Below are positions 1-64,000 of a stretch of 64,000 nucleotides of DNA, one piece after another. The notes beneath the pieces are model-generated. The model ran no database searches. It was not told the origin of the DNA and worked only from the letters and a program-made list of their open reading frames with translations. How positions within the stretch are numbered: position 1 is the first letter of the stretch; every line of letters starts with the position of its first letter. Source of the DNA: Candidatus Rifleibacteriota bacterium (lineage in GTDB: Bacteria > Muiribacteriota > Ozemobacteria > Ozemobacterales > Ozemobacteraceae); NCBI GenBank assembly GCA_024710355.1, contig JANJUX010000033.1, positions 181,981 through 245,980 on the forward strand. The letters run 5' to 3'. The position numbers were made by a program, and so were the translations under genes.

Positions 1-1120
1 CCATGGCAATACCGGCCACCAGTCTTGCCTGATCTACCGGGTCTTTCAGAGCCGCGCCCTGATTGTAGATATCGAGAAAAGACTTGTAGGACTCGGGTGA
101 AAGCACCGATTTCAGCTGCATCAGATGCTGACCGAAGCCGGGAAAGTCGCGGTTGTAGACGAGAACCAGACTGTTGAGAATCTGAACTTCGAGAAAGCGA
201 CGTGAATCTTTGGCGGCACGGGCGAGTTCTTCGGCTTTCATCAGGCTGACTGCGGCAGCACGGGTATCGTCGCTTTCAAGCTGGTATCTTGCCTGTTCAA
301 GGTTGACGAGTAGTGAATCCTTTGCCAGAACGAGGTATGATTCAAGATCGAATGCGGCAACATCCTTTTTAGCGGGCAAGGGTGCCTGACGGGCAACGGC
401 AGCCGGTTTTTGCACATTTACCATACGGCCGTCAACAAAAGCCTGCGGTGCAAACTGCTGAACCTGCGGTGCGGCAACTCCTGCAGGTGCTGCCGCCTTT
501 TCGACCGGAACGACAGCTTTTGCAGCGGCAGCCTGGTTTTTTGGCGCGACCGGCAGCGACTGCAGATTCTGGGGCGAAGTCTGAGCGGCCCTGACTGTCT
601 GAATCGCCTGTTTTTGATGTTTTGCTTTTACCGGTGCTGCTGCAATTTTCTTATTCTGGGGCACTGCATTTACTGCAGCATTGTTAACCGGAGCCATACC
701 AATTTCCTGCAACAGCTGCTGAGCACGTTCGTGCCCCGGCTGCACTCTAAGGATCCACTCCAGATGGGTGCGGGCTTCTGTCGGCTGGTTCAGGCGCACC
801 AGATTTTCGGCCAGGTATACCCTGGCAATGATATTGCTCGGTGAGTTCTGCAAAACCGCCTGAAACTGGCTGTGGCTTTCAGAATATTTATTCAACGAGA
901 ACAGCGCCTGGCCATAACGAAATCTTGAACGCAGATCTTCAGGCACATATTTGAGAGCCTGCGCAAAATTCTCGGCAGCGGCGGTAAAATTGCGGGCCGC
1001 GAAGGCGGTTTCCCCGGCTGAGAAATGGCTGTTAAAATCGGCGGCTGCCTGACCCGGCATGCACGAGCCGAGCATTAACAGAGATGAGAGAAAAGCGCTT
1101 TTGATCATGCCTTTCTGCAT
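1..1120 (-). CDS. TPR-repeat lipoprotein (3' end outside window)
   Basis: Minus-strand ORF from ATG at 1120 (GGAGG RBS upstream) open to window edge; N-terminus MQKGMIKSAFLSSLLMLGSC is lipoprotein-signal-like; TPR-like helical repeats (AxxFxxAxxNFxxALKY...). Confidence 0.6.
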   Translation of the reverse strand, partial: MQKGMIKSAFLSSLLMLGSCMPGQAAADFNSHFSAGETAFAARNFTAAAENFAQALKYVPEDLRSRFRYGQALFSLNKYSESHSQFQAVLQNSPSNIIARVYLAENLVRLNQPTEARTHLEWILRVQPGHERAQQLLQEIGMAPVNNAAVNAVPQNKKIAAAPVKAKHQKQAIQTVRAAQTSPQNLQSLPVAPKNQAAAAKAVVPVEKAAAPAGVAAPQVQQFAPQAFVDGRMVNVQKPAAVARQAPLPAKKDVAAFDLESYLVLAKDSLLVNLEQARYQLESDDTRAAAVSLMKAEELARAAKDSRRFLEVQILNSLVLVYNRDFPGFGQHLMQLKSVLSPESYKSFLDIYNQGAALKDPVDQARLVAGIAM

Positions 1121-1204
1121 GGTATGTGCCTCCGAAAATATAATCTGCAAGGACTATCGGCAGATGGCGGCAAAAAAAAAAGGGTGCCCCGGAAAAACCA
1201 TCTA

Positions 1205-1231
1205 TAAACTTTTAAGCAAAAGTGACGATAA
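1205..1231 (+). promoter_or_regulatory. sigma-28 (FliA)-type promoter, TAAA-N15-GACGATAA
   Basis: TAAA at 1205-1208, 15-nt spacer, GACGATAA at 1224-1231 matches the sigma28 consensus TAAA-N15-GCCGATAA with 1 mismatch; ~60 nt upstream of flgM-like start. Confidence 0.5.
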
Positions 1232-1291
1232 TTAAATTGGGATAAGGGAAAAATATGCCTTTTTAACAAGGAAGTTACAAGGGAGTTTAAT

Positions 1292-1777
1292 ATGGTTGAT
1301 TCCATTCAGGGGCCTGGTAAGAGAATAATTATAACTACCAAACCCAAGGCCAAAGAGTCTGTTGACAAAAAAAGTTCGTTTGATGAAGCTCTGAAAGACA
1401 AATCAGAGACCACTTCACGGGCTGGACACGCTCCGATCGGGAGCCCGGCGCAGAACAACCTCAAAATTCTGCAGCAGCAGCAGCTTTTACACATGCAGCG
1501 CCTGCAAGAAATCTCCAAGCAGGTTCAGGACGGCACCTATAGGATGGTTGACCCGGCAGTGCTCGCCGAGAAGATCTATCAGGTAATCGCCGACAAGCCG
1601 ACACGCGAAAAGTTCATCAAAAAGATGCTGCAGGAAGAAGCCGAACGCATACCGGCCAAGGATCGCGGCAAGATGACCGATCTCGAACTGAAAAAGCTCG
1701 TGTTCATGATCAAAGAATCACAGGACGAGCCATTCGACGACCCAGAACTCGAAGAAATGCTGAAGAGTCTCGCCTAG
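1292..1777 (+). CDS. flgM: FlgM-family anti-sigma-28 factor with C-terminal extension
   Basis: Core LQEISKQVQDGTYRMVDPAVLAEKIYQVI resembles FlgM C-terminal motif (I..AI..G.Y.VD...IA.K..); AAGGGAG RBS; preceded by sigma28-like promoter. Confidence 0.5.
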   Translation: MVDSIQGPGKRIIITTKPKAKESVDKKSSFDEALKDKSETTSRAGHAPIGSPAQNNLKILQQQQLLHMQRLQEISKQVQDGTYRMVDPAVLAEKIYQVIADKPTREKFIKKMLQEEAERIPAKDRGKMTDLELKKLVFMIKESQDEPFDDPELEEMLKSLA

Positions 1778-1783
1778 CGGCGA

Positions 1784-3454
1784 TTATTCTTCATGCACTG
1801 AAATCAGCAGCTTTTCAGGCTGAACGAATTCGTCAGGAAAACCCGGAACATTTCCCTGCAGCTCTGCAAGGGTGTTTCCGGGTTTTTCTGTCAAACGCAG
1901 CAATTCTGCCGGCGGCAGATGCAGGCCCTTGAGAGTCTGGTTTTTAAAACTGAACTCCCGGGCCATATATTTTTTATTGAGAAACGCGCGACCAATGGTA
2001 ACCGGCACGCTGTCACCCTCGTAAACCATCATCAGAACAGCATTACCCGTCTGAGAAAAGACAATACGACCTGTCAGATCGCCTTTGATATTAAGCTTTT
2101 TCTGAAATTCGTCTTCGCTGATCGTCTCACCAAGCATCCCGGCTTCTTCATTGATCTGCAGACTTTCAAACCCGGCAGCAAAGTCAGCTGGAGTAACAAG
2201 CTCGGATGGAGACAGCTCCACACCGGCAATATAAAGATTGCCGGAACTGTCAGCATGCATTGCCTGTACCGGGAGCTCAGGAACAATAGTTTTTAAGTAG
2301 CTTGCCTTTGAAATACCGTTTTCATTGAGACTGAAGCAGTAAATCTTCTTCTCTGGAGCTGAATAAATAAAAGCTCTTGTCTGGCGACCCTCTTCGACAT
2401 TGCAGAAAACTGCCAGCGAACATTCAGAACCCGTCTGCTCAATGTTGTTTTCGCGCAACCAGTCGTGCAGAACATCGGTTCCGACTACATAGATGCGTCT
2501 TGAACTGCCAGAAACATTCATGCCGACAAAGCGTGACAATGGTGCTTTCGAGGCTATAGTCGGCTGAAAAATGCTTGGCTCGCCATTAATAAAGAAGGCA
2601 CCCGCATCTTTACCCGTCCAGGTGTGAACCAGCAGACTGCCTTCACCGATTGCACCCGAGCGATCGTGGTAACACGCAAATCCCGGAACACTTTCCATTG
2701 CTGCCTGGTTGTCGACCTCAGGAAGTATTTCCATGGCACCGTCGACTGCGGCCCTGAAAAACCTTCGGCTGATTCCCTTGCCGGCTTTTCGTTCAAATAC
2801 CCTGCCCGGAATGAATCCACGCCAGATTGATTCCTGGCAGAAAAAGTTCTGCTCCTGCCAGCAGTCGTAAAAGATCTTGTATGACTCAGAAGCCGGCTGT
2901 TCAACAGGAAACCAGGTCTGATACCAGCTGCCATTAGGTAATTTATACCAGCTACGACCTTCGACCGGTGCATATTCGCCTTCAGACAAACCCGTTCGTG
3001 CGATGCCGTCACTTACCGGGTGCCCCGGCCCAGCACTGAATGGGGCTCCCGCTGGCCGAAAAACCGGCTGACCATCAGCACCGGCAACGAGACTGCTTCT
3101 CTGGTCCTGGTGCTGTGAATGCCCGTGTCTGCCACGATCAGCGTCTACGGCCAGTCCATCGAAAACCTGCCGATAAATATGGCCGGGCATTCTGACAAAT
3201 TCGCCCTCACGCACAAGATTTACAAACCGGTAATTGCGCAATTTATCGACCATAAATGCCTCTGCACCTGGATCGCACGCAAAAATAAACCCGGTTGGCA
3301 GCTGGTTCTGGTCACCGGTTGAAAGACGAAACACTTTGCCGGCATCTTTATAGCCAAGATACAGATAGCTTTCAAATGCACCAGCCGGGGCACACATGGC
3401 GGTATAAATCAGCGTTGCCGCTGTAATCAGCCTGGCAAAAGGATTGCGCATCAA
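1784..3454 (-). CDS. secreted hypothetical protein (signal peptide)
   Basis: 556-aa ORF, N-terminal hydrophobic signal (LITAATLIYTAMCAPAGA); no recognisable catalytic motif. Confidence 0.5.
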   Translation of the reverse strand: MMRNPFARLITAATLIYTAMCAPAGAFESYLYLGYKDAGKVFRLSTGDQNQLPTGFIFACDPGAEAFMVDKLRNYRFVNLVREGEFVRMPGHIYRQVFDGLAVDADRGRHGHSQHQDQRSSLVAGADGQPVFRPAGAPFSAGPGHPVSDGIARTGLSEGEYAPVEGRSWYKLPNGSWYQTWFPVEQPASESYKIFYDCWQEQNFFCQESIWRGFIPGRVFERKAGKGISRRFFRAAVDGAMEILPEVDNQAAMESVPGFACYHDRSGAIGEGSLLVHTWTGKDAGAFFINGEPSIFQPTIASKAPLSRFVGMNVSGSSRRIYVVGTDVLHDWLRENNIEQTGSECSLAVFCNVEEGRQTRAFIYSAPEKKIYCFSLNENGISKASYLKTIVPELPVQAMHADSSGNLYIAGVELSPSELVTPADFAAGFESLQINEEAGMLGETISEDEFQKKLNIKGDLTGRIVFSQTGNAVLMMVYEGDSVPVTIGRAFLNKKYMAREFSFKNQTLKGLHLPPAELLRLTEKPGNTLAELQGNVPGFPDEFVQPEKLLISVHEE

Positions 3455-3626
3455 GCACCTCTCAATCGAACAGATTTAACTAGGGAATTTTATCACAAAG
3501 TTCTGTTAAAACAAAAATACAAAATGACTCTTTGAGCAAAAGGCCCGCCACCAGTTTTACCGGCAGCAGGCCTTGCGGTTTTCGTATCATCTGGGCAGCA
3601 ACTTACTGAATACCGCCCGTCTTTAT

Positions 3627-4904
3627 TTATTTGACGCTGAAAGGATTGGTAGTTTCGGTCTTAACTTTGATATCGGCAGGTCTGCCGGTATTGGTGGCTT
3701 CAGTACCAGAAGCAGCCGTGCCGTTCTCTTCGGCGTCTTTTGCTTCGGCACGGGCTTTAAGCCAGGCTTTGGCGGCATCTGATTTGCCAATGTATTCCAT
3801 CATTTCTTTGTCCGAGAGCTTGCCAAACGTTTGTTCATCGATGATCTTCGCCATCTTTTCGATATCGCCGGGGTTCTTTTTGGCAAATTCGAGTGTCAGT
3901 GATTTGAGGCTGCGAAACAGTTTCCAGCGGGTTTTCAGGAAGGCATCAAAAACCTTGTTTTTACCACCATCGATTTCGGTGGCCATGCGGTGCATGATTA
4001 CGGCGTTGATACCTTCGACACACATTAGCTGCTCGCCGGTCAGTGTTTCTGGTTCGACGTTGGTGTAGTCGCCAGCTTTTTCTTTACTTTCAACCTTGAC
4101 CAGACTGATGTTGTTTCGCATCTGAGTGGCTTTTTCCTCGGAATCGAGCATTTCGTTGAATTCGGCCCAGCCTTCGACAAAAGCGCTGCGCGGCTTTGAC
4201 AATTCGTTGGCATAGTGAGAACCGTCTTTGCCGTATGGATGAATGAATTCTTTGATGGTGCGGTCAAATGAATGGGCAAATTCATGCACAAAGGTCGATC
4301 TGGCACTGACGTCTGAGCCAGGCCAGCTATAGCGATTGCTCGACATCTGTATGGTCGGACCGCTTGAGTAGGGCCAGAAATCATCTTTGATTTCCGGATA
4401 TTTGGCAGGATCATCGAACCCGGTTGTATCAGAGAGAATGACGTTGATTGAAGATCTGAAATTATATTGCATGCGATCTTTAACATCCTGCGACTTAGAA
4501 TGGCGATAGACAGCCAGCAGAGCTTTCTGGCCATCTGAAAGTTCAGACTCACTTTTGGCACCCATCAGCTGCAGAAGCTGTTCTTCGCTGGTCACCTTGA
4601 CGCGTTTTACATCGTAGGCAATGTTTTTGTTGTCTGAATACCAGCGTTTAGTGCCTTCACCCGGGGCATAATTGCGGGTTACGGCCTTTTCCCAGGTCTT
4701 TTTCACCAGATTGACACCGCTCTTGAGAAAGCTTTTGGTATGCCCCCACCAGCCCTCGGGTTCAGGGTCGTTTATCTGCACCACCTTTTCGATGCACTGG
4801 TAATAAAAATCGAATTCACAGTCTTTGGCAGCGGCAGAATAAGGCTGCAGGCAAAAGACAGTCGCTACAAACATCACCAGCAGCAACATTTTAATTTTTT
4901 TCAA
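3627..4904 (-). CDS. secreted HExxH zinc-metalloprotease-like protein
   Basis: 425-aa ORF with signal peptide MKKIKMLLLVMFVATVFC and HEFAH (HExxH) motif. Confidence 0.5.
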   Translation of the reverse strand: MKKIKMLLLVMFVATVFCLQPYSAAAKDCEFDFYYQCIEKVVQINDPEPEGWWGHTKSFLKSGVNLVKKTWEKAVTRNYAPGEGTKRWYSDNKNIAYDVKRVKVTSEEQLLQLMGAKSESELSDGQKALLAVYRHSKSQDVKDRMQYNFRSSINVILSDTTGFDDPAKYPEIKDDFWPYSSGPTIQMSSNRYSWPGSDVSARSTFVHEFAHSFDRTIKEFIHPYGKDGSHYANELSKPRSAFVEGWAEFNEMLDSEEKATQMRNNISLVKVESKEKAGDYTNVEPETLTGEQLMCVEGINAVIMHRMATEIDGGKNKVFDAFLKTRWKLFRSLKSLTLEFAKKNPGDIEKMAKIIDEQTFGKLSDKEMMEYIGKSDAAKAWLKARAEAKDAEENGTAASGTEATNTGRPADIKVKTETTNPFSVK

Positions 4905-5326
4905 GGTTGGCTCCTGAATTTAACGGGCCGGGCCCGGAATAAGGCAATTTTTAAAAACTTACGCATACTAGCGAAACATTTTCTAATTATACAGTCAGAC
5001 ACAAAAAACACCAGACCGGTCGATGCAAATCAGAAAGCAAACACGCCTGGCCTTTGTCACAGCAACCAGCAGCGGCTGGGTTTGCTTGTCCGGGCAATAT
5101 CGAGTTCTCCGGCATTTTCCCTCAGATAATTTATACCACTGCGAAGTGAAAAAAGTTTTTCAATTGCGGCGGGCAAAAAGGGGTACATAATTATGTAAAC
5201 CGTACAGCCGCTCAAAAAATTTATGTACACCGTCTTGACAAAAACGATTTTTATTTTTGCAATGCTTTTTTCAACGAACCTCTGAAATGCCCATAAATAG
5301 TTGTTGTCAAGAGGGTAGCTTTTTTA

Positions 5327-5388
5327 TTTTTCCACAGCATTAACATCGCTTGCAATGCTTTTCCCCAAAGTTTTCCACATTTTCCACG
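5327..5388. promoter_or_regulatory. cluster of 3-4 DnaA-box-like 9-mers (TTTTCCACA/G)
   Basis: ttttccaca at 5328-5336 and 5371-5379, ttttccacg at 5380-5388, ttttcccca at 5360-5368; same 9-mer family as the boxes upstream of dnaA. Confidence 0.4.
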
Positions 5389-5474
5389 CCAAAACAGGGT
5401 ACAGTCTGCCGCAAGATTTTTAGGCGGTGCTCCTGGCTTAAAATGCGGTTTTCAAAAGGTGCATAATTTACCAG

Positions 5475-5506
5475 ATAAAAAAAATCTGCGGTTACCCACA
5501 GATTTT
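5475..5506 (-). terminator. rho-independent terminator downstream of dnaX
   Basis: Minus-strand hairpin AAATCTG-N10-CAGATTT followed by T7 run (plus-strand A-run 5475-5483). Confidence 0.5.
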
Positions 5507-5534
5507 TCGCGCCATATTATCAGTTTTTTAATAA

Positions 5535-7319
5535 CTAATCGTCGATGCTGATTATTTCACCGCCAAAAACCTCCAGAGCGTCGGCAACAGACGGTTTTTG
5601 CAGCATTTTCTGCCGTGCCTGCTCATCGATTTTTGCTATCTGCTCAACATGACTCAACCGTACAGGCGGGGTTTCTTCACCAGACGACCCCTGAGCCCCG
5701 GCCATGCCTATTCTCACGGTATCAATGTTGCCGTACACTGCTTTTGCAGCTTCGAGAAGAATTGCGTGATTCTTCTCTTCCTTAAGCTTGCCGGCTGCAA
5801 ATGTCTGCTCCAGCAGAATTTCAAGTATCCCGTTTTCTGGCTTTTTGAAACGGGCATTTACCAGCAAAGCCTGACAAACATTGGATCTGCTGCCAACTGC
5901 GTTGCGAAATTCCGCGAAGGGGTCGGTATTTTTCGACGTTACCGTAGTCATCGGCACCACATTGTCCGGCAGATGCGTCGGCCTTGGCGTAGAAGGCGAC
6001 TGCGACGACACCAGCGTCGGGCGCGCAGATGGAGCTGAAGTCGGCTGGGTAACCGGGGCCATTGCAGGTGCCGGCCGGCCGCCACGTGCCATACCAGTGG
6101 CACCAGGTTGACCTGCCAGCCTTTTAACTGCGGCCAGCTTTTGTTCAAGCTGCTCAACCCTTTTTTCAAGCGCTTCAGAAGCAAAGATCTCGTCGCCGAG
6201 ACCGAGACGAATCAACTCTGATTCGAGCAGCACTCTGGCCTGAAGTGAGCTTCTGATTGTCATCAGAGCCCTTTCGACCCGGGTAACGGCGCCGATCAGA
6301 TAACGTGCCGACAGCTGGCCGATCTGGTTTCTGAGTTCGGCGGCCTGTTCGGCCGGAAGATCGAGAACCTGGTTCGCCTCAGGGTCGATGCGCAGTATCA
6401 TGCAGCGCCGCAGATATTCGAGCAGGTCGCGCCCGATGGTCTGTGGCTCGTAACCTCGGAAATACAGGTCGTTCAGCTGCTTGACCAGAGCGGCAAGGTC
6501 ATGCGCAAAAATGGCGCCGGCAATGGTTTTGAGCGTCGAATAGCTCAGACGCCGCGTCATTTCAAGAACCTGATCGAGGGTTATCAGCTCAGTCGAAGCC
6601 GAGGCCGAGATCTGATCAAGCAGACTGAGCGCATCGCGAAATCCGCCTTCGGCACATTCAGCGATCATCGAAAGCGCTTCGGGCTCAAAAGCCGGAAATC
6701 CGCCATCGGCGTTTTCGAGTTTGACGATCTCTTCAAGGCGGGCCTGAATGGTTCGCCGCGAGACCGAATGAAAATCGAAGCACTGGCAGCGTGAAATAAT
6801 AGTGGCCGGCACCTTCTGGGGGTCGGTGGTGGCCAGAACGAAAAGTACATTCGGAGGCGGCTCTTCAAGCGTTTTGAGAAAGGCGTTGAATGCCGAACCC
6901 GAGAGCATGTGCACTTCGTCGATGATATAAATTTTGTATTTACCCTCGGCCGGGCGGTATTTAACCTTTTCGCGCATCTGCCTGATGTCTTCAACGCTGT
7001 TGTTACTTGCCGCATCGATTTCGATGATATCCATGAAATTCATCTCTTCGATACGCCGGCAGTTATGGCAGACGCGGCAGCAGTCGGGCAGACCGCGGGC
7101 ATCTTTCTGCAGGTCAGTGCAGTTGAGAATCTTGGCAAGCAGGCGGGCGGCCGAGGTTTTACCGGTGCCGCGCGGCCCGGAAAACATATAGGCGTGGGAA
7201 ATACGATCAGAAGCGACCGCAGACTGAATGGTGCGTGAGATGTGTTCCTGGCCCGACAGTTCAGAAAAACGCTGGGGGCGATATTTGCGATACAGGTTCT
7301 GGCGGGCTGGTGCGGTCAT
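5535..7319 (-). CDS. dnaX: DNA polymerase III subunit gamma/tau
   Basis: YRKYRPQRFSELSGQEHI...GPRGTGKTSAARLLAKILNC Walker A/clamp-loader signature; zinc module CxxC..CxxC; located next to SRP RNA as in Bacillus scr-dnaX. Confidence 0.9.
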   Translation of the reverse strand: MTAPARQNLYRKYRPQRFSELSGQEHISRTIQSAVASDRISHAYMFSGPRGTGKTSAARLLAKILNCTDLQKDARGLPDCCRVCHNCRRIEEMNFMDIIEIDAASNNSVEDIRQMREKVKYRPAEGKYKIYIIDEVHMLSGSAFNAFLKTLEEPPPNVLFVLATTDPQKVPATIISRCQCFDFHSVSRRTIQARLEEIVKLENADGGFPAFEPEALSMIAECAEGGFRDALSLLDQISASASTELITLDQVLEMTRRLSYSTLKTIAGAIFAHDLAALVKQLNDLYFRGYEPQTIGRDLLEYLRRCMILRIDPEANQVLDLPAEQAAELRNQIGQLSARYLIGAVTRVERALMTIRSSLQARVLLESELIRLGLGDEIFASEALEKRVEQLEQKLAAVKRLAGQPGATGMARGGRPAPAMAPVTQPTSAPSARPTLVSSQSPSTPRPTHLPDNVVPMTTVTSKNTDPFAEFRNAVGSRSNVCQALLVNARFKKPENGILEILLEQTFAAGKLKEEKNHAILLEAAKAVYGNIDTVRIGMAGAQGSSGEETPPVRLSHVEQIAKIDEQARQKMLQKPSVADALEVFGGEIISIDD

Positions 7320-7380
7320 CTGGTTCTCCGTTCATGGGCAATCTTGCTCACCTGCAACAGGTTAACAGATTAACAGCTAA

Positions 7381-7410
7381 AAAAAAAGACCCATGTCTGG
7401 AATGGGAGAG
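7381..7410 (-). terminator. short hairpin + U8 run after SRP RNA 3' end
   Basis: Minus-strand CCCAT-N7-ATGGG then TC-TTTTTTTT (plus-strand A8 at 7381-7388); weak 5-bp stem. Confidence 0.4.
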
Positions 7411-7412
7411 AA

Positions 7413-7682
7413 GTCGTGCACCTGACTTCGAACATACGTCAATGGTACGTATCCTGAACTATAGGCTCCGGACAGGCGCTGCCACATCACCCGAAAGCGA
7501 TCGTTTACCGTTGCTACCTTCCGATCCTGGCGGAGTTCACGGACTTTCGCCGTGTGGAACCCGTCCTTCGATGCTTCTAGAACTGGCCGTTGCCACCAAC
7601 AATGCCCTCTGTCAGGAATTCGATCCGCCTGGCGGGGATTTGCGGTGGATAAGGGACCCCGAGCCCCCCATCTAGCACGACA
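7413..7682 (-). ncRNA. ffs: signal recognition particle RNA, large Bacillus-type with Alu domain
   Basis: Minus-strand 5' GUCGUGCUAGAUGGGGGGCUCGGGGUCCCU...CCGCAAAUCCCCGCCAGGCGGAUCGAAUUCC aligns with B. subtilis scRNA Alu domain; domain IV motif CCAGGAUCGGAAGGUAGCAAC; 3' end GGUGCACGAC pairs with 5' end; ~270 nt. Confidence 0.8.
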
Positions 7683-7683
7683 A

Positions 7684-7771
7684 CGGAAAGGGCGGGATTC
7701 GAACCCGCGGTGGAGTTGCCCCCACTCACGCTTTCCAGGCGTGTGCCTTAGACCAACTCAGCCACCTTTCC
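7684..7771 (-). tRNA. tRNA-Ser (anticodon GGA)
   Basis: Cloverleaf with long variable arm; acceptor GGAAAGG/CCTTTCC; anticodon loop CUGGAAA; no encoded CCA; 3' end abuts SRP RNA 5' end. Confidence 0.85.
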
Positions 7772-7806
7772 GATTGAGGGAAAATTAAAACCCTCAGAAA
7801 AGAGCA

Positions 7807-7882
7807 ACGCGCCCGAGAGGACTCGAACCTCTGGCCACCAGATCCGCAATCTGGTGCTCTATCCAAACTGAGCTACGGGCGC
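7807..7882 (-). tRNA. tRNA-Arg (anticodon GCG)
   Basis: GCGCCCGTAGCTCAGTTTGGATAGAGC...anticodon stem CCAGA/TCTGG with loop UUGCGGA...GGTTCGAGTCC T-arm; 76 nt. Confidence 0.8.
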
Positions 7883-7892
7883 AAATTCGCTT

Positions 7893-7981
7893 CGGAGAGA
7901 GGGGGATTTGAACCCCCGGTACCAGTTACCCAGTACGACAGTTTAGCAAACTGTTGGTTTAAGCCACTCACCCATCTCTCC
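7893..7981 (-). tRNA. tRNA-Ser (anticodon GCU)
   Basis: GGAGAGATGGGTGAGTGG...anticodon loop UUGCUAA, long variable arm, GGTTCAAATCC T-loop. Confidence 0.85.
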
Positions 7982-7992
7982 AGAGATGCAAT

Positions 7993-8075
7993 CGGAGGAA
8001 GTAGGATTCGAACCCACGGAGCTTTCACCCTGCGGTTTTCAAGACCGCCGCCTTAGACCACTCGGCCATTCCTCC
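7993..8075 (-). tRNA. tRNA-Ser (anticodon UGA)
   Basis: GGAGGAATGGCCGAGTGGTCTAAGGCG...anticodon loop CUUGAAA, variable arm, GGTTCGAATCC T-loop. Confidence 0.85.
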
Positions 8076-8080
8076 AGTGC

Positions 8081-8109
8081 CTTATAAAGATAGCACAGGT
8101 ACCGATCAA
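8081..8109 (-). promoter_or_regulatory. sigma70-like promoter for tRNA/SRP-RNA cluster (TTGATC-17-TATAAG)
   Basis: Minus-strand TTGATC (plus 8104-8109), 17-nt spacer, TATAAG (plus 8081-8086) ending 5 nt upstream of tRNA-Ser(UGA) 5' end. Confidence 0.45.
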
Positions 8110-8209
8110 AATCAACACTTTTTCGGCGGTTTTGTCTGACGAATCTCAACAATGTACAGCCAGTTTTTCGCAACGCCACTGCAATAAACCGCAAAAAATC
8201 CTGGTCCCG

Positions 8210-8252
8210 AAAATAAAAATTCCCGCTGTCCGTAGTTGCGGATAGCGGGAAT
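8210..8252 (-). terminator. rho-independent terminator after ftsB
   Basis: Minus-strand ATTCCCGCT-N16-AGCGGGAAT hairpin followed by TTTTTATTTT. Confidence 0.6.
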
Positions 8253-8266
8253 CTGGCTTTCCTGTC

Positions 8267-8662
8267 TCAGGGAGCTTCTGCTGCCGGTGTGGCCGGGTCT
8301 GGAGATGAAACCGGAGCCTGAGGCGCCGGGGCAGCCTGACTACCCTGTTCATTCTTTTCGTTGATCGTGTAAATCACGAGTTCTTCGGGTTTAACCAGTC
8401 CAAGGCGCTCACGCGCCAGCCTTTCGATGCCTTCGGGAGTAGAAAGCATTTCAAGATTCTGTTTCAGATGCCGGTTTTCGCGTTCGAGCGCTTCGATGCG
8501 TTCACGCAGCTCAGCCTCGCGCTGCAGCAGTGTGCGGATATTGTTGTAGCGGACAAGATAGGTTATCGACAGAGCAACACAGAATACCACCGACAGAATG
8601 AACATGATTTCTGTCGAAAACCGCACACGTTTACGTTTGACCGGCACTTTTTCTTCGTTCAT
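8267..8662 (-). CDS. ftsB: septum formation initiator FtsB/DivIC family
   Basis: 131 aa; single N-terminal TM (IMFILSVVFCVALSITYLV) followed by coiled coil (LLQREAELRERIEALERENRHLKQNLEML); Pro/Ala-rich tail. Confidence 0.65.
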   Translation of the reverse strand: MNEEKVPVKRKRVRFSTEIMFILSVVFCVALSITYLVRYNNIRTLLQREAELRERIEALERENRHLKQNLEMLSTPEGIERLARERLGLVKPEELVIYTINEKNEQGSQAAPAPQAPVSSPDPATPAAEAP

Positions 8663-8734
8663 GAACCGTTTACCCTTGCCAGAAATTTAAATGAAACGGC
8701 TGCCTCCCTGAACCAGAGAGGCAGCCCGGTTTTA

Positions 8735-11440
8735 TCAGTCGGCAGTCTCTTCTTTCGACGGAATTCTGACGACAGAGATCAGCCTGTCATCGCCATCGAG
8801 AGTTATCAGCTTGACCCCGGAAGCGGCGCGACCGGTGTTTCTGATCGAATCGGCGCTCAGACGCACGACTTTGCCGTTGGTGGTGACGACCATCAGCTCA
8901 TCACCCTCGAACATGCGTTTGATTGCGAGAACTTCGCCGGTCTTTTCCATGATCTTGAGGTTGATGACGCCTTTACCACCACGATGAGTAACGCGATAGC
9001 TGTTGACATCGGTCTTTTTGCCGAAACCAAGTGCCGAAACGGTCAGCAGCCGGCCTTCATAGCGACCATCATCTTCGACTGGCGGCGCGGTTTCGCCATC
9101 AGGGGCCTCGTCGATGATTTCGTCTTCGATAACTTCATCGACGACTTCATCAATTACCTCATCGATCGGCGCTTCTGCTTCGGCAGCCACGGTAATATCG
9201 CCATCAACAGACGGCACTACGGCAACATGCAGCTCGCCATCGTCATCTTTCTTGCGGCTGAAAACTTCCATGCCGATTACTTCATCGTTCTTGTCTCTGA
9301 AGGTGATGGCTTTAACCCCACGGGCTGTTCTGCCCATGACGCGCACTTCACTTTCAGGGAAACGTATGGCATAGCCGTTGCGGGTCGCAATAACCACCTG
9401 CTCGCCGCCGTTGATTGGTTTGACGCCAATCAGTTCATCGCCCTCGTCAAGCTTGAGTGCAATTATGCCGCGAGCCATCGGTCTGGCAAACGCCGACAGA
9501 ATGACCATCTTCGAGACACCCTTGCGGGTTACCATGAACAGACGGCGTGTATCGTCAAACTTCTTGATCGGCAGAATCGCAGTGAGGGTTTCGTTCTCTT
9601 CGAACTGCAGCAGATTGACCATGGCGCGGCCACTTGCCTGGCGACCGCCTTCGGGTATCTGGTAACCCTTGATCCAGTGCACTTTGCCGATCGAAGTGAA
9701 TACCAGCAGATATGAATGGGTCGTGGCCAGGAACATGTGTTCGACGACATCTTCGTCTTTGACGCCCATGACATTGCTGCCCTTGCTGCCACGGCTGATC
9801 TGCCTGAAAACGCTCGGTGACATGCGTTTGACATAGCCGTTCTTGGTCAGGGTGATGATGATATCTTCTTCCTGCATCAGATCTTCGACATTCAGTTTTT
9901 CGGCTGAAGATCTGGTAATCTTGCTGCGGCGGGCATCACCGAAGCGGGCTTTGATGTCGAGGAGTTCTTCTTTGATGATTTCTCTGACCTTCTCGTCTGA
10001 TTCGAGAATGCCTTTGAGCTTCTGGATCAGAGCCAAAGTATCGTGATATTCGGCGATGATCTTGTCGCGTTCGAGGCCTGTCAGTCTCTGCAGTCGCATT
10101 TCAAGAATCGCCTGTGACTGTTTATCAGAGAGCATGAAGGTATCCATGAGGCCCTGTTTGGCTTCATTCGGATCTTTAGCTGATTTGATCAGCTCGATGA
10201 CCGCGTCGAGATTGTCTAGAGCGATCGTCAAACCTTCGAGAATGTGGGCCTTTTCTTCGGCCTTGCGCAGCTGGAACACGGTTCTGCGGCGAATGACTTC
10301 GCGGCAGTGATTGACATAGTGTTCCATCATTTGCTTGAGATTGAGAACCAGCGGGCGGTTGTCGACGAGAACCAGGTTGATTACGCCGAAACTGCTCTGC
10401 ATCTGAGTGTGCTTGTACAGCTGGTTGAGAATGACATCGGTATTAACGCCCTTGCGCAGTTCGATACAGACGCGCATACCTTCGCGGCTCGACTCATCGC
10501 GCAGGTCGGTAATGCCATCGATCTTCTTTTCCTTGATCAGATCGGCGATTGATTTGACCAGGCGGGCTTTGTTGACCTGATAAGGCAGTTCGGTAACGAC
10601 GATGCGGTCGCGGCCCTTGTTGAATTCTTCAATTTCGACGACCGAACGAACGACGATGCTGCCGCGGCCGGTTTTGAAGGCTGATTCGATGCCATCGGTA
10701 CCCATGATGATACCGCCGGTCGGGAAATCCGGGCCGGGAATATGGTTCATCAGCTCATCAATGGTTACTTCAGGGTTGTTGATCAGCTGAATCAGGCCGT
10801 CAATGACCTCCGCAAGGTTATGAGACGGCATGTTGGTCGCCATACCAACCGCGATGCCTGATGAACCGTTGACCAGCAGATTCGGAAACTTGCTGGGCAG
10901 CACGATCGGCTCATTCAGAGAGCCATCGAAGTTCGGCATCCATTCAACCGTTTCCATCTCGATGTCTTTGAGCATTTCTTCTGCCAGGGCTTCGAGACGG
11001 GCTTCGGTATAACGCATTGCCGCTGCTTCATCGCCGTCAACTGAACCAAAGTTACCGTGACCGTTGATCAGCGGGTAACGCAAGCTGAAATCCTGGGCCA
11101 TGCGAACGAGGGTGTCATAAACAGCTGAGTCGCCGTGCGGGTGATACTTACCAAGAACTTCCCCGACGGTGCGGGCTGATTTGACGAAAGGTTTCTTGCT
11201 GGTGATGCCCTGATCGAACATTGCATATAGCACACGGCGGTGAACCGGCTTCAGGCCATCTCTGACGTCTGGCAGAGCGCGGCCGACGATTACGCTCATC
11301 GCGTAATCGATGTATGAAGCCTTCATATCGTCTTCGATATTGATATGTCTGATGCCTGTCGTTGGTGGCGGAGGAGGAGGAGGAGGAGTCTCGATACCGC
11401 CAGTTTCCTCGACAGGAATATTTTCGTTGATGTTATCCAT
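8735..11440 (-). CDS. gyrA: DNA gyrase subunit A
   Basis: [33 protein letters not shown]...catalytic Tyr region; CTD beta-pinwheel; unusual N-terminal tail with PPPPPPPP and acidic CTD insertion. Confidence 0.95.
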
Positions 11441-11456
11441 TATGAAAGCCCCTTAA

Positions 11457-13481
<2,025 letters not shown>

Positions 13482-13766
13482 TTAATATCGATACTGGGAA
13501 CTCATCTTCCATTCAGCCTTCAGGTATTCTGCCTGCTGAAAGGGGTGACAGATTCCGCGTTGTGCAAGTGCTTCGGGGGAAAGGGTCGAACCGATCCAGC
13601 GACCATCAACGGTTTTGATGGCTGCCCGGTATTCGCCCGCATCTTCAAGCTTCGGCAGAGTCTCGACCACACGCCGGCGCGTGGCTTCATCGACAGTCTG
13701 CAGATTTATGATCAATTCACAGGTCTTGAAATCAACGAACTCATTTTGACCGATATGAATCAGCAT
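13482..13766 (-). CDS. DUF370 (RemA/RemB-like) protein
   Basis: MLIHIGQNEFV...AAIKTVDGRWIGSTLSPEALAQR matches RemA pattern (I.IG.....LIDATYGRRTR.VII.....LS...PETVAQR); same position upstream of gyrB as B. subtilis remB (yaaB). Confidence 0.6.
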   Translation of the reverse strand: MLIHIGQNEFVDFKTCELIINLQTVDEATRRRVVETLPKLEDAGEYRAAIKTVDGRWIGSTLSPEALAQRGICHPFQQAEYLKAEWKMSSQYRY

Positions 13767-14728
13767 TCTGGTTCTCCGGGTTTGATTGCCAGGTAAGCAT
13801 GCCAGCGTTCATCAGGCACCTCCTGGGTATTCAGATGTTCAAAATCCACTTCATCAGGCATGCAGCCGCTGAAAAGCATCATGCTGCGCACCATCTCTTT
13901 GCGCATGCGGGCTGCAGTCTCTTCGTCGTAATTCAACGAAAGATCGGCCGCCAGTTCCTGGATTAGGTTCAGGCTTTCATCGAGCAGTTCGGCACGAATT
14001 GCTTCGAACTCAACGATGGTAAGGCCGCTTTCGAATTCGCAAACTTCTTCAAGCGTCAGCCAGGGCATTTCTGAAATCAGCACCCTGGCCTTTAAAAGGT
14101 TGTCTTCGCGGGTTTTATAAACACACATCGCACAGACACCGTTTTTCGAGCGGGTTACTGCGGCACGGCACAACACACACAGTTTATAGCCGCGTTCTTC
14201 GAGACCCTTTAGTCTGGCGTTCAGCTTCTGCTGACAACGACGCATCTGTTCTGACAATTCCTGATCCTTTAACTCTGCCATTGGCACTTCATCTTCGCTC
14301 TGCCAGTCGGGCCAGGTGGCTTCTTTAACCATCTTTTCGACTTCCGGCGGTATTACCCCCGGCTTGCCGACCACTTCGCCGATTTTCATCTCGGGGAAAA
14401 GCTCATTAAGCTTCTCGATAATTCTGGCTTTGAGAAACACCAGTGTCTGCATCCACTGGCTGTCGGCTACCGCAAGATAGAGGCGGCCCTTGATCAGACG
14501 GGTCGGGCAGGTTTTGGCGGCCAGCTGCAAACCGACAACGTCTTTCCAGGCGTTGATGAGTTTGCCAAGCGTAACCAGCTCTTTTGCCGTCAGCACAAAG
14601 CGCTGGCGGTTCTCAGACGCACGAAAGGTGGCTTCGCGCATGCCTGACAAGGCTTTGACCAGAGAGAAGCTCGCGGGTTTCGTGCCGCCGACTCTCCGGT
14701 TCGCTGCAGTCTGCTTGAAGGTTTCCAT
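13760..14728 (-). CDS. dciA: DciA-like DUF721 protein with C-terminal zinc-ribbon extension
   Basis: N-terminal ~110 aa resemble DUF721 (as Mtb Rv0004 between recF and gyrB); C-terminal CVLCRAAVTRSKNGVCAMC CxxC-N13-CxxC; overlaps DUF370 by 7 nt. Confidence 0.55.
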   Translation of the reverse strand: METFKQTAANRRVGGTKPASFSLVKALSGMREATFRASENRQRFVLTAKELVTLGKLINAWKDVVGLQLAAKTCPTRLIKGRLYLAVADSQWMQTLVFLKARIIEKLNELFPEMKIGEVVGKPGVIPPEVEKMVKEATWPDWQSEDEVPMAELKDQELSEQMRRCQQKLNARLKGLEERGYKLCVLCRAAVTRSKNGVCAMCVYKTREDNLLKARVLISEMPWLTLEEVCEFESGLTIVEFEAIRAELLDESLNLIQELAADLSLNYDEETAARMRKEMVRSMMLFSGCMPDEVDFEHLNTQEVPDERWHAYLAIKPGEPEC

Positions 14729-14881
14729 TGGCCCTCTGGCTGTTGTCAGTCAATTCCCTCTCAGGGAAGAAGAGAGGGTGTAATATACTACTCTAAAATG
14801 ACTTTTTTTTCAAGTAGTAACAACAGTCGGAAATTAGCTTAAAAACGCCTCTCGTAGCGTTTTTAAACGGGCCGGCAATAC

Positions 14882-16294
14882 TTATTGCTTATCGGGGTCG
14901 ACAAAGCGTCTGACGCGCTCGAATTCTTCGGCAAATGCCTTTTCCTGTTTGAGCTTGCGGTTAACTTTATCGCAGGCGTGCATGACGGTCGTGTGGTCAC
15001 GGCCACCGAATTTGTCACCGATCTGATTGAGTGAGGCATCGGTAAAAATCTGACACAGGCGCATGGCAACCTGCCTCGGAAGCACGAGATTCTGCGAACG
15101 CCTTTTCCCGGTCAGTTCGCTTTCAGAAATATCGTAAAATTCGGCGACGCGTTTTTGAATCCAGGGAATACTGATCTTGCCACCGGCATTTTCACGCAGA
15201 ACGTCTTTGAGCACCTGGTCGACCATATCCTTGCTGACCGGTTTTCGCATGATGCCGGCAAAGGCGAGAACGCTGTTGAAGGCGCCCTCCAGATCGCGAA
15301 TATGCGATACGACGTTCTGAGCCATATACATGATGATCTCGTCTGATACTTCTACCATTGACTGGCTGGCGAATTTTTTAAAAATAGCGGCGCGCATTTC
15401 GAGGTCTGGTGGCTGAATATCTACTACCACACCCATACCAAATCTTGAGGCCAGGCGTTCTTCGAGTGATTCGCCACCGCGCTGAATCTTGCTTGGAGCT
15501 GAGTCAGAAGTGAGAACGATCTGTTTTTTCTGCTGAAAAAGTTCATTAAACGTGTGAAAGAATTCTTCCTGGGTCTGTTCTTTGCCGGCAAAAAACTGCA
15601 CGTCATCGATCAGAAGCAGGTCAATTTTGCGATATTTCGAACGAAACGCTTCGGCTTTTTTATCTTTCAGCGAATCGATGAATTCGTTGGTGAAAACTTC
15701 TGAAGAAAGATAGGCAATCTTGGCTTTTGGGTTGTTTTTAAGCAGTTCCTGGCCGATTGCCTGAATCAGATGGGTCTTTCCAAGGCCAACGCCGCTGTAA
15801 ATGAATACCGGGTTATGAAGGCTGCCGGGGTTTTTAGCTACTGCCTGGCAGACTGCGTAGGCAAACTGATTGCTCTTGCCGACGACAAACGAATCAAATG
15901 AATACTTGCTGTTAAACATGCCGTCATATCTGGCCGGAACTGTTTTAGCAGATTTTAGTGGTTCATCATCGGTTCTGATTGCCGGAATTGTCGGCTGCTG
16001 AGGTTTGCCTGCAGCCGGCCGGCCGGTTTTAGTCACCAGACGATATTTGAGAGCCGGCTTTTCGCCGCTGAGAATGCGGGTAATTACATCGGCATAACGC
16101 TTTTCTGCGAGGTCGCGGCAGAAATCGTTTGCGGCTTCCATGACCAGATGGTCGCCTTCAATAGCTGCCGGCGTGATGGAACTGAGGAAAATCTTTGAAC
16201 TTGCCTTGTTTTTACTGCTTCCATCAGCCTGGATTTCTGTGGTGATTTTATTCCAGAGCGTATCGAGCGACGATATCATGTACAATGACCTCAC
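14882..16294 (-). CDS. dnaA: chromosomal replication initiator DnaA
   Basis: AAA+ Walker A IYSGVGLGKTHLIQAIG, DnaA domain IV DHTTVMHACDKV; DnaA boxes upstream. Confidence 0.95.
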   Translation of the reverse strand: MRSLYMISSLDTLWNKITTEIQADGSSKNKASSKIFLSSITPAAIEGDHLVMEAANDFCRDLAEKRYADVITRILSGEKPALKYRLVTKTGRPAAGKPQQPTIPAIRTDDEPLKSAKTVPARYDGMFNSKYSFDSFVVGKSNQFAYAVCQAVAKNPGSLHNPVFIYSGVGLGKTHLIQAIGQELLKNNPKAKIAYLSSEVFTNEFIDSLKDKKAEAFRSKYRKIDLLLIDDVQFFAGKEQTQEEFFHTFNELFQQKKQIVLTSDSAPSKIQRGGESLEERLASRFGMGVVVDIQPPDLEMRAAIFKKFASQSMVEVSDEIIMYMAQNVVSHIRDLEGAFNSVLAFAGIMRKPVSKDMVDQVLKDVLRENAGGKISIPWIQKRVAEFYDISESELTGKRRSQNLVLPRQVAMRLCQIFTDASLNQIGDKFGGRDHTTVMHACDKVNRKLKQEKAFAEEFERVRRFVDPDKQ

Positions 16295-16389
16295 AGCTTT
16301 GTGTACAACAACTTTAGATAACCAGAGAAAGCAATAGCCACGTAAAACGGGTTATTCTGCGTTTGTTGGGATGCTTGAATAATAGCAGA

Positions 16390-16660
16390 CAAAAGCCTTA
16401 TCCGCAAGGTTTTTTAGCATCAATGTTCTGATAATGATCTGGAAAACAATGTGGAAATTATGTGGAAAAATCGTGGAAAACCACAAACATAAAAATATGT
16501 TAACAAACAGTGAAAAACTTCAAAGGCTTTCAACAACTTTTTCCACATCAGCTAATAACGACCTGAAAAGTTGTACACGGGTTTTCCACAGTTTCCACCG
16601 AACCTAAAGAATAATAAGACTATTTCTTTTAATTAATTATGTACAACATAATTATAGCCA
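16390..16660. other. chromosomal replication origin (oriC): DnaA-box cluster + AT-rich DUE
   Basis: DnaA-box 9-mers at 16398-16406 (ttatccgca), 16449-16457, 16461-16469 (tgtggaaaa), 16472-16480, 16539-16547 (ttttccaca), 16582-16590, 16591-16599; AT-rich 16600-16660; immediately upstream of dnaA. Confidence 0.7.
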
Positions 16661-16713
16661 ATGTGCAAAAACAGACATCAAAAAACAAACCAGCACTTAC
16701 ACAAATATACCGT

Positions 16714-16742
16714 ATTGCCCATGTTTTGCCTATCTGGTATAC
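16714..16742 (+). promoter_or_regulatory. sigma70-like promoter TTGCCC-17-TATACT for accB
   Basis: TATACT at 16737-16742 with TTGCCC 17 nt upstream. Confidence 0.45.
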
Positions 16743-16773
16743 TCGCCTCACTCTAATCGCCATGGAGAAAAAA

Positions 16774-17307
16774 ATGCCAAAAGCAGTTGCGAAGGAAAAA
16801 ACCGTCAGGGTTGCCACAGATAAACAGGGCCAGGTCATTGATCAGGTCGTGAATATAATCAAATTCATGGGCGAAAACCGCCTTGCCGAGATCGAACTCG
16901 AAACTTCTAATCTTAAACTCAGCCTTAAAAAGCATTCTGTTGCTGCACATCATGTTGTTCAGCCACAGACCGCTGTTATGCCGATGCCAATGATGCATAT
17001 CGAGGCACCGGCAATCAAGAAACAACCGGAAAAAGCGCCAGCAGCCGAAAAACCAGCCGCTGCCGACAACCTGAAAACCGTTGTTTCGCCGATGACCGGC
17101 ACCTTTTACAGAGCTCCATCACCTGATTCACAGCCTTTTATAAAGGAAGGCGACGTAGTCAAAGCCGGCCAGACAATCTGCATCGTCGAAGCGATGAAGA
17201 TGATGAATGAAATCAAGTCTGACAAAGCCGGAAAAGTGGTAAAAATTCTCATCGAGAACGGCAAACCCGTCGAAAAGGGCGCTGCTCTCATCAGTATCGG
17301 AGAATAA
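16774..17307 (+). CDS. accB: biotin carboxyl carrier protein (biotinyl domain)
   Basis: C-terminal [41 protein letters not shown] with EAMKM biotinyl-lysine motif; GGAG RBS before ATG 16774 (alternative ATG 16762); ORF-track N-terminal extension to 16639 runs into oriC and is rejected. Confidence 0.8.
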
Positions 17308-17309
17308 TC

Positions 17310-18677
17310 ATGCAGACTTTTGATCTGATCATTCTTGGCGGCGGTCCTGGTGGTTACCCTCTGGCAGCACGCATGGCGCGCAAAGGCTGGAAAGTGGCCA
17401 TCGTCGACAACGACAGCGAATTCGGCGGCACCTGCCTTAACTGGGGTTGCATACCGACGAAGGCGCTGCTGGCGTCTTCACGCGCACTGCACCTGCTGAA
17501 GAGCGCGGCTGATTTTGGTCTCAGCTGCGAAAATCCGGGTTTTGACTGGTCAAAAGTTCTCGAACGCAAGAATAAAATCACGGCACAGCTGCGCCAGGGC
17601 ATCATCAAGATGCTCGAAAAAAGCGGTGTTACTCTGTTCAGAGGTCTCGGAAAGCTTTATAAAAACCGGGTGGTAAAAATTGCCGGTCACGAAGAGGCGA
17701 TTCAGGGCAATAAGATTTGCCTGGCAGTTGGTTCGGTTCCGGCCGCTCCGGCGGTTTTTCCGGCCAACCGCAGCATTTTCTGGACAAGCAACGAGGCACT
17801 TCATACGGCAGAAGTTCCGCAGAGCCTGCTTGTAGTCGGTGGCGGTGTTATCGGCATCGAGCTCGGCCAGGTATTCGCTGAATTTGGCAGCAAAGTCTGC
17901 GTGGTCGAAATGATGCCGCAGATTCTGCCAGGTCTCGATAATGCCACCGCAAAGCGCCTGCTGCCGGTTTTCAAAAAATCAGGCATGGAAATCATGACCG
18001 GCAAAAAGGTCGATTCGCTGACCGAAAAGAACGGCCGGGCACTCGCGGTAATCGATGGCACCGAGCGCGAATTCGACAAGGTTCTGATAGCTGTCGGCCG
18101 CCGCGTTAACATGAGTTTCATGCACGAAACCGACGTGCAGATCGAAACCGAACGCGGTCTGCTCAAAACCGGCGACGATTATCAGACAAGTGAACCCGGC
18201 GTCTTTGCGATCGGCGATGCAATCAAAGGCCCGATGCTGGCTCATAAAGCCTCTTATGATGCCATGATTCTCGCTGCTCAGTGGCAGGGTGAGAAAGTGG
18301 CGGCCGATTATTCACTCGTTCCGTCATGTGTTTACACCCACCCCGAAATTGCCTGGGTCGGTCAGAGCGAAGATGCCCTGAAAGAAAAGGGCATTGAATA
18401 TAAAACCGGTCGCAGCCTGTTTTCGGCTAATGGCAAAGCACTTACTGCCGGCGAAGGCGATGGGCAGATCAAGACCCTGATCGGCAACGACGGCAAACTT
18501 CTTGGAGCGGTCATCTGGGGCCCGGAAGCCAGCAATATCATCAACGAAGCCACGATGATGGCCCAGTTCGGCATCGATAATCACGCCTTCAGCCGCATGA
18601 TCCACCCGCACCCGACTCTTTCCGAAGCTTTCATGGAAGCGGTTGAGAATGTGAGCGGCGAAGGAGTTCACGGCTGA
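17310..18677 (+). CDS. lpdA: dihydrolipoyl dehydrogenase (E3)
   Basis: FAD motif IILGGGPGG, redox disulfide GGTCLNWGCIPTK, second Rossmann VVGGGVIGIELG. Confidence 0.85.
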   Translation: MQTFDLIILGGGPGGYPLAARMARKGWKVAIVDNDSEFGGTCLNWGCIPTKALLASSRALHLLKSAADFGLSCENPGFDWSKVLERKNKITAQLRQGIIKMLEKSGVTLFRGLGKLYKNRVVKIAGHEEAIQGNKICLAVGSVPAAPAVFPANRSIFWTSNEALHTAEVPQSLLVVGGGVIGIELGQVFAEFGSKVCVVEMMPQILPGLDNATAKRLLPVFKKSGMEIMTGKKVDSLTEKNGRALAVIDGTEREFDKVLIAVGRRVNMSFMHETDVQIETERGLLKTGDDYQTSEPGVFAIGDAIKGPMLAHKASYDAMILAAQWQGEKVAADYSLVPSCVYTHPEIAWVGQSEDALKEKGIEYKTGRSLFSANGKALTAGEGDGQIKTLIGNDGKLLGAVIWGPEASNIINEATMMAQFGIDNHAFSRMIHPHPTLSEAFMEAVENVSGEGVHG

Positions 18678-18678
18678 A

Positions 18679-19860
18679 ATGAAAAGCGCCGGGTTTATCA
18701 ACCTGCCTGAATGGAAAAGACGTTTACAGGAGATCCTCAGCAGTCTCGGGCGTGAAGAGGCGCTGAAATTTCCGGTGCTTGGCCGTGAAAATGCCGAGAA
18801 ACCCTGGATGGCTCTCGATTCAGGCGATTTTTTCGCAGCAGTTCAGACCGGTATTCATTTTACCGGTGGCAGTCATGTAAAAAAACTGCCTGAAAACGTC
18901 ATTACTACCGATGCAGAGCTGGCAATCAGGCGTCTGCTCGAGGGAAAACACCGCCAGACTTTTTTCAGCGCCGCCATCGGCGGGACTTTTCCCTTTCAGC
19001 GGGTTATCTGTTCTGAGTATGCGGTTGCCAGACCCGAAAAAATAATGGTGCAGAACGATTCTGTCACCAGTTTCGTGCTGTCGCGCATGGAAAAAGAGGG
19101 CAAAACCCTCGAACAGGCGATTCACGAAGCCCAGTGGGAAAAGCTGGCCGGCGGCAATCCCAGCCAGAATCTGCATGGCATAGTCAGCAGAAATCGTCTG
19201 GTATTGCAGATTGCCCATATTTTTGGGTATATACTGCGACCCGAAAATATATTCACCGCCGGTATAAGCACATTGTCTGTCGATGATGTCAGAATTGCTG
19301 CTGAATTGGGTTTCTCAATCAGACTGCTCGGCATTGCCAGGCACCAGGAAGGCATAGTCAAAGCTCTGGTCGAGCCATGCATGATTCCGTCCAGATATCT
19401 GCTGGCTCAGGCCCGTGGTGGCTCAGAAATGATTTACGTTCGCACTACCGATGGCATGACTCAGTTTTATTCATGCCCCGGCACCTCGCCCGAAATTCAG
19501 GTGCGCGGCATTCTTTCTGATCTTTATGACGAGTGTCGAACCAGAGCTGCTGGTCTGACAGCCCCTGGCCGGATCGAACCATTTGCCGACCATTTTTATC
19601 TGCGTTTCAACATCGTTAATCTGACCGACACCATGGCACAATTGCTGCAGATGCTTAACCGCAATGGTATCGAGATCGAAAAAATTCACCAGACTGCCGT
19701 TGCCGTTTCACGGGAAACTTCTGATACTGCGGGGTACGCAGTTATTCTCATTACCAGTCGCACTACCCGCGATAATCTTGAAAGAGCGCTCGGGCAGATT
19801 GCCGGTCAGGTTAAGCTGGCAGGTCTGAAGGCCTGTTTTCGTTACATAAGGCAGGCCTGA
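18679..19860 (+). CDS. homoserine dehydrogenase homolog lacking canonical N-terminal NAD(P)-binding motif
   Basis: Central/C-terminal region matches Hom catalytic + ACT-like region (LLGIARHQEGIVKALVEPCMIPSRYLLAQARGGSEMIYVRTTDG...); N-terminal 150 aa lack GxGxxG. Confidence 0.55.
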   Translation: MKSAGFINLPEWKRRLQEILSSLGREEALKFPVLGRENAEKPWMALDSGDFFAAVQTGIHFTGGSHVKKLPENVITTDAELAIRRLLEGKHRQTFFSAAIGGTFPFQRVICSEYAVARPEKIMVQNDSVTSFVLSRMEKEGKTLEQAIHEAQWEKLAGGNPSQNLHGIVSRNRLVLQIAHIFGYILRPENIFTAGISTLSVDDVRIAAELGFSIRLLGIARHQEGIVKALVEPCMIPSRYLLAQARGGSEMIYVRTTDGMTQFYSCPGTSPEIQVRGILSDLYDECRTRAAGLTAPGRIEPFADHFYLRFNIVNLTDTMAQLLQMLNRNGIEIEKIHQTAVAVSRETSDTAGYAVILITSRTTRDNLERALGQIAGQVKLAGLKACFRYIRQA

Positions 19861-19865
19861 AATCA

Positions 19866-21080
19866 ATGTTTGCCAACGGCGAAGTTCTTGTACAGAAGTT
19901 TGGCGGTTCATCCATGGGCTCGGTTGAGCGCATAAAAAAAGTCGCCGAGCGCATTGCCGAAAAGGCCCGGCGCGGCCACCGCATGGTCGTTGTGGTTTCG
20001 GCAATGGGCGATACTACCGACGACCTGATTGCTTTGATGAACAAGGTTACTCCAGTGCCAGAACGGCGCGAGCTCGATCATATAATGGCGACCGGGGAAA
20101 TGGTCAGCGCATCACTGGCAGCAGCGGCTCTCAAAGATCTTGGCGTGCGTTCACGCTCTTTTAACGCTTTCAATCTGCAACTTTTTTCAGAAATGCAGGG
20201 CGAAGACTACAATATTGTCAGAATTGGCCGGGCCAGACAGCTGACCGAATTTCTCGAACCGGGCTCAGTTGCTGTGGTAGCTGGTTTTCAGGGTATTACC
20301 GGCGATGGCGACCTTACGACCCTTGGGCGCGGCGGTTCTGATCTCACGGCTGTCATTCTGGCGCGCGAGCTGGGCCAGAAAGTCTGCGAAAAATATACCG
20401 ATGAAGATGGTATTTATACGGCCGACCCGCGCATCATCCCCGATGCCAGAAAAGTATGGCACCTCAGTTATGATGAGATGCTGATGCTGGCCGGGTTTGG
20501 TAATGGCATTCTGCACCCGCGCGCCATTTCCAGCGCCCGCGACTGCCAGATACGCATTCATGTGCGTTCGAGTTTTTCAAATGCCGAAGGCAGTGTTGTT
20601 GGCCCTGATGGCGATGATCAAATAGCCGTTAAAAGCATAACCTGCGACAACAAGCTTGTTTATATGCGCATGCACGGGATTGCTCAGCCCGACGCGGTTT
20701 TGCTCGAAGACCTGGCGAATCAGCCTTTCAAGCCTTCAGTGCAGCAATTCAAACCTTATAACGAGCTGAAGGGAAGCTTTCGCCTTGGTTTCAGGCGCAG
20801 CGATGCCTTTTCGGCGATCCCTTTCTGCTGGGAACACGCCGCCCGGATGAACGCCGACGAGGTCGAATGTTTTGCCAACCTTACCACGATAACACTGGTT
20901 GGTTGCGGTCTTGCCGGCAACAGCCAGCTGGCTGCCGCCTTTGCCCGCACTCTCGGAAATATCGTGCCGACTGTCGAGCAGCATGACCGTATCAGGCTAA
21001 GCTACGCCGTCGACAAGGCCGAAGTTAAACCGGCCATGGAAGCACTGCATCGCGCCATTACCACTCCGCAGACTGCCTGA
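19866..21080 (+). CDS. lysC: aspartate kinase
   Basis: LVQKFGGSSMGSVERIKKVAERI...VVVVSAMGDTTDDLI aspartokinase signature; C-terminal ACT region. Confidence 0.85.
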   Translation: MFANGEVLVQKFGGSSMGSVERIKKVAERIAEKARRGHRMVVVVSAMGDTTDDLIALMNKVTPVPERRELDHIMATGEMVSASLAAAALKDLGVRSRSFNAFNLQLFSEMQGEDYNIVRIGRARQLTEFLEPGSVAVVAGFQGITGDGDLTTLGRGGSDLTAVILARELGQKVCEKYTDEDGIYTADPRIIPDARKVWHLSYDEMLMLAGFGNGILHPRAISSARDCQIRIHVRSSFSNAEGSVVGPDGDDQIAVKSITCDNKLVYMRMHGIAQPDAVLLEDLANQPFKPSVQQFKPYNELKGSFRLGFRRSDAFSAIPFCWEHAARMNADEVECFANLTTITLVGCGLAGNSQLAAAFARTLGNIVPTVEQHDRIRLSYAVDKAEVKPAMEALHRAITTPQTA

Positions 21081-21098
21081 GTTAAGCTTTCTTGTCTT

Positions 21099-24000
21099 TT
21101 AAGGCTTTTTGTCCGGGTTCGTCAGGCAGTAGAAAACCGGAATCACCAGCACCGTCAGCACCGCAGAAATGGCTATGCCGCCAATCGAGGCCATGCCAAT
21201 GCCGCTGCGTAATTCACTGCCCAGGCTGTTATCGAGCGCCATCGGCAGCATGCCGGCTACCGCCGCCAGTGTAATCATGGTAACCGCACGCATTTCGTTC
21301 TCTATGGCCGCAAACATTGCCTGATGCGGGCTTTGCCCGGCCTCAAGATTGAGCTGAACCCGGTCCATGATGAGAATGGCATTGTTGACGACAATACCGA
21401 TAAGCATGACGCCGCCAAGCAGCACCATCATCGAAATTGGTTCTCCGGACAGGTAAAGTGCCCATATACACCCGATCAGACCAAGCGGAATGGTGACCAG
21501 AATTATAAGCGGCCGGGTAAAAGAATTTAGAATTGCAGCAAGCAGCAGATAGGTGAGAAAAAACGCAATGATGCCGACTTCGACAAAGTCAGCCATGCCC
21601 TCGTGCATAGCTTCGACCTTTCCGAAAAAAGAGTGTGAATAACCCGCCGGCAAGGGCTTCTCGGCAGTAATCAAGCTGACAAGCTGATCGGCGGCCCGGC
21701 CTAATGGGGTGCCAGTGGCCGGGTTGGCATAAAACATCACGACGCGGCTTTTGTTGCGCCTGGTGATCAGAACCGGCGCCTGTTTCTGCTCGATACTGGC
21801 GAAGTTGCGCAGAATCACCGGGTGCCCTGCCGGGCCGGGCATTTCGAGCTCATTGATCTGATTCAATCCCTCTTTTTCGCTGAGTTTGACGCGAATGTCG
21901 TAAGAGCGCGCCTCACTTTTGAAAATACCGGCCTTTGCCCCTTCGAGGTTGGTTCTTAGAGCCATACCCAGGTGGGTTGCCGGGACTTTGAGATCGCCAA
22001 GAACGGCCCGCTGCGGCTTAATCCGCAGCTCGTTCTTGCCTGATCTTACCGATGTGTCGATTTCTTCCAGCCAGCCGGTTTTTCTGGCTCTGGCAGCAAG
22101 ATCGGTGACAATACCGTTTAGAACCGCGAAGTCATTGCCGTTGATTACCAGCTTGAGCTCGGCACCGGCTCCAGTCTGATCAGGCAGAGTCGTGCTGACC
22201 ATGACATCGGGTACTTTATCGAGCCGGTCCGTGATCATGCTGCGCAGACTGTGAATGTCGAGCTCGCGCTGATTCTTTTCGCTGAATTTGCAGAAAATCT
22301 GAGCCAGGTAAACGCCTTCAGAAGTCTGGCCGACCGTGCCGTCGATTTTTCCGACCGTTGTCAGTCGATGTTTCAGTTCAGGCACATCTGCAAGCGTCTG
22401 CTCGATCGATTTTGTCTTTTCAATGGTTGCTGCCAGTGAAAAAGTTGTCGGAAACTCAAGCTTAACAATGATTTCGCCGCGATCGGCCACCGGCAGAAAG
22501 GCAAAACCGACTGCCGGAACAAGATACAGGGCATGCCCGAGCAGCAGGAGAGTCAGCAGAATGAACGTGGCGGCCCGCCAGCGCTTTTCGGCGAGTTTCC
22601 TGACTATGCCGACAACGAACGCGGTAAAACGGGCAAAGTTGTGATTCCAGAATTTTTCAAGTCTTTTGAGCGGTGAATCCTTATCGCTGGCGGGTCTGAT
22701 GATTCGGGCGGCGAGGGCCGGCGTCAGCGTGAACGACAGAAACAGCGAAATGGCCGTAACCCCGACCATGGTCAGCGCAAACGGAATGAAAAATTGCCCG
22801 ATCTGCCCCTTCATAAGGCTGATCGGAAAAAGAACGACAATGTTAGTGCCGGCACTGGCGATAACGGCCGCCACAATCTCACTGCTGCCTTCAATGGCAG
22901 CATTTTCGCTGTTCTGGCCCGCCGCAATCCTTGCAACGATACTCTCAAGAACAACAATGGCGTTGGTAACGAGTATGCCGACCGAAAGACCGAGTGACAT
23001 CAAAGTCACGGTATTGAGGCTGTAGCCCATCGATGCGATGAAGCAGATGCCCGCAATGACCGTAAGTGGCATGGTTATGGCTACAGTAATCGTTGAACTG
23101 ATGTTGTAGAGAAAGAAAAACATCAGAATCGCGGTCAGCAGAATTCCCTGCCAGATGTTATCGACCGCATTATCGGCCGATGCCTGAACGTATGCGCCCG
23201 AATCGGCTACCCAGATAACCTCGATACCGCCGGGCAGCCGGTTTTTGAGGCTCTCAATGCTTTTTTTTACCTGCTTTACGACCTCGACGGCATTGGCGTC
23301 AGATCGCTTGATAATCTGAGCGGCAATGCACTGTCGCCCGTCGATACTGGCGGCCTGCCGACGCTCTTCGCTTGCCATAATGATTTCGCCAACGTCACGC
23401 AGATAGCATCGTTGACCATTGCGGTTGGCGATTTCTAGATCGGCCAGATCTCTGAAATTGCGAAAATCCGCGTCGAACTTGACCGCATATTCAGAACCAT
23501 CGTGTCTGATGCGGCCGGCAGGGATCAGCTTAACTTCCTTGCGTATCGCTCCGGCAACATCGAGACTGGTAAGGCCTCTGGCTGCGAGCTTCTCGCGGTC
23601 GAGCAACACCTGCACCTCACGTCTGGCGCCGCCGGTGAGCTTGATCTCGGCAACTCCGGGTAAAGTGGCGAGAAAATCTCTGAATTCGTTGTCGGCGTAG
23701 TCGAAAATCTCTTCGATAGGCCGGTTTCCGGCAATTGCCAGATTGATGATCGGTTGCGCATTGATATCGTATTTAAGAACCCTTGGCTTTTCGACCCCTT
23801 CAGGAAAATCGCGCAGAATGAGATCGAGCTTGTCACGCACGTCATTGGCCGCCAGGTCGACACTGGTGCCGACATGAAATTCGAGAAAAGTCTGACAGGC
23901 GTTTTCCATGCATGACGAAGTCAGGTTTTTAAGGCCGTCGATGCTGCCGACCGCGTCTTCTATGCGCTTTGCCACATCGGTTTCTATCTCTTCCGGCGAG

Positions 24001-24161
24001 GCACCGGGGTAGACGGTGACGACCGTTATAAACGGCATATCGGTTTTGGGAAGTTCTTCGAGCGGGAGTTTGCGGTATGAGTTGATTCCGAGGCCGGCAA
24101 TGGCCAGCATCAGGCAGATTACCGCAACCCAGCGCCTTACTGACAGGCTGATCAGATTCAT
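21099..24161 (-). CDS. RND efflux permease (HAE1/AcrB family)
   Basis: 1020 aa, 12-TM + large periplasmic loops, N-terminus MNLISLSVRRWVAVICLMLAIAGLG...; 4-nt overlap with upstream MFP gene. Confidence 0.9.
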   Translation of the reverse strand: MNLISLSVRRWVAVICLMLAIAGLGINSYRKLPLEELPKTDMPFITVVTVYPGASPEEIETDVAKRIEDAVGSIDGLKNLTSSCMENACQTFLEFHVGTSVDLAANDVRDKLDLILRDFPEGVEKPRVLKYDINAQPIINLAIAGNRPIEEIFDYADNEFRDFLATLPGVAEIKLTGGARREVQVLLDREKLAARGLTSLDVAGAIRKEVKLIPAGRIRHDGSEYAVKFDADFRNFRDLADLEIANRNGQRCYLRDVGEIIMASEERRQAASIDGRQCIAAQIIKRSDANAVEVVKQVKKSIESLKNRLPGGIEVIWVADSGAYVQASADNAVDNIWQGILLTAILMFFFLYNISSTITVAITMPLTVIAGICFIASMGYSLNTVTLMSLGLSVGILVTNAIVVLESIVARIAAGQNSENAAIEGSSEIVAAVIASAGTNIVVLFPISLMKGQIGQFFIPFALTMVGVTAISLFLSFTLTPALAARIIRPASDKDSPLKRLEKFWNHNFARFTAFVVGIVRKLAEKRWRAATFILLTLLLLGHALYLVPAVGFAFLPVADRGEIIVKLEFPTTFSLAATIEKTKSIEQTLADVPELKHRLTTVGKIDGTVGQTSEGVYLAQIFCKFSEKNQRELDIHSLRSMITDRLDKVPDVMVSTTLPDQTGAGAELKLVINGNDFAVLNGIVTDLAARARKTGWLEEIDTSVRSGKNELRIKPQRAVLGDLKVPATHLGMALRTNLEGAKAGIFKSEARSYDIRVKLSEKEGLNQINELEMPGPAGHPVILRNFASIEQKQAPVLITRRNKSRVVMFYANPATGTPLGRAADQLVSLITAEKPLPAGYSHSFFGKVEAMHEGMADFVEVGIIAFFLTYLLLAAILNSFTRPLIILVTIPLGLIGCIWALYLSGEPISMMVLLGGVMLIGIVVNNAILIMDRVQLNLEAGQSPHQAMFAAIENEMRAVTMITLAAVAGMLPMALDNSLGSELRSGIGMASIGGIAISAVLTVLVIPVFYCLTNPDKKP

Positions 24162-25342
24162 TTTACTGCCTCACTGTCGTGTTTCTGCACCTGTACCTGC
24201 TGACCGTCATTTATCAGATGCTGGCCGCCACTTATGATCTGGTCGCCTTCTTTAAGACTGTCAGCCTGATTAACTGCCGTGACCTCATAGAAACCGCTAT
24301 TTTCAAGACCGGTAGTCACCATGATCATGCGGGCCCGGTTCCCTTCCACCCGAAAAATCGCCTTGCCGTTGTCACGGTTGAGAATCGTGGCGGCCGGCAC
24401 TGCCAGACCGTTTTTCTCTGCAAGCAATATGGTGACTTCGGCAAGTGCGCCCGGTACCAGCATTTTGTTCGGGTCTGCCACCTGGCATTTTATCTGAAAA
24501 GTTCGCAGCTCAGGGCTGATTTCGGGGCTTTTGAACGATACGACGGTTTTTATTTCTGCCCCGGAATATGATTTTATGCCGACTCTTGTCTGGTCCTTTT
24601 CGACCCGGTGATAGTATTCTGCCGGCAGATAGGCCGAAACCTCGATATTGTCAGGGTCTTTGATCAGCAGAATTGGTTTGCCCGGGGCGGCCATCTCACC
24701 CGGTTCCTGAAGTTTCTGCGAAATCCGGCCCGAAATGGGTGCAAGAACCGTAGAATCGGCAAAATCTTTTTCGGCGATAACGAGCGCCAGTTCTGCCTTT
24801 TTCAGCTGCTCCTGATCGAGTGCGATCAGTGTTTTGATGTGTTCGATCGTGGCTTCGCTGACTTTGAGCTTAAGCATCGCCTTTTCGTAGTTGTCCTGGC
24901 TGGTTGAGTTGTCTTCCCAGAGCAGGCGTGAGCGGTTCGCGTCCTGCTTTGACTTTTCGAGGTCGGCCTCGGCCTGTTTGAGCCGCGCTTCTTTTTCTTT
25001 GATGGCAAGCCTGGCGATCGTCAGTTCCTGGCGCCTGATTTCAAGATTCTTTTCGAGCTTGACCGGGTCGATGACAAACAGGCGGGTTTTGTTGGCTTCG
25101 ACCGCCTCGCCTTCTTTGACAAAAATCGCTTCGATCGGCCCGGGAATCCGTGGCGAAACGCGGGCGATGCTGGCAGAATCGACATTTCCCTGCACCCGCA
25201 GCGTTTCTGAGAAAATGCGGGCGGTGACCGGAGTCGTGATGACCGCGGGTGACTGAGCCCCGCTGCTCTGTGCGCCGGCAGCGCAAACAACAAAGAGGAG
25301 GGCGGTTGTCAGAAGAAAAATTGTTGATCGGGTAGATTTCAT
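24158..25342 (-). CDS. RND efflux periplasmic adaptor (membrane fusion protein, HlyD family)
   Basis: 394 aa, signal/anchor, coiled-coil hairpin region, beta-barrel C-terminal; translationally coupled to RND permease. Confidence 0.85.
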   Translation of the reverse strand: MKSTRSTIFLLTTALLFVVCAAGAQSSGAQSPAVITTPVTARIFSETLRVQGNVDSASIARVSPRIPGPIEAIFVKEGEAVEANKTRLFVIDPVKLEKNLEIRRQELTIARLAIKEKEARLKQAEADLEKSKQDANRSRLLWEDNSTSQDNYEKAMLKLKVSEATIEHIKTLIALDQEQLKKAELALVIAEKDFADSTVLAPISGRISQKLQEPGEMAAPGKPILLIKDPDNIEVSAYLPAEYYHRVEKDQTRVGIKSYSGAEIKTVVSFKSPEISPELRTFQIKCQVADPNKMLVPGALAEVTILLAEKNGLAVPAATILNRDNGKAIFRVEGNRARMIMVTTGLENSGFYEVTAVNQADSLKEGDQIISGGQHLINDGQQVQVQKHDSEAVK

Positions 25343-25441
25343 ATTATTGGCCTCACAATCCGCGATTTTAAATTAATTTCAGGTAACTCCAGCTTGGTTT
25401 TGGGTATAAGCAATTCTGCCTCACTGGAATCAGGGCGACTT

Positions 25442-26239
25442 TCAGGTTCTGTTGGCAGGAATTGGCTTTGCCTTCGGTTTGCGCCGGGCAGCCGGTTTTT
25501 TGCCGTCAGGTGACTTTTTAAGAGGTTTTGGGGGTTGCTCGTGCAGCAGCCATTCAAGCGACAGTTCATATATGTGTTCAGAAATGGCGTTAACGGTGCG
25601 GATGTCGAAACTGGTGTCAGGATTGGCGATTTTGATCATGTCACGCCCGAAAACATAAAAGAAAATCTGACCGACGACTGAATAGGCCCACCACCTTGCA
25701 CTGATCGGGTCAACGTCATTTTTTATTCTGAGAGCAAGGTTTTCGAGAAATTCAAAATCGGGTTTGAAAACTTCGATACTTTTCTGATCTTCGGCAAATG
25801 GAACTTCGAAACCGGCTCTGACAATGAGTTTGCCATACCAGGACGGAGCCTTGCCGCTCAAAAGAAACATGCAGCGATTGTGAATGAAAATGCGCAGCCG
25901 AACGGCAAGAGTTTCTTTTGAGTCATCCGTTTCGGTTTCAACCGGTTGCATGATATGGCTGAGAACGTGTTTTAAGGCGCATACGAAAAGATTCTGTTTG
26001 GTTCCGAAGTGATAATTGACGGCGGCAATGTTTTGCTTCGAGGTGTCGGCGATCATCTTGATGCTGGTGCCGCTGTAGCCATGCTCGGCAAACAACTGCC
26101 CGGCACATTCGAGCAGAAGATCATGTGTAGATTTCTTTTTGTTTGTTCTGGTTTCTGAAGCCGACCTGGTTACCAGATCTCTGTTGTTGTCAGCAAATCT
26201 GCCGCGCATATTATTCTCCCGGAAAAAAAGCTCAATCAA
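25442..26239 (-). CDS. TetR family transcriptional regulator
   Basis: HTH LLECAGQLFAEHGYSGTSIKMIADTSKQNIAAVNYHFGTKQNLF; upstream of MFP-RND. Confidence 0.8.
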   Translation of the reverse strand: MIELFFRENNMRGRFADNNRDLVTRSASETRTNKKKSTHDLLLECAGQLFAEHGYSGTSIKMIADTSKQNIAAVNYHFGTKQNLFVCALKHVLSHIMQPVETETDDSKETLAVRLRIFIHNRCMFLLSGKAPSWYGKLIVRAGFEVPFAEDQKSIEVFKPDFEFLENLALRIKNDVDPISARWWAYSVVGQIFFYVFGRDMIKIANPDTSFDIRTVNAISEHIYELSLEWLLHEQPPKPLKKSPDGKKPAARRKPKAKPIPANRT

Positions 26240-26250
26240 ATATTTAATTT

Positions 26251-26262
26251 AAATGATCATTT
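26251..26262. promoter_or_regulatory. perfect 12-bp palindrome AAATGATCATTT (candidate TetR operator)
   Basis: Self-complementary 12-mer 12 bp upstream of the tetR start codon, in divergent promoter region with ClC gene. Confidence 0.4.
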
Positions 26263-26555
26263 GAATTTTGTCAAAGTTTTGCCTTGAAACTCTTACCGGA
26301 TGCTTGCAAAATGAGAAGATGAGAGTATCATTGATTGCTGCAGGCCGAATGCAGTCAACCTGGTCGATAGTAAAGGCCTTCTTGCAATCCACTTAACCAG
26401 GCTGTTGTCGATGAAATTCCTGCCTGTAAATGTTTCTGGTCCAAACTCGGGAATGACGAAAAACCCGGCAATTCAAATCTGGCGAAAGATTGAATTGTTA
26501 AAACGGTCTTAGACAGATTTTTATCTTATGAATCGATGATGTCATAGAAAGTGTC

Positions 26556-27911
26556 ATGGAAAACGAATTACACTTAAAATGCTTTCTCACCCGGCGCCGA
26601 CTGGCTGCCAAATCAGTTCTGCTCGGCATTGTTTCCGGGCTGGTAGCGGTTATGTTCAGAATCGGTCTCGAAAAGGCGGAACACATAAGGGTGATTCTAC
26701 TGGGCCTGTTGCGTTCGCAGCACGCGCTTATGCCTTCTCTGGTTTTTGCAGTCGCCATGGCGGCAATTCTGATTGCCCTGAAAAAATGGGCGCCTGAGGC
26801 TTCAGGTAGCGGCATTCCACATTTGAAAGGTGTTCTTAAAGAAGGTTTTGAATTCCGGGCGGTTCCGGTCCTGCTGGTTAAATTTTTTGGCGGCCTCATC
26901 GGCATCGGAGCCGGGCTTGCGCTCGGCCGCGAAGGTCCAACCGTGCAGATGGGCAGCGCAGTTGGTGATATCTGCGCCAGAATCTTCAAATCCAGTCATC
27001 AGGAACGGGTCCTTATGCTCTGTGCCGGCGCCGGCGCCGGCCTTGCTTCGGCGTTCAATGCGCCGCTTGCCGGGCTGCTGTTCATTATTGAAGAACTGCA
27101 GCAGAAACTGGACCGTTTCAGCCTGGTGGTCGCTTTTTCGGCAACCATATCTGCCAATCTTGTCTGTAGACTGATTCTGGGGCAGAGCCCGATTTTTCAG
27201 TTGCGTCTGGTTGATTACCCCGACCTGCGCCTCGTTTTGTGGTCGATTCTTTTTGGCGTGGCCATTGGTTTTGTCGGGCTGGCGTTCAATCGATTGCTGA
27301 TCAGGTCGTTGCGGGTTTTTGGTCCGTTCAGGCTGCTGCTTGGCATTCTTCTCGGAATTCTGTTCGGTTTTACCGGTTACTATTTTCCTGATCTGCTCGG
27401 CACCGGACACCGCCTGACCGAAAATGTTTTCCTATGGCGCTACCCGCTGAAACTGCTCGCAGTGTTTCTGCTGGCGCGCTTTCTTCTGACGCTGCTCAGC
27501 TACAACACCGGGGCCCCGGGTGGTATTTTTGCGCCGATTCTTTTACTCGGAGCCCTCTGTGGCGGCATTTTTCAGCATCTGGTCAACTGGGTCGACCCGG
27601 GTCGCTTTGACCCGATGATTTTTCTGGTGCTCGGTATGGCGGGCATGTTTTCGGCAGTCGTGCGCGGCCCGCTGACCGGCACGGTGCTGATCATGGAAAT
27701 GACCAACGAATTCATGCTGCTGCTGCCATTGATGATCGTTTCGATCATGGCTTACGCCGTGCCAGAATTTGCCCACAACAAGCCAATTTACGACGAACTG
27801 CTCGACCTCGATCTGGCCCGCCGCAGGGCTGATGCCGCCGCCTGTGCAGTCTCAGGCGGCGCAGAAGCAAGAGAAGAATCACCAGACACCGGTTTGATCG
27901 ACAGGGAATAA
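26556..27911 (+). CDS. ClC family chloride channel / H+-Cl- antiporter
   Basis: GSGIP, GREGPTVQMG and GGIFAPIL selectivity-filter motifs; ~10-12 TM. Confidence 0.85.
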   Translation: MENELHLKCFLTRRRLAAKSVLLGIVSGLVAVMFRIGLEKAEHIRVILLGLLRSQHALMPSLVFAVAMAAILIALKKWAPEASGSGIPHLKGVLKEGFEFRAVPVLLVKFFGGLIGIGAGLALGREGPTVQMGSAVGDICARIFKSSHQERVLMLCAGAGAGLASAFNAPLAGLLFIIEELQQKLDRFSLVVAFSATISANLVCRLILGQSPIFQLRLVDYPDLRLVLWSILFGVAIGFVGLAFNRLLIRSLRVFGPFRLLLGILLGILFGFTGYYFPDLLGTGHRLTENVFLWRYPLKLLAVFLLARFLLTLLSYNTGAPGGIFAPILLLGALCGGIFQHLVNWVDPGRFDPMIFLVLGMAGMFSAVVRGPLTGTVLIMEMTNEFMLLLPLMIVSIMAYAVPEFAHNKPIYDELLDLDLARRRADAAACAVSGGAEAREESPDTGLIDRE

Positions 27912-27920
27912 AAATTCCTC

Positions 27921-27950
27921 AAGAACCAGCGGCCGCTGGTTCTTTGTCAT
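27921..27950 (+). terminator. hairpin AAGAACCAGCG-GCCG-CTGGTTCTT after ClC gene
   Basis: 9-11 bp inverted repeat immediately after stop; weak T tract (CTTTGTC). Confidence 0.4.
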
Positions 27951-28069
27951 ATATAGTCAAGAACTGACAGGGTTACGCCATTCCCACGCCTGCCCCCGTG
28001 ACTGGAGTAAGTGGGAACGACGAAGAACCCTGTGGTAAAACATGGCAAAAAATCTGCTGTGAAATTTGT

Positions 28070-28591
28070 TCAGAATGCGCTGTCTTTGGCAATTTCTACG
28101 ATCAGCTGTGTATCTTTGGGTATGTCGATATGTTTGCCTTTGACGAAGGTGCCGCCGATCAGGCCAATGGGGCCGAGCAGCATGTAGCCGCCGAGCGAGG
28201 CACCGGCCGCCAGGCCCATCTGCTCGTTGGTTTTAACCGATTTTTCGCCGAGAGTAATCGGCAGTTCTTTACCGTTAGCTGCGGTAACCGTCAGGTAGCG
28301 CAGTTTTAAACTGCCATTGCGGCCAAAATTGCCAGGTCTTCGCACCTTTTCGAGCTGAGCGCGGGCTGTTGCACCCTTTTTGACGATTGTGCGTCTGCCG
28401 ATTTTTATCTCTTCGACAACGGTAAATCTAACCATTTCACCGGTCTTGCTGCTGCGTGTCGACAGGTTTTCTTCGAGGTTGAGGCGCACCAGGGTTCCGG
28501 CCGGAACCATCAGCGCTGCTGCGGCAAAAGCTTCAGTCAGCTGGCAGAAAATTATAAAAAGACAAATCAGTTTGATTGCAAAATGCTTCAT
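28070..28591 (-). CDS. small secreted hypothetical protein
   Basis: 173 aa with signal peptide MKHFAIKLICLFIIFCQLTEAFA; beta-rich; no recognised family. Confidence 0.4.
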   Translation of the reverse strand: MKHFAIKLICLFIIFCQLTEAFAAAALMVPAGTLVRLNLEENLSTRSSKTGEMVRFTVVEEIKIGRRTIVKKGATARAQLEKVRRPGNFGRNGSLKLRYLTVTAANGKELPITLGEKSVKTNEQMGLAAGASLGGYMLLGPIGLIGGTFVKGKHIDIPKDTQLIVEIAKDSAF

Positions 28592-29026
28592 GGCGATTCT
28601 CCTTTACAAAGTCCTTATTTATCGGGATTTTCGAAACATCTGCATTTGCAGAACCGAATGGATTCCCGGCACATATTCTTTTTTTTCCTATTATTGAATT
28701 TATACAATTCGGGGGTCGATGGCAACGTCGGGGTCGACAATTAATTTAAATTCTGTCTGGCCAGTTCTATACAAGCCCGCAAACAATAGAGCGGTTCAGT
28801 TGAAGCGCCCGGCAGTATTTTACCCTGACACTGCCAGTCATCGCCGGCTTGTTTATGTATCAGGCAATAATCTCTGCAATTAAAGAAAAACAACTGTTGT
28901 TGTGATTTTTATCAATAAACGAAGAATGGTGACGAAAAACCTTGAAAAAACATAAAAAATAAATAATATTAGAATAAAGCATATAAAATCGGATCTTTTG
29001 ACTTAAATTCGCCACCAGGGGGAAGA

Positions 29027-30814
29027 ATGTATAGTCAAAAACGTGTAGAAAAGCTTATGGCGACGGTGCCGGCTTTTACCGAAATTCTTGTTTCTTCGTC
29101 TGATTATCAGGTCGCACGCAAGCGTCTGCTGGCTGAAACCCGACGCCTGATCGAAGAAAACGACGATGAAGAGCTATTGTTGATCAGCGGGTTGCAGTTT
29201 GCACTTCGACTGAACTGTGTAAGGGTTTTCAGGCAGTTTTTGAGTCTGAGATCATCTAAAATAGCCGGTTTCGATCTGGTTAAGGTTCTTTTCGATCTTG
29301 CCCACAACAACAAGCGCGATTTGCCGCCCGACCTTTCAGATGCCTTTCTTGAAGATCTGTACCGGATTTTCAGAGGGATTGTCGGCCGGGCCGGAATTTA
29401 CGAACCTCTTAAAAAATCGAGAAAAAAGGGCAGAGAAGCGGCAATAGCCCGCTCGGAATCGCTCAATGAACTGTGCGCAGTCTCTGACGCCACGATCGCA
29501 AAATACCGCAGCGGTCTGGAACCTGAAATTATCAGGCAGAGAGAAGATAACCGCCGGCGCATCATGAGGTTTTTCGACTGCACGGAAAGCGAATTCGCTG
29601 ACTATCAGTGGCAGCTGCGTCATATCGTGCGTGATGCAGAAACACTTGGCAAACTGGTTGAGCTCTCTGAAACCGAGCGGCAGTCGATCGACATGGCCAG
29701 AAAAAGCGGTATTCCGTTTGGCATCACCCCATACTATGTTTCTTTGTTCGACTATTCTTCTGCAAGCCAGTATGACATGCCGGTTCGCACACAGGTAATT
29801 CCGCCGGCGAGCTATGTCGAGGCGGTTCAGAAAAATCAGGGCGATTGCGCCAAAAATCTCGATTTTATGCGCGAAGGCGATACCTCGCCGATTGATCTGA
29901 TTACCCGCCGGTATCCGCGGATCGTGGTTTTCAAGCCTTACAATACCTGCAGTCAGATCTGTGTTTACTGTCAGCGCAACTGGGAAATCGACGACGCCTG
30001 GGCCCCCGGTGCTCTCGCGCCGCGTGACAAAATCGATGCGGCAATTGCCTGGATAGCTGCCAACCCGGCGGTTAACGAGGTGCTTCTGACTGGCGGTGAT
30101 CCGCTGGTGATGAGTGATGCAAACATCAGGTATGTGCTCGAAAGTTTGTCGGCAATCAGCAGCATCGTGCGTATACGCATCGGCACACGCACCCCGGTGG
30201 CGCTGCCGCAGAGGATTACCGAAGAACTCGTCGCCCTGATAGCCCGCTTCCATGAGCCAGGTAAGCGGGAGGTGGCGATTGTGACGCACTTTGAGCACAG
30301 CTGCGAGATTACCCCCGAGGCGATGCAGGCCATTCAGAAGTTCAGACACGCCGGTATGAGCTGTTACAACCAGACAGTGTTCACAATTCAGAACTGCCGC
30401 CGTTTTGAGGTGAGCGCTCTGCGGCGATGGCTGCGTCTGATCGGGGTCGAGCCCTACTATACCTTCAACGCCAAGGGCAAGGAAGAAACTGATTTTTACC
30501 GGGTGCCGCTCGCCCGTCTGCAGCAGGAAGCGAAAGAGGAAGCCCGTCTGTTGCCAGGTCTTTCACGCACTGACGAGCCGGTTTATAACGTACCTGGCCT
30601 CGGAAAAAATTACCTCCGGGCTGAGCAGAACCATCTACTGCTGACGATTTTGCCTGATGGCCGGCGGGTTTATGAGTTTCACCCCTGGGAAAAATTCATC
30701 GCCAACAGCGAGTCGTATCTGCACCGCGATATACCGATTCTCGATTATCTCAAAAAGCTCGAAGCCTTAGGCGAAAAGGCCTCTGATTACCGCAGCATTT
30801 ATTATTATTTTTAA
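29027..30814 (+). CDS. KamA-family radical SAM protein (lysine/glutamate 2,3-aminomutase-like) with ~280-aa N-terminal extension
   Basis: CxxxCxxC radical SAM triad in TCSQICVYCQRNW; KamA N-terminal motif FGITPYYVSLFD; 595 aa vs ~350-420 typical. Confidence 0.7.
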   Translation: MYSQKRVEKLMATVPAFTEILVSSSDYQVARKRLLAETRRLIEENDDEELLLISGLQFALRLNCVRVFRQFLSLRSSKIAGFDLVKVLFDLAHNNKRDLPPDLSDAFLEDLYRIFRGIVGRAGIYEPLKKSRKKGREAAIARSESLNELCAVSDATIAKYRSGLEPEIIRQREDNRRRIMRFFDCTESEFADYQWQLRHIVRDAETLGKLVELSETERQSIDMARKSGIPFGITPYYVSLFDYSSASQYDMPVRTQVIPPASYVEAVQKNQGDCAKNLDFMREGDTSPIDLITRRYPRIVVFKPYNTCSQICVYCQRNWEIDDAWAPGALAPRDKIDAAIAWIAANPAVNEVLLTGGDPLVMSDANIRYVLESLSAISSIVRIRIGTRTPVALPQRITEELVALIARFHEPGKREVAIVTHFEHSCEITPEAMQAIQKFRHAGMSCYNQTVFTIQNCRRFEVSALRRWLRLIGVEPYYTFNAKGKEETDFYRVPLARLQQEAKEEARLLPGLSRTDEPVYNVPGLGKNYLRAEQNHLLLTILPDGRRVYEFHPWEKFIANSESYLHRDIPILDYLKKLEALGEKASDYRSIYYYF

Positions 30815-30997
30815 AAAGGTCACTGTCCTAATAAGCGCAGGAACGGGTAACCTGTGGATCATCGCGGCAAAGCCTGCGTTCGCGAGTGCGGTTAGTGTGG
30901 CTTGTAAAGCAGCTTGAATAATTAATCAATAAAACTTCCTGGATTTTGTGGAGTATACTTGTTGTGTACGATTTTCTGGAAACTTCAGGAGTTTTTT

Positions 30998-41173: not shown

Positions 41174-43231
41174 TTGCACCGGCAGATAAAAAAAGGCAGA
41201 CGAATCCGCAGACTACTGCTGATTTTTACGATGATTTCAGTTTTTATATCTGGAATCAGGCCCGCGCATGCCTTTGATGTGCCGTCGATCGATACCCAGA
41301 AGTTTCCGGTCGAGATCTACGGTGATTATCTCGAATACCGCACTAAAGCCGAACAGATCGTCACCAAGGGCAAAGCCTACATATCGTATCAGGATATGAA
41401 GATCAGCGCCGAAAACATTCAGGCCAACACCAAAACCGAAGATATCTTCGCCCAGGGCAAGGTCGATTTCTGGAAAGGTTACGACCAGACCACCGGCGAC
41501 TTTCTCGTTTACAACATGAAATCAGGCGAAGGCTGGATGCGTGACGCCGAAATTCGCAAAAACCGCAATTTCTTCAGCGCCAAAGACGTTTATGTCAGCC
41601 CAAGATACAGCATTGCCCAGGATGTTATGCAGACGACCTGCGATGATACCGACCACCCGCATTATCGCATTACCAGCAAAAAAATCGAAACCTACCCGGG
41701 CAAATCGATGACCCTCGAAGACCTGCGCCTGAAATGGAAAGGCAAAACCCTCTACCACCGTGGCCGCGATTACTCGGAATTCAAGGAACGCGAGAAGTTT
41801 TTCCATACCCGTCAGGGTATGTCGCAGATCGATGGCATATATTTCAAGTTCACTACTGATCTGATGGTGAATGAGCACGTTTCCGGTCGCTTTACCGCCG
41901 ATGCTTTTGAAAAGCGCGGCAACGGTTTCGGTTTCAACGGTAACTACAACGGCGGCGATAAAGGCAACGGTTCGATCTATTTCTACCAACTCAACGAAAC
42001 TAAACGCAATCATACCAACACTCAGATGAACCTGTCGCACAATTACAGCTTTGCTGGCGGTGAAAGCCTGGCGACCAGCTTTATTTACAGCGGTGACCAG
42101 TATACCGGCCAGGCCGAAAACCAGGATTTGACCGTGCAGATCAACTACCGCCCGGTGCTCAGTTTCATGACAATGAACGTTGTCGCCAATAAATTCTATG
42201 ACCTCGATGGCGATAAATACACGGCTGATAACAATTACCAGCTGCTCAACCGCCTGCCCGAAATCAATTTCACGCTGCCCGGCTATACAACCCCGGGAGT
42301 TCCGCTCAGTCTCAATCTTTCTGGTATGTATGGTCGCTATGAAGACGGCACTCTCAGCGACGTCAATGAATCAGAAAAGAAAGACGCCAGAGTCAGCGTT
42401 ACCGTGCCGACCATCTATGTGCACGAGCGCTTCGACCTGACCCCTTCCTATAACCTGCAGAAAAGCTATTATTCTGGCGGTATCGAACGCGAGAACGGCT
42501 CGACGATGGTCAGGGCGCAGCACCGCTTTTCCAACGTCACCAATCTCGAATTCAACTACAATGTTTCGACAAGCAAAGGTAAATCGCCATTTCAGTTCGA
42601 CTCTTTTACCGGCACCGATATTTTTTCTACTCGACTGCGGTTTGCCCAGAATTCATGGTCACTTAATCCGGTTAACTTTAACTATAACCGTGTAATGAGC
42701 CGGTTTGAACAGGTTTATTGGGATTATTCGCGCCGGTCGCGCACCGACGCCTATCGCAACTGGGAATTTTTTATCCGCCGCGATTACGTCGTGCCTAATC
42801 TTGGCATGGCCAAAATGGATTTGACCAGGCTGGAACCGGGCAACCTGAACGCTCGTTATCGTCTTGCCTCAAATCTCTGGTCGTTTGATACCAGCGTGAC
42901 CATGCCCTATGGCGAAGACAAAATCACCAATACCTCGTTCAACTACCAGGCCACCATCAGGCCGCTCTGGGCCGTTTCGACCTCGGGTAACTACAACCAC
43001 ATCACCGAAAAATTCAGCCCCCTCACCATCGGCCTGGTGCGCGACCTGCACTGCTGGGAAGCCCGCGCCGAATACAGCCACGAACGCAAAGAATTCTGGA
43101 TCGAGTTCTATCTGAAAGCCTATCCCGACGATACCGGCCGTTTCCGCTACGGCATGGAAGACAACAAACTCGAAGCCAAGCTCGCCGCCTACGACCAGAT
43201 GACGCAGCGCTACGAAGGCATGACCCGCTGA
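41174..43231 (+). CDS. lptD: LPS-assembly protein LptD (OstA family) outer-membrane beta-barrel
   Basis: Signal peptide; N-terminal OstA/LptA-like jellyroll repeats; long C-terminal beta-strand-rich region ending with aromatic residues. Confidence 0.65.
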   Translation: MHRQIKKGRRIRRLLLIFTMISVFISGIRPAHAFDVPSIDTQKFPVEIYGDYLEYRTKAEQIVTKGKAYISYQDMKISAENIQANTKTEDIFAQGKVDFWKGYDQTTGDFLVYNMKSGEGWMRDAEIRKNRNFFSAKDVYVSPRYSIAQDVMQTTCDDTDHPHYRITSKKIETYPGKSMTLEDLRLKWKGKTLYHRGRDYSEFKEREKFFHTRQGMSQIDGIYFKFTTDLMVNEHVSGRFTADAFEKRGNGFGFNGNYNGGDKGNGSIYFYQLNETKRNHTNTQMNLSHNYSFAGGESLATSFIYSGDQYTGQAENQDLTVQINYRPVLSFMTMNVVANKFYDLDGDKYTADNNYQLLNRLPEINFTLPGYTTPGVPLSLNLSGMYGRYEDGTLSDVNESEKKDARVSVTVPTIYVHERFDLTPSYNLQKSYYSGGIERENGSTMVRAQHRFSNVTNLEFNYNVSTSKGKSPFQFDSFTGTDIFSTRLRFAQNSWSLNPVNFNYNRVMSRFEQVYWDYSRRSRTDAYRNWEFFIRRDYVVPNLGMAKMDLTRLEPGNLNARYRLASNLWSFDTSVTMPYGEDKITNTSFNYQATIRPLWAVSTSGNYNHITEKFSPLTIGLVRDLHCWEARAEYSHERKEFWIEFYLKAYPDDTGRFRYGMEDNKLEAKLAAYDQMTQRYEGMTR

Positions 43232-43319
43232 CCTACACAAACCCGGTCAGGATAGTTGTTGAAATCTGCACTTCTCCCTGTGTATTATGAACCCATCGCA
43301 CATGGTGGAGGAACAGTTG

Positions 43320-43766
43320 ATGAAGATATACGCAGGTTCGGATCATGGCGGCTTTGAATTGAAGAAGTCTCTGATAAAGCGGCTTCACGAACTCGGTCAC
43401 CAGGTCGAAGACCTTGGTACCCACTCTCTGGCTTCCTGTGACTACCCTGATTACGCGCACGCCGTCGCTGCCAACGTCATTGCTGACCCAGGTTCTCTGG
43501 GGCTGCTTATTTGTGGCTCCGGAATCGGCATTTCGATAGCCGCTAACCGCCATCATGGCATCAGGGCCGCTCTCTGTCGCTGCGGCCTCGAAGCCGAGCT
43601 TTCGCGCAGACATAATGACGCCAACGTGCTGGTCATGGGTGGCCGCATCGTCGGCGAAGCCCTGGCCATCGATATGCTCGAAAAATTTCTCGGCACCGAT
43701 TTTGAAGGTGGTCGCCACAATAACCGCATTGCCAAAATCGAAATAACCCAGGAAGGACAACAGTAA
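43320..43766 (+). CDS. rpiB: ribose-5-phosphate isomerase B
   Basis: MKIYAGSDHGGFELKKSLIKRLHELGHQVEDLG...LLICGSGIGISIAANR RpiB/LacAB signature. Confidence 0.8.
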   Translation: MKIYAGSDHGGFELKKSLIKRLHELGHQVEDLGTHSLASCDYPDYAHAVAANVIADPGSLGLLICGSGIGISIAANRHHGIRAALCRCGLEAELSRRHNDANVLVMGGRIVGEALAIDMLEKFLGTDFEGGRHNNRIAKIEITQEGQQ

Positions 43767-43767
43767 C

Positions 43768-44397
43768 ATGGGAAAACTGATCATCGTCGATCACCCGCTG
43801 GTCAAACACAAAATCACGCTTTTAAGATCAAAACATACTGATGTTCAGGTTTTCCGGCAGCTGATGCAGGAACTCTCGATGCTGCTGGCCTACGAAGCCA
43901 CCCGCAGCATTCCGGTCGAAAATACCACCTGTGAAACTCCGCTGATGCAGGCTGAAGCGCATCTGATCACCCCCGGCACCCTTGCTGTCATACCGATTCT
44001 GCGTGCCGGTCTCGGTATGGTCGATGGCCTGCTGAGTTTTATGCCAATGGCTCGCGTCGGTCACATCGGGCTTTATCGCGATCACGATACGCTGCAGCCG
44101 GTCGAATATTACTGCAAACTGCCGCAGGGCATCGCCGACATGGAAGTATTCGTTATCGATCCGATGCTTGCCACAGGTGGTACCGTGGCTAAATCGATCG
44201 AAACCATCAAAAAGGCCGGCGCTCACAAAATCAGATTTTTGTGCGTCGTTTCATGCCCCGAAGGTGTCGAAGTTGTTCAGAAAGCTCACCCCGACGTCGA
44301 TATCTATACCTGTGTACTTGACAAGTGCCTGAACGAAAAAGGCTACATTCTGCCAGGTCTTGGCGACGCCGGAGATCGACTGTATGGAACCAAATAA
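43768..44397 (+). CDS. upp: uracil phosphoribosyltransferase
   Basis: [20 protein letters not shown]...[15 protein letters not shown]-binding motif. Confidence 0.9.
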
Positions 44398-44881
44398 TAT
44401 CGAACTTCCAGTTTTCGACCATATTTCAGAGCGCCCGAGCTGGGATGTCTATTTTATGCGCATCGCCAAAATTGTGGCGCAGCGCTCGACCTGTCTCAGA
44501 CGCCAGGTTGGTGCGGTAATTGTGCGCGAAAATCGCATGCTGGCAACTGGTTACAATGGCGCTCCGGTCGGGCTGGCTCACTGTTTTCAGCTTCCCGGCG
44601 GCTGTCTGCGCGAAGCTCAGAAGATTCCTTCGGGCCAGCGCCAGGAGCTCTGCCGCGGCCTGCATGCTGAACAGAACGCGATTCTGCAGGCGGCTGCGTT
44701 CGGCGTTTCCCTGAAAAACAGTGATTGCTACTGCACTCACCAGCCCTGTGTAACCTGTGCTAAGATGCTTATGAACGCGGGTATCAAAAGAATCGTGTTT
44801 CTTGGCGATTACCCCGATGAACTCTCGCTCGAAATGCTTAAAGAAGGCAAGATCACGCTCGAAAGGATAGAAATAGACTGA
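44384..44881 (+). CDS. dCMP/cytidine deaminase family (ComEB-like)
   Basis: HAEQNAI zinc-binding H(A)E and PCVTCAKML PCxxC motifs; 14-nt overlap with upp. Confidence 0.8.
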
Positions 44882-44884
44882 GTC

Positions 44885-46156
44885 ATGGCTAAAATTCTGA
44901 TTGAGGGCGGAAAACCCCTGAGTGGCAGTATCAAGGTCAGCGGTGCAAAGAATGCGGCGCTGCCGATCATGGCCGGGGTGATTCTCAGCACCGAACCCGT
45001 GCGGCTGACCAATGTGCCGGCGCTGAACGATGTTGAGACGATGGCGAAGGTTCTTCAGGCGATTGGCATCAAAAGCAGCTGCCTCGGCGGCAATGTCTAT
45101 CAGTTCGATGCCTCTGGTCCTGTCAGCGATGAAGCGCCTTATGAACTGGTAAAAACCATGCGGGCCAGCTTTTTTGTCATGGGCCCGCTGCTTGCAAGGC
45201 TTAAAAAGGCCAGGGTGCCGTTGCCCGGTGGCTGTGCCATTGGTGTCAGGCCGGTAAATATTCATCTCAAGGGCTTTGAAGCTCTTGGGGCGCAGGTTTC
45301 TATCGAAGGTGGCTGTGCCGTCGCCGTTGCCGAAAATCTGCGTGGTGCCAGAATTATTCTTGATTTCCCGTCAGTTGGTGCCACCGAGAATCTTATGATG
45401 GCCGCCACTCTGGCTGAAGGGCGCACTGTCATCGATAACGCTGCCCAGGAACCTGAAATTGTCGATCTGGCCAAGTTTTTGAACACTATTGGCGCGAAGA
45501 TCGAGGGGGCCGGCAGCCCGAGTATCACCATCGACGGTGTCGAGCGCCTTGGCGGCGGTGAATACCGCGTCATGCCCGACCGCATCGAAGCCGGAACCTT
45601 CGCTGTTATGGGCGCCATGACCGGCGGCCCGATCAGGGTCGAGAACTGTGACCCCGATCATCTGCTGGCGCTGATCAACAAATTGCGCGAAATGGGCGCC
45701 GAAATCACCACCGAAGCCGATGCGATCATCGTTAAAGCCGATCGTCGTCTGCGGGCCGTCGAAGTCAAGACTCTGCCTTATCCGGGGTTTGCCACCGATC
45801 TGCAGTCGCAGCTGATGGCGGCCATGTGTCTGGCCGAGGGCAGCTCTTCGGTGACTGAAACCATATTCGAAAACCGTTTTATGCATGTGTCTGAACTGGC
45901 TCGCATGGGTGCCAGCATTGCAATTCACGACCGCACTGCCGTTGTTCACGGGGTAAAAACGCTGCAGGGCGCTCCGGTTTCTGCAACCGACCTGCGCGCC
46001 GGTGCCGCAATGGTTCTTGCCGGTCTGGTCGCAGAAGGTCGCACCGAGATCAGCCAGGTCTATCACATCGATCGGGGTTACGAAGATCTTGTTGGCCGAA
46101 TTCTAAAGCTTGGCGCCAGCATACAGCGTATTGAAGAACCGAAAGCACAGAAATAA
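44885..46156 (+). CDS. murA: UDP-N-acetylglucosamine 1-carboxyvinyltransferase
   Basis: MAKILIEGGKPLSGSIKVSGAKNAALPIMAG...catalytic Cys in GGCAIGVRP. Confidence 0.9.
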   Translation: MAKILIEGGKPLSGSIKVSGAKNAALPIMAGVILSTEPVRLTNVPALNDVETMAKVLQAIGIKSSCLGGNVYQFDASGPVSDEAPYELVKTMRASFFVMGPLLARLKKARVPLPGGCAIGVRPVNIHLKGFEALGAQVSIEGGCAVAVAENLRGARIILDFPSVGATENLMMAATLAEGRTVIDNAAQEPEIVDLAKFLNTIGAKIEGAGSPSITIDGVERLGGGEYRVMPDRIEAGTFAVMGAMTGGPIRVENCDPDHLLALINKLREMGAEITTEADAIIVKADRRLRAVEVKTLPYPGFATDLQSQLMAAMCLAEGSSSVTETIFENRFMHVSELARMGASIAIHDRTAVVHGVKTLQGAPVSATDLRAGAAMVLAGLVAEGRTEISQVYHIDRGYEDLVGRILKLGASIQRIEEPKAQK

Positions 46157-46171
46157 AAGAGGAGCATCAGC

Positions 46172-47884
46172 ATGACCGAATCCGGAAAAAGCCGCTTTCA
46201 GAATCTTATCGACGGTTTGAAGAGCACCAACCGTGAGGAAAAACTGCTTTCGGTGGCGGCTCTGGGCATTCTGCGCGTGCGCCAGCATGCCGACGCCCTT
46301 GTCGATCTGCTTTCTTCGCCTGACCGCGAAGTCGTCGAGCAGGTGGTCAAAGCGCTCGGCCATATTGGTAACCCGGGTTCGGTCAAGCATATCATCGAGT
46401 TCGTCGTCAATGACGACGGAAAACTGGCTGATACGGCGATGCTCGCTCTTCGCAGCTTCAATTTTCAGCCGGCTCTCGATGTGGTAATTCGCGCCTGCAG
46501 CTCTGACAAGCCGCCGCAGCTGCGCAAGAAGCTTCTCGATCTGCTGATTTCCTACGAAGACGTGCGTGTTGCCTCTCTGATGAACGAAATCATGGGTCAG
46601 ACCCGTGACCCGGAGCTGCTTACCGCCGCCATCAATTATTTCATCAAACACCCGTCGGCCGAGCGCCACACCTCTCTCAAAATGCTTGCCGGCAACAGTA
46701 ACTGGGGCGTTTCTCTGGCCGCCAACATTGCTCTGTCGCGCCTTAAAGACGAAGGCGCCTACGCGCACGTGCGCCGCCTGGTTAAATCTTCGAATGCCGA
46801 AGTCCGCCAGATCATCGCCGAAGCCCTTGTCAGCCGGCCGTTGATCGAGGATCGCAACATCTTTTCGGCTCTGTTCGAAGATTCTCGCCACCGCATCAGG
46901 GAAATCGCCATCGATGGTCTGGCGCTGTTCGGGGCCGATGAACGCATCAGTGTTCTGCGTCACTGGCTCGCAGCCGAAACCGACGCAAAAATCAAACTGC
47001 AGCTGATTAAAAAGGCCGAAGCCGAAAAATCGGCGCTGCTCTATGACGAGCTCTATAAACTGCTGCAGGTGGCCGACGAAAGCCTGCAGACCGCCGCGAT
47101 CGAGGCGATTGCCGCCATGGGAGAACGTATTGTCGACCGTATTCTCATTGATTTCGACCGCATGCCGCTCGTGGTAAGAGAACAGATGATTCTTGTGCTC
47201 GGCCAGATTGGCGGTGACAAGGTCACACGAACCATCAGAGAATCGCTGGCGGCCAAAGAGCGCTGGCTGCGAATCAACGCCGTCGATGCCGCCGCCCGCA
47301 TGAACGACCCCGAATTGAATGCAGATCTGGTGCGTATTCTGCAGGCAAAAGACACCGATATCTGGGTGCGCGCCACTGCCGTTTCGGCCCTCGGCCGCAC
47401 TTTTAATACCGATTATTCTGAAGTTATTGCCAGTCAGCTGAAACACGAAGATGCCCGCGTGCGTGCCAACTCTATCGAGGCCCTGTCTGAGCTGAAGTGG
47501 TCAGAACTGCCCGAAGCCTGCCATCGCCTGCTGCACGACCGCAACGACCGCGTGCGCGTCAACGCCGCCATCGCCCTCTGGAAAAGCGGCCACGAAGAAG
47601 TCTTTGCCGAACTCGAAAAAATGTCACGCGACAAGAGCCGCTGGGTGCGCGCTTCGGCCGTGTTTGCTCTCGGGCGCATCAAAGACCGCGAAGGCACGCC
47701 GATTCTCTTGAAAATGCTCGCTGACAGCGAAGACATGGTTTATCGCAACGCCGTCGAAGCCCTCGCCGAACAGGGCGACCTGCGCGCCATGCTGCCATTG
47801 CTGAAAGAAGCTCGTGGCGGCCGAATGTCGACCGATTTCTACGAAAAAGCGCTGACCCGCTTCACCGAAACCATTCGCAGTTGA
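46172..47884 (+). CDS. HEAT-repeat (PBS-lyase type) protein
   Basis: Multiple DxxVRxxAxxALGxIG-type repeats (DARVRANSIEALSEL, NDRVRVNAAIALWKSG, SRWVRASAVFALGRIKD). Confidence 0.7.
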   Translation: MTESGKSRFQNLIDGLKSTNREEKLLSVAALGILRVRQHADALVDLLSSPDREVVEQVVKALGHIGNPGSVKHIIEFVVNDDGKLADTAMLALRSFNFQPALDVVIRACSSDKPPQLRKKLLDLLISYEDVRVASLMNEIMGQTRDPELLTAAINYFIKHPSAERHTSLKMLAGNSNWGVSLAANIALSRLKDEGAYAHVRRLVKSSNAEVRQIIAEALVSRPLIEDRNIFSALFEDSRHRIREIAIDGLALFGADERISVLRHWLAAETDAKIKLQLIKKAEAEKSALLYDELYKLLQVADESLQTAAIEAIAAMGERIVDRILIDFDRMPLVVREQMILVLGQIGGDKVTRTIRESLAAKERWLRINAVDAAARMNDPELNADLVRILQAKDTDIWVRATAVSALGRTFNTDYSEVIASQLKHEDARVRANSIEALSELKWSELPEACHRLLHDRNDRVRVNAAIALWKSGHEEVFAELEKMSRDKSRWVRASAVFALGRIKDREGTPILLKMLADSEDMVYRNAVEALAEQGDLRAMLPLLKEARGGRMSTDFYEKALTRFTETIRS

Positions 47885-48349
47885 TTACCAGGTTTTAAAT
47901 GGCCTGGCTACAAGGCTGGCGTTGTAATAGCGAGGGTCTTCAGTGACTTCGCGGCCGATCCAGGCGGGTTTTGTGATCTGCTGGTCGGCTGATTGCAGTT
48001 CGACCTCGGCGACGATCAGGCCGGCGTTGTCGCCATGAAATTCGTCGATTTCCCAGGTCACGTCAGCGTGCTTTACCAGGTATCTGGTCTTTTCGATAAG
48101 TGGCTTTTCGCAAAGATCTGTAAGCATCGCTTCGGCATCAGCAGCAGGAATCTCATACTCAAACTCGTCGCGCACCGCGCCCGCTGTTTTACCCTTGATG
48201 GTAACAAAGCCCCGGCCGGCCGCCAGTCTGACGCGAACCGTTCTTTCGGGTGTGCGGCAAAGATAGCCCTGGCGATAAACTGAACCAACGGCGTTTTTTC
48301 GCCATTCATCGCCGTTAACGAGAAACTTGCGCTCGATCTCTTTTGCCAA
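47885..48349 (-). CDS. CYTH domain protein (CyaB/ThTPase-like triphosphate tunnel metalloenzyme)
   Basis: N-terminal EIERKFLV signature and WEIDEF; 154 aa. Confidence 0.75.
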   Translation of the reverse strand: MAKEIERKFLVNGDEWRKNAVGSVYRQGYLCRTPERTVRVRLAAGRGFVTIKGKTAGAVRDEFEYEIPAADAEAMLTDLCEKPLIEKTRYLVKHADVTWEIDEFHGDNAGLIVAEVELQSADQQITKPAWIGREVTEDPRYYNASLVARPFKTW

Positions 48350-48361
48350 TGCTTTCGCTCC

Positions 48362-48865
48362 TTAAGGGCAGGCAGTTTTGCGGCGCAGATACAACTGTGC
48401 GCAGGCCAGCGCGTCAGACAGGGCTTCGTGGTGGTTGAGCTCAATGCGCATGCGCTCGCAGCAGTTGCTGAGACGACACGGATTAAAGCCGAGCGCCCGG
48501 TAGATTTTTACTGTGCACTCCCACCTTGCCGGCAGCAGCAATTCAGAATAATCGAGACCGTAGAATTCCATGCAGCTCTTCAGCACACCTCTGTCAAAGC
48601 TCTCATTGTGGGCGACAATGGTTTTGCCCTGCAGGCGCTTTCTGATTTCCGGGTAAACCGCCGCAAAATCAGGAGAATTTTTGGTTTTTGCCGGTGTAAT
48701 GCCATGCACTTCAATGTTCATGCGCCAATACTGATTGTCTGGTGGCCTGATCAAAGTGTGCCACGCCTCGGTAATTTCGCCACCCGCAACGGTTACAATT
48801 CCCAGCGCACAGGCGCTTTCACGCTTACCCGTGGCAGTCTCAAAATCTATCGCGACAAAGTTCAT
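48362..48865 (-). CDS. DEDDh 3'-5' exonuclease (DnaQ/oligoribonuclease-like)
   Basis: Exo I FVAIDFETATG, Exo II IVAHNESFDRGVL, Exo III HHEALSDALACAQLY. Confidence 0.75.
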   Translation of the reverse strand: MNFVAIDFETATGKRESACALGIVTVAGGEITEAWHTLIRPPDNQYWRMNIEVHGITPAKTKNSPDFAAVYPEIRKRLQGKTIVAHNESFDRGVLKSCMEFYGLDYSELLLPARWECTVKIYRALGFNPCRLSNCCERMRIELNHHEALSDALACAQLYLRRKTACP

Positions 48866-49014
48866 GGCGTCTCCGTTTCTGGCCTGTCATCATGTTTTGC
48901 TTCCAAAAAGTTTTTTGTGGTCTCATGCCAGGCTTTTTTAGAGCAAATAAAAAGGGCTGTTTCATATTACTATGAGACAGCCCCTGATATCTACGGTCTG
49001 CTGGTCGGGTGCTT

Positions 49015-49881
49015 TTATTGCTTCATTACCGACAGGAACAGGTCTATTTCGCTGTTAATGACAGCGATATCTTCTTTCAGCTGTTTGCAGGCTTTTGTCC
49101 AGAATTCGGGGTTGCTGTTGCGTGAATTCCAATTTTCGGCAACTGCTGCTTTGGCGGCGGCCTTGAAATACTTGATGCCATATTTCAGGCGCCATGCGGG
49201 AAAAGCTGCAAAACCCATGCTGCCAACCTTTGTTGAGGCGATACCAGCCTGATTGCCGGCCTCGATAAGAGCTGTGGCTGCCTGCTTCCAGATGGTCTTC
49301 GCATCTGCCGGCGCAATATTTTCGGGAACAAATGCCAGGGCCATTTTTTCTTTTACCGGCACGAAACCTTCCTGAATTGCTTTGAACCAGACGAGGTCAA
49401 GAACCATTCCTTCTGCCAGCGCCCAGTAACGGAGTTCTTCAAAGCCTCTGTCAGCGGCGGCGGCAAAGTCGCGGCAGAGAAATTCAAATATCTTTTCATT
49501 GCCCTTGTGTTCGGGGTAAAGCTGGGCGCCGATTTCGAGACGTTTCTGGAAATACTTGGGGCTCAGATACCATCTGATGTTCGAGCCGAAAAGTTTGACG
49601 AGCTCGGCAAAAATGTCGCTGCCTTTTTTTGAAGCAGTTGCAGCAGCTTTATAAAGTTCTTCATAACTGGCCCTTTCAAGGCCGGCCGGTCTTGTGTCAG
49701 GAAACCCCGCCTGGGCACTGAATGGCAGCAATAATTCCCGAATTTTTGCTGCTGCATCACTGATTGGTTTTTCATAAAGCGTGTTCCATGGGTCAGCCGG
49801 CTGGGCATTGGTCATGCTGCCGGTCAGCACCAACAATACCATGGCAACAAAAATCATCGCGATTCTTTTGTTCATTGTCAT
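49015..49881 (-). CDS. secreted hypothetical protein
   Basis: Signal peptide MTMNKRIAMIFVAMVLLVLTGSMTNAQ; alpha-helical; no family recognised. Confidence 0.45.
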   Translation of the reverse strand: MTMNKRIAMIFVAMVLLVLTGSMTNAQPADPWNTLYEKPISDAAAKIRELLLPFSAQAGFPDTRPAGLERASYEELYKAAATASKKGSDIFAELVKLFGSNIRWYLSPKYFQKRLEIGAQLYPEHKGNEKIFEFLCRDFAAAADRGFEELRYWALAEGMVLDLVWFKAIQEGFVPVKEKMALAFVPENIAPADAKTIWKQAATALIEAGNQAGIASTKVGSMGFAAFPAWRLKYGIKYFKAAAKAAVAENWNSRNSNPEFWTKACKQLKEDIAVINSEIDLFLSVMKQ

Positions 49882-50021
49882 TCCTCCAGATAATTGTCTA
49901 CTGAATCAGATAATACAATATTGCAATGCAGCATTCAACAGGATAATTTATGGCCGCAGGGTCAGGAGGACACAGGCTTTTTAGTGCTCTGTCAAATTTG
50001 AATGAACGTTTATTTTCGACA

Positions 50022-50780
50022 TTAGCCATCACCTGGCCGGTCATGATCGGTTAAAAGAAAGCGCAGTGCCTCGTCGATGACCGCAAAATCGAAAATATGG
50101 GTGCCGGGGTGCTCGCGATAGATGAGGTTTTTTCCCGTTTCCCAGCCATGATTGCGCAGCGCTTCGCCGAGTTTTCGAATGTGTTCGATATTGTAAAGGT
50201 CGTTACTTCCGGCATTGATAAAGACTTTGCGCTTAGGCACCAGTTCATTGAAAGCATACGGAAACCCGCCGGCCTCCAGCCAGTAGCCGAGAAACGGCAT
50301 CTGCGGGTAATTCATCAGGGCAATCGCCCCGAAATAGGCTCCGTTCGAATAACCGACAAAGTAAAGACGATCTGCGGCAAACCGGCTGCCCGCGCCGGTT
50401 TCTTTGTTCAGATGCTCCGGCAGCTCTTTCAGGTAGCGCAGGTTTTCCACAAGATATTCAGGGTACCAGGCAATCACCTCGGGAATCTCGCCAAACGAGC
50501 CCTGCAGCCCGCGCGGCATGACCAGGGCAAAACGGTTTCTCTCAGCCGCTTCGCAGAATTTCCAGAACATTTCTCTGGTATGGTCAGCAATGATCGCACT
50601 GTCGAATCCCTGCAGCAGAACCACCACCGGCATCTGCCCACGGTCTGCATCGGTCACCGCCGGCACAAAAAACTGAAACTCGCGCTGCAGACCACCGACC
50701 TTCACCTTTCTGGTGACACCCGGCATCGGCAGCAGCAGATAGCGATACGGCCACCACGCAGCGATCATCGCCGCCACCAC
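50022..50780 (-). CDS. alpha/beta hydrolase (esterase, PHB-depolymerase-like)
   Basis: GxSxG nucleophile elbow FVGYSNGAY; N-terminal hydrophobic segment. Confidence 0.6.
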   Translation of the reverse strand: MVAAMIAAWWPYRYLLLPMPGVTRKVKVGGLQREFQFFVPAVTDADRGQMPVVVLLQGFDSAIIADHTREMFWKFCEAAERNRFALVMPRGLQGSFGEIPEVIAWYPEYLVENLRYLKELPEHLNKETGAGSRFAADRLYFVGYSNGAYFGAIALMNYPQMPFLGYWLEAGGFPYAFNELVPKRKVFINAGSNDLYNIEHIRKLGEALRNHGWETGKNLIYREHPGTHIFDFAVIDEALRFLLTDHDRPGDG

Positions 50781-50961
50781 AAGGGCAGCACAATAAGAGC
50801 GATTCGTCGTCTTTGTAGAGAAACCTGATCGTAGCCCATGTTCTTATATCATTAATATTAAACTCGATTTTTCAGCAAGAAACTTTAAAAAATAGAAAAT
50901 TTAAAATTAAAATTTTGCTTTCAATCTTTTCTGCTTTTTCTGGCATATTACTTTCTGCAAT

Positions 50962-51498
50962 ATGATAAAAATCAGCCAACAACTCGTGGAAAATTTTGCG
51001 GCCGGCGACATGAAGGCCGCCGCGCTGCTGTTCGAGCAGCTGCGTCGCCCGTTGTTTGCCTATTTTTATCGGCTCGGTGGCGACCGCTGTGTGGCCGAAG
51101 ACCTGTTGCAGGAAACCCTGCTGACGCTGCACAGCCGCATCGAGACCTTCAACCGCGACTGTGAATTCATGCCCTGGGCCTGGGCGATCGCCCGCAACAA
51201 GTTTTTTGAATTCAAACGCAGCCAGAGTCGTGTGACCCGCCTGCTGCCGCAGCTTGCCGGCGTGGTGAAGCCGGAGCAGAACTGTTTCAGCAACGATGTG
51301 CATTTCGCCACCGACCTGAGAAACTGCCTCAATGAACTGTCTGAGCCGACCCGAGAGGCTTTCGTGTTAAGGCATTTCCAGGGCCTGAGCTTTCAGGAAA
51401 TCGCCGATCTGCAGCAGGTGCCCCTGCCGACCGCCAAATCGCGCGTGCTTTTTGCCCTGAAAAAGTTACGCGAATACTTTAAAAGAGGTGAACGATGA
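50962..51498 (+). CDS. ECF (extracytoplasmic function) sigma-70 family factor
   Basis: Region 2 (ETLLTLHSRIETFN...FMPWAWAIARNKFFEFKR) and region 4 HTH (LSFQEIADLQQVPLPTAKSRVLFALKKLR). Confidence 0.85.
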   Translation: MIKISQQLVENFAAGDMKAAALLFEQLRRPLFAYFYRLGGDRCVAEDLLQETLLTLHSRIETFNRDCEFMPWAWAIARNKFFEFKRSQSRVTRLLPQLAGVVKPEQNCFSNDVHFATDLRNCLNELSEPTREAFVLRHFQGLSFQEIADLQQVPLPTAKSRVLFALKKLREYFKRGER

Positions 51499-51947
51499 AC
51501 AGCCGATGCCTTGATGAAGAGCAGCTGATCAGCCTTTACTATGACGAAGACGAGGCTGCCGCATGCAGAGAGCACATAAGAGAATGCCCGGCCTGTCAGC
51601 AGGCTTTCGCCGAAGTATGCAGCGAGCTTGCCGAAATCGACCTGCCGGTGCCCGATGGCGGCCACCGCGCCGTCGCCGAAGCACTCAAGCTCATCGGTCG
51701 GCAGCAACCGGCAGCGGATCGTGACGAAATCATGACCCTCGAAGAGGTCGCCGACTGGCTCAAGGTGGGTTCGCACGCCCTTGCCGGCATGCTGCACCAG
51801 CTGCCGCATTTCATCGTTGCCGGCCAGATAAGGTTCAACCGCCGGCTGCTCGAAAATCATCTGTTCAATCGCCGGTCTGAGGCTGAGAATAAGGCGCCAG
51901 ATCAGCCCCGGCAGCGTTTAAAAGTCGTTGGCGGCCGCGCCGCCTGA
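51495..51947 (+). CDS. zf-HC2 (ZAS-type) anti-sigma domain fused to excisionase-type HTH; no TM segment
   Basis: HIRECPACQ = H-x3-C-x2-C; C-terminal MTLEEVADWLKVGSHALAGMLHQLPHFIVAGQIRFNRRLLENHL resembles HTH_17/Xis; 4-nt overlap with sigma gene. Confidence 0.6.
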   Translation: MNSRCLDEEQLISLYYDEDEAAACREHIRECPACQQAFAEVCSELAEIDLPVPDGGHRAVAEALKLIGRQQPAADRDEIMTLEEVADWLKVGSHALAGMLHQLPHFIVAGQIRFNRRLLENHLFNRRSEAENKAPDQPRQRLKVVGGRAA

Positions 51948-51960
51948 AGGGAGACTGCCC

Positions 51961-53493
51961 ATGTCAGTAGTTTCAACCCGCAATCTCGAACTGTTCAGCC
52001 GCAAGTTCGGCAAAATGCTCGGTTCAGGTATTCCGCTGCTGAAGGCACTTGAACTGCTGCAACGCGAAGAGGGCGATTCGCCGCTGGGCGCCATTATCGG
52101 CCAGATCTGCAGCCGGGTTCGTGAAGGTTATACCTTTTCCAGCTGTATGAGCCTTTTTCCCGGCGTTTTCACCGAAGTATTCGTCGCCATGGTCAAGGCC
52201 GCCGAGAACCAGGGCCGACTCGATCAGGGCATGGTCGAAATCGCCGACAGCCTCGCTGACGGCACCCTCGAAGCCGGCCAGGGCGGCGGTGAAATCAACG
52301 AAGCTGCCGGTGCGGCCGAAGATGCCAATCTGCAGGTTATCAAGCTGGTTAACCGTGTTATTTCAGACGCGGTAAAAGAAAAGCTCGCCCGCGTCGTCTT
52401 TAAACCCGAACGTGACCACGTCAAGCTCAATGCTGCCAGGCAGAACAGCCTCGAAGCCCGCGAAAACTTCGATCACCCGACCTATGACCGTATCGTTGCA
52501 CGCATCAAGCTTATGTCGGCACTCGATATCAGCGAAACCCGCCTGCCGCAGGACGGTCGCATGCTGATCAAGGTCGAGAACGAGCTCGTCGATATCCGCG
52601 TGCAGCTGGTTCCGACGGTGTTTGGCGAGCAGATTCTGCTGTTTTTCAGCCGCCCCGATGAAGTTGCACCGCCTGTCTCGGCAGTTTTCCCCGATGAGGC
52701 GCAGCGAAAGCAGATCGTCGGACTGCTGCAGAACCTTAACCGTGGCCTGGTCATCTTTGCCGGCCCGCACGGTTCAGGCAAGACCACCAGCCGCGATACG
52801 GCCATGTCGATACTTAACGACGGCACCAGAGTCATTTTCGAAGTCGGGCGTATTTACAAGGCGATCGATGGCATCGGCTGCATTCAGGTCAAACCGCATA
52901 TCGGCATGACGATGCCGGCCGCCATCAGGGCTGCCGTGCGCGCCGAGGCACATGTGATCGTAGTCGAAGAGATCAGCGACGAAGAAACGGCCCTCGAATG
53001 TTTCAAAGCTGCCAACGACGGCATTCTCGTGCTGACCCAGATGCATGCCCGCAATTCTTCTGAAGTGTTCAGACAGCTTCTGAATCTGAAGGTGCCGCCA
53101 TTTCAGCTTTATGACGGCATTGGTACCGTGGTTTTCCAGATGCTGGTGCGCAATGTCTGCCCTGACTGCCGGCGCGAACTTGAATTCACGGCAAAAGATT
53201 TTGCCAGACTCAGTCTGGTCGATTTCAAACCCGGCCGTTACAGCGACAGCAAGGGCTGCGCCAGTTGCCGCAACTCTGGCTATCGTGGTATGCACCCGTT
53301 TTACGAAATCACCGTGCCGAACAAAAACCTCAAAGAGGCGATCATCAAAGGCGACAGCAATCAGATAACCCTTGCTCTCGAAGCCATGCATGGTACCTGT
53401 CTCGAAGCGAAAATCCGCACCTGGGTCGAAGAAGGCCACACCAGCCCGGCCGAAGCTGCCCGCATTCGCACGATTCTGTTCGCCCAATCCTGA
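51961..53493 (+). CDS. GspE/PilB-family secretion ATPase with N-terminal GspF-type (T2SSF) cytoplasmic domain fusion
   Basis: T2SSF-like LELFSRKFGKMLGSGIPLLKALELL...VFTEVFVAMVKAAENQGRLDQ; GspE N2/CTD RIKLMSALDISETRLPQDGRMLIKV...DIRVQLVPTVFGEQILL; Walker A GPHGSGKTT; tetra-Cys CPDC...CASC; AAGGGAG RBS. Confidence 0.7.
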   Translation: MSVVSTRNLELFSRKFGKMLGSGIPLLKALELLQREEGDSPLGAIIGQICSRVREGYTFSSCMSLFPGVFTEVFVAMVKAAENQGRLDQGMVEIADSLADGTLEAGQGGGEINEAAGAAEDANLQVIKLVNRVISDAVKEKLARVVFKPERDHVKLNAARQNSLEARENFDHPTYDRIVARIKLMSALDISETRLPQDGRMLIKVENELVDIRVQLVPTVFGEQILLFFSRPDEVAPPVSAVFPDEAQRKQIVGLLQNLNRGLVIFAGPHGSGKTTSRDTAMSILNDGTRVIFEVGRIYKAIDGIGCIQVKPHIGMTMPAAIRAAVRAEAHVIVVEEISDEETALECFKAANDGILVLTQMHARNSSEVFRQLLNLKVPPFQLYDGIGTVVFQMLVRNVCPDCRRELEFTAKDFARLSLVDFKPGRYSDSKGCASCRNSGYRGMHPFYEITVPNKNLKEAIIKGDSNQITLALEAMHGTCLEAKIRTWVEEGHTSPAEAARIRTILFAQS

Positions 53494-53515
53494 TTTTCTA
53501 AGAGCTCAATCAGAC

Positions 53516-53550
53516 GGTTATCAAAGCGCAGGCTGCGATAACCGTTTTTG
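53516..53550 (+). terminator. possible terminator GGTTATC-N14-GATAACC-GTTTTTG
   Basis: 7-bp inverted repeat followed by T5; lies between convergent genes. Confidence 0.4.
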
Positions 53551-53635
53551 TTACCTGTTTGTTTATCAGCGCAGATCGAATTTTTGGGCGTTAGACAGGG
53601 CGTCGAACCGATAAACGATCCTGGTTTTACAGCTT

Positions 53636-56071
53636 TTACCAGGTCTTTGGGCCGCGGCTCTGCAGAACACGCCTGATTTCGCGCAGCAGTTCCGCCGATG
53701 ACAGAGGTTTGTAGGCAAAGCCGGCGATGCCTTCCTGGGCTGCTTTTGTACGGTCAATCTGGTCTGAGTGCCCGGTGACAATGATTACCGGGGTTTCTGG
53801 CTTCAGCTGCAGAATCTTTCTGGCCATGGCGGCCCCGGTCATTTCTGGCATGGTCATGTCGGAAATGACCAGATCGAAAGCCTCAGGAGCTTGTTTAAAA
53901 GCTTCAAGGGCATTGACAGAACTTGAGAAGGTGGTGACCTGATAGCCAAAGCCCTTCAGAATTTCTGAGTTTACTTCAAGGATCATCGATTCATCATCAA
54001 CGAGCAGGATTCTCCCGCTGCCTGACAAAGGTTCCTGTGCTGGTTCCGGCAGGTTCTGGGGTATTATGTCGCTTTCTACCGCCGGAAAAAAGATTTCAAA
54101 AGTCGTTCCTTTTCCGACTTCTGAAAGAACTCTGATTTCGCCGCCGTGTTCTTTGACTATGCCATGCACAACGGCAAGGCCCATACCCGAACCCTTGAAT
54201 TTTTCCTTGGTGGTGAAAAATGGCTCGAAGATTCTCGGCAGATTTTCCGGGGTGATACCATGCCCTGTATCTGAAACCGCCAGTTTAAGATACTGTCTGG
54301 TTTTGTCGCAGGCAGCACTGCTTAATCCTTCGGGCAGAAGCGACTCTGAAACCTCTATTTTGAGACTGCCGGGTTCACCCGCCAACGCATGCATTGAATT
54401 AGTGCATAGATTCATCAGAATCTGGTTGACCTGATTGCTGTCGGCGAGTATTTTGCCCTGCGAAAGCCACACTTCTTCGATTTTCATGGTCGATGGCAGG
54501 GTTGGGCGCAGCATTTTGATCGCATCTCTGGCTTCATCTGCCAGACAGACGACTTTCTTTTCCGATACATTTTTGCGACTGAAGGCAAGAATCTGTCTGA
54601 CGAGATTTTTGGCTCTTTCTGCCGCCATTTCAATGTTTTCAAGATTCTTGAGCATTGCAGTCTGGTTGTTCAGTCGATTTCTTGCCATGCCAAGGTTCCC
54701 GATAATCACGAAAAGAATATTGTTGAAATCGTGGGCGATGCCGCCGGCCAACCTGCCGACCGCTTCCATTTTCTGGGTCTGCAGAAGCTCACTTTCAAGC
54801 TTTTTTTGCTCAGTAATGTCGTTGCCGATGCACAACATCTCTTTGAAACTGCCATTTTCATCGTAAATTGCCCGATTGGACCAGCGCACATAAACTCTTG
54901 CCCCATCGCCACAGAGATTTTCATTTTCGACGACGATATGGTTTGCCGGGTCTGAAAATACCGGTTCAATAATGGTTTTAATTTCCGTTCCGTCAGTCTG
55001 GGCATGTGGCAGAATTGTCTCGTAAATTGATTTGCCAATTAATTGTTCGGAACTGAATTTAAGCAGTTTTTGCCCGAACTGGTTGATAAAACATATTCGC
55101 TTTTCTGAATCGAGCCGCAGGATTACCGAGTTGGCCAGTTCGACAAGATTACGAAAATCCTTTTCCTGGGCGGCCAGTTCTTTGGTTTTCTGCTGCACCA
55201 GATGCTTCATCAGGCGCATGCCATAAAGGGTGAACCCGGTAATGATTATGAGAAGCGAAAGAACTACGCTGACCCATTTCGGAATGAAGCTTTTTCCCGG
55301 TTTTGCCGCCCCAAGCCAGAAATCCAGCTTTTCATGATAAAAAGAGCCCTCCACCGACTTCCATTTTTTGAGTTTCTTGTCGAGGCGCTCCAGCAGGTCA
55401 GCGTTGTAACCCTTCTTTGTCGCAAAAAAAACGTTGAATGGCGAAAATTGAATCGATGTCGATACCAGACCATGTTCATGGCAGAATCTCAGGCCGAAGT
55501 GCTGCGGTGCAACGCCTGCAACGGCTTTTCCCTGGGCCACCGCATCGAAAACTTCATGATGAGTCGCCAGCTCGATGATATTGCTTTTTCCGCCAAAACC
55601 GGCCAGCGTATCGATAAAATTCTGGCCGTTGATATCTTTTTTCATTATCGCCACATTTTTGCCGCGGAGGTCGAGAATGTTGTTGATGCCGCTGTCAGGG
55701 CGGGTAAAAACCTGACCCCAGATCAGCACTACCGGTTCATGGCTGAAATCCATGATTTCCTGGCGTTCCGGGGAAATGGCGACCGTGGTCATCAGGTCGA
55801 TCTCGCGATTCTGCAGCCTCTCGTAGCACTCATTCCAGCTTCCAGGCACAAAAACCGGGTGGCGGTCCGAAGTTTTGAACGCTTCTTTGATAAGATCTGT
55901 GTTAAAACCAGTCGCTTCATCGCTGCTGTCGTAAAAATTCAGCGGCTCGAGAGGAAAAACACCAACTCTGAAAATCTGTGCGTCTTCGCCGGCAACAACT
56001 GCACAGTTGATCAGGCCAAAAAATACCAGAATAAAAAGCAGGTATTTTCTCATTCTCTCCCTCAATTTCAA
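53636..56071 (-). CDS. hybrid sensor histidine kinase/response regulator with periplasmic solute-binding (SBP_bac_3-like) sensor and PAS domain
   Basis: Signal/TM, periplasmic SBP3-like domain, TM, PAS, HisKA (GIAHDFNN), HATPase_c (DTGHGI...GSGMGLAVV), C-terminal REC (LLVDDE...DLVISDMTMP). Confidence 0.85.
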   Translation of the reverse strand: MKLRERMRKYLLFILVFFGLINCAVVAGEDAQIFRVGVFPLEPLNFYDSSDEATGFNTDLIKEAFKTSDRHPVFVPGSWNECYERLQNREIDLMTTVAISPERQEIMDFSHEPVVLIWGQVFTRPDSGINNILDLRGKNVAIMKKDINGQNFIDTLAGFGGKSNIIELATHHEVFDAVAQGKAVAGVAPQHFGLRFCHEHGLVSTSIQFSPFNVFFATKKGYNADLLERLDKKLKKWKSVEGSFYHEKLDFWLGAAKPGKSFIPKWVSVVLSLLIIITGFTLYGMRLMKHLVQQKTKELAAQEKDFRNLVELANSVILRLDSEKRICFINQFGQKLLKFSSEQLIGKSIYETILPHAQTDGTEIKTIIEPVFSDPANHIVVENENLCGDGARVYVRWSNRAIYDENGSFKEMLCIGNDITEQKKLESELLQTQKMEAVGRLAGGIAHDFNNILFVIIGNLGMARNRLNNQTAMLKNLENIEMAAERAKNLVRQILAFSRKNVSEKKVVCLADEARDAIKMLRPTLPSTMKIEEVWLSQGKILADSNQVNQILMNLCTNSMHALAGEPGSLKIEVSESLLPEGLSSAACDKTRQYLKLAVSDTGHGITPENLPRIFEPFFTTKEKFKGSGMGLAVVHGIVKEHGGEIRVLSEVGKGTTFEIFFPAVESDIIPQNLPEPAQEPLSGSGRILLVDDESMILEVNSEILKGFGYQVTTFSSSVNALEAFKQAPEAFDLVISDMTMPEMTGAAMARKILQLKPETPVIIVTGHSDQIDRTKAAQEGIAGFAYKPLSSAELLREIRRVLQSRGPKTW

Positions 56072-56313
56072 TCATATGGTTTTTACTGAAAAAAGCTACC
56101 TGTATTTTGAGAGACAGAGAAATAAAAAAGGCGGGCAGCCGAATGCCTTAATTACCGGCTCCCGCAAGCTTTGCGAAGGGGTGCAAAGTTGCATGCTGCT
56201 TTTTTTATGAATCAAACAACACCTGCTGATAAATCTGCAATTTAAGCTATTGTCGAACCAAAAGACCGGTTGATGGTAAAATGGTTTATCTTCTGGTTTT
56301 TTATGAGGTTTTT

Positions 56314-57285
56314 ATGAATCATAGGCTTCTGCTTCGCCCTGCTCGGCTGTTTCTGGCGATTGTAATGTGTTTTGCGACACAATTTTCCATGGCATCCGTA
56401 AATGAGATCAGGATAGTTCTCATCTCTGACCTGAACGATGCCTATGGTTCGACCTCCTACAGCCCGCAGGTTGCTACGGCCCTGAGTTTTATTGCCAGCC
56501 TGAGCCCGCACCTGGTGTTGTGTGCCGGCGACATGGTGGCCGGGCAGAGCAACAAAATCCCTGTCGATAAGTTCCCGCTTATGTGGAGCTCTTTTAAAAC
56601 AGAAGTTCTTGCCAGGGTAAACAGCTCGGGCGCCCCTTTTGCATTTGCGTTCGGAAACCACGACGGAGCCGGTCAGCGCTTTATTCATGAACGAAATGCC
56701 GCGATAGAATTCTGGAGGCAAAACCGGCCAGAATTGAAATATATCGATGCGTCCGGATTCCCGGAGTATTACAGCTTTGAGCTGGCAGGCCTGTTCTTCG
56801 CGATATTTGATGCGTCTTCCGCCAAGATTGAAAAAGAGCAGCTTGACTGGCTGCAGAAACAGCTTTCAGGCAGCATTGCGAGGCGGTCGAGAATTCGGGT
56901 GGTTATGGGCCATCTGCCTCTATATGCTGTTGCAGAAGGCAGAAACAAGGCAGGCGATGTCATCGGCAACGCCGATGATTTCTTTCAACTGCTCGAAAAG
57001 CATTGCGTGAATTACTATATCAGCGGGCATCATCACGCTTTTTTCCCATCCAGAAAGGGAAATGTCAGATTTATTTCGGCGGGCTGCCTTGGTGGTGGGC
57101 CTCGACGCCTGGTGGGTTCGACGCAGCGACCTTTTAAGGCTCTCACGCTTCTGTCGCTTTTTCCAGAAGACAATGAATTTAAAATGCAGACCTACGACAT
57201 GACGTCTCAACCCGAAGAAATATCCATAAGGGACCTGCCCGCATCGATAGCCGGTTTCAACGGCATTTCATATCGATACCCCTGA
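56314..57285 (+). CDS. secreted calcineurin-like metallophosphoesterase
   Basis: Signal peptide; motifs IVLISDLND, CAGDMV, FGNHDG, VVMGHLP, ISGHHHAF. Confidence 0.7.
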   Translation: MNHRLLLRPARLFLAIVMCFATQFSMASVNEIRIVLISDLNDAYGSTSYSPQVATALSFIASLSPHLVLCAGDMVAGQSNKIPVDKFPLMWSSFKTEVLARVNSSGAPFAFAFGNHDGAGQRFIHERNAAIEFWRQNRPELKYIDASGFPEYYSFELAGLFFAIFDASSAKIEKEQLDWLQKQLSGSIARRSRIRVVMGHLPLYAVAEGRNKAGDVIGNADDFFQLLEKHCVNYYISGHHHAFFPSRKGNVRFISAGCLGGGPRRLVGSTQRPFKALTLLSLFPEDNEFKMQTYDMTSQPEEISIRDLPASIAGFNGISYRYP

Positions 57286-57371
57286 ACCATTTCAGATCGC
57301 AGTCTGAACGTGGCTTGTGATTTGATAAGATCGGTAGTGACACGAAATTTGAAAGAATGTAGAATGACGGC

Positions 57372-58076
57372 ATGATTACACGTATCTATCGCTACAAGAT
57401 TCGCGAGGGTTGCGAGGAAAAGTATCTGCGTATGCAGGAGCGGGTGCTGACATTGTACCGCCGACTGGCCGAGGTCGATGTGCTGTTTTTGCGTGACGAA
57501 AAAGATTCAACGCGGCGCACTGAAGTGGTCAGATTTCTCGGAATCGATCCCGTTGAGGATATTCGGCGGATCGACACTGATCCTTTGATCATGCAGCTTT
57601 TTGCCGAGTTCAGCTCTGATATTCTCGATCCGCAGAATCCGCAGATTGAAGAGGAAAACTGCGTGAGTGAAGGCCTTTCTGCTACCGGCAGGCTGCATCA
57701 TGTCGAAATCTACTGCTCGGATCTGAAGAAAACGGCGGAATTCTGGGGCTGGTTTCTGTCTGAGCTCGGTTATCATGAGCTGCAGAAATGGCCTTCCGGA
57801 ATCAGCTTCATTCTTGCCGACACCTATCTGGTTTTTGTACAGGCTGACGCAAAGCATTTGGCCACGCCTTTTCACCGCTGCCGACCCGGCCTGAATCATC
57901 TCGCCTTTCACGCTGCGAGCCGGCGTCAGGTTGATGAAATCACAGAAAAACTTCGTGAACGCGGTGTGGTAATTCTCTACGCCGACCGTCATCCGCATGC
58001 CGGCGGCCCGGATTCTTACGCAGTGTTTTTCGAAGACCCTGAACGTCTCAAGGTCGAGCTGACCTGTAGTTTATAG
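57372..58076 (+). CDS. VOC (glyoxalase/bleomycin-resistance fold) family protein with N-terminal extension
   Basis: LHHVEIYCSDLKKTAEFWGWFLSELGY...LNHLAFHA VOC motifs. Confidence 0.5.
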   Translation: MITRIYRYKIREGCEEKYLRMQERVLTLYRRLAEVDVLFLRDEKDSTRRTEVVRFLGIDPVEDIRRIDTDPLIMQLFAEFSSDILDPQNPQIEEENCVSEGLSATGRLHHVEIYCSDLKKTAEFWGWFLSELGYHELQKWPSGISFILADTYLVFVQADAKHLATPFHRCRPGLNHLAFHAASRRQVDEITEKLRERGVVILYADRHPHAGGPDSYAVFFEDPERLKVELTCSL

Positions 58077-58138
58077 CGCTCAAATTGAAGCGCAAATACT
58101 GCTGAAGCTTTCGAATAGTAAAATTGTTGGAGGTCTGG

Positions 58139-58678
58139 ATGAAGAAATTTATCAGTATTTTGTCGGGGTTTTTGCTGGTTTTTTTGGCCGTGGCAGGTTT
58201 TGCCCAGGAAGCACAGATGGCGCAGAAAGCTGCAGACAATGTTTCCCTGCCGAACGGCTTTTATCTGATTCTTGAGGAGCAGGCCGATGCTTCGGCGTTA
58301 CAAAAGCCCGCTGAAAATGAGGTGATCGTGACTTATACCCTCGATCATCTGGGTGTATACGATCAGCCGCCCCGCCATTTTCGGGTAAAAACTGTGCCGG
58401 ATGTAAATTTCAGCTCTGATGCCAAAGCAGAAGTCGGCGATAAAAATGAGGGGAAAACCACCCTGAACATCGCTCTAGGCGAAGGCAACGCCGTTGAATT
58501 TCAGAAGTTTACGGCGGCCAATATCGATCGGACTGTGGCAATCATAATCGGCGGCAAAGTGGCTACCGCCCATAAAATCAGAAGCGAAATCGTCGGCGGG
58601 AAAATTCAGATTACCCGTTGCGGGGATGACGCCTGTGAAAAACTTTACCTGTGGCTTAAAGACTCCGTCGAAAAGTAA
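58139..58678 (+). CDS. small secreted protein with SecD P1-head-like motif
   Basis: GGAGG RBS; signal peptide; AIIIGGKVATAHKIRSEIVGGKIQIT resembles SecD periplasmic head motif (weak). Confidence 0.4.
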   Translation: MKKFISILSGFLLVFLAVAGFAQEAQMAQKAADNVSLPNGFYLILEEQADASALQKPAENEVIVTYTLDHLGVYDQPPRHFRVKTVPDVNFSSDAKAEVGDKNEGKTTLNIALGEGNAVEFQKFTAANIDRTVAIIIGGKVATAHKIRSEIVGGKIQITRCGDDACEKLYLWLKDSVEK

Positions 58679-58769
58679 ACTGCAAGGTCGGGGTCGCAGA
58701 TGGACTGGAATGCTTTTGCCGACGTTGCCAGTCTGCTGAGGCTGATGTCATGCGATAGGGAATCTGGTT

Positions 58770-60554
58770 TTACTTGTGCATAATCAGCGAGGTGGGTTTT
58801 TGCGGTATCAGACCGGGAATTACGCCACCGATCTGGCACGTAAGGATTGTCCACATCGGGTATTCGCGACTGGCAGACAACTGCAGCAGATGGTCGTGTG
58901 CGGCACGGGGGAAAACCGTCTTGATCGCGAGAAGGGCGTTTACCACCGCTTTGACCTTACCCGGGTTTCTGGTTCCGAATGGGGTCTGCACAAAATCCTT
59001 CCAGTTGCCCTGGGCGTTGCCAAAGCTGGTGATGGTCTTTTCAACGGCATTGCCAAGACTGATAAGGCTGGCAAATCTCTTTGCGTCAGCAGAGCCGGAC
59101 TTCTGCCAGGCAATGACCTCCGGCCTTTTCCCGATACCGTTTGTGAGCTGGTCGAGAGCGCTGTAAAGAGCGCAGTGTGAATCCTGAACGCATGAAACAT
59201 CGGGTCTGACCATAGAACAGCCAGAGCCAGAACCGGTGCGGTATTTTGCCATCATTTTTTCAAGTTCGCGTTCGAGTCCACGCATCGGTCTGATCGCCTG
59301 GCCGTTGATGTTATAAGGCTCAAGTTCATTAATTTTTAAAACAGTATCGGCTACAGGTATCGAATACATCCAGCCGCGGCGCAGGTTGCCCATGTAGGCA
59401 TGCCATTTCATAGAGCCCGAAACCACTTCTTCACGGTTGTGCCCATAAACTTGTTTGTATTCAATATCCCAGCGCGGTTCGCCGGTAAAGCGGTCTTTGA
59501 CCACTTCGGCGAAACCGAAGGCAAAGTGGCCGGTGACGAGGTTCAGCAGATCCATGGCGCCGGGTTTCTGATTGGCGGTTTTACGCCAGCCGAACAGATG
59601 AATGAGCAGGTGGCGGCCGCCGACCGGCCACTCTCTGGCAATGCCCTCTGTCTGGCTTCTGGCACTGTAGGTTTTGCGAAACAGTCCGGGCTTGAGATCT
59701 GCAAAAACTCCGTTTCTCGCAAAATCTTTAATGTCGCCGGGTTGATCAAGGCATTTTGTCGGGCTCAGCAACAGCGGCAGCCTGGGCTCGATTGCTTTGA
59801 CCAGAAAACTCTTTTTAAGCTTTTTGCCATAAAGATACCAGCCGCCACTGTTAAGGCCGGTGTCTTCGATCTGTTCCACAGATGTGTTGGGAGCATCTTC
59901 GTTAGGCCTTGCTTTGCGCGGCATGATCGTGATCACTTCTTCGGGGCCATCAAATTTCCGGGTCGCCGGGTTGTAGTGAACGATGGTTCTTAAATTGCCT
60001 TCAGCCTTGCCTTTAAAACGTGCCAGACAGACGTGCGAGCCATTAACCTGTAGCGGTTCCTGAGAAATATACAAAGTGCCATCGCGATAAACCGCATTTT
60101 TCAGAATCACTTCGATCGTGCCTTCGCTGCGGTTGGCGGCCAGCGATTCAAGCGGGCTTACCTTTTTCCAGCCGTCGAGAATAGTCGGGAAACGGCAACC
60201 GGCGCGCTCGCCGAAGGCCTGGGTCGCCGGGTCGAAGTTGACATCTACAGAGAGTTCATCGAACCAGTTTTCGTCTTTGTCTGAGCGGTTCCAGGCAAGT
60301 TTGACGAAGCGGCCGATCAGTTCACGGTTTGGACTGGAAAACACCAGCATTGGAACAGAGCCCCCCGGCAGGCGTTTTGCAAGCGGTGGCAGAATAATCT
60401 GGCCGCCCCATTCTCCTATTGATTTGTAATACGCCGCGAAATCAGCCGGATTTTGGGCATTCATCTGCTCAAAAAGCCCGGCATGCAGCGAAGAACTGAT
60501 CAGTAACAGAAATACAATCAGGGCTGACAGTCTATTCGGCATAAAATTCTCCAT
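58770..60554 (-). CDS. secreted hypothetical protein
   Basis: 594 aa, signal peptide LSALIVFLLLISSSLHA; no family recognised. Confidence 0.45.
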   Translation of the reverse strand: MENFMPNRLSALIVFLLLISSSLHAGLFEQMNAQNPADFAAYYKSIGEWGGQIILPPLAKRLPGGSVPMLVFSSPNRELIGRFVKLAWNRSDKDENWFDELSVDVNFDPATQAFGERAGCRFPTILDGWKKVSPLESLAANRSEGTIEVILKNAVYRDGTLYISQEPLQVNGSHVCLARFKGKAEGNLRTIVHYNPATRKFDGPEEVITIMPRKARPNEDAPNTSVEQIEDTGLNSGGWYLYGKKLKKSFLVKAIEPRLPLLLSPTKCLDQPGDIKDFARNGVFADLKPGLFRKTYSARSQTEGIAREWPVGGRHLLIHLFGWRKTANQKPGAMDLLNLVTGHFAFGFAEVVKDRFTGEPRWDIEYKQVYGHNREEVVSGSMKWHAYMGNLRRGWMYSIPVADTVLKINELEPYNINGQAIRPMRGLERELEKMMAKYRTGSGSGCSMVRPDVSCVQDSHCALYSALDQLTNGIGKRPEVIAWQKSGSADAKRFASLISLGNAVEKTITSFGNAQGNWKDFVQTPFGTRNPGKVKAVVNALLAIKTVFPRAAHDHLLQLSASREYPMWTILTCQIGGVIPGLIPQKPTSLIMHK

Positions 60555-60559
60555 GCTTT

Positions 60560-61840
60560 TTATTGTCTTGGGAAGGTGTCGAAAAGCTTGAGTGAAGCCA
60601 CGTATTCCGGTTTCTGTTCCTGGCGGGTGTGGTTGAGCTCGAACTGCACGATCAGGAAAAGCGCTTTGTTCAGGGGTGCGTAGCGATCGTCACGATTCAG
60701 TTTGTGCTGTCTTATACCTTCGATGTAAAACTTCAGGCAGGTTTCGGGTGATTTTCTGACCAGCTGCACTATAGTTTCTATCCCATCGATTACTTCGTCA
60801 GAAACTTTCTGTCTTGCTTTCATAACCCTGAAAAAGTCTTCATTTGCCGGGCTCAGCAATTCGTTGAGTCTGGCAAGGTCGACTTCGGCAGTTCTCAGTC
60901 TTATATAGTTTTCAAGCTGAATAACCAGCGGAACAAGTTGCGATGGGGCCCGACCGTAACCAGGAAGCTTTGTCAGGTCGATTATCTGAATGCCCATGCT
61001 TGTCGGAATTTTTACTACCCGGTGGTCCGCATTTAGAACTACCCGTTCTCCGGCGTTAAGGCCCTTCTTTGAAAGATAACCAGGTGAAAACTTCGGTAAT
61101 GAAACATTGTGACTGACGATTTTGTCGGGCAGGGCCCAGAAATCTTTAAAAAATTGTTCTCCGAGCCCTTTCATCAGTATTTTATAGGCTCCGACTACAC
61201 AGTTGTTGCCGAGAACATGGTAGTAGTCGCGGCTACGGTCAATCAGCGACTGCTCGATGCCAGCTTTCAGAATACTTTCGACCTGCTCTTTTTTCAGTCG
61301 CAGCGGAAACATTTTAACGGTCTGCCGGAAGATGGTGAGACTGTTCTGAACTCTGTCGGTCAGAGTGCCGACCTCAAAAACCAGTGGCCAGGGGTCTTTT
61401 GAAAATGCCGGGAAAAAGGCTTTCATGAAAGAAGAAGGCGTTTCGCCTTCGCGCAGACGGTTGGTGACCGAAATCACCAGTCCAAAATCGCTTTTTTTAC
61501 CGTCTTCACTGGTGACGCCATGCATCGATTTGAAGGTGAATGCCAGTGAAATATGTGCTGCTACTGCCTTGGGCGGAAAGTCTTCACTGCACAGATAGAC
61601 ACGGTCAACTTCTGAATACCTGATGCGGGCGCGGCCATAGGTTGCATGAAATTTCTGGCCGTCAAAAGTCGAGCCCCAGCGGAAATCATCGAGAACTACT
61701 TCATTGGCGTTTCGACTGACAAGCTTGACCGGGCGGAGATTCGGATCCCACTGGGGGCTGGCTGCCAGAAAGCCTGCCGAGGCAAGCAGCAGCACCAGGC
61801 TGAAAATGGCTGTGAACCTGAAAGTATTTTTTCCCATCAC
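60560..61840 (-). CDS. secreted hypothetical protein (possible DUF4105-like)
   Basis: Signal peptide; YYHVLGNNCVVGAY weakly resembles DUF4105 Y.LL.NNC motif. Confidence 0.4.
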   Translation of the reverse strand: MMGKNTFRFTAIFSLVLLLASAGFLAASPQWDPNLRPVKLVSRNANEVVLDDFRWGSTFDGQKFHATYGRARIRYSEVDRVYLCSEDFPPKAVAAHISLAFTFKSMHGVTSEDGKKSDFGLVISVTNRLREGETPSSFMKAFFPAFSKDPWPLVFEVGTLTDRVQNSLTIFRQTVKMFPLRLKKEQVESILKAGIEQSLIDRSRDYYHVLGNNCVVGAYKILMKGLGEQFFKDFWALPDKIVSHNVSLPKFSPGYLSKKGLNAGERVVLNADHRVVKIPTSMGIQIIDLTKLPGYGRAPSQLVPLVIQLENYIRLRTAEVDLARLNELLSPANEDFFRVMKARQKVSDEVIDGIETIVQLVRKSPETCLKFYIEGIRQHKLNRDDRYAPLNKALFLIVQFELNHTRQEQKPEYVASLKLFDTFPRQ

Positions 61841-61952
61841 CGAACTCCTGATACTTAAGTTTAATTGCAGGGCATTGCGGTTGCCAGTAACTATTTTAAT
61901 CCTTTTTAAATGCGATGTCTGCCTGCCGTCGCCGCATATAAAAAGCAGATTT

Positions 61953-63167
61953 TTACTCGGTTAAAAGATAATCGATTATAGAGAGATAACGCTCAGCTTT
62001 GAAAGAGGCATTTTTTCCGGCCTGCCTGGCAACCGGCGCCACGTAATACTTCAATGCCGGTTTCCAGGGTTTTCTCACATTCATTGGCTGCAGGCGAAGA
62101 AAGAAAAGAATGCGGTGCAGGGTTGAATAATCGTCTTTGGCGGCTTCGGCTTTGACCTGGTCTTCAAACCAGCGAACCTGGCTGTTTCCCGGCGGGTATT
62201 TGCCCATCAGGTTCATAGTTGCCTTGCCGAGTCGGTCGCGGAAAACCCCTTTCTTGAATTCTTCGACACTCCAGTTAATCAGGCCCGGAGCATTGGTAAT
62301 TGCCAGGTTCACCAGTATCGCACCGATCGCTACCTGTCCGATTACCGGCATTGGTATGACTATTGTCGACAGGGCTGCACCGGTTGCTCCCATGGCCAGG
62401 TTTTTAACCTGCTGGGCGGCAAGGTATTTAGTGATCTCGACTGTGGCAAACACTGCAAAAGGCGCCAGCTGTTCTATTCCAGCATATTTAAGAACGCTTT
62501 CCCGATCGCTTCCTGTTGATAAAAAGCTGTTCAAAAGACTGTCTGTGCCCTTGTTTACAGCCAGTTGAACCACCTTCGGAAAGAAGCGTTCAAGAAGCAT
62601 GCGGGCATTTTCATTGCTGATTTTGCGAACCGGAACCAGAAGTTTTTCTGACTCAAGAACCCCTGTTTCTTCTATGGCGAAGCTTATGCCCGCCTTGGCT
62701 GCGATCAGAACACATTCCTGCAGATTAATTTCCAGGTCGAGCCGGTAAACCATGCTGACGGGCGCATCAGATGCAAGTTCGTCAAGATTTTCAGGTGGAA
62801 AGAGCCTGAAAAAACCAACGCACTCTTTTCTGGGTGGCAAAGGTGTTTCGGTGAAGAAAAACCTGGTAACCTTATGTCTGGCCGACTCTGCAGGCATTCT
62901 CTGCATGCCGGTAACTTTGAGCCTCATCTTGCGATAGTCGCGCGAGAACTTCGGCTGATCGAAGCTGGCTACAAAATTGCCATGGCCGGTTGATATCAGC
63001 GCCTCTGACAGCTTTTGCGAGAAGGCGAAGATTGCCTGACCAAGCCGCTCAAAGGCTCTATCAGATAATTTGACTGTTTCTGCCGAAAGTGGCGTTACTA
63101 TCGTTGTGCAGAGAAGCAGAATAAGAAATAATTCTGCGCTGCGTTGGCTTTTGACAAATCTGTTCAT
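61953..63167 (-). CDS. secreted hypothetical protein
   Basis: 404 aa; signal peptide LFLILLLCTTIVTPLSA; C-terminal hydrophobic segment. Confidence 0.45.
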   Translation of the reverse strand: MNRFVKSQRSAELFLILLLCTTIVTPLSAETVKLSDRAFERLGQAIFAFSQKLSEALISTGHGNFVASFDQPKFSRDYRKMRLKVTGMQRMPAESARHKVTRFFFTETPLPPRKECVGFFRLFPPENLDELASDAPVSMVYRLDLEINLQECVLIAAKAGISFAIEETGVLESEKLLVPVRKISNENARMLLERFFPKVVQLAVNKGTDSLLNSFLSTGSDRESVLKYAGIEQLAPFAVFATVEITKYLAAQQVKNLAMGATGAALSTIVIPMPVIGQVAIGAILVNLAITNAPGLINWSVEEFKKGVFRDRLGKATMNLMGKYPPGNSQVRWFEDQVKAEAAKDDYSTLHRILFFLRLQPMNVRKPWKPALKYYVAPVARQAGKNASFKAERYLSIIDYLLTE

Positions 63168-63242
63168 GACTCAACTCCAAAAAGCAGCCGGCCAAACCGG
63201 CCGACTGCCTTGTGAGATCAGCATTTTTGCAAACATCGTAAA

Positions 63243-64000
63243 TTATTTCGGAATATAGACACCGAGAAGTTTTCCGGTCCAGTTCGATGCAGTGCCGTAG
63301 TCCATGTTGGGCCCGTCGTTAACGAAACGCCCTTCGCTGGCTTTAATAACAATGTCCCCTGCGGTCGGGTGAGCTGTTCCATAACTGCCCGCGGCGACGA
63401 CGATAACAGCGCCCTTCGGAATTCTCGGGTCGTGCGGGCTGGTGATCGGGGGATTAAACGCAGTATCAAGGCGCTGCAGGCCAGCTTCGTTGAGATTGGC
63501 ACTGCTCTTGTTCATGAATTCTGCAAATTCTCTGGCTTCATCACTGCCCATATTCGGCAGATCGCCCCAGGCTTTGAGATTACCGTAGCCCGAGCTGGTC
63601 AGATAGCCCCACACGGCGTTGAAACAGTCGCCGTTAGAGCCACCGCGGTGATTGCGCAGAGCGTAATCTACAACATTGTTCATCTGCTGCTGGCCTTTTT
63701 CAGAAATGGCTGGGGCAGCGCTGCTGGTCTGGGTTGCTGTAGAAGTCGAAGTTGCAGTGTTTGTCTGAGTTGAAGTTTCGGTTGCGGTTGAAGTTGAGGT
63801 AGAAGTCTGGGTGCTGGTTGCAGTCGAAGTTGCAGTTGCGGTTGCCTGGTCAGAAACTTCTTCATCATCAGTCGGGTTGGTTACAGTTACCGCCGCGTCA
63901 TTTTCTTTTTTGTCGGTTTCCTGGGCTGTGTTGGTGGTATTTTGCGTGGCAGTATTATCGGCGGTATTATTGTTGGTGCTGCTTACGGCATTGCTCACCG
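63243..64000 (-). CDS. CHAP/NlpC-P60-like cysteine peptidase domain protein with Thr/Ser/Ala-rich linker (5' end outside window)
   Basis: C-terminal domain with candidate catalytic Cys (NGDCFNAVWGYL) and His (GTAHPTAGD); linker ATSTATSTQTSTSTSTATETSTQTNTATSTSTATQTSS; ORF open to window edge. Confidence 0.5.
   Translation of the reverse strand, partial: VSNAVSSTNNNTADNTATQNTTNTAQETDKKENDAAVTVTNPTDDEEVSDQATATATSTATSTQTSTSTSTATETSTQTNTATSTSTATQTSSAAPAISEKGQQQMNNVVDYALRNHRGGSNGDCFNAVWGYLTSSGYGNLKAWGDLPNMGSDEAREFAEFMNKSSANLNEAGLQRLDTAFNPPITSPHDPRIPKGAVIVVAAGSYGTAHPTAGDIVIKASEGRFVNDGPNMDYGTASNWTGKLLGVYIPK

Follow-up and report, generated by a model that had tools for sequence, protein, structure and literature searches.

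A conserved cluster of predicted DnaA boxes downstream of dnaX in Riflebacteria is a candidate extra-origin site of DnaA assembly

Downstream of dnaX, within the 64-kb window that makes up the whole stretch of DNA analyzed here, alignment of 18 Riflebacteria lineages revealed a noncoding module of ∼180 bp (positions 5224 to 5403; edges at GTAC/TGTACA sites) that carries four predicted DnaA boxes. The aligned sequences clearly point to selection on this module. We put at about even the chances that it serves as an orientation-independent, cis-acting site of DnaA assembly outside the origin, restraining or modulating initiation. Such a function would be lineage specific and akin to that of datA or of the Bacillus DnaA-box clusters, and binding of DnaA is predicted from the boxes themselves. 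The module lies in the 630-bp intergenic region that had been singled out in an earlier note on this DNA and that indeed extends from 4905 to 5534, i.e., from the dnaX stop codon to the TTG start of a gene for a secreted HExxH protein. By the names that its homologues carry, the organism belongs to Candidatus Rifleibacterium (Riflebacteria, Ozemobacteraceae). The order of features on the minus strand is dnaA (14882 to 16294; probably starting at the ATG at 16279), dciA, gyrB, gyrA, three tRNA-Ser genes and one tRNA-Arg gene, and a large-type SRP RNA, followed by dnaX (5535 to 7319), the hairpin terminator, the box cluster, the HExxH-protein gene, and a 556-codon ORF. All confirmed genes between 1784 and 16294 are on this strand, the switch occurs at 16295 to 16638, and plus-strand genes begin at 16639. 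Assignment of dnaX, encoding the clamp-loader tau/gamma subunit, relies on its Pfam domains (DNA_pol3_delta2, lid, and gamma3) and on synteny. Its intrinsic terminator on the minus strand (5477 to 5507) consists of a hairpin and a T-run, with compensatory changes in the stem in the closest genome, L001. The HExxH-protein gene (3627 to 4904, minus strand; 425 codons) has a TTG start and encodes a signal peptide and an HEFAH motif; a Pfam search with this protein gave no match, and its homologues are confined to Riflebacteria.

The four predicted boxes span 61 bp on the plus strand, two of them exact and two with one mismatch. Box 1 (5380 to 5388; TTTTCCACG) is identical to a variant at position 16472 in oriC. 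Box 2 (5371 to 5379; TTTTCCACA), the commonest box variant of the window's origin, abuts box 1 directly, box 3 (5359 to 5367; TTTTCCCCA) is a nonconsensus near-box, and box 4 (5328 to 5336) is a second copy of TTTTCCACA that starts 31 bp from the start of box 3. The box starts thus fall at 0, 9, 21, and 52, and all four boxes occupy a single strand in every lineage. This spacing would place boxes 1, 3, and 4 roughly two and five helical turns apart. The boxes reported earlier at 5328 to 5388 are all where the earlier note had them, on the plus strand. A count of TTTTCCACR on both strands of the 64-kb window also confirmed the enrichment of the 9-mer, with nine occurrences compared to 1.7 ± 1.2 expected from 100 dinucleotide-preserving shuffles, none of which held more than four. 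Three of the nine are in the dnaX-downstream cluster and four upstream of dnaA (16461 to 16590), in agreement with the previously noted match between the box variants of the two regions; the remaining two are singletons within ORFs (50443 and 50985), so that all intergenic copies belong to the two clusters. Likewise, when one mismatch was allowed, these were the only two clusters of at least three boxes in the 64 kb. In favor of a chance cluster or a decaying, functionless relic there is only the overall abundance of one-mismatch boxes (45 in the window versus 30 expected). We assign this explanation a negligible probability: the observed count was not reached in any of the 100 shuffles, and base-pair spacing persists in genomes with 45 to 66% DnaX identity, whose flanks are unalignable. 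In effect, the comparative data already refute it.

This comparison drew on the L001 genome locus, 27 metagenome loci retrieved via the HExxH protein, and loci found by exact protein look-up, which together represent 18 lineages with DnaX identities to the window from 94% down to 45%. Box starts at 0/9/21/52 were found in 12 of the 18; the last box gap is one base shorter in three high-GC lineages, and one box is too diverged to register in the other three. In the minus-strand sense of the window, the consensus reads TGTACA-N10-[nGTGGAAAA][TGTGGAAAA]-C.A-[TGGGGAWAA]-N22-[TGTGGAAAA]-N11-TACCCTCTTGACA-AT-rich variable spacer-TGTCAAGAyGGTG-TGTACA. Mean pairwise identity is 0.84 over boxes 1 to 3 and 0.66 over the 101-column core, and drops to 0.45 in the 22 bp that separate box 3 from box 4 and to 0.28 to 0.32 in the flanks; box spacing is kept at base-pair resolution even where the flanks can no longer be aligned. 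Box 3 reads TTWTCCCCA in 17 of 18 lineages, the exception being the most distant one (L106), so its departure from the consensus is itself conserved. Box 1 is degenerate (TTTTCAACA) in the low-GC lineage. Outside the phylum, a box cluster downstream of dnaX was detected in only 1 of 79 loci (L067), and that one is origin-like; we accordingly rejected the cluster as a general bacterial feature.

Besides the boxes, the best-conserved element of the module is the 13-mer TACCCTCTTGACA (5305 to 5317, minus strand), whose TTGAC begins 17 bp past box 4 (18 bp in four lineages) in all 18 lineages. An inverted copy, CACCGTCTTGACA (5228 to 5240, plus strand; 11 of 13 positions identical), faces inward from the other end of the module but is missing from four loci (L097, L099, L103, and L112). 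The two TTGACA arms lie 69 to 83 bp apart across lineages, and they account for both occurrences of TCTTGACA in the whole window. Between them stretches an AT-rich spacer (5241 to 5304; ∼71% AT) of variable sequence (identity, 0.36) with a TTGCAA and one copy of the direct repeat TGCAATGCTTTT. At the edges, a GTAC site 10 bp beyond box 1 (5398 to 5403), which reads TGTACC on the minus strand here and TGTACA in the majority of relatives, occupies the same alignment index in 17 of 18 lineages, and a TGTACA marks the opposite end (5224 to 5229). The sequences TACCCTCTTGACA and GTGTACAAC are named here as candidate targets for putative partner proteins. Two further features of the intergenic gap had been noted before. 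The palindrome TACATAATTATGTA (5184 to 5197) is present, outside the universal core, and represents in collapsed form a palindrome that is longer in relatives, GTTTACATAA-N4-GTGTACAC-N4-TTATGTAAAC. The 12-bp direct repeat TGCAATGCTTTT does occur at 5258 and 5351, but it is specific to this genome and not kept as a repeat in relatives.

Several readings of these elements were discarded. A hairpin between the 13-mer arms was rejected on the grounds that there are no compensatory changes and that each arm is kept as sequence. Rfam searches of 4800 to 5650 at gathering and permissive thresholds returned subthreshold noise only, and RNA fold z-scores were 0.10 and -0.11 on the two strands, which led us to reject a structured RNA. 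A small ORF of 18 codons (MWKT...VEK*) running over boxes 2 to 4 is kept in close relatives only and was also rejected; its frame is broken in L097, where the spacer is one base shorter, in L103, which has no stop, and in the low-GC group, which has no start.

The relation of the module to the origin was then read from the region upstream of dnaA. The likely true oriC (16295 to 16660) contains at least eight boxes in both directions between diverging genes. Its boxes, among them an abutting tandem pair at 16582/16591, occupy the 344 bp between dnaA and the strand switch, and beyond the tandem boxes come a 15-bp spacer and six NAN trios (AAAGAATAATAAGACTAT) in sequence of 84 to 86% AT, a layout that is kept in L001. 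Tandem DnaA boxes and DnaA-trios make up the basal unwinding system of bacterial oriC (PMC8287927). This unwinding layout upstream of dnaA assigns oriC to ∼16295 to 16660 and the module to a position ∼11 kb into the left replichore, which supports the separation of ∼11 kb reported earlier; the distance is 11 kb in the window, L001, and L118. Against the basal unwinding system, the module likewise has an abutting tandem box pair, as does oriC in this genome, but it lacks both the trios and the AT-rich stretch found at 16295 to 16660. Specifically, a search for DnaA-trios (NAN at least three times, no more than 16 bp from a box) beside the tandem boxes of the module gave runs of one to three in all relatives, and an AT-rich unwinding element beside the module boxes is absent (49% AT here and 41 to 78% across relatives). 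There is no switch in gene orientation at the module, whose flanking genes are codirectional, and over the 64-kb window GC skew is so noisy that it locates no origin.

These features bear on the proposal that the module is half of a split (bipartite) origin, which the earlier note had entertained, or else an auxiliary or dormant origin. Bipartite origins are known in Helicobacter pylori and Bacillus subtilis (PMC3479198), and the module does share with oriC its box variants, including the directly abutting tandem pair, as well as GTAC/TGTACA and AATTATGTAC motifs. Known bipartite origins, however, are split by dnaA only, compared to ∼11 kb and six genes here, and the oriC upstream of dnaA is complete by itself. 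The missing trios and AT-rich unwinding element, both present upstream of dnaA, and the genes running one way through the module also disfavor a split-origin half. The low-GC lineage offers a further argument. Its dnaA locus (L115 to L117) includes a separate cluster of boxes upstream of dnaA and no dciA-gyrBA-dnaX behind, gyrBA no longer precedes dnaX, and the dnaX and dnaA loci, which are assigned to one lineage by similar GC content alone (31 to 35%), share zero genes within ±10 kb; the module is nonetheless retained. We therefore regard an origin function of the module, split, auxiliary, or dormant, as very improbable.

The GTAC motifs common to the module and oriC stand out from the background of the window, in which GTAC is 2.5-fold underrepresented (44 observed versus 109 expected). 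The module and palindrome together have four GTAC sites in 231 bp (Poisson P = 2e-5), oriC with the start of dnaA has another four in 391 bp (Poisson P = 2e-4), and the sites of both regions recur in L001. At the low-GC dnaA locus, four of the five TGTACA sites in 21 kb are located within 320 bp upstream of dnaA, and the arrangement TGTGGAAAA-N3-5-GTGTACAACTTTT is common to this locus and the oriC of the window. Such clustering suggests that oriC and the module have in common a methylation mark or a putative second factor associated with the origin.

Regulation of neighboring genes was considered at both possible levels. The idea that the boxes belong to a DnaA-regulated promoter of the metalloprotease-like (HExxH) gene is disfavored, as this gene has a promoter of its own with a TATAAT -10 element on the minus strand (4986 to 4991), ∼82 nt before the TTG start at 4904. 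Among the intergenic sequences of 11 lineages, TATAAT is kept in most relatives and replaced by TACAAT in two, and it is separated from the boxes by ∼340 to 400 bp of unconserved, variable-length spacer (the whole gap measures 403 to 796 bp). Further evidence against this idea is that the module tracks dnaX rather than the HExxH gene in L097, L099, and L112, and is inverted in five loci. The HExxH protein was thus rejected as a regulated target; a paralogue of ∼480 amino acids is encoded elsewhere with no module beside it, and the module does not follow the gene.

A DnaA-controlled promoter within the module itself would use TACCCTCTTGACA as its -35 region, with box 4 centered near -57, such that DnaA bound just upstream would drive a small RNA or downstream genes. 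We consider this unlikely. The TTGACA of the module is an exact -35 consensus (TTGACT in L106), and one or the other form is found 17 to 18 bp from box 4 in 18 of 18 lineages. There is also precedent, in that B. subtilis DnaA-box clusters also regulate neighboring genes (PMC3245932) and the gidA promoter is reported to be regulated by a Pseudomonas DnaA-box cluster (PMC13438810). Nevertheless, the hexamers 16 to 18 bp past TTGACA (TTTCAG, TTTGCG, TTTCGA, TTTAGA, or TATAGA) have no -11A/-7T; a -10 element is missing here even though a canonical TATAAT of this phylum serves the promoter of the downstream gene. A promoter scan did not call the conserved TTGACA, and no sigma-54 -24/-12 match was seen by eye. 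The second TTGACA, facing the first at 69 to 83 bp, would set two promoters head-on, and the would-be transcript is unconserved and unstructured. Nor did we find a constant downstream transcription unit, given the five inversions and the convergent genes in L097 and L099; after inversion, or in these two loci, transcription from the module would enter dnaX, or the convergent gene, at its 3′ end. Altogether, the module is probably not a sigma-70 promoter, while the exact TTGACA and its constant distance from box 4 still hint at involvement of RNA polymerase.

The position of the module relative to dnaX is far more constant than its surroundings. It follows dnaX in all lineages examined, 130 to 350 bp past the stop codon, or 1.5 kb in L099, where a 297-codon ORF is inserted between dnaX and the module. 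Other genes separate the module from the HExxH gene in L097, L099, and L112, leaving it behind dnaX; two of these loci, L097 and L099, have a next gene that runs toward the module, which is thereby flanked by convergent genes. The whole block between the two TGTACA sites of the module is inverted relative to both neighboring genes in five loci of low GC content (L093, L094, L102, L113, and L114). With these inversions, changed downstream genes, and convergent neighbors, the module appears independent of orientation and context. The constancy of its place may be taken to mean that a DnaA complex acts on the dnaX unit through 3′ read-through or termination, or is itself remodeled by read-through, coupling clamp-loader expression to initiator status. 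The distance to the dnaX stop codon, held in nearly every lineage despite rearrangements on both sides, fits this explanation, as does the low-GC group, in which the stretch from dnaX to the module showed no obvious terminator hairpin. E. coli datA, in turn, lies downstream of a tRNA operon, and release of IHF from datA is reported to be governed by read-through transcription (PMC10950094). On the other hand, dnaX and the module of this genome have a strong bidirectional terminator between them, both inversion and the insertion of the 297-codon ORF in L099 are tolerated, and the linkage may reflect just a small breakpoint target. The origin-like cluster in 1 of 79 dnaX loci from other phyla also offers no parallel. 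An action on, or a response to, the dnaX unit is hence quite unlikely in our estimation.

In the mechanism that we favor, i.e., DnaA assembly at an extra-origin site, boxes 1, 2, and 4 (two consensus and one near-consensus), together with the presumably weak box 3, would seed assembly of DnaA into a short oligomer of defined orientation. Box phasing and the weak box would confer cooperativity on DnaA occupancy, plausibly along with sensitivity to ATP-DnaA, and a putative partner at TACCCTCTTGACA and/or TGTACA would shape the complex. Because there is no unwinding element nearby, the complex would not open DNA; DnaA would be sequestered or inactivated instead, and the presumed effect of the module on initiation is negative. 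Oligomer formation is likewise a prediction from the box arrangement. The position of the module 11 kb into the left replichore of this genome means that it is copied almost at once after initiation. This early-duplication argument is weakened by the low-GC lineage, in which the module is apparently not near oriC. Titration alone would need no fixed spacing, conserved weak box, or 13-mer, so the mechanism may be more specific or different, and a function confined to DnaA leaves the strict tie to the dnaX 3′ end unexplained. A further alternative is that Riflebacteria independently evolved a catalytic DnaA regulator, a datA/DARS analogue that changes the nucleotide state of DnaA through the joint action of a rigid arrangement of four boxes, a weak box that would be obligatory, and a putative factor binding TACCCTCTTGACA and/or TGTACA. 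This explanation is tentative and of rather low probability; if true, the dnaX tie would link DnaA control to clamp-loader expression.

To our knowledge, the Riflebacteria phylum has no cultured member, and non-origin DnaA loci that tune initiation have been described in few model bacteria (datA and DARS of E. coli, box clusters in Bacillus and Streptomyces, and oriCII of Pseudomonas). The module adds a case from the comparative genomics of an uncultured phylum, with base-pair conservation, a weak box, and two further coconserved motifs. As a substrate of 180 bp that is precisely defined and clonable, it also lends itself to in vitro work with recombinant DnaA, for which it suggests explicit mutations, and it could help origin-prediction tools avoid miscalling such clusters as origins.

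Among known systems, the architecture of the module is closest to that of minimal datA of E. coli, by analogy of layout. This 183-bp locus comprises boxes 7, 2, and 3 and an IHF site, with high- and low-affinity boxes in one direction (PMC5742627). The module is similar in size (∼180 bp), has its boxes in the same direction with a gap between them and a possible accessory-factor site, and also lies downstream of a transcription unit starting with tRNA genes; the counterpart of the low-affinity boxes among high-affinity ones would be the nonconsensus TTWTCCCCA conserved in 17 of 18 lineages. The two loci are nevertheless not homologous, and datA-like hydrolysis of DnaA-ATP is only putative for the module. 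We found no convincing IHF site between the module boxes, where the 22-bp gap is unconserved (0.45) and too short; the 13-mers are weakly like the IHF consensus, which we take to be WATCAANNNNTTR, at seven of nine specified positions as judged by eye. In DARS1 and DARS2 of E. coli, the core is made up of three boxes, of which box I runs counter to II and III (PMC5742627). DARS loci promote release of ADP from DnaA, an activity that is only putative for the module. They resemble the module as small noncoding clusters of three to four boxes with fixed spacing, and the need of DARS2 for accessory proteins suggests a further likeness. However, the head-to-head pair is missing from the module, whose four boxes are all head-to-tail: no opposed box occurs inside it in the window or most relatives, and an extra opposed box (TTATCAACA) beyond TGTACA is present in the low-GC lineage only. 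The earlier suggestion of a datA/DARS-like titration or regulatory locus is thus the favored one, for the datA and DnaA-box-cluster type, in which boxes share one direction, and not for the DARS type, for want of an opposed box I.

In Pseudomonas, the oriCII/gidA-upstream DnaA-box cluster is reported to lie near the origin at the promoter that it regulates (PMC13438810). Both oriCII and the module are alike in being second box clusters near the origin that are not the active origin, but oriCII is at a promoter, whereas the geometry of the module argues against promoter control. In B. subtilis, DnaA boxes form six clusters outside oriC, most of them near the origin; their deletion leads to early initiation, and extra-origin clusters near oriC are predicted to be widespread (PMC3245932). 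The module fits the definition of such clusters, which calls for at least three boxes of consensus or near-consensus sequence close together between genes and away from oriC; like them, it is an intergenic cluster of consensus boxes outside the origin, 11 kb from oriC here, and by analogy it could act as a stable DnaA-binding site that restrains initiation. The two are unrelated in sequence, and the Riflebacteria module differs from the B. subtilis clusters in its rigid four-box layout, conserved weak box, TACCCTCTTGACA, TGTACA, and tie to dnaX. The module overturns no concept, origin-proximal extra-origin clusters having been predicted to be common (PMC3245932). Judging from its sequence features, it is best filed as a new lineage-specific and conceptually expected candidate member of the extra-origin DnaA-box regulatory loci.

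The tetranucleotide GTAC is 2.5-fold under-represented in the 64-kb window (44 occurrences observed versus 109 expected). Despite this overall scarcity, GTAC sites cluster at the likely origin upstream of dnaA (positions 16280, 16303, 16573, and 16641) and at the conserved block of DnaA boxes downstream of dnaX (the module; positions 5183, 5202, 5225, and 5399), and the clustered sites at both places are kept in relatives. In the low-GC Riflebacteria dnaA locus L115 the corresponding stretch is at 9691 to 9995, and the arrangement 'TGTGGAAAA-N3-5-GTGTACAACTTTT' is common to origins of lineages whose DnaA proteins are just 67% identical. These patterns suggest that another factor also binds the origin, or that control is exerted through methylation.

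The listed start of the dnaA ORF (470 aa) is the GTG at 16294 (region 16277 to 16294); a database DnaA that is 99% identical to that of the window has 465 aa, a length consistent with a start at the ATG at 16279, and this ATG overlaps a conserved TGTACA. The gene order dnaA, dciA, gyrB, gyrA (8735 to 16294) recurs in L001, the locus of the closest genome, and in the relatives L111 and L118; dnaA has no dnaN beside it. Immediately 5′ of dnaX (7414 to 8076) lie three genes for tRNA-Ser, one for tRNA-Arg, and a large SRP RNA of the Alu-domain type; this arrangement of tRNA-Ser, SRP RNA, and dnaX resembles the one in Bacillus.

The stretch from the dnaX terminator to the module contains two short blocks (5428 to 5470; minus-strand reading GTAAATTATGCAC and GCATTTTAAGCCAGGAGCAC) whose conservation is limited to the closest relatives (the window, L001, L082, and L086), and no conserved ORF follows the AGGAG. 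L082, a relative with 94% DnaX identity, carries two GC-rich palindromes that form a REP-like pair (TTCGTCATTCCCGCGCAGGCGGGAATC ... CCCTGCCTTCGCAGGGATGACG; L082 9700 to 9810), absent from the window and inserted in unconserved spacer at approximately positions 470 to 580 of its dnaX-HExxH intergenic region. Downstream of the module (window 1784 to 4904), neither the secreted HExxH protein (425 aa) nor the next protein (556 aa) had a Pfam match. For the HExxH protein, the 120 homologues bear, where named, only Riflebacteria or Ozemobacteraceae names; a paralogue of ∼480 aa occurs in another gene context (L108).

Among 79 control dnaX loci, the sole match was L067, from a Clostridia MAG, in which dnaX-ybaB-recR is followed by five DnaA boxes and then by a trio-like run, TACTATTACTACTAT (12581 to 12790); this cluster is possibly the origin of that genome. 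The low-GC dnaX loci L093, L094, L102, L113, and L114 carry the whole module inverted (e.g., L113 9428 to 9631), with boxes 1 and 2 degenerate (TTTTCAACA and TTATGCACA). Beyond the TGTACA site, most of these low-GC loci have an extra opposed box, TTATCAACA, which creates an opposed pair partly like that of DARS.

Follow-up and report, generated by a model that had tools for sequence, protein, structure and literature searches.

The gene row described here is in all likelihood a replication gene island close to the origin of a Candidatus Riflebacteria (Rifleibacterium-type) chromosome, and a 'scattered' derivative of the ancestral order dnaA-dnaN-recF-(dciA)-(remB)-gyrB-gyrA. In the window, by which we mean the whole 64-kb stretch of DNA that was analysed, dnaA is followed by a gene for a long DUF721 (DciA) protein, a small RemB-like gene, gyrB and gyrA (Table 1). 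A row without dnaN and recF is a known type of rearrangement and not a new system; the gene order corresponds to operon scattering that was documented as early as 2016, and nothing fundamental is changed. Two features are modestly new, namely a subfamily of long DciA proteins whose C-terminal domain of 200 aa is conserved and structured (zinc ribbon and helices), and another conserved cluster of DnaA boxes, which follows dnaX about 11 kb away from the boxes next to dnaA.

Table 1. Features of the replication gene island and its surroundings (positions in the window).
Feature	Position	Strand	Remarks
dnaX (clamp-loader tau/gamma subunit)	5535-7319	-	DNA_pol3_delta2 9e-46; NF004046 469 bits (cut-off 400)
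Cluster B, second DnaA-box cluster	5328-5500		lies after dnaX, in an intergenic region of 630 bp (4905-5534)
Four tRNA genes (Ser-tga, Ser-gct, Arg-gcg, Ser-gga) and SRP RNA gene	7414-8076	-	just upstream of dnaX
ftsB/divIC-type septum-formation gene	8267-8662	-	PF04977 4.8e-12
gyrA	8735-11440	-	DNA_topoisoIV 1.1e-169; DNA_gyraseA_C
gyrB	11457-13469	-	Pfam domains HATPase_c, DNA_gyraseB, Toprim, DNA_gyraseB_C
RemA/RemB-like (DUF370-type) small protein	13482-13766	-	94 aa
DUF721/DciA, long form	13760-14728	-	322 aa
dnaA-dciA spacer	14729-14881	-	153 bp
dnaA (chromosomal replication initiator)	14882-16279	-	465 aa from ATG; ORF extends to GTG at 16294
dnaA-accB intergenic region (region A), likeliest oriC	16280-16773		DnaA boxes and AT-rich stretch
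accB (biotin carboxyl carrier protein)	16774-17307	+	TIGR00531 BCCP 152 bits (cut-off 115.2); EAMKM biotinylation motif

The product of dnaA scored 495.5 bits against TIGR00362 (cut-off 343.9), with matches to Bac_DnaA at 1e-67 and to Bac_DnaA_C at 1.7e-27, and homologues of the island proteins carry the taxon labels Candidatus Riflebacteria or Rifleibacterium. The stop of dciA overlaps the start of the remB-like gene by 7 nt, and the remaining gaps in the row from dciA to gyrA measure 12-16 nt. The order dnaA-dciA-DUF370-gyrB-gyrA given by the initial annotation is confirmed, and both gyrase genes adjoin each other on the strand of dnaA, as in the canonical operon. The spacer between dnaA and dciA contains a promoter-like site (TTGAAA-17-TAGTAT at 14813-14785, identified by a promoter scan) and, as read directly from the sequence, a weak hairpin immediately past the dnaA stop. 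The SRP RNA gene was recognized by Rfam (RF01854, 128 bits), and the four tRNA genes by Rfam and also by ARAGORN. On the other side of the DnaA-box region lies accB, just as had been proposed, with transcription directed away from dnaA; its called start is at 16774, while the ORF starts at 16639. Given the called start, 16660, the end coordinate of the initial annotation, is still within the origin-like intergenic stretch.

Pfam scans of about 50 ORFs revealed no dnaN, recF, dnaB or dnaC/dnaI in the whole 64 kb, and tblastn with DnaN, RecF and YaaA of Bacillus and with a Riflebacteria RecF gave no match in the window, including the position upstream of gyrB where recF might be expected. The earlier statement that the neighbourhood lacks dnaN and recF is thereby borne out, and a dnaN beyond accB-lpd, which had been named as a finding that would overturn it, does not occur in the 47 kb searched on that side (13 kb were covered past gyrA). 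Nor is dnaN located directly downstream of dnaA: the window and all other Riflebacteria loci examined gave neither a DnaN domain nor a tblastn match. Since dnaN is essential, it must be encoded elsewhere in the genome. Likewise, no loader of the DnaC/DnaI type accompanies DciA in the 64-kb window, in agreement with the initial reading, and the sole IstB/AAA matches are DnaA itself. Two ORFs of 425 and 404 aa without Pfam match were considered as hidden DnaN or RecF and ruled out, as tblastn returned nothing; the N-terminus of the 425-aa product resembles a signal peptide, and the protein contains an HExxH motif.

The dnaA-accB intergenic region, from which dnaA is transcribed away, is most likely oriC. 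Using TTWTCCACA with at most one mismatch as the definition of a DnaA box, 8 matches were found in a 300-bp part of this region compared with 45 in all 64 kb, a clustering that is far above chance. The array extends over approximately 16398-16599 and includes four boxes in tandem (16438-16480) and a pair of boxes (16582-16599). Next to it, at about 16600-16700, the sequence becomes AT-rich; in this putative unwinding element, 50 bp at 16605-16656 reach 86% AT. The intergenic region as a whole has an AT content of 64.6%, that of the window being 48.5%. DnaA boxes beside an AT-rich element and close to dnaA are combined here, and an alignment demonstrated that this architecture is kept in seven lineages. 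Four of the nine TGTACA palindromes of the window are also located between 16280 and 16773. In addition, an A/T-rich trinucleotide-like run was observed after the box pair.

Cluster B consists of five DnaA boxes and may be an auxiliary site for DnaA binding or else an alternative origin. As judged by alignment, its core, GTGGAAAATGTGGAAAAC..TGGGGAAAAGCA...TGTGGAAAA, is preserved nearly letter for letter in six lineages, among them L093, a deeper relative, and the clade of L008, in which dnaA is not nearby; the DciA proteins of these six lineages share only 40-60% identity. On the 2.25-Mb contig JBMNHM010000003.1 (GCA_050950385.1), cluster B is located at about 479 kb. In L093 the gene following the cluster is convergent, thus cluster B is not simply a promoter element, and the boxes there number four as opposed to three upstream of dnaA. 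These observations would fit a true origin at cluster B, with the boxes upstream of dnaA serving mainly dnaA autoregulation, or a split origin or origin-plus-titration pair formed jointly by both clusters and bracketing the replication island. The minimum of the cumulative GC skew (about 9.8 kb) also lies between the two clusters, within a broad flat trough of 8-24 kb and with larger swings elsewhere, in a 64-kb stretch that is too short and in which local gene strand dominates the skew; 16.5 kb does not stand out in it. However, region A surpasses cluster B within the window in the number of boxes (8 versus 5) and, by a wide margin, in the AT content of the adjacent stretch (86% versus 76% in 50 bp), and it is positioned at a divergent dnaA/accB junction as is typical of bacterial origins; moreover, B. 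subtilis possesses DnaA-box clusters outside oriC that control initiation and are not themselves origins (PMC3245932). We therefore regard an origin at, or shared with, cluster B as unlikely and retain the dnaA-accB region as the most probable oriC. Similar to the DnaA-box clusters of B. subtilis and to datA of E. coli, cluster B is a compact intergenic array of consensus boxes a few kb from origin genes; unlike most of those of B. subtilis, it is conserved at phylum depth and indifferent to the orientation of the flanking gene.

With respect to the gene directly following dnaA, the initial annotation of a DUF721 (DciA-like) product proved correct. The 322-aa protein belongs to DciA by both sequence and fold: PF05258 (DUF721) matches aa 50-119 with 53.6 bits (cut-off 24) and is carried by 71 of 71 homologues, and the modelled KH-like fold, which resembles DnaA domain I, superposes on two solved DciA structures. 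The DUF721/KH-like domain (aa ~45-122) is followed by a conserved C-terminal extension (aa ~125-322) that comprises a WPDW motif, a four-cysteine zinc ribbon (C183, C186, C198 and C201) and a helical domain, for which several helices are predicted with high confidence. This long subfamily includes at least 235 clusters at 50% identity. DciA of Vibrio cholerae, one of the two structurally characterized proteins compared here, the other being that of Deinococcus radiodurans (PDB 8a3v, 7ykm), has 157 aa and a short C-terminal tail that binds DnaB (bioRxiv 10.1101/2022.01.24.477630), whereas mycobacterial DciA carries an extension N-terminal to DUF721; in the protein of the window the domain is near the N-terminus and precedes the structured extension of 200 aa. 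Nothing comparable to the C-terminal 200 aa occurs in characterized DciA proteins, and solved structures, to which the fold comparison was limited, gave no match. Together with the known variation in the architecture of DciA-domain proteins (bioRxiv 10.1101/2022.01.24.477630) and the inspection of 64 kb of the genome, this might indicate that the protein is not a helicase loader, that its extension has another nucleic acid-related role, and that loading is carried out by a protein encoded elsewhere. We consider this very unlikely: the DUF721 score is well over the threshold, the model fits both solved structures, and extensions beyond DUF721 mediate DnaB binding in Vibrio and are indispensable in mycobacteria (bioRxiv 10.1101/2022.01.24.477630). 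The location argues in the same direction, as the published rule places dciA in the interval from recF to gyrB or, in scattered operons, next to one of these two genes (Brezellec et al. 2016, PMC5109545); here, one small gene separates dciA from gyrB, and in the relatives L093 and L094 recF is directly upstream of dciA.

A misassembly or chimeric join, to which the metagenomic derivation of the source assembly might point and which the initial annotation had named as a possible refutation, has practically no chance of explaining the absence of dnaN and recF and is effectively refuted, because six independent assemblies (a Logan contig with 100% identity to the window and five assemblies from different runs with 99.0-99.9%) and five further, more divergent Riflebacteria lineages (L009, L010, L012, L013 and L014) have the same order, and tblastn detected no recF remnants in the dnaA-dciA spacers. 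The comparison with relatives also revealed which part of the row is conserved. The conserved unit is dciA-remB-like-gyrB-gyrA-ftsB...dnaX and not dnaA-dciA, and ftsB directly follows gyrA in every related locus that extends far enough. The adjacency of dnaA and dciA, to which attention had been drawn initially, is present in the window but is not a conserved feature: dnaA is set apart in the clade that includes L008, and the order in L093 is dnaA-recF-dciA-106 aa-gyrB-gyrA, recF being kept in the slot of the dnaA-dciA spacer. The adjacency is thus a by-product. No Riflebacteria locus examined has dnaN in the island, and recF is absent from it in the lineage of the window. Close homologues of the L093 RecF are limited to two; the next matches are at most 39% identical, are taxonomically unassigned and occur in a recF-tauE-ruvC context. 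A scan of genome contigs with the DnaA of the window as query yielded two Riflebacteria loci and 78 from Bacilli, which were reused as canonical-operon control and as source of RemB sequences; a scan of metagenome contigs with an alignment of Riflebacteria DnaA was flooded by unrelated dnaA genes (identity at most 48%).

The Bacilli control loci (L015-L092) exhibit the order dnaA-dnaN-yaaA-recF-remB-gyrB-gyrA. The island shares with this row the position of dnaA by a DnaA-box region, a RemB-type gene just upstream of adjoining gyrB and gyrA, and SRP RNA and dnaX nearby; it differs in lacking dnaN, yaaA and recF and in possessing dciA, which is absent from the Bacilli loci. In mycobacteria the arrangement is dnaA / dnaN-recF-dciA (Rv0004) / gyrB-gyrA (PMC5720831). 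There, as in the island, dciA precedes gyrB-gyrA in the vicinity of dnaA and oriC (PMC5720831, PMC5109545); in contrast, the window has no dnaN or recF, and an inserted RemB-like gene separates dciA from gyrB.

The initial annotation had assigned this inserted gene to DUF370. The assignment holds as a remote homology to RemB: a profile comparison (hhalign) of the Riflebacteria family with 22 RemB proteins of Bacilli gave a probability of 94.4% (E 9.5e-8) over 74 columns, end to end. It does not hold at the level of the Pfam threshold, as the copy in the window reached 12.6 bits against PF04025 (gathering score 26; E 0.15), and the 15 of 23 family members that match DUF370 all remain below it (best E 7.2e-5). 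NCBIfam gave no match for the 94-aa protein, and RemA was not found in a profile search of PDB sequences with its family. An interpretation as spurious ORF was rejected on the basis of 53 conserved clusters; the 106-aa ORF of L093 also matches the family profile (6.6e-12). The profile comparison, the gyrB-proximal position and the predicted fold tie the protein to RemA/RemB. Its stop is 12 nt before the gyrB start, and a small RemB ORF is similarly located upstream of gyrB in about 50 Bacilli loci; by fold comparison, a low-confidence model (pLDDT 61) adopts the beta-beta-alpha wedge of RemA, which is related to LytTR. Thus, the protein resembles RemB in gene position and RemA in predicted fold, and it shares with both the length class, an N-terminal M-x-IH-[IL]-G and a C-terminal S-x-LS-x-x-[AT]-L-x-[KQ]-R. 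It deviates from them by a conserved C-terminal tail (ICHPFQQAEYLK.EWK), and no link to biofilm genes is implied. RemA forms octameric rings that are thought to wrap DNA, and 'little is known about RemB' (PMC8481266).

Based on what is known of these families, initiation at this locus might proceed as follows. DnaA would bind the box array and melt the neighbouring AT-rich DNA, and DciA would then help to load the DnaB helicase instead of an ATPase loader of the DnaC/DnaI type. For this, DciA would employ its KH-like DUF721 domain and the lineage-specific zinc-ribbon/helical C-terminal domain, the latter in place of the short tail of Vibrio DciA. The co-translated RemB-like protein is, by analogy with RemA, probably a small oligomeric DNA-binding protein and may act with gyrase or at the origin. 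It might further be speculated, although we hold this to be decidedly unlikely, that the Riflebacteria possess a lineage-specific initiation module in which three elements cooperate: a long DciA whose C-terminal domain is the helicase- or ssDNA-binding part, a DNA-wrapping RemB-like protein that is co-translated with DciA and gyrase and acts at the origin or on local supercoiling, and two conserved arrays of DnaA boxes, separated by about 11 kb, that flank the island as a split origin or origin-plus-titration pair.

The long DciA offers a structured handle on the engagement of DciA with DnaB, an interaction that relies on a poorly ordered tail in model organisms; its extension is strongly conserved and predicted to be folded and cysteine-coordinated. 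The deeply conserved second DnaA-box array makes the origin architecture of this candidate phylum worth mapping. To our knowledge, the RemB family is known only from a biofilm suppressor screen. In the Riflebacteria, the slot between dciA and gyrB has retained a RemB-type protein at phylum depth, with a degree of conservation similar to that of DnaA, and this retention points to a role of the family in DNA topology or replication. If the three-part module were true, it would give RemB-family proteins such a role and would explain their place upstream of gyrB in Firmicutes as well.

Domain and profile matches bore out the gene list of the initial annotation, which had proposed an origin region of the order dnaA-dciA-DUF370-gyrB-gyrA without dnaN and recF; its finding proved accurate and its interpretation sound. 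Every gene between 5.5 kb and 16.3 kb of the window resides on the minus strand. The end of the region, placed at 16660, requires correction: accB starts at 16774 and not at the ORF start 16639, and the proposed end therefore falls within the intergenic region. Misassembly, the main refuting condition named in the initial annotation, is excluded, as an independent Logan contig is 100% identical to the window over 16.6 kb and five other assemblies, two of them NCBI MAGs, are 99.0-99.9% identical, the gene order being unchanged in all. The organism-named homologues of the DciA and 94-aa proteins are nearly all assigned to Candidatus Riflebacteria, Rifleibacterium or Ozemobacteraceae, apart from one match labelled Erysipelotrichia and a few that bear unclassified MAG labels.

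Features of the dnaA-gyrA region, its surroundings and cluster B in related loci
Feature	Position	Strand	Remarks
Large ORF	1784-3454	-	downstream of cluster B
Large ORF	3627-4904	-	downstream of cluster B
Cluster B, five DnaA boxes	5328-5500 (intergenic 4905-5534)		downstream of dnaX
dnaX	5535-7319	-	
Four tRNA genes (three Ser, one Arg) and SRP RNA	7414-8076	-	directly upstream of dnaX
ftsB/divIC	8267-8662	-	
gyrA	8735-11440	-	16-nt gap after gyrB
gyrB	11457-13469	-	begins 12 nt after 94-aa ORF
94-aa ORF	13482-13766	-	ATG overlaps dciA stop by 7 nt
dciA (DUF721), 322 aa	13760-14728	-	PF05258 53.6 bits (cut-off 24)
dnaA-dciA spacer			153 bp
dnaA	14882-16279	-	Bac_DnaA 1e-67; TIGR00362 495 bits (cut-off 344)
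dnaA-accB intergenic region	16280-16773		494 bp
accB (BCCP)	start 16774	+	TIGR00531 152 bits (cut-off 115); EAMKM motif
accB-lpd-hom-AK row	16774-21080	+	
Vps62/DUF7910/Fascin/FRG1-like ORF	32802-36743		1313 aa
pdxS/pdxT and tadA-like deaminase	39473-40968, 44360-44881		
T2SSF-T2SSE ORF	51928-53493		521 aa
Cluster B in L008	19502-19562		
Cluster B in L009	19553-19604		
Cluster B in L014	20683-20734		
Cluster B in L093	19877-19939		
recF in L093	8919-10013		between dnaA and dciA

The order accB, box region, dnaA-dciA-small ORF-gyrB-gyrA-ftsB...dnaX recurs in five relatives (L009, L010, L012, L013 and L014), with ftsB and dnaX visible only where the locus extends that far and with DciA, where measured, 47-57% identical to that of the window. 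Three further loci (L007, L008 and L011) have kept dciA-small ORF-gyrB-gyrA-ftsB, followed by dnaX in L007 and L008 (L011 stops short of it), while dnaA is located elsewhere and sugar-nucleotide genes reside ahead of dciA. The more distant locus L093 reads dnaA-recF-dciA (352 aa)-106 aa-gyrB-gyrA, its 106-aa ORF matching the profile of the 94-aa family at 6.6e-12, and the metagenome contig L094 carries recF-dciA. The proposed position of dnaA directly before dciA thus holds for the window and five lineages, but not for L007, L008 and L011 or for L093, where recF intervenes. Therefore, the conserved unit is dciA-remB-like-gyrB-gyrA and not dnaA-dciA.

Pfam scans of the approximately 50 ORFs of the 64-kb window yielded no sliding clamp, RecF/SMC_N, DnaB or DnaC/DnaI-type protein. 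Similarly, tblastn searches of the window with Bacillus DnaN, RecF and YaaA gave a best E of 0.02 and a Riflebacteria RecF gave no match, so that the reported absence of dnaN and recF from the neighbourhood extends to the whole window. Among the Riflebacteria loci read, dnaN was not found in any origin island. In L093 (GCA_964483805.1), a deeper relative, recF occupies the slot between dnaA and dciA; the window's lineage has lost recF from this position, and tblastn detected no remnant. In the protein collection, the L093 RecF has a mere two close relatives in sequence, so recF may be lost from, or very divergent in, most sequenced Riflebacteria. As a positive control, dnaA...gyrB-gyrA was recovered in about 75 Bacilli loci from a genome scan; in the Bacilli locus L082, dnaA and gyrB are separated by dnaN, yaaA, recF and a gene for an 81-aa RemB. 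The mycobacterial layout is dnaA, dnaN-recF-dciA, gyrB-gyrA (PMC5720831).

With 53 homologue clusters at 46-94% identity, and 70-74% identity where DciA reaches 49-55%, DnaA 74-77% and GyrB 84%, the 94-aa protein is real and strongly constrained. Its designation as DUF370 was not straightforward: the window copy remains below the PF04025 threshold (12.6 bits versus 26), and 15 of 23 family members match PF04025 end to end, likewise below threshold. As a remote assignment the label stands: Bacilli RemB/YaaB sequences, collected as the short ORF that immediately precedes gyrB, matched the family in a profile-profile comparison with 94.4% probability (E 9.5e-8, 74 columns). Because of this match and the position upstream of gyrB shared with RemB, we file the protein as a divergent member of the RemA/RemB superfamily. 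RemA forms octameric rings that wrap DNA, and the function of RemB is uncharacterised (PMC8481266). By analogy, the 94-aa protein would have a DNA-binding role tied to gyrase or the origin.

At 322 aa, the DciA protein is about twice as long as characterised DciA proteins. Modelled with AlphaFold from 29 homologues, it has a mean pLDDT of 82, with 85-97 across most of residues 50-300. Residues ~125-322 constitute a conserved, structured extension in which a WP.W-type motif, a PWL motif and four cysteines (C183, C186, C198 and C201) in zinc-ribbon spacing are invariant and which also contains one long and several other helices. Comparison with solved structures found no homologue of this extension. 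When the extension by itself was used in an exhaustive profile search, 235 cluster representatives were identified at E <= 1e-3, nearly all 275-350 aa long and matching at residues ~120-320. All nine sampled proteins of such length possess the N-terminal PF05258 domain; the tenth match sampled, a repeat protein of 2457 aa (P0157), lacks it. The protein therefore belongs to a distinct subfamily of long DciA proteins and is not a one-off fusion. Since Vibrio DciA binds DnaB through the part that follows its DUF721 domain, with extensions varying by lineage (bioRxiv 10.1101/2022.01.24.477630), we infer that the extension would be the helicase-interaction part.

Two regions have to be considered as origin. 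The dnaA-accB intergenic region, a divergent transcription junction adjoining dnaA, holds eight matches to TTWTCCACA (at most one mismatch) within 300 bp, of 45 across the window; among the eight are four in tandem, spaced by 11-12 bp, and a box pair abutting a 50-bp stretch of 86% AT; this arrangement is kept in seven lineages. Cumulative GC skew over the 64 kb has its minimum at ~9.8 kb in a flat trough, with larger excursions elsewhere. We regard the dnaA-upstream region as the probable origin. Cluster B could be either an auxiliary DnaA-binding locus or else the true or a second origin: its core GTGGAAAATGTGGAAAAC..TGGGGAAAAGCA...TGTGGAAAA is nearly exactly conserved in six Riflebacteria lineages, and it is present in the clade without nearby dnaA and, beside a convergent gene, in L093. 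As an auxiliary locus, it would be comparable to the DnaA-box clusters outside oriC of B. subtilis (PMC3245932). The palindrome TGTACA, which occurs just nine times in 64 kb, is found in four copies within 370 bp of the dnaA-upstream region (16279, 16302, 16572 and 16640) and once beside cluster B (5224); TGTAC is also conserved beside boxes in alignments of both regions across the relatives. TGTACA is a candidate binding or methylation site.

Beyond the intergenic region, a plus-strand row of four genes encodes BCCP, dihydrolipoyl dehydrogenase, homoserine dehydrogenase and aspartate kinase; accB is thus followed by lpd-hom-AK instead of accC, and the row adjoins dnaA in several lineages too. 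Elsewhere in the window are pdxS/pdxT and the gene of a tadA-like deaminase. In B. subtilis, scr-dnaX, tRNA-Ser, pdxST and tadA are likewise all origin-proximal, which suggests that tRNA-SRP RNA-dnaX, pdxS/pdxT and tadA represent old synteny with Firmicutes. The two large ORFs downstream of cluster B are without Pfam or NCBIfam match; one, of 425 aa, resembles a signal peptide at its N-terminus and contains the HExxH motif HEFAH, suggesting a secreted metalloprotease. Farther along, Vps62, DUF7910, Fascin and FRG1-like domains are combined in one protein, which is eukaryote-flavoured and unusual for a bacterium, and another ORF fuses a T2SSF segment (aa 23-111) ahead of a T2SSE secretion ATPase domain (aa 136-511).

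Taken as a whole, the gene order is a case of the operon scattering already described by Brezellec et al. 2016 (PMC5109545), here in a poorly studied phylum. Modest novelty lies in a subfamily of long, structured DciA proteins, in a RemB-like gene that is deeply conserved and linked to both dciA and gyrB, and in the occurrence of DnaA-box clusters as a pair.

Follow-up and report, generated by a model that had tools for sequence, protein, structure and literature searches.

The gene at positions 29027-30814 (forward strand) of the window, the 64,000-nucleotide stretch of DNA analysed here, is a real gene with an ATG start, and its 595-residue product belongs to a long form of the KamA family that, judged by sequence comparison, is a distinct, widespread and poorly annotated aminomutase subfamily of anaerobic bacteria and archaea. 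The most likely reaction of the long-form enzyme is the conversion of L-glutamate to beta-glutamate (3-aminoglutarate), with a likely role in K+-balancing osmotic or ionic homeostasis; a probability of roughly 0.6 is assigned to this reading, of which the homeostatic role is the least certain step. A distinct aminomutase subfamily was among the options offered in an earlier note on this DNA, and it is the option that has held, given an N-terminal domain unique to the long form and a lysine signature (K483) in the predicted substrate pocket.

Membership of the KamA family, also proposed in that note, is borne out by the NCBIfam model TIGR00238, which scored 315.7 bits (cutoff, 199.2 bits) over residues 178-525 (model positions 2-330/331), and by the presence of both TCSQICVYCQ and FGITPYYVSLFD. 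Pfam matched Radical_SAM in the 595-residue protein, the structure of lysine 2,3-aminomutase (LAM; PDB 2A5H) was matched at E=1.4e-45, and a Foldseek comparison of the predicted model with 2A5H, its sole solved structural relative, gave E=7e-22, a TM-score of 0.72 (normalised to target length) and 28% identity. In alignment with LAM of Clostridium subterminale (2A5H), the ligands of the iron-sulfur cluster, SAM, PLP and the alpha-carboxylate are kept (Table 1): the SAM motif T355-G-G-D358 corresponds to S169-GGD, R317 of the invariant CVYCQRNWE aligns with the alpha-carboxylate binder R134, and K527 of the invariant PGLGK, whose counterpart reads D330-APGGGG-K337, occupies the position of the Schiff-base lysine, K337, so that the PLP-binding lysine on which the earlier note had suggested a check is conserved. 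Further conserved catalytic positions are R384, H421, E427 and Q449, and the canonical region ahead of the cysteine motif holds WQLRH, the FGITPYYVSLFD motif and R295-Y296 (R112-Y113 in LAM). The LAM_C domain, for which the same note had proposed a search, was not found by Pfam in the window protein; the C-terminal domain of the subfamily always extends 68 residues past the PLP lysine and terminates in an invariant I[YW]YY[FY].

Table 1. Sequence features of the long-form KamA gene and the DNA directly upstream, in window coordinates
Feature	Position	Strand	Basis
Candidate sigma-70-like promoter, TTGAAA-16/17-TAATAT	28942..28970	+	Consensus scan, weak
Shine-Dalgarno-like, purine-rich AGGGGGAAGA	29017..29026	+	Directly 5' of ATG, read from sequence
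Subfamily-specific helical N-terminal domain, aa 1-176, nine helices	29027..29554	+	Conservation, structure model
Canonical KamA N-terminal region, aa 177-300	29555..29926	+	Aligned to LAM residues 4 to ~117
CxxxCxxC [4Fe-4S]/SAM motif, C308-C312-C315	29948..29971	+	Corresponds to LAM C125/C129/C132
K483 codon, Lys at LAM Asp293 position, motif YYTFN[AT]KGKEET	30473..30475	+	phmmer, hhalign and MAFFT agree
PLP-lysine motif, N521-V-P-G-L-G-K527	30587..30607	+	Motif comparison/alignment; LAM C-terminus verified against 2A5H
Subfamily-specific C-terminal domain, aa 528-595 + stop	30608..30814	+	Sequence comparison; no Pfam LAM_C match

The long form (595-625 residues) occurs in at least 571 species-level genomes, mostly of anaerobes, with carriers among the Desulfobacterota, Bacteroidales, KSB1, Riflebacteria, Spirochaetota, Acidobacteriota and Methanomassiliicoccales; cultured carriers include Desulfonema magnum (CP061800) and Thermincola ferriacetica. 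Full-length homologs of 594-598 residues with 51-80% identity are present in several phyla, and identities among the best 80 loci are 47-92%. Archaeal long forms, those of Methanomassiliicoccales being 45% identical over the full length, were found in methanogenic archaea (that order and one Methanosarcinales MAG), and no member from Methanococcales was found among the matches listed, including those of a stepwise search through diverged sequences (of which P0263 represents a bacterial clade and P0325 led to Methanomassiliicoccales). Hundreds to thousands of long forms carry, in public databases, the label "KamA family radical SAM protein" or the mistaken one "lysine 2,3-aminomutase". If the long forms are glutamate 2,3-aminomutases, the capacity for beta-glutamate would be far commoner in anaerobes than its measurement in a handful of methanogens and bacteria shows (PMC1224877), and the annotation could be corrected by a signature of three parts: the N-terminal domain, KGK opposite D293, and the YYF tail.

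The substrate pocket departs from that of LAM at the positions that matter for specificity. In LAM, D293 binds the distal group (the epsilon-ammonium) of the substrate lysine, and D330 is the second aspartate. K483, which replaces D293, is invariant in bacterial and archaeal long forms from Riflebacteria to Methanomassiliicoccales, and D330 has been lost, as no member of the subfamily has an acidic residue between P518 and K527. An invariant asparagine, N521, sits six residues before the PLP lysine, D330 sits seven before K337, and MAFFT places P523 opposite D330; because the loop preceding the PLP lysine is three residues shorter, either N521 or P523 could be the counterpart of D330, N521 being the likely substitute in this ambiguous register. 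The inter-subunit zinc cysteines of LAM (C268, C375, C377 and C380) have no counterpart, R458 standing at the position of C268 and the C-terminus carrying no cysteine cluster, and K485, E487 and the surrounding pocket are subfamily-specific and invariant. Given the invariant lysine in place of D293 and the loss of D330, a substrate with an anionic or polar distal group is to be expected. Ruzicka and Frey are said to have defined glutamate 2,3-aminomutase (Eam), in 2007, by Lys and Asn in place of D293 and D330, and a lysine for Asp293 combined with the loss of the second aspartate and of the zinc-cysteine site is what we take to be the pattern of that enzyme.

Profile comparisons point in the same direction and also delimit the assignment. 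Among the specific NCBIfam models, Glu_2_3_NH3_mut ranked first (228.8 bits), followed by AblA (207), arginine 2,3-aminomutase (166) and EpmB (127), and its match spans residues 136-491, beginning about 45 residues deeper into the extension than those of LAM-type models. None of the equivalog cutoffs was reached (TIGR04368 for Eam, 228.8 vs 650 bits; TIGR03820 for AblA, 207.1 vs 525.4 bits; TIGR03821 for EpmB, 126.9 vs 369.3 bits), and the Eam score, lying far under its cutoff, places the window protein outside the clostridial Eam family. The two have in common the PLP lysine, the CxxxCxxC motif, the radical chemistry and, by the reported definition of Eam, the lysine in place of Asp293, whereas the window protein is about 175 residues longer N-terminally, has a different 68-residue C-terminal domain and, ahead of the PLP lysine, a loop that is shorter. 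Annotated plasmids, when searched for Eam genes, returned ablA, blsG and generic KamA genes only. A closer likeness in build is offered by MmarC7_1783 of Methanococcus maripaludis C7, which Tunckanat et al. reportedly described in Biochemistry in 2022 as a radical SAM aminomutase of the KamA family, extended at its N-terminus by about 160 residues, whose pocket residues are said to have predicted glutamate and which reportedly yielded beta-glutamate when expressed in a methanogen. On the strength of the KamA core, the 176-residue extension and the lysine at the D293 position, it seems that a methanogen enzyme built in this way has been characterised before, and the window protein, which is bacterial and Riflebacteria-like whereas MmarC7_1783 is archaeal, appears to be a bacterial member of that kind, the comparison resting, as for the characterised Eam enzymes, on reported descriptions and shared architecture.

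By analogy with LAM, the protein would act in the cytoplasm as an amino acid 2,3-aminomutase that depends on PLP and on a [4Fe-4S] cluster with S-adenosylmethionine (SAM), in which SAM would be cleaved by the reduced cluster to give a 5'-deoxyadenosyl radical. Released from K527, PLP would bind the substrate as an external aldimine, the radical would take the hydrogen from C3, and the amino group would move to C3 from C2 by way of an azacyclopropylcarbinyl radical. A gene standing alone with its own promoter region would suit a pathway of one enzyme whose anionic product is metabolically inert. In methanogens, beta-glutamate is an osmolyte of anionic character that follows intracellular K+; it has been recorded in a few bacteria too, and early NMR labelling in one methanogen spoke against an aminomutase route to it (PMC1224877); eam genes for beta-glutamate have been placed under Na+ riboswitches (PMC9337991). 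Many carriers of the long form come from non-saline habitats (digesters and groundwater), where the need for an osmolyte is not obvious.

Neighbouring genes were compared by clustering the 816 ORFs of 80 loci all against all, under strict and relaxed thresholds. A conserved operon partner was rejected on the outcome, as no neighbour family, the commonest included, exceeded 5-6 of 74 loci. The neighbours that recur are lineage-specific rather than general (amylase, AlaDH/PNT-like, IleRS, FecR, aminotransferase and ClC). ClC adjoins the gene in the window and in loci L009, L044, L055 and L081, and MscS in L001, L042-L044, L055 and L091, the last of which also has a P-type cation ATPase; this recurring adjacency to ion and osmotic-stress genes is weak, that of the channels is confined to few lineages, and the background rate with which it was compared is a rough estimate.

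It is possible, if on the unlikely side, that the enzyme is a 2,3-aminomutase of another non-lysine or acidic or polar substrate (aspartate, 2-aminoadipate, glutamine and a D-amino acid being among the candidates), whose beta-amino acid product would serve a purpose other than osmoprotection, for instance fermentation or the making of a cofactor or envelope component. The shortfall from the Eam cutoff is in keeping with such a substrate, as is the invariant pocket around K485 and E487, which is unlike that of any characterised enzyme, and the two intact paralogs carried by some MAGs (L034/L060 and L048/L072) could mean more than one specificity within the subfamily. A hint of amino-acid metabolism is also given by the class I/II aminotransferase directly upstream in some Desulfobacterota and the AlaDH/PNT-like dehydrogenase downstream in Bacteroidales, although no lineage-specific neighbour extends beyond a single clade (5 of 74 loci at most). 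Against another substrate stand the exchange of Asp293 for lysine, reportedly diagnostic for glutamate, and the match in build between the long form and the methanogen glutamate 2,3-aminomutase as reported.

The N-terminal extension reported in the earlier note is genuine, while its length, put there at about 280 residues, comes to about 176, residue 177 aligning with LAM residue 4; the larger figure was an overstatement, because canonical LAM already has about 120 residues ahead of its CxxxCxxC motif (C125). Across bacterial and archaeal members the extension measures 176-201 residues, and 14 residues within positions 1-182 are invariant family-wide, among them R75, L88, F107, G117, Y125, R136, R142, S143, L146, G163, L164, N175 and R178 (the last lying just beyond residue 176, inside the 1-182 alignment). 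The extension is under purifying selection, dN/dS over codons 1-176 being 0.073, compared with 0.055 for the remainder of the gene (measured against a 92%-identical relative). It was modelled as a confident all-helical domain (pLDDT about 90, mostly above 90), and the whole-chain pTM of 0.81 points to a domain packed into the enzyme as an integral part and not to a module on a loose tether. No relative of the domain was found in Pfam or the PDB, and an exhaustive profile search placed it in this subfamily only (257 representative clusters among 1.84 billion), the matches being long KamA proteins, fragments thereof and, in small number, fusions or degenerate paralogs; a domain of this kind is of relevance to radical SAM enzymology and to the engineering of beta-amino-acid routes. 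The N-terminal 176-residue and C-terminal 68-residue domains are integral parts of the enzyme that may stand in for the zinc/cysteine subunit clamp of LAM; they might contribute the interface of an oligomer or a lid over the active site, and for the N-terminal domain a regulatory or substrate-delivery role, as suggested in the earlier note, is conceivable.

A bolder extension of the glutamate reading, in which bacterial beta-glutamate of anoxic habitats would come mainly from the long form, a source that has gone unrecognised, with its N-terminal domain a built-in sensor or switch that, for example, answers K+ or ionic strength or controls oligomerisation, is doubtful. A built-in post-translational switch that needs no dedicated regulator would account for the solitary gene and for its occasional ClC, MscS and cation-ATPase neighbours.

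It is quite improbable that the helical domain recruits a macromolecule, be it a protein, a peptide or an amino acid bound to a carrier, on which the enzyme would modify a residue in place of a free amino acid. With a pI of 9.3 in the window protein, the domain is basic, and it includes the invariant arginines R75, R136, R142 and R178, but its pI ranges from 5.3 to 10.2 over the family, which makes a conserved electrostatic surface unlikely. The very high mean identity across phyla of the core (72%) and the C-terminus (66%) could reflect a conserved partner, and the degenerate paralogs (P0142, P0164 and P0141), which have lost the cysteine motif and the PLP lysine and kept the N-terminal domain, leave room for a scaffold that binds; no conserved precursor, carrier or partner gene was found across the 74 loci, however, the alpha-carboxylate-binding arginine R317 is retained, as fits a free amino acid, and no characterised enzyme of the KamA family is known to use anything other than free amino acids.

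The earlier note had placed the protein with the lysine and glutamate 2,3-aminomutases alike, and of these lysine is now disfavoured. A lysine 2,3-aminomutase of the KamA, AblA or EpmB type, as the source annotations (JGI) of many homologs have it and as the nearest solved structure being that of LAM might suggest, is hardly credible with both lysine-binding aspartates gone and a cationic K483 that would repel the epsilon-ammonium. The AblA and EpmB scores lie far under their cutoffs, and no ablB, epmA or efp neighbours were found in the 74 loci. Compared with C. subterminale LAM, the window protein has K483 for D293, neither D330 nor the zinc site, an additional N-terminal domain and an unrelated C-terminus. 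E. coli EpmB (YjeK), the aminomutase of EF-P beta-lysylation, has the KamA core in common (25% identity), yet it is a protein of 342 residues devoid of extensions that in the alignment keeps an aspartate, D288, opposite K483 of the window protein, and its gene adjoins efp, whereas the window gene has no linkage to efp or epmA.

An annotation artefact, with the true start at an internal codon, was the refutation put forward in the earlier note; for the extension it has next to nothing in its favour, given the equal length and conserved N-terminus across phyla and domains, the low dN/dS over the first 176 codons, the confidently predicted fold and the Shine-Dalgarno-like sequence before the annotated ATG. 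The candidate promoter lies about 58 nt 5' of the start codon within an AT-rich intergenic region of 435 nt, and is one outcome of a consensus scan whose signal is weak (five sites, with 2.4 expected). An Rfam scan of positions 27800-31100, which include this upstream region, matched no family at E<=1, riboswitches and leader RNAs included. Secreted-protein genes next to the enzyme gene had been pointed out in the earlier note, and the flanking ORFs do begin with signal-peptide-like hydrophobic N-termini, as read from their translations; in the comparison of 74 loci, they are not conserved partners.

The window protein, encoded by an ORF whose start codon directly follows a purine-rich AGGGGGAAGA, is firmly placed in the KamA family by sequence: TIGR00238 (NCBIfam) matches aa 178-525 with 315.7 bits (cutoff 199.2; model positions 2-330 of 331). 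Among solved structures, only lysine 2,3-aminomutase of Clostridium subterminale (LAM, PDB 2A5H) is related to it by sequence (E=1.4e-45, aa 177-497); this entry also heads the Foldseek matches to the AlphaFold2 model (E=7e-22), ahead of generic radical SAM folds. The sole Pfam domain found is Radical_SAM (aa 304-459). The family assignment and motifs quoted in the earlier note are thus upheld, as is conservation of the PLP-binding lysine (motif comparison, table). No structure has been solved for the long form, 2A5H being the nearest, and no riboswitch is detectable upstream of the gene.

Residue equivalences were taken from the alignment of long forms with LAM and EpmB (A3), with LAM numbering verified by an exact match of the LAM C-terminus to 2A5H residues 287-416. 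The conserved machinery points to an enzyme that would form a 5'-deoxyadenosyl radical from SAM and carry out a 1,2-amino shift on a PLP aldimine, as LAM and glutamate 2,3-aminomutase (Eam) do. K483 is assigned to the D293 position by all three methods used (phmmer, hhalign, and MAFFT) and occurs in every bacterial and archaeal long form (YYTFN[AT]KGKEET), whereas E. coli EpmB retains an aspartate there (D288). Because a cationic residue stands where that of LAM is anionic, the sequence suggests an anionic distal group on the substrate and is incompatible with lysine. The segment P518-V-Y-N521-V-P-G-L-G-K527 contains no acidic counterpart of D330, whose register is ambiguous because the loop ahead of K527 lacks three residues relative to LAM.

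Positions of genomic features (window or locus coordinates) and of active-site residues (LAM residue, then window residue)
Feature	Position	Strand	Remark
KamA-family ORF, window	29027..30814	+	595 aa; ATG start
Sigma-70-like promoter candidate, window	28942-28970		weak; in 435-nt AT-rich intergenic region
ClC-type chloride channel, window	26556-27911	+	one gene from aminomutase
Putative secreted metallophosphoesterase, window	30959-32491	+
1313-aa protein, window	32802-36743	+	signal-peptide-like N-terminus
PdxT-/PdxS-like gene pair, window	39473-40968	-
ClC, L044	9933-11306		immediately downstream of aminomutase
ClC, L055	9944-11671		immediately downstream of aminomutase
ClC, Thermincola L081	9944-11692		immediately downstream of aminomutase
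Class I/II aminotransferase, L073	6656-7954		directly upstream; 20-nt gap
Class I/II aminotransferase, L030	6534-7619		directly upstream
Class I/II aminotransferase, L045	6573-7676		directly upstream
AlaDH/PNT-like dehydrogenase, L041	9943-11265		directly downstream
LAM C125/C129/C132	C308/C312/C315		conserved
LAM R134 (alpha-carboxylate)	R317		conserved
LAM S169-GGD	T355-GGD		motif conserved
LAM R112-Y113	R295-Y296		conserved
LAM R198, H230, E236, Q258	R384, H421, E427, Q449		conserved
LAM K337 (PLP lysine, GGGGK)	K527 (invariant PGLGK)		conserved, motif comparison
LAM D293 (lysine epsilon-ammonium binder)	K483		replaced by Lys
LAM D330	N521 or P523		lost; register ambiguous by sequence
LAM zinc site C268, C375, C377, C380			absent

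Lysine and asparagine in place of D293 and D330 reportedly mark glutamate 2,3-aminomutase, a signature ascribed to Ruzicka and Frey in 2007. Given K483, this signature, and Glu_2_3_NH3_mut as the best-scoring specific NCBIfam model, the window protein is read as a long-form glutamate 2,3-aminomutase, with a probability of roughly 0.6. Glu_2_3_NH3_mut is also the only specific model matching back to aa 136, within the final two helices of the N-terminal extension; its 229 bits, far under the 650-bit cutoff, exclude the clostridial Eam family itself. AblA/KamA-type lysine aminomutases and EpmB were likewise rejected, the protein failing the tests for each. The closest parallel is archaeal: MmarC7_1783, a putative radical SAM aminomutase, is said by Tunckanat et al. 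in 2022 to carry an N-terminal extension of ~160 amino acids and pocket residues predictive of glutamate, and beta-glutamate was reportedly detected after its expression in a methanogen. The window protein matches that reported description in architecture and pocket signature, and the long form occurs in methanogenic archaea. The two proteins likely belong to the same family, the window enzyme then being a bacterial representative of the N-terminally extended type reported from archaea in 2022.

The extension had been put at ~280 residues in the earlier note; it spans about 176, as LAM itself has 124 residues ahead of its first cluster cysteine and window residue 177 pairs with LAM residue 4. 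A wrong start, which would make the extension an artefact, is ruled out by four observations. Homologs of 594-598 aa (51-80% identity, 100% query coverage) span Riflebacteria, KSB1, Edwardsbacteria, Spirochaetota, and Calditrichota; 14 positions within aa 1-182 are invariant family-wide, including R75, F107, G117, Y125, R136, R142, S143, N175, and R178; codons 1-176 compared with the 92%-identical locus L009 give dS 0.77, dN 0.056, and dN/dS 0.073 (0.055 for the remaining gene); and in the AlphaFold2 model aa 1-183 fold into nine helices, for the most part at pLDDT >90. The whole-chain pTM of 0.81 suggests that this domain packs against the core rather than hanging loose.

An exhaustive HMMER search of 1.84 billion representative proteins with an N-terminal profile returned just 257 matches. 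The full-length matches inspected are long-form KamA proteins; many others are shorter, with scattered lengths, and look like contig-end fragments, all four that were read being N-terminal pieces of long-form proteins. Apart from a small number of fusions and degenerate paralogs, the matches are thus confined to the long form, so the domain is, by sequence, the hallmark of one subfamily rather than a mobile module; no relatives of it are known elsewhere. The domain evolves faster than the core, judging from mean identities to the window protein of 38% and 72%, respectively, and its pI spread of 5.3-10.2 over the family argues against a conserved nucleic-acid-binding surface. Three degenerate paralogs, P0142 (899 aa), P0164 (926 aa), and P0141 (657 aa), retain the N-terminal domain and overall scaffold, have lost most or all CxxxCxxC cysteines (e.g., ATSPQSMVYPQRNWE) and the PLP lysine (LPGIGTN, LPVLGRN), and are probably pseudoenzymes; the first two add an apparently disordered acidic leader of ~300 aa. 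Two rare fusions, P0202 (822 aa; N-terminal TetR_N DNA-binding domain) and P0260 (1357 aa; DnaJ upstream, Peptidase_M54 downstream), may be gene-calling artefacts.

In LAM, a zinc/cysteine clamp ties subunits together. It is missing here, and all long forms extend exactly 68 residues past the PLP lysine, ending in I[YW]YY[FY]. With the clamp gone and new domains at both termini that are always there and modelled as confidently packed, these domains would most simply supply an oligomer interface or an active-site cap; a regulatory role is possible.

When each GTDB species was represented by a single genome, relatives turned up in at least 571 genomes. The window itself most probably derives from a relative of Riflebacteria. 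The best 80 loci all encode long forms (47-92% identity), from Riflebacteria, KSB1, Calditrichota, Spirochaetota, many Desulfobacterota (among them cultured Desulfonema magnum), Bacteroidales, Aminicenantes/Acidobacteriota, Ignavibacteria, Marinimicrobia, and Thermincola ferriacetica, among others. Searches outward from diverged members added Bipolaricaulota, Vulcanimicrobiota, Armatimonadota, and genuine archaea, namely many Methanomassiliicoccales and one Methanosarcinales MAG (45% identity to the window protein, full length); the match P0325 lies in archaeal context (ribosomal protein L15e, family-B DNA polymerase, LonB). The subfamily is very large, and its database annotation is generic or wrong. 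Two MAGs each carry two intact paralogs (L034 and L060 in CAZAKB01, L048 and L072 in JAUWSR01), with the Cys motif, KGK motif, and NVPxLGK in both copies; such pairs could reflect more than one specificity or mode of regulation.

Clustering of 816 ORFs from 80 loci revealed no conserved neighbour, the commonest family occurring in 5-6 of 74 loci, and neither of the two secreted-protein genes flanking the aminomutase gene in the window is a conserved partner. Median intergenic gaps are ~170 nt upstream and ~126 nt downstream. Such isolation is compatible with an enzyme that turns a central metabolite into an end product in a single step. Ion- and osmotic-stress genes show a weak recurring proximity: ClC genes lie near or next to the aminomutase gene in 5 of 80 loci (a rough background estimate would give ~0.4), being one gene off in L009 as in the window, with a partial match in L038; L001, L042-L044, L055, and archaeal L091 have MscS channels a few kb away at most. 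In L091 a P-type cation ATPase adjoins the aminomutase gene, and L001 has a TrkA-type channel. Beta-glutamate is a metabolically inert anionic solute that follows intracellular K+ in methanogens (PMC1224877), and Na+ riboswitches control, among others, genes named eam (PMC9337991). An osmotic or ionic role is plausible but weakly supported; many long-form carriers come from non-saline digesters or groundwater.

The ClC-bearing loci come from several unrelated lineages, and the Thermincola ClC also has CBS domains. Aminotransferases adjoin the gene in some Desulfobacterota, and dehydrogenases in Bacteroidales (L041, also L042 and L043). The window metallophosphoesterase, whose equivalent in L007/L008 matches Pfam Metallophos, has a long acidic low-complexity C-terminal tail rich in Pro/Glu/Asp/Lys, and the nearly identical counterpart of the 1313-aa protein in L006/L008 gives faint Fascin/FRG1 (beta-trefoil-like) Pfam matches, a weak match to DUF7910, and one to Vps62. 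The PdxT-/PdxS-like (PLP synthase) pair, judged by eye from translated N-termini, would, if true, provide the aminomutase with its PLP cofactor de novo.

What the first reader, a model, noticed from the sequence alone, without database searches (positions are those of the whole stretch)
50962..53493. Three-gene module: ECF sigma factor, cytoplasmic zf-HC2/HTH protein, and a GspF-domain::GspE secretion-ATPase fusion
The three ORFs are tightly coupled (a 4-nt overlap, then 13 nt with an AAGGGAG RBS), so they very likely form one operon. ECF sigma/anti-sigma pairs normally sit beside membrane anti-sigma factors or their regulon. Here the third gene is a PilB/GspE-family hexameric ATPase whose N1 domain is replaced by a single soluble GspF-type domain, and no other secretion or pilus genes (GspD/F/G, PilC/M/N/O/Q, pilins) are nearby. 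This suggests a cytoplasmic signalling or partner-switching device built from secretion-machine parts rather than a secretion system. I am not aware of a described system with this architecture, but cannot check databases.
Basis: partly seen in the sequence, partly recalled or inferred. Interest (0 to 1): 0.8.

Follow-up and report, generated by a model that had tools for sequence, protein, structure and literature searches.

The report
Sigma/anti-sigma operon with soluble secretion-type ATPase
A three-gene operon pairing a stress-type sigma factor and its cytoplasmic inhibitor with a soluble, membrane-free ATPase built from two secretion-machine parts recurs in at least four bacterial phyla with no secretion system beside it, which suggests an undescribed way of controlling a sigma factor.

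Summary
Window 50962-53493 holds three tightly coupled genes. They encode an ECF sigma factor, a 150-aa soluble zinc-type (HxxxCxxC) anti-sigma with a C-terminal HTH_17 winged helix, and a 510-aa protein. In that protein one soluble GspF-type domain (T2SSF) replaces the N1 domain of a PilB/GspE ATPase.

New findings:
- The triad, in the same order and spacing, occurs in 20 of 22 distinct loci that encode such fusions. Flanks differ and GC ranges from 31 to 71%. Named records are Riflebacteria, Wallbacteria, Lentisphaerota and Planctomycetota.
- The fusion family is large: 69 of the best 147 representative clusters parsed, carrying one, two or three T2SSF domains.
- Each clade keeps its own ECF-type promoter motif upstream of the sigma gene.
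- All Riflebacteria members, including this one, keep Walker A but have degenerate Asp-box, Walker-B and His-box motifs, while dN/dS is 0.06.
- One relative has HTH_17 fused between the T2SSF and ATPase domains.
- No pilus or type II secretion gene lies anywhere in the 64-kb window.

The best reading is a cytoplasmic, autoregulated three-component ECF module in which the ATPase-like protein acts on the anti-sigma. That mechanism is inferred, not shown. I found no published description. I rate it a new variant of a known kind.

The parts
50921..50948 (+). ECF-type promoter-like motif TCAATC-N16-GCATAT. Its -10-like hexamer ends 13 nt before the sigma ATG, so the leader is very short and has no Shine-Dalgarno sequence.
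   Evidence: It is the only perfect site in the window; 0.08 are expected by chance. The same motif occurs once per locus, in the same position, in 13 of 13 single-T2SSF-clade loci covering 158 kb on both strands.
50962..51498 (+). ECF (group 4) sigma-70 family sigma factor, 178 aa, with sigma-2 and sigma-4 domains only.
   Evidence: Pfam Sigma70_r2 and Sigma70_r4_2. NCBIfam TIGR02937 sigma70-ECF scores 83 bits against a cut-off of 42.9. dN/dS is 0.16 against L008.
51495..51947 (+). Soluble anti-sigma factor, 150 aa. It has an N-terminal four-helix zinc-type anti-sigma domain (C5, H27-x3-C31-x2-C34), a flexible linker, a C-terminal HTH_17/excisionase-type winged helix (residues ~79-124, nt 51729-51866) and a disordered tail.
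   Evidence: Invariant HxxxCxxC. Among orthologues, 12/13 match HTH_17 and 8/13 match zf-HC2. The AF2 model has helices 8-15, 19-30, 32-48 and 56-69, followed by a beta-alpha-alpha-beta-beta-alpha fold. The Foldseek matches to BldC (6AMA, TM 0.68, rmsd 1.9 A), Xis (4J2N) and RdfS fit this fold; their E-values are not significant. No TM segment. dN/dS is 0.12.
51947..51953 (+). Shine-Dalgarno sequence AAGGGAG, 7 nt upstream of the ATG of the third gene.
   Evidence: Read directly from the sequence. The 13-15-nt intergenic gap is conserved in all Riflebacteria loci.
51961..53493 (+). Soluble T2SSF::T2SSE fusion protein, 510 aa. A GspF/PilC-type cytoplasmic helical-bundle domain replaces the N1 domain of a PilB/GspE-type ATPase.
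   Evidence: Pfam, NCBIfam and PDB sequence matches. AF2 model with pLDDT 86.8. Foldseek matches the PilB/PilF/EpsE core at TM 0.72-0.77. dN/dS is 0.06.
51994..52260 (+). T2SSF domain (residues 12-100), most similar to the first cytoplasmic domain of GspF/PilC.
   Evidence: Pfam PF00482 E 4.6e-16. TIGR02120 GspF profile positions 60-153. EpsF 2VMA/3C1Q and PilC 2WHN. Six helices in the model at residues 6-100. Conserved GSGIPL and ENQGxLD signatures.
52333..53460 (+). PilB/GspE N2 domain plus C-terminal ATPase domain (residues 125-500). Walker A GPHGSGKTT (52762-52788), RLPQDGR and the four-Cys zinc motif are intact. The Asp box is missing, Walker B reads VVEEISD instead of VGEIRD, and the His box reads GILVLTQMHARN instead of GHLVLSTLHTN.
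   Evidence: Motif tables against 9 canonical GspE/PilB proteins and 69 other fusion representatives. Residue-level alignment to PilB 5ZFR and 6OLJ.
53512..53555 (+). Intrinsic-terminator-like hairpin (11+3 bp stem) followed by UUUUUGUU, 19 nt after the stop codon.
   Evidence: RNA fold of -19 kcal/mol, z = -2.48 against shuffles. The consensus scan missed it.

Best explanation
This is a self-contained, wholly cytoplasmic, positively autoregulated three-component ECF signalling module.

Shown:
- The three genes form one tightly coupled unit, running from a clade-conserved ECF-type promoter motif to a terminator-like hairpin.
- The first gene encodes an ECF sigma factor.
- The second encodes a soluble zinc-type anti-sigma whose extra C-terminal domain is an HTH_17 winged helix. 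That domain has lost the basic charge of a DNA binder.
- The third encodes a soluble PilB/GspE-type NTPase with one GspF-type cytoplasmic domain in place of N1.
- The module is inherited as a unit across at least four phyla.

Inferred:
- The anti-sigma holds the sigma factor through its N-terminal helices.
- The ATPase-like protein, probably a hexamer like its relatives, is the third regulatory component. It engages the anti-sigma's C-terminal winged-helix domain or tail through its GspF-type domain(s) or N2 domain.
- Depending on its nucleotide state, it stabilises or breaks the sigma/anti-sigma complex.
- Freed sigma then transcribes the operon itself and an unidentified regulon.
- In Riflebacteria, including this window, the motor has become a nucleotide-binding switch or scaffold with little or no turnover. 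In Planctomycetota-type relatives it still looks like an active ATPase.
For: - Conservation: the triad is present in 20 of 22 distinct loci encoding such fusions. Fusion identity runs from 94% down to about 30%, GC from 31 to 71%, and flanks are unrelated. The overlap and the 13-15-nt gap are fixed.
- Taxa: Riflebacteria, Wallbacteria, Lentisphaerota and Planctomycetota.
- Solubility: no TM segments.
- Context: no secretion genes in the window.
- Autoregulation: TCAATC-N16-GCATA[AT] occurs once per locus in 13/13 loci of the single-T2SSF clade, and TGAAAC-N17-19-GTT in 4/4 loci of the multi-T2SSF clade, always upstream of the sigma gene.
- Domain linkage: P0244 has HTH_17 (E 3.5e-14) fused between the T2SSF and T2SSE domains.
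- The anti-sigma HTH has a net charge of -5 to +1 and an acidic 'recognition' helix, against +7 for the HTH in P0244.
- Catalytic motifs are degenerate in all 33 Riflebacteria-clade clusters, while Walker A, the arginine-finger motif and the zinc site are invariant.
- Selection is strongly purifying, and strongest on the fusion gene.
Against: - No direct evidence of contact between the anti-sigma and the fusion protein.
- A conserved third gene could equally be the sigma factor's conserved target.
- The HTH_17 in P0244 is basic, like a DNA binder, so that fusion may not mirror the anti-sigma's acidic HTH.
- Two fusion loci lack the sigma/anti-sigma pair (L091, L096).
- L005 has a secretin gene just downstream.
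- Many of the 20 loci are related Riflebacteria, so independent lineages number roughly nine.
- The sample of distant members is small: 12 look-ups.
Confidence: 0.45

Rival explanations
1. The fusion protein is the output, not a regulator. Sigma and anti-sigma simply control its expression. The soluble ATPase, carrying a PilC/GspF-mimicking domain, then acts on a type IV pilus or type II secretion machine encoded elsewhere, for example as an alternative, competing or inhibitory motor subunit.
For: - Some ECF groups keep a conserved target gene beside them (general statement in PMC7826278).
- L005 has a secretin gene 294 nt downstream of the fusion gene. L093 has a PilM_2 gene 3 kb away.
- Most non-Riflebacteria members keep canonical catalytic motifs.
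- The T2SSF domain is the part of GspF thought to contact the ATPase (established knowledge, not tested here).
Against: - Apart from L005 and L093, none of the contexts examined has a pilus or T2SS gene within the flanks read (3.5-8 kb where the contig allows).
- Riflebacteria members have lost the Asp-box, Walker-B arginine and His-box residues expected of a working motor.
- The protein lacks the N1 domain that tethers GspE to GspL.
- The HTH_17 domain recurs with the fusion protein in two different arrangements.
Confidence: 0.25
2. This is an ordinary thiol or redox (RsrA-like) or metal switch. The zinc-type anti-sigma senses the signal by itself through its Cys/His site. The ATPase-like protein is an accessory, such as a chaperone or stabiliser, and is not needed for signalling.
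For: - HxxxCxxC is invariant. C5 and C42 are also invariant in Riflebacteria.
- Soluble ZAS anti-sigmas such as RsrA work without partners (established knowledge).
- H94, H101 and H105 are invariant in the Riflebacteria HTH.
Against: - This does not explain why the fusion gene is kept with fixed spacing over such distances, nor why it is the most constrained of the three genes.
- C5 is missing in L005 and in two further orthologues (L094, L095) in the alignment.
- Many ZAS proteins, such as ChrR, are not redox sensors (established knowledge).
Confidence: 0.15
3. The module is DNA-directed. The HTH_17 domain binds DNA, so the second protein is a bifunctional repressor and anti-sigma. The ATPase works on DNA or on a nucleoprotein complex.
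For: - HTH_17 relatives such as BldC, Xis and RdfS are DNA binders.
- The HTH_17 in P0244 is strongly basic (+7) and canonical.
- The wing of the anti-sigma HTH keeps 2-3 arginines in most members.
Against: - The anti-sigma HTH domains are neutral to acidic overall. The helix that should read DNA carries up to -4 charge in the multi-T2SSF clade.
- PilB/GspE-family ATPases are not known to translocate DNA (established knowledge).
- Apart from the promoter motif, no repeated operator-like sequence was noticed in the upstream sequences printed. This was by inspection, not a formal repeat search.
Confidence: 0.1
4. Chance adjacency, or a gene-calling or assembly artefact.
For: None beyond the fact that every sequence comes from a metagenome assembly.
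Against: - The same architecture appears in independent assemblies from NCBI, ENA, JGI and Logan.
- dN/dS is 0.06-0.16.
- The AF2 model of the fusion is confident.
- 69 representative clusters share the architecture.
Confidence: 0.01

Closest known systems
ECF sigma / zinc-binding (ZAS, class I) anti-sigma pairs with a C-terminal sensor domain, such as sigmaE-ChrR of Rhodobacter and sigmaR-RsrA of Streptomyces
   Same: - A two-domain ECF sigma co-transcribed with an anti-sigma, with overlapping stop and start codons.
- An HxxxCxxC anti-sigma domain of about four helices.
- A soluble anti-sigma with an added C-terminal domain, as in ChrR.
- A likely autoregulated promoter.
   Different: - The C-terminal domain is an HTH_17 winged helix, not a cupin.
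- A third, obligately linked gene encodes a secretion-type NTPase.
- I could not assign an ECF group because ECF Hub was not available.
PilB/GspE/PilF extension or secretion ATPases (e.g. PDB 5TSG, 5ZFR, 1P9R, 5IT5)
   Same: - N2 plus C-terminal ATPase fold (TM 0.72-0.77).
- Walker A, the RLPQDGR arginine motif and the tetracysteine zinc site.
   Different: - No N1 / MshEN-type N-terminal domain; a GspF-type domain takes its place.
- No neighbouring machine genes.
- Asp box, Walker-B arginine and His box are degenerate in this lineage.
- It scores 231 bits against equivalog cut-offs of 630-676.
GspF/PilC inner-membrane platform proteins (cytoplasmic domain structures 3C1Q/2VMA and 2WHN)
   Same: One helical-bundle T2SSF domain carrying the family signatures (GSGIPL ... 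ENQGxLD). It is most similar to the first cytoplasmic domain.
   Different: - GspF/PilC has two such domains and three transmembrane helices.
- Here a single TM-free copy is covalently joined to the ATPase. Relatives have two or three copies.
Anti-sigma or sigma control coupled to secretion machinery: FlgM export by the flagellar type III apparatus, and SpoIIIAA (a secretion-ATPase homologue) needed for sigmaG activity in Bacillus (PMC2703783)
   Same: A secretion-superfamily ATPase or machine is functionally tied to the activity of a sigma factor.
   Different: - Those systems use real membrane channels, and their proteins are unrelated in sequence to this triad.
- Here everything is predicted to be soluble and no channel is encoded.
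- The resemblance is conceptual only.
Partner-switching modules (RsbV/RsbW, SpoIIAA/SpoIIAB)
   Same: A three-protein cytoplasmic logic in which a nucleotide-using protein decides whether the sigma factor is free.
   Different: - No STAS domain and no HATPase_c anti-sigma kinase.
- The anti-sigma here is a zinc-type ECF anti-sigma, and the nucleotide-binding protein is a separate PilB-like NTPase.

Membership tests
ECF (group 4) sigma-70 factors | Sigma-2 and sigma-4 domains only, about 170-200 aa, matching the ECF superfamily model | tested here: met
   Pfam Sigma70_r2 and r4_2, no region 3 or 1.1. TIGR02937 scores 83 bits against a cut-off of 42.9.
ECF (group 4) sigma-70 factors | Co-transcribed cognate anti-sigma and an autoregulated ECF-type promoter | tested here: inconclusive
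   The anti-sigma gene overlaps the sigma stop by 4 nt. Clade-specific conserved -35/-10-like motifs lie upstream of sigma in 13/13 and 4/4 loci. Promoter activity was not tested.
ECF (group 4) sigma-70 factors | Assignment to a defined ECF group (ECF Hub classification) | not testable with these tools
   No ECF Hub models were available. The NCBIfam equivalog and subfamily models all score below cut-off.
Class I / zinc-binding (ZAS) anti-sigma factors | HxxxCxxC motif within an N-terminal helical anti-sigma domain | tested here: met
   H27, C31 and C34 are invariant in 13 orthologues from all clades. The AF2 model has four helices between residues 8 and 69.
Class I / zinc-binding (ZAS) anti-sigma factors | Match to Pfam zf-HC2 above the gathering score | tested here: not met
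   The window protein scores 11.3 bits against a cut-off of 22.2. The L090 orthologue passes at 24.8 bits, and 8/13 orthologues match at E<=0.5, best 5.8e-7.
Class I / zinc-binding (ZAS) anti-sigma factors | Binds and inhibits the cognate sigma; binds zinc | not testable with these tools
   Needs biochemistry or a multimer prediction.
HTH_17 / excisionase-BldC type winged helix | Pfam PF12728 match and the beta-alpha-alpha-beta-beta-alpha fold | tested here: inconclusive
   The window protein scores 13.1 bits against a cut-off of 27. 12/13 orthologues match, best 4.4e-9. The model's fold is of this type. Foldseek gives BldC 6AMA at TM 0.68 and Xis 4J2N at TM 0.69, but with E>=0.06.
HTH_17 / excisionase-BldC type winged helix | Basic DNA-binding surface | tested here: not met
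   Domain net charge is 0 in the window protein and -5 to +1 across the family, against +7 for the canonical HTH_17 in P0244. This is a charge count only.
GspE/PilB secretion ATPases | N2 plus C-terminal ATPase fold with Walker A and the tetracysteine zinc motif | tested here: met
   Pfam T2SSE E 2.1e-63. PilB 5ZFR E 1.7e-47. Foldseek TM 0.72-0.77. GPxGSGKTT and four Cys are invariant.
GspE/PilB secretion ATPases | Canonical catalytic Asp box (EDPVE), Walker B (VGEIRD) and His box (GHLVxSTLHTN) | tested here: not met
   The window protein has FEV-GRIY, VVEEISD and GILVLTQMHARN. All 33 Riflebacteria-clade clusters are degenerate, whereas 9/9 canonical GspE/PilB proteins are not.
GspE/PilB secretion ATPases | N-terminal N1 / T2SSE_N (MshEN) domain and an equivalog-level score | tested here: not met
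   No PF05157 or PF22341. TIGR02533 scores 231 bits against 630, and TIGR02538 231 bits against 676.
GspE/PilB secretion ATPases | Encoded with platform, pilin and secretin genes | tested here: not met
   None in the 64-kb window. Among the related loci, only L005 (secretin) and L093 (PilM_2) have any such gene nearby.
GspF/PilC platform proteins | T2SSF domain | tested here: met
   PF00482 scores 59.4 bits against a cut-off of 25.2. EpsF and PilC cytoplasmic-domain structures match at E about 1e-10.
GspF/PilC platform proteins | Two T2SSF domains separated and followed by three transmembrane helices (about 400 aa) | tested here: not met
   One domain only, at residues 12-100. Maximum 19-residue hydropathy is 1.50. 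TIGR02120 scores 55 bits against 424.
Partner-switching systems (RsbV/RsbW type) | STAS-domain antagonist and HATPase_c anti-sigma kinase | tested here: not met
   Neither domain occurs in any of the three proteins.
Known anti-phage defence systems (PADLOC) | Match to any PADLOC protein model | tested here: not met
   No hit at E<=0.01 for any of the three proteins. There is only a sub-threshold NCBIfam MADS1 HTH match of 26 bits against a cut-off of 80.

The most novel reading that the evidence does not exclude
A widespread and so far undescribed mode of ECF sigma control. Parts of the type II secretion / type IV pilus motor (the PilB/GspE ATPase core plus the GspF/PilC cytoplasmic domain) have been taken out of the membrane machine and fused into a soluble oligomer. 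This oligomer acts as the nucleotide-dependent third component controlling a cytoplasmic zinc-type anti-sigma through its winged-helix domain. In Riflebacteria the motor has further decayed into a pseudo-ATPase switch.
Probability: 0.4. Interest if true: 0.85.

Novelty: new variant of a known kind. Interest (0 to 1): 0.72.

Why it matters
If the ATPase-like protein is a regulator, this adds a new input mechanism to the ECF sigma family. That family is among the most abundant bacterial signalling systems, and the inputs of its soluble anti-sigmas are mostly unknown. It would also be a clear case of secretion-motor parts reused for cytoplasmic signalling.

Independently of function, these proteins are natural, soluble, covalent fusions of the platform-protein domain to its ATPase. 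They could give structural biologists a tractable model for how GspF/PilC engages the GspE/PilB hexamer, which has been hard to capture with the membrane proteins.

The family offers a built-in comparison. Some lineages keep an intact catalytic site and the Riflebacteria lineage has a degenerate one.

Public annotations currently label all of these proteins as ordinary 'GspE / PilB / TadA' ATPases. That could wrongly suggest pili or type II secretion in these uncultured phyla.

Tried and rejected
No interface prediction was possible.
- The genome scan seeded with the T2SSF region returned 8 Riflebacteria fusion loci and 72 matches covering only the first ~100 query residues, presumably ordinary GspF/PilC genes.
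- The metagenome scan seeded with the two-T2SSF N-terminus returned almost only ordinary GspF genes. Its one fusion locus, L096, lacks the sigma pair.
- The third homologue search, with a diverse fusion alignment, was swamped by ordinary GspE. It did yield P0244, P0286 and P0289.
- The regulon search with the promoter motif found no further site in the window at 0-2 mismatches that looked convincing. It found none in 158 kb of related loci.
- The downstream hybrid histidine kinase was considered as a fourth component. I rejected it because it is syntenic only in the two closest relatives.
- A defence-system reading was rejected.
- Pseudogene decay of the degenerate ATPase was rejected, since dN/dS is 0.06.
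- Literature: ten full-text searches found no description of this triad or of natural soluble T2SSF::T2SSE fusions. The ECF re-classification paper does not mention ATPases in its main text, and its supplements were not available. A description there or in ECF Hub cannot be excluded.

Full report
**Observation**

The sigma gene is 50962-51498. The second gene is 51495-51947, overlapping it by the four bases ATGA. The third gene is 51961-53493, 13 nt after the second gene's stop codon, with AAGGGAG placed 7 nt before its ATG.

Pfam gives Sigma70_r2 and Sigma70_r4_2 for the first protein. For the third it gives T2SSF at residues 12-100 (E 4.6e-16) and T2SSE at residues 125-500 (E 2.1e-63), with no N1 / T2SSE_N domain. 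NCBIfam places the first protein in the ECF superfamily, at 83 bits against a cut-off of 42.9. It scores the third far below the GspE and PilB equivalog cut-offs, at 231 bits against 630 and 676.

PDB sequence searches agree. Residues from about 92-128 to 462-502, depending on the entry, align with the PilB, EpsE and PilF cores. Residues 4-97 align with the crystallised cytoplasmic domains of EpsF (2VMA/3C1Q) and PilC (2WHN). The AF2 model (pLDDT 86.8) shows a six-helix bundle, a low-confidence linker, and then N2 and C-terminal ATPase domains. These superpose on PilB, PilF and EpsE at TM 0.72-0.77.

**The middle protein**

On its own it is below Pfam thresholds. The family evidence is clear, however.
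- H27-x3-C31-x2-C34 is invariant in 13 orthologues from all clades.
- 12 of 13 orthologues match HTH_17 and 8 of 13 match zf-HC2.
- The AF2 model has four N-terminal helices, which is the layout of an anti-sigma domain. A flexible linker follows, then a winged helix, then a disordered tail.
- The winged helix resembles BldC, phage Xis and RdfS at TM 0.6-0.7, although the Foldseek E-values are not significant.

None of the three proteins has a transmembrane-like segment.

**Surroundings**

I scanned the larger ORFs across the whole 64-kb window. It is a chromosomal region that includes dnaA, a DciA-domain gene, gyrB, gyrA, dnaX, housekeeping enzymes, an RND efflux pump and a hybrid histidine kinase. 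It has no pilin, secretin, GspF/PilC, PilM/N/O or second GspE gene.

The operon appears to end at a hairpin followed by a U-tract at 53512-53555.

**Conservation of the triad**

Close homologues of the fusion protein with the T2SSF+T2SSE architecture form about 34 clusters at 90% identity. Those that carry an organism name are all Candidatus Riflebacteria / Rifleibacteriota.

In every Riflebacteria locus fetched, the three genes appear in the same order, with the 4-nt overlap and a 13-15-nt gap. The flanking genes differ from locus to locus. The downstream histidine kinase is syntenic only in the two nearest relatives.

An exhaustive profile search of 1.84 billion representatives showed that the architecture is much wider than this. 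I parsed domains for 147 of the 150 best representatives; the other three are fusions already in hand (P0004, P0031, P0034). Of the 147:
- 39 have one T2SSF domain followed by the ATPase.
- 26 have two T2SSF domains.
- 3 have three T2SSF domains.
- 1 has two T2SSF domains followed by two ATPase modules.

I looked up the genomic context of nine proteins outside the core Riflebacteria clade:

| Protein | Locus | Sigma + ~150-aa HxxxCxxC/HTH protein directly upstream? |
|---|---|---|
| P0034 | L005 | Yes |
| P0035 | L004 | Yes |
| P0143 | L088 | Yes |
| P0286 | L090 | Yes |
| P0139 | L092 | Yes |
| P0289 | L093 | Yes |
| P0266 | L094 | Yes |
| P0167 | L095 | Yes |
| P0244 | L091 | No |

L096, from the metagenome scan, also lacks the pair. 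In total, 20 of 22 distinct loci carry the triad. GC content ranges from 31 to 71%. Named sources are Riflebacteria, Wallbacteria, Lentisphaerota and Planctomycetota.

Many of the 20 loci are related, so I count roughly nine independent lineages.

**Promoter**

Upstream of the sigma gene, every single-T2SSF-clade locus has TCAATC-N16-GCATA[AT], ending 12-15 nt before the ATG. This includes a 31%-GC genome. The motif occurs once per locus in 13 of 13 loci, over 158 kb and both strands. In the window it lies at 50921-50948 and is the only perfect site; 0.08 are expected by chance.

The four multi-T2SSF loci instead share TGAAAC-N17-19-GTT, a classic ECF-like pattern. Clade-specific conservation of a -35/-10-like pair in front of the sigma gene is what autoregulation predicts. 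Promoter activity was not tested.

**Degenerate catalytic site**

I aligned the family against nine ordinary GspE/PilB proteins. All 33 Riflebacteria-clade clusters keep Walker A (GPxG[SC]GK[TS]T), and every sequence that covers the N2 region keeps LPQDGR. The four zinc cysteines are invariant in the 16-sequence family alignment.

| Motif | Canonical form | Riflebacteria clade | This window |
|---|---|---|---|
| Asp box | EDPVE | Lost or altered | FEV-GRIY |
| Walker B | VGEIRD | Arginine never kept; catalytic Glu position varies (E/D/S/G/N) | VVEEISD |
| His box | GHLVxSTLHTN | First His always lost; second His mostly lost | GILVLTQMHARN |

Most non-Riflebacteria fusions keep canonical motifs.

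From published mutational work on PilB, PilT and GspE, which I recall and did not test here, such changes abolish or cripple hydrolysis. The gene is not decaying, though. Against the closest orthologue, dN/dS is 0.06 for the fusion gene, 0.12 for the anti-sigma and 0.16 for the sigma factor.

**Domain linkage**

P0244 is a 628-aa relative with the order T2SSF (51-138), HTH_17 (142-190, E 3.5e-14), T2SSE (239-621), and it has no sigma gene upstream. The same small domain family therefore accompanies the fusion protein in two ways: on the neighbouring anti-sigma, or inside the fusion itself. This is a classic hint of a functional link.

There is a caveat. The HTH in P0244 is basic (+7), like a DNA binder. 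The anti-sigma HTH domains are neutral to acidic (-5 to +1), and the helix that would read DNA carries up to -4 charge. I take this to mean that the anti-sigma's winged helix is more likely a protein-binding surface. It also means the P0244 fusion may not be strictly equivalent.

**Mechanism**

The following is shown:
- A conserved, soluble, three-gene unit with a conserved promoter motif and a terminator-like hairpin.
- An ECF sigma factor.
- A zinc-type anti-sigma with an extra winged-helix domain.
- A PilB-like NTPase whose N1 domain is replaced by GspF-type domain(s).

The following is inferred:
- The NTPase, probably hexameric like its relatives, is the third regulatory component.
- It engages the anti-sigma's C-terminal part in a nucleotide-dependent way and so controls release of the sigma factor.
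- The released sigma factor then amplifies the operon.
- In Riflebacteria the NTPase would act as a binding switch rather than a motor.

I put this at 0.45. The main rival, at 0.25, is that the fusion protein is the sigma factor's conserved output and acts on a pilus or T2SS machine encoded elsewhere. The secretin next to L005 and the intact motifs in other phyla speak for that rival. The lack of machine genes in nearly all contexts, the missing N1 domain and the degenerate site in Riflebacteria speak against it. I rate an RsrA-like self-sufficient redox switch at 0.15 and a DNA-directed role at 0.10. Chance or artefact is excluded.

**Comparison with known systems and novelty**

The sigma/anti-sigma pair is a normal ECF/ZAS pair in its defining features. 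The third protein fails the membership tests for a working GspE/PilB: no N1 domain, non-canonical catalytic boxes, no machine genes and sub-threshold equivalog scores. It also fails the tests for GspF/PilC, having one domain and no TM helices. It is not a partner-switching system in the strict sense, because it has no STAS domain or anti-sigma kinase. It matches no PADLOC defence model.

Ten full-text literature searches found no description of this triad or of natural soluble T2SSF::T2SSE fusions. The main text of the ECF re-classification paper does not mention such a neighbour. Its supplements and ECF Hub could not be checked, so prior listing there remains possible.

I rate this a new variant of a known kind: an ECF module with a new type of third component.

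Noticed in passing
window 5535-16294: Replication-origin neighbourhood on the minus strand: dnaX (5535-7319), four tRNA genes (7683-8076; Ser, Arg, Ser, Ser), gyrA (8735-11440), gyrB (11457-13469), a 322-aa DciA-domain protein (13760-14728) and dnaA (14882-16294). The triad therefore lies about 35 kb from dnaA on a chromosome, not on a mobile element.
   Followed up: partly
window 32802-36743: A 1313-aa ORF combines Vps62, Fascin/FRG1-like and DUF7910 domains. This is an unusual, eukaryote-flavoured domain mix for a bacterium.
   Followed up: no
window 50921-50964, and the same position in L001, L003, L006, L008-L015, L088 and L092: The conserved -10-like hexamer ends only 12-15 nt before the sigma ATG, and no Shine-Dalgarno sequence is visible. 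The sigma mRNA may be leaderless or nearly so in all these lineages.
   Followed up: partly
window 53636-56071 (minus strand): An 811-aa hybrid histidine kinase with a periplasmic SBP_bac_3 domain, PAS, HisKA, HATPase_c and a receiver lies convergent to the triad. It is syntenic only in L008 and L009. Unrelated two-component genes also sit next to the triad in L001, L092 and L094, which may or may not be coincidence.
   Followed up: partly
L088 85-4161: In a 31%-GC genome, the anti-sigma is split into 97-aa and 52-aa ORFs, apparently by a frameshift or assembly error. Two tandem fusion genes (504 and 501 aa) follow the sigma gene.
   Followed up: partly
L005 4524-6284; L093 10099-11829: A secretin gene lies 294 nt downstream of the fusion gene in L005. 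A PilM_2 gene lies about 3 kb downstream, on the other strand, in L093. These are the only pilus or T2SS-type neighbours seen among the fusion contexts examined.
   Followed up: partly
proteins P0140-P0152, P0157, P0171 and P0138: The representative search also turned up 14 clusters of ~1000-aa proteins with two PilB/GspE ATPase modules in tandem. One 1047-aa protein has two T2SSF domains followed by two ATPase modules.
   Followed up: no
window 51495-51947 (anti-sigma residues 42, 94, 101, 105): C42 and three histidines in the winged-helix domain (H94, H101, H105) are invariant in the 17 Riflebacteria-clade sequences but not in other clades. This could be a second metal site.
   Followed up: no
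L096 1545-5029: One two-T2SSF fusion gene sits directly after an FGE-sulfatase gene, with no sigma/anti-sigma pair. The module is therefore not obligatory for every family member.
   Followed up: partly

Follow-up and report, generated by a model that had tools for sequence, protein, structure and literature searches.

What does a PilB/GspE-type ATPase do when a domain of the GspF/PilC platform stands in place of its N1 domain, and is such a protein a secretion motor or a regulator? This question is raised by one gene in a 64,000-nucleotide stretch of DNA from a Candidatus Rifleibacteriota bacterium, hereafter called the window. The sequence-only reading of the window had described the gene as a secretion ATPase with a GspF-type domain replacing N1, and the open reading frame was found as described and the fusion itself confirmed.

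51961..53493, + strand: T2SSF–T2SSE fusion gene, 510 amino acids plus stop

The enclosing open reading frame covers 51928..53493 (+). Translation probably begins at the ATG at 51961, judging from an AGGGAG Shine-Dalgarno sequence located 8 nt upstream and from the fact that all orthologues start at this point; a TTG at 51928 was considered as an alternative start and was ruled out by the same Shine-Dalgarno site and by the N-termini of the orthologues. An identical protein is already present in public collections, where it is labelled 'ATPase, T2SS/T4P/T4SS family [Candidatus Rifleibacterium sp.]'. The product can be divided into three consecutive parts.

51994..52260, + strand: T2SSF six-helix domain of the GspF/PilC Cyto1 type, residues 12-100 (Pfam, PDB, structural model)
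52258..52332, + strand: linker, residues 100-124, with the motif ADGT(I/L)EAGxG (conservation)
52333..53460, + strand: PilB/GspE-type N2 + CTD core, residues 125-500 (Pfam, Foldseek)

The nature of the N-terminal part was established by several comparisons. The Pfam T2SSF model (PF00482) matched residues 12-100 with an E-value of 4.6e-16 and a score of 59.4 bits, well over the gathering cutoff of 25.2, and the match spanned profile positions 1-90 of 125, which correspond to the soluble part only. Comparison with NCBIfam models mapped residues 4-97 to GspF 60-153 and PilC 66-155, that is, to cytoplasmic domain 1, and a PDB sequence search recovered the EpsF/PilC Cyto1 crystal chains 2vma, 3c1q and 2whn at E-values of about 1e-10. 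In the AF2 model (pLDDT 88), six helices occupy residues 6-99 and are followed by a linker (100-113), N2 and the CTD. An N-terminus of the T2SSE_N or N1E type was dropped, since neither T2SSE_N (PF05157) nor the N1E-type model (PF22341) matched the fusion protein in Pfam at E<=1. The domain-boundary check suggested in the sequence-only reading was thus run with Pfam and found T2SSF and not T2SSE_N, in agreement with its view of a single soluble T2SSF-type domain in place of N1. The layout of the GspF/PilC platform, with two T2SSF repeats and three transmembrane helices, was not found: one repeat is present, no transmembrane segment was detected in the fusion protein, and the Kyte-Doolittle mean over 19 residues peaks at 1.5. 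The protein is a homologue of the T2SSF domain and not a member of the GspF/PilC family, and the gene product is a soluble PilB/GspE-family protein in which N1 has been exchanged for one Cyto1-type T2SSF six-helix domain. The linker is itself conserved, with G101, G106 and G108 invariant or almost so and dN/dS values of 0.04-0.12, and it is modelled at a lower pLDDT of about 66.

The remainder of the protein has the fold of a motor ATPase. Residues 125-500 matched Pfam T2SSE (PF00437) with an E-value of 2.1e-63, and the best Foldseek matches were PilF, PilB and EpsE, at E-values of about 1e-32 to 1e-34 and target-normalised TM scores of at most 0.82. The catalytic and structural motifs of this core were located by alignment to GspE/PilB sequences, which the sequence-only reading had proposed as a check.

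52762..52788, + strand: intact Walker A, GPHGSGKTT (sequence)
52837..52857, + strand: degenerate Asp box, FEV-GRIY against canonical T(V/I)EDPVEY (alignment)
52957..52980, + strand: atypical Walker B, IVVEEISD against canonical xMVGEIRD (alignment)
53020..53052, + strand: degenerate His box, GILVLTQMHAR, first His lost; clade consensus TQMxARN
53158..53268, + strand: invariant tetracysteine zinc motif, CPDC (53158-53169) ... CASC (53257-53268)

Walker A is kept in 34/34 aligned family sequences, and both the PQDGR arginine-finger motif (nt 52546-52560) and the zinc-site cysteines C400, C403, C433 and C436 are invariant, so that the earlier description of an N2 + CTD core with intact Walker A and zinc site was verified. 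The canonical Asp box EDPVE aligns to 'EV-GRIY' (residues 294-299). The Walker B region of the window protein, VVEEISD, retains Glu337 with the Gly and Arg replaced, and across the Rifleibacteriota clade the Glu position is occupied by E, D, S, G, N or Y. The first His of the His box is missing clade-wide, and the second is retained only in the subgroup resembling the window protein. It had been suggested from the sequence that the Asp and His boxes are divergent; both are, although the segment EEISDEETA, which had been taken for the Asp box, belongs to the Walker B region (canonical GEIRD). Since Glu337 and the second His are kept, some ATP hydrolysis by the window protein may still be possible.

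The fusion gene closes a compact three-gene operon, in which a promoter motif is followed by an ECF sigma factor gene, a gene for a soluble ZAS-type anti-sigma factor and the fusion gene itself.

50921..50947, + strand: conserved promoter-like motif TCAATC-N16-GCATA (longer form GGCATATTA), lying some 15 nt before the sigma ATG
50962..51498, + strand: ECF sigma factor, 178 aa, with sigma-70 regions 2 and 4 only (Pfam Sigma70_r2, Sigma70_r4_2)
51495..51947, + strand: soluble anti-sigma-like protein, 150 aa (ZAS motif, winged helix)
53512..53551, + strand: hairpin with a trailing U-run, a candidate for the intrinsic terminator of the operon (folding)

The promoter motif, with 14 specified bases, matched once in the 64-kb window against 0.19 matches expected, and in all Rifleibacteriota loci it lies at the same place 5′ of the sigma gene, with a conserved A-tract upstream of the –35 element. 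It is presumed to be an autoregulated ECF promoter recognised by the cognate sigma factor. When the motif was used for a regulon search, the operon's own promoter was the only one recovered within the window; an additional match inside a TrkH open reading frame of another locus (L019) was judged to be due to chance. In NCBIfam, the general ECF model TIGR02937 is the sole one whose cutoff the sigma factor clears (83 bits, cutoff 42.9), and none of the named subfamily models is passed. The terminator hairpin folds at –19 kcal/mol with a z of –2.5, and a consensus terminator scan made no call at this position. The sigma/anti-sigma context of the gene, which is missing from the sequence-only reading, is regarded as decisive.

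The middle gene starts within the stop of the sigma gene (ATGA). Its product carries an HxxxCxxC ZAS motif (nt 51573-51596) in an N-terminal four-helix domain, where H27, C31 and C34 are invariant, and an excisionase/HTH_17-like winged helix in its C-terminal part (nt 51732-51857), followed by a disordered tail with a conserved KAPDQ. The zf-HC2 model scored above the Pfam cutoff in two distant orthologues (L004 and L005) and below it in the window copy, and HTH_17 was matched in 6/6 orthologues, always below the cutoff. The AF2 model places helices at residues 8-69 and the winged helix-turn-helix (wHTH) at 79-124. Foldseek related the protein to BldC, Xis and RdfS with probabilities of 0.97-0.99 and weak E-values; the winged-helix fold also resembles the DNA-binding fold of TraN, and NCBIfam added only a weak similarity to MADS1-HTH. 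No transmembrane segment was found in the protein. An anti-phage defence system was also considered and set aside, none of the three proteins matching any PADLOC model.

The triad is conserved well beyond the window. By tblastn, the sigma gene, the middle gene and the fusion gene occur together in 24/25 loci from Rifleibacteriota and Planctomycetota, with the sigma orthologue adjacent in 24/25, and the nine gene-called contexts of the triad have unrelated flanks. In one MAG locus (L015), the promoter and the fusion gene are kept and the sigma and anti-sigma genes are lost, which, if the deletion is real, sits awkwardly with a purely sigma-regulatory role. The operon stands apart from pilus and secretion genes: none was found among the scanned open reading frames of the window or in the flanks of 24/25 loci, and neither the window nor any locus flank contains a second T2SSE- or T2SSF-like gene. 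The exception is a secretin gene located just downstream in one distant locus (L005).

The search for homologues with the same fusion, also suggested earlier, gave no fewer than 70 clusters at 50% identity, whose members carry one F domain, two F domains, or Clp_N plus two F domains; the F domain of the window protein is the counterpart of the ATPase-proximal one in the two-F forms of Planctomycetota. Over 30 Rifleibacteriota clusters, with identities of 39-98%, share this architecture, which is found on many independent contigs. Judged from these sequences, the fusion is not a one-off and is a large, existing and uncharacterised family. None of the 33 sequences of the Rifleibacteriota clade has an Asp box, a canonical Walker B or a His box, and at least one of the catalytic K/E/H/H residues is lost in 26/69 family clusters, compared with 2/144 among ordinary PilB/GspE. 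The dN/dS values are 0.06-0.10 overall and 0.01-0.17 per domain. Sequence comparison thus shows that strong purifying selection has kept Walker A, PQDGR, the zinc site and the fold in the Rifleibacteriota clade, to which the window protein belongs, and that the Asp and His boxes, and in most cases also the Walker B glutamate, have been lost. The suggestion of an altered or regulatory ATPase activity, made originally from the divergent motifs of the window protein, is strongly reinforced by the finding that catalytic residues were lost across the family while purifying selection acted on the protein. Most Planctomycetota members keep the full catalytic set, so that the ancestral function did use ATP. 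A motor ATPase that has turned into a pseudo-enzyme more than once, with purifying selection still acting, would be a clean case for studying how motors come to serve as switches.

Since the gene belongs to a sigma/inhibitor operon and its product has lost most catalytic residues, the fusion is more likely to be a cytoplasmic regulator than a secretion motor. We give an even chance to the reading that it is a nucleotide-binding regulatory partner of the sigma/anti-sigma pair. The protein would form a PilB-like ring in which nucleotide is bound and hydrolysed poorly or not at all, and the F domains would rest on the N2 domains, as the PulF Cyto domains do in the PulE6:PulF3 model. It could then act as a cytoplasmic third component of the ECF pathway, providing signal input or feedback, and its binding to the wHTH or the tail of the anti-sigma protein, dependent on nucleotide or conformation, would govern sigma release. 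Once freed, the sigma factor would use the TCAATC-N16-GCATA promoter to transcribe the operon that encodes it. In the Planctomycetota relatives whose motifs are intact, some of which carry Clp_N domains, ATP may power the equivalent step. A precedent for signalling of this type is found in Myxococcus xanthus, where hydrolysis-deficient PilB still signals (PMC5544727). On a more specific level, this could represent a new mode of ECF control, derived from a domesticated pilus or secretion motor, in which a soluble PilB-like/PilC-Cyto ring acts on a ZAS/winged-helix anti-sigma factor as a nucleotide-gated anti-anti-sigma or as an anti-sigma remodeller, ATP-driven in Planctomycetota and a pseudo-ATPase switch in Rifleibacteriota; this proposal is put forward tentatively, as one that is possible rather than probable. 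Literature searches turned up neither a T2SSF–T2SSE fusion nor an ECF module that includes a T2SSE protein, although the module may be listed in ECF group catalogues.

From its place in the operon alone, one cannot tell whether the fusion regulates the sigma factor or is an output of it. As the last gene of a sigma-controlled operon, the fusion could encode an ECF output effector, namely a dead PilB look-alike with a PilC decoy that brakes or poisons a type IV pilus machine or a type II secretion system whose genes lie elsewhere, through mixed PilB hexamers or by occupying PilC, PilM or GspL sites. The dead-enzyme signatures found beside preserved oligomerisation and nucleotide-binding residues would be in agreement with this, as would the fact that Cyto1 of T2SSF is the ATPase-contacting part of the platform (PMC10790770), the secretin gene of L005 and the presence of the fusion without sigma and anti-sigma in L015. 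However, such an effector is unlikely, though still a serious contender: linkage to pilus or secretion genes is lacking in 24/25 loci and in the window, and many family members have full catalytic motifs, which is unexpected of a poison subunit. Additionally, the anti-sigma protein has no obvious sensor besides the ZAS motif, so that the input component would otherwise be missing.

A genuine motor, serving a divergent type IV filament-like or secretion machine encoded elsewhere and merely regulated in its expression by the ECF pair, is improbable. The full PilB/GspE core fold, Walker A, the arginine-finger motif and the zinc site would suit this role, as would Glu337 and the one His-box His of the window protein and the complete motifs of the Planctomycetota relatives. 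However, the Asp box, the His-box His and the catalytic Glu are each needed for activity, as known from PilB/PilT motif mutants, and no clade member has the Asp box or the first His, most of them having D, S, G, N or Y at the position of the Glu. In addition, the protein lacks N1, through which GspE is attached to GspL or PilB to PilM, machine genes are not found nearby, and the NCBIfam score of 231 bits is far under the GspE and PilB equivalog cutoffs (630 and 676, respectively). It is about as improbable that the winged-helix protein brings a hexameric ATPase to DNA or transcription complexes, with the ZAS motif merely tethering sigma. The likeness of the C-terminal domain to the BldC, Xis, RdfS and TraN DNA-binding folds, the HTH_17 match in all orthologues and the A-tract upstream of the –35 element could be read in this way, but every HTH_17 score lies below the Pfam cutoff, the Foldseek E-values are weak, and DNA translocation is not known for PilB/GspE-type ATPases. 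Nothing was found in favour of the view that the fusion is an artefact, whether through mis-assembly or a frameshift at a gspF–gspE junction, through the decay of a pseudogene or through a helical resemblance to T2SSF that arose by chance, and its probability is practically negligible in view of the same architecture in all those clusters and independent contigs, the low dN/dS, the T2SSF score above the Pfam cutoff with its PDB matches at 1e-10, and the absence of transmembrane remnants; mis-assembly and pseudogene formation were ruled out on these grounds. A nucleotide-binding partner of the sigma/anti-sigma pair is the preferred reading.

In comparison with known systems, the fusion is closest over its core to the PilB/GspE motors, represented by Geobacter metallireducens PilB (5TSH), Vibrio cholerae EpsE (1P9R/4KSR) and Thermus thermophilus PilF (5OIU), with about 25-30% identity over about 385 aligned columns. 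It shares with them the N2 + CTD fold, Walker A, PQDGR, QxLxR and the tetracysteine zinc site. In contrast, T2SSF is found where these motors have a GspL- or c-di-GMP-binding N1, the fusion lacks the Asp box, the canonical GEIRD and the first of the two His-box histidines, and the gene is not encoded beside pilins, platform, PilM/GspL or secretin.

With regard to the Cyto1 domains of GspF/PilC/PulF (EpsF 3C1Q/2VMA, PilC 2WHN), residues 4-100 of the fusion are homologous (E about 1e-10 to 1e-16) and the FPxxxxxMxxxxExxGxL-type signature is retained. However, the window protein has one repeat rather than two, although relatives have two, its Cyto domain is covalently tied to the ATPase and, having no transmembrane helices, it forms no membrane channel. 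It has long been debated in what way the hexamer of PilB/GspE contacts the GspF/PilC platform, with dimer-in-pore and trimer models set against each other. In the AF2-multimer model of PulE6:PulF3, each Cyto domain pairs 1:1 with one N2D (PMC10790770), and one F domain per ATPase subunit in the fusion corresponds to this same ratio. The earlier remark that an F domain on each subunit is mechanistically odd is thus softened, since such 1:1 pairing is already published. Conversely, a natural and widespread fusion would provide independent evolutionary support, of the Rosetta-stone type, for the 1:1 Cyto:N2D contact proposed in GspE6:GspF3, and it represents a soluble, membrane-free construct in which the Cyto:N2D interface could be solved.

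The sigma/anti-sigma genes resemble the soluble ZAS anti-sigma/ECF pairs RsrA–SigR, RshA–SigH and ChrR–RpoE, in which an ECF sigma factor and a soluble HxxxCxxC anti-sigma factor are likewise co-transcribed, with a conserved and probably autoregulated promoter. In contrast to RsrA, RshA and ChrR, which carry either no additional domain or a cupin, the anti-sigma protein described here carries an excisionase-like wHTH, and a PilB-like protein is the obligate third gene. The uncharacterised groups ECF270 and ECF271, which have a soluble ZAS factor (PMC8999054), are also counted among the closest known systems. A functional parallel is found in M. xanthus PilB, a PilB-family regulator of exopolysaccharide whose output does not require ATP hydrolysis and whose nucleotide state sets the signalling conformation (PMC5544727). 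That protein, however, is a moonlighting pilus motor with MshEN/c-di-GMP domains, whereas the fusion would be a dedicated degenerate paralogue encoded beside a sigma/anti-sigma pair.

The fusion gene lies in an open reading frame spanning 51928..53493 on the + strand of the window, and the start at ATG 51961, which the sequence-only reading had assigned, was corroborated because AGGGAG is found upstream at proper spacing, the stop of the upstream gene is 14 nt away and the N-termini of all orthologues agree with it. In Pfam, residues 12-100 match T2SSF (PF00482; E 4.6e-16, 59.4 bits against a cutoff of 25.2) over profile positions 1-90 of 125, the soluble part only, and residues 125-500 match T2SSE (PF00437; E 2.1e-63). 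The same reading had taken the N-terminus for a GspF-type domain in place of N1, and this assignment stands, since no T2SSE_N or N1E-type domain was detected in the protein by Pfam even at E<=1. According to NCBIfam, residues 4-97 map to GspF 60-153 and PilC 66-155, which correspond to cytoplasmic domain 1, and a PDB sequence search matched the EpsF and PilC Cyto1 crystal chains at ~1e-10 and the remainder of the protein to PilB, EpsE and PilF. With 34 family sequences as input, AlphaFold2 gave a model (pLDDT 88) that comprises six helices at residues 6-99, a lower-confidence linker at 100-113, and then N2 and the CTD, with PilF, PilB and EpsE as top PDB fold matches; no transmembrane segment was found in the fusion protein. 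The linker region (window 52258-52332, residues 100-124; dN/dS 0.04-0.12, low model confidence) contains a strongly conserved ADGT(I/L)EAGxG motif, which may be a docking peptide and not a passive spacer.

Homologues with the same fusion, proposed earlier as a check, do exist: about 36 clusters from the first homologue search share the two-domain architecture, ranging from 98% down to 31% identity, and the named ones are Candidatus Riflebacteria/Rifleibacteriota. An N-terminal alignment scan of species-representative genomes returned 15 loci, all from Rifleibacteriota or unnamed MAGs, the nearest relative (98%) being a Candidatus Rifleibacterium sp. When the distant 611-aa member P0035 was used, about a hundred more clusters were recovered, Planctomycetota where named, in which two tandem soluble T2SSF domains precede the ATPase (Pfam); the one F domain present in the window protein is the counterpart of the ATPase-proximal one. 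Additional modules occur among the Planctomycetota relatives, namely an N-terminal Clp_N (P0179, L009:7001-9289, where Clp_N repeats stand ahead of two T2SSF domains in the same cassette) and a second ATPase module (P0125; in P0125 and P0126, of ~1050 aa, two T2SSF domains are followed by two complete T2SSE modules). An exhaustive profile search covered 1.84 billion representatives, and among the best 150 matches, which were assessed, at least 70 clusters at 50% identity have a contiguous F+E match. The dN/dS of the fusion gene, estimated by the Nei-Gojobori method against five relatives, was 0.06-0.10 overall, with 0.07-0.17 for the F domain, 0.04-0.12 for the linker, 0.01-0.09 for N2 and 0.08-0.10 for the CTD. 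Since these values are low in every part, both gene decay and an artefact of assembly are excluded, and the probability left to an artefact is negligible. The fusion gene is real and conserved, and its family is large.

Catalytic residues were compared in an alignment of the family with canonical GspE and PilB sequences. Walker A, PQDGR, the QxLxR motif, the Asp of GEIRD and the four Cys are invariant, and both the Walker A GPHGSGKTT and the zinc motif CPDC...CASC are present as previously described. The suspected divergence of the Asp and His boxes was borne out, with the Asp box absent and the His box converted into a new conserved TQMxARN in all 33 Rifleibacteriota-clade sequences; EEISDEETA, which had been taken for the Asp box, falls in the Walker B region, and the stretch that lines up with the true Asp box (EDPVE) is 'EV-GRIY'. 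The Walker B Glu position is occupied by E, D, S, G, N or Y across these 33 sequences; the window protein, which still has Glu337 and the second His, is one of the least degenerate. Walker A Lys, Walker B Glu and both His are retained in 43 of 69 fusion clusters, and at least one of them is lost in 26 (38%), Lys itself in five. Among 144 control PilB/GspE representatives from the same searches, lacking a contiguous F-domain match, two deviated, both resembling unusual multi-domain proteins. Mutational work established that the Asp box, Walker B and His box are each needed for PilB/PilT ATPase activity and function. Such repeated loss of catalytic motifs under purifying selection is what a protein that no longer needs hydrolysis for its role would show. 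In P0001, 98% identical to the window protein, dense substitutions are limited to the Walker B region (VGAVAIVMVVDYISDEE versus VRAEAHVIVVEEISDEE), with the otherwise invariant R327 and also Glu337 missing; either a compensated frameshift or a relaxation of constraint at this site could explain this patch.

Two genes immediately precede the fusion gene on the same strand:

50962-51498, + strand: ECF sigma factor with sigma-70 regions 2 and 4
51495-51947, + strand: 150-aa anti-sigma-like protein, its start overlapping the sigma stop (ATGA)

The sigma factor passes the generic ECF model only, and a hairpin with a U-run is located directly 3' of the fusion gene. By gene calls, the same order is found around nine homologues of 34-63% identity, including forms with two T2SSF domains, Clp_N forms and Planctomycetota forms with one T2SSF domain, and their flanks are unrelated. 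By tblastn, all three genes were found at 24 of 25 loci, the exception being L015, in which an apparent internal deletion removed the sigma and anti-sigma genes and spared the fusion gene along with the promoter motif. In this MAG (L015:3868-4001), what is left besides the TCAATC-N16-GCATA motif and an intact fusion gene of 511 aa is a remnant ORF 'MKKNQSKTGK*'. The full cassette is present in its sister genome L014, and the loss is a true deletion variant or else a collapse of the assembly. The motif TCAATC(C)-N16-GGCATAWTA is common to all Rifleibacteriota loci, ends ~15-20 nt before the sigma ATG and has one match in the 64-kb window (50921-50947) against 0.19 expected; Planctomycetota loci carry TGAAAC-N16/17-CTGTT in its place. 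Directly upstream of the -35-like TCAATC element, an A-rich tract, AAAAAATA(A/G)AAA... (window 50860-50920), is conserved at equivalent positions in the Rifleibacteriota loci among L001-L025; it may serve as an UP element or as a binding site for the winged helix.

H27-x3-C31-x2-C34 is an invariant motif of the middle protein, which also carries Cys or His near position 5 and whose distant orthologues exceed the Pfam zf-HC2 cutoff. HTH_17 was matched in the C-terminal half of all six orthologues tested, each below cutoff. In its model, a four-helix N-domain is followed by a beta-alpha-alpha-beta-beta-alpha winged helix (pLDDT 82-87) and then by a disordered tail, and the winged helix superposes on the excisionase-type domains of BldC, Xis and RdfS with probability 0.97-0.99 and weak E-values. 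No transmembrane segment was found in this protein, and we read it as a soluble anti-sigma of the ZAS type whose C-terminal domain is excisionase-like. The tail contains KAPDQ, conserved among Rifleibacteriota orthologues, a candidate short linear interaction motif.

The scanned ORFs elsewhere in the window are housekeeping genes (among them dnaA, dciA, gyrBA, dnaX, pdxST, upp and an RND pump), with no pilus or secretion gene in their number. In tblastn searches of the window and all loci, the sole match to canonical PilB, GspE and F-domain queries was the fusion gene, and PADLOC gave no matches. The only secretion or pilus component seen adjoining the triad is a secretin gene (PF00263) that, with a 585-aa ORF, directly follows the fusion gene at the distant, GC-rich locus L005 (4524-8043). 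Convergent with the operon lies a hybrid histidine kinase (53636-56071, - strand) with periplasmic SBP_bac_3, PAS, HisKA, HATPase_c and receiver domains; a different histidine kinase is convergent downstream at L001, and a kinase neighbour is not conserved at other loci. The window probably spans the chromosomal replication origin region, because a - strand cluster (5535-16294) comprises dnaX (5535-7319), gyrA (8735-11440), gyrB (11457-13469), a DciA-domain protein gene (13760-14728) and dnaA (14882-16294), and the cumulative GC skew has its minimum near 8-10 kb. A 1313-aa protein (32802-36743, + strand) combines Vps62-like, DUF7910, fascin-like and FRG1-like domains, known mostly from eukaryotes, a combination unusual for a bacterium.

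We propose that the fusion protein would form a PilB-like ring, with nucleotide bound and turned over poorly, and would work in the cytoplasm as the third component of the ECF pathway, whose input partner is otherwise missing because the anti-sigma has no sensor beyond the ZAS motif. In the simplest route, it would bind the anti-sigma via the winged helix or tail of the latter, depending on nucleotide state or conformation, thereby setting the amount of free sigma that can drive the operon's own promoter. An ancestral ATP-driven action on a protein substrate is suggested by the Clp_N-bearing Planctomycetota forms, which are catalytically intact. Signaling independent of hydrolysis is known for M. 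xanthus PilB (PMC5544727). A covalent F domain on each ATPase subunit had been called mechanistically odd; it is instead stoichiometrically natural, since in the AF2-multimer model of PulE6:PulF3 six Cyto domains each contact one N2D (PMC10790770). By analogy, the F domain is predicted to sit on the N2D, blocking docking to a real platform.

In the main alternative, the sigma factor has the fusion protein as its output, and the protein acts as a dead-motor or decoy brake on some pilus or secretion machinery with genes elsewhere; it cannot be told apart from a regulator by operon data alone, and we regard this alternative as unlikely, though a serious contender. A genuine motor is improbable for the window protein, whose clade has lost the Asp box throughout. 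A DNA-directed role via the winged helix, the domain with sub-cutoff HTH_17 matches, is a shade more doubtful still.

In the full-text literature covered, neither a fusion of T2SSF with T2SSE nor an ECF module that includes a T2SSE-family member was found described; the group may be listed, uncharacterised, in a catalogue such as the ECF re-classification supplement or the Planctomycetes ECF papers. The proteins sit in public databases under generic names, and the exact window fusion protein is already public with 'ATPase, T2SS/T4P/T4SS family' as its sole annotation. Compared with known systems, the fusion protein is rated, on sequence features, as a probable PilB/GspE-family pseudo-ATPase and the operon as a putative ECF/ZAS system with an unusual third component.
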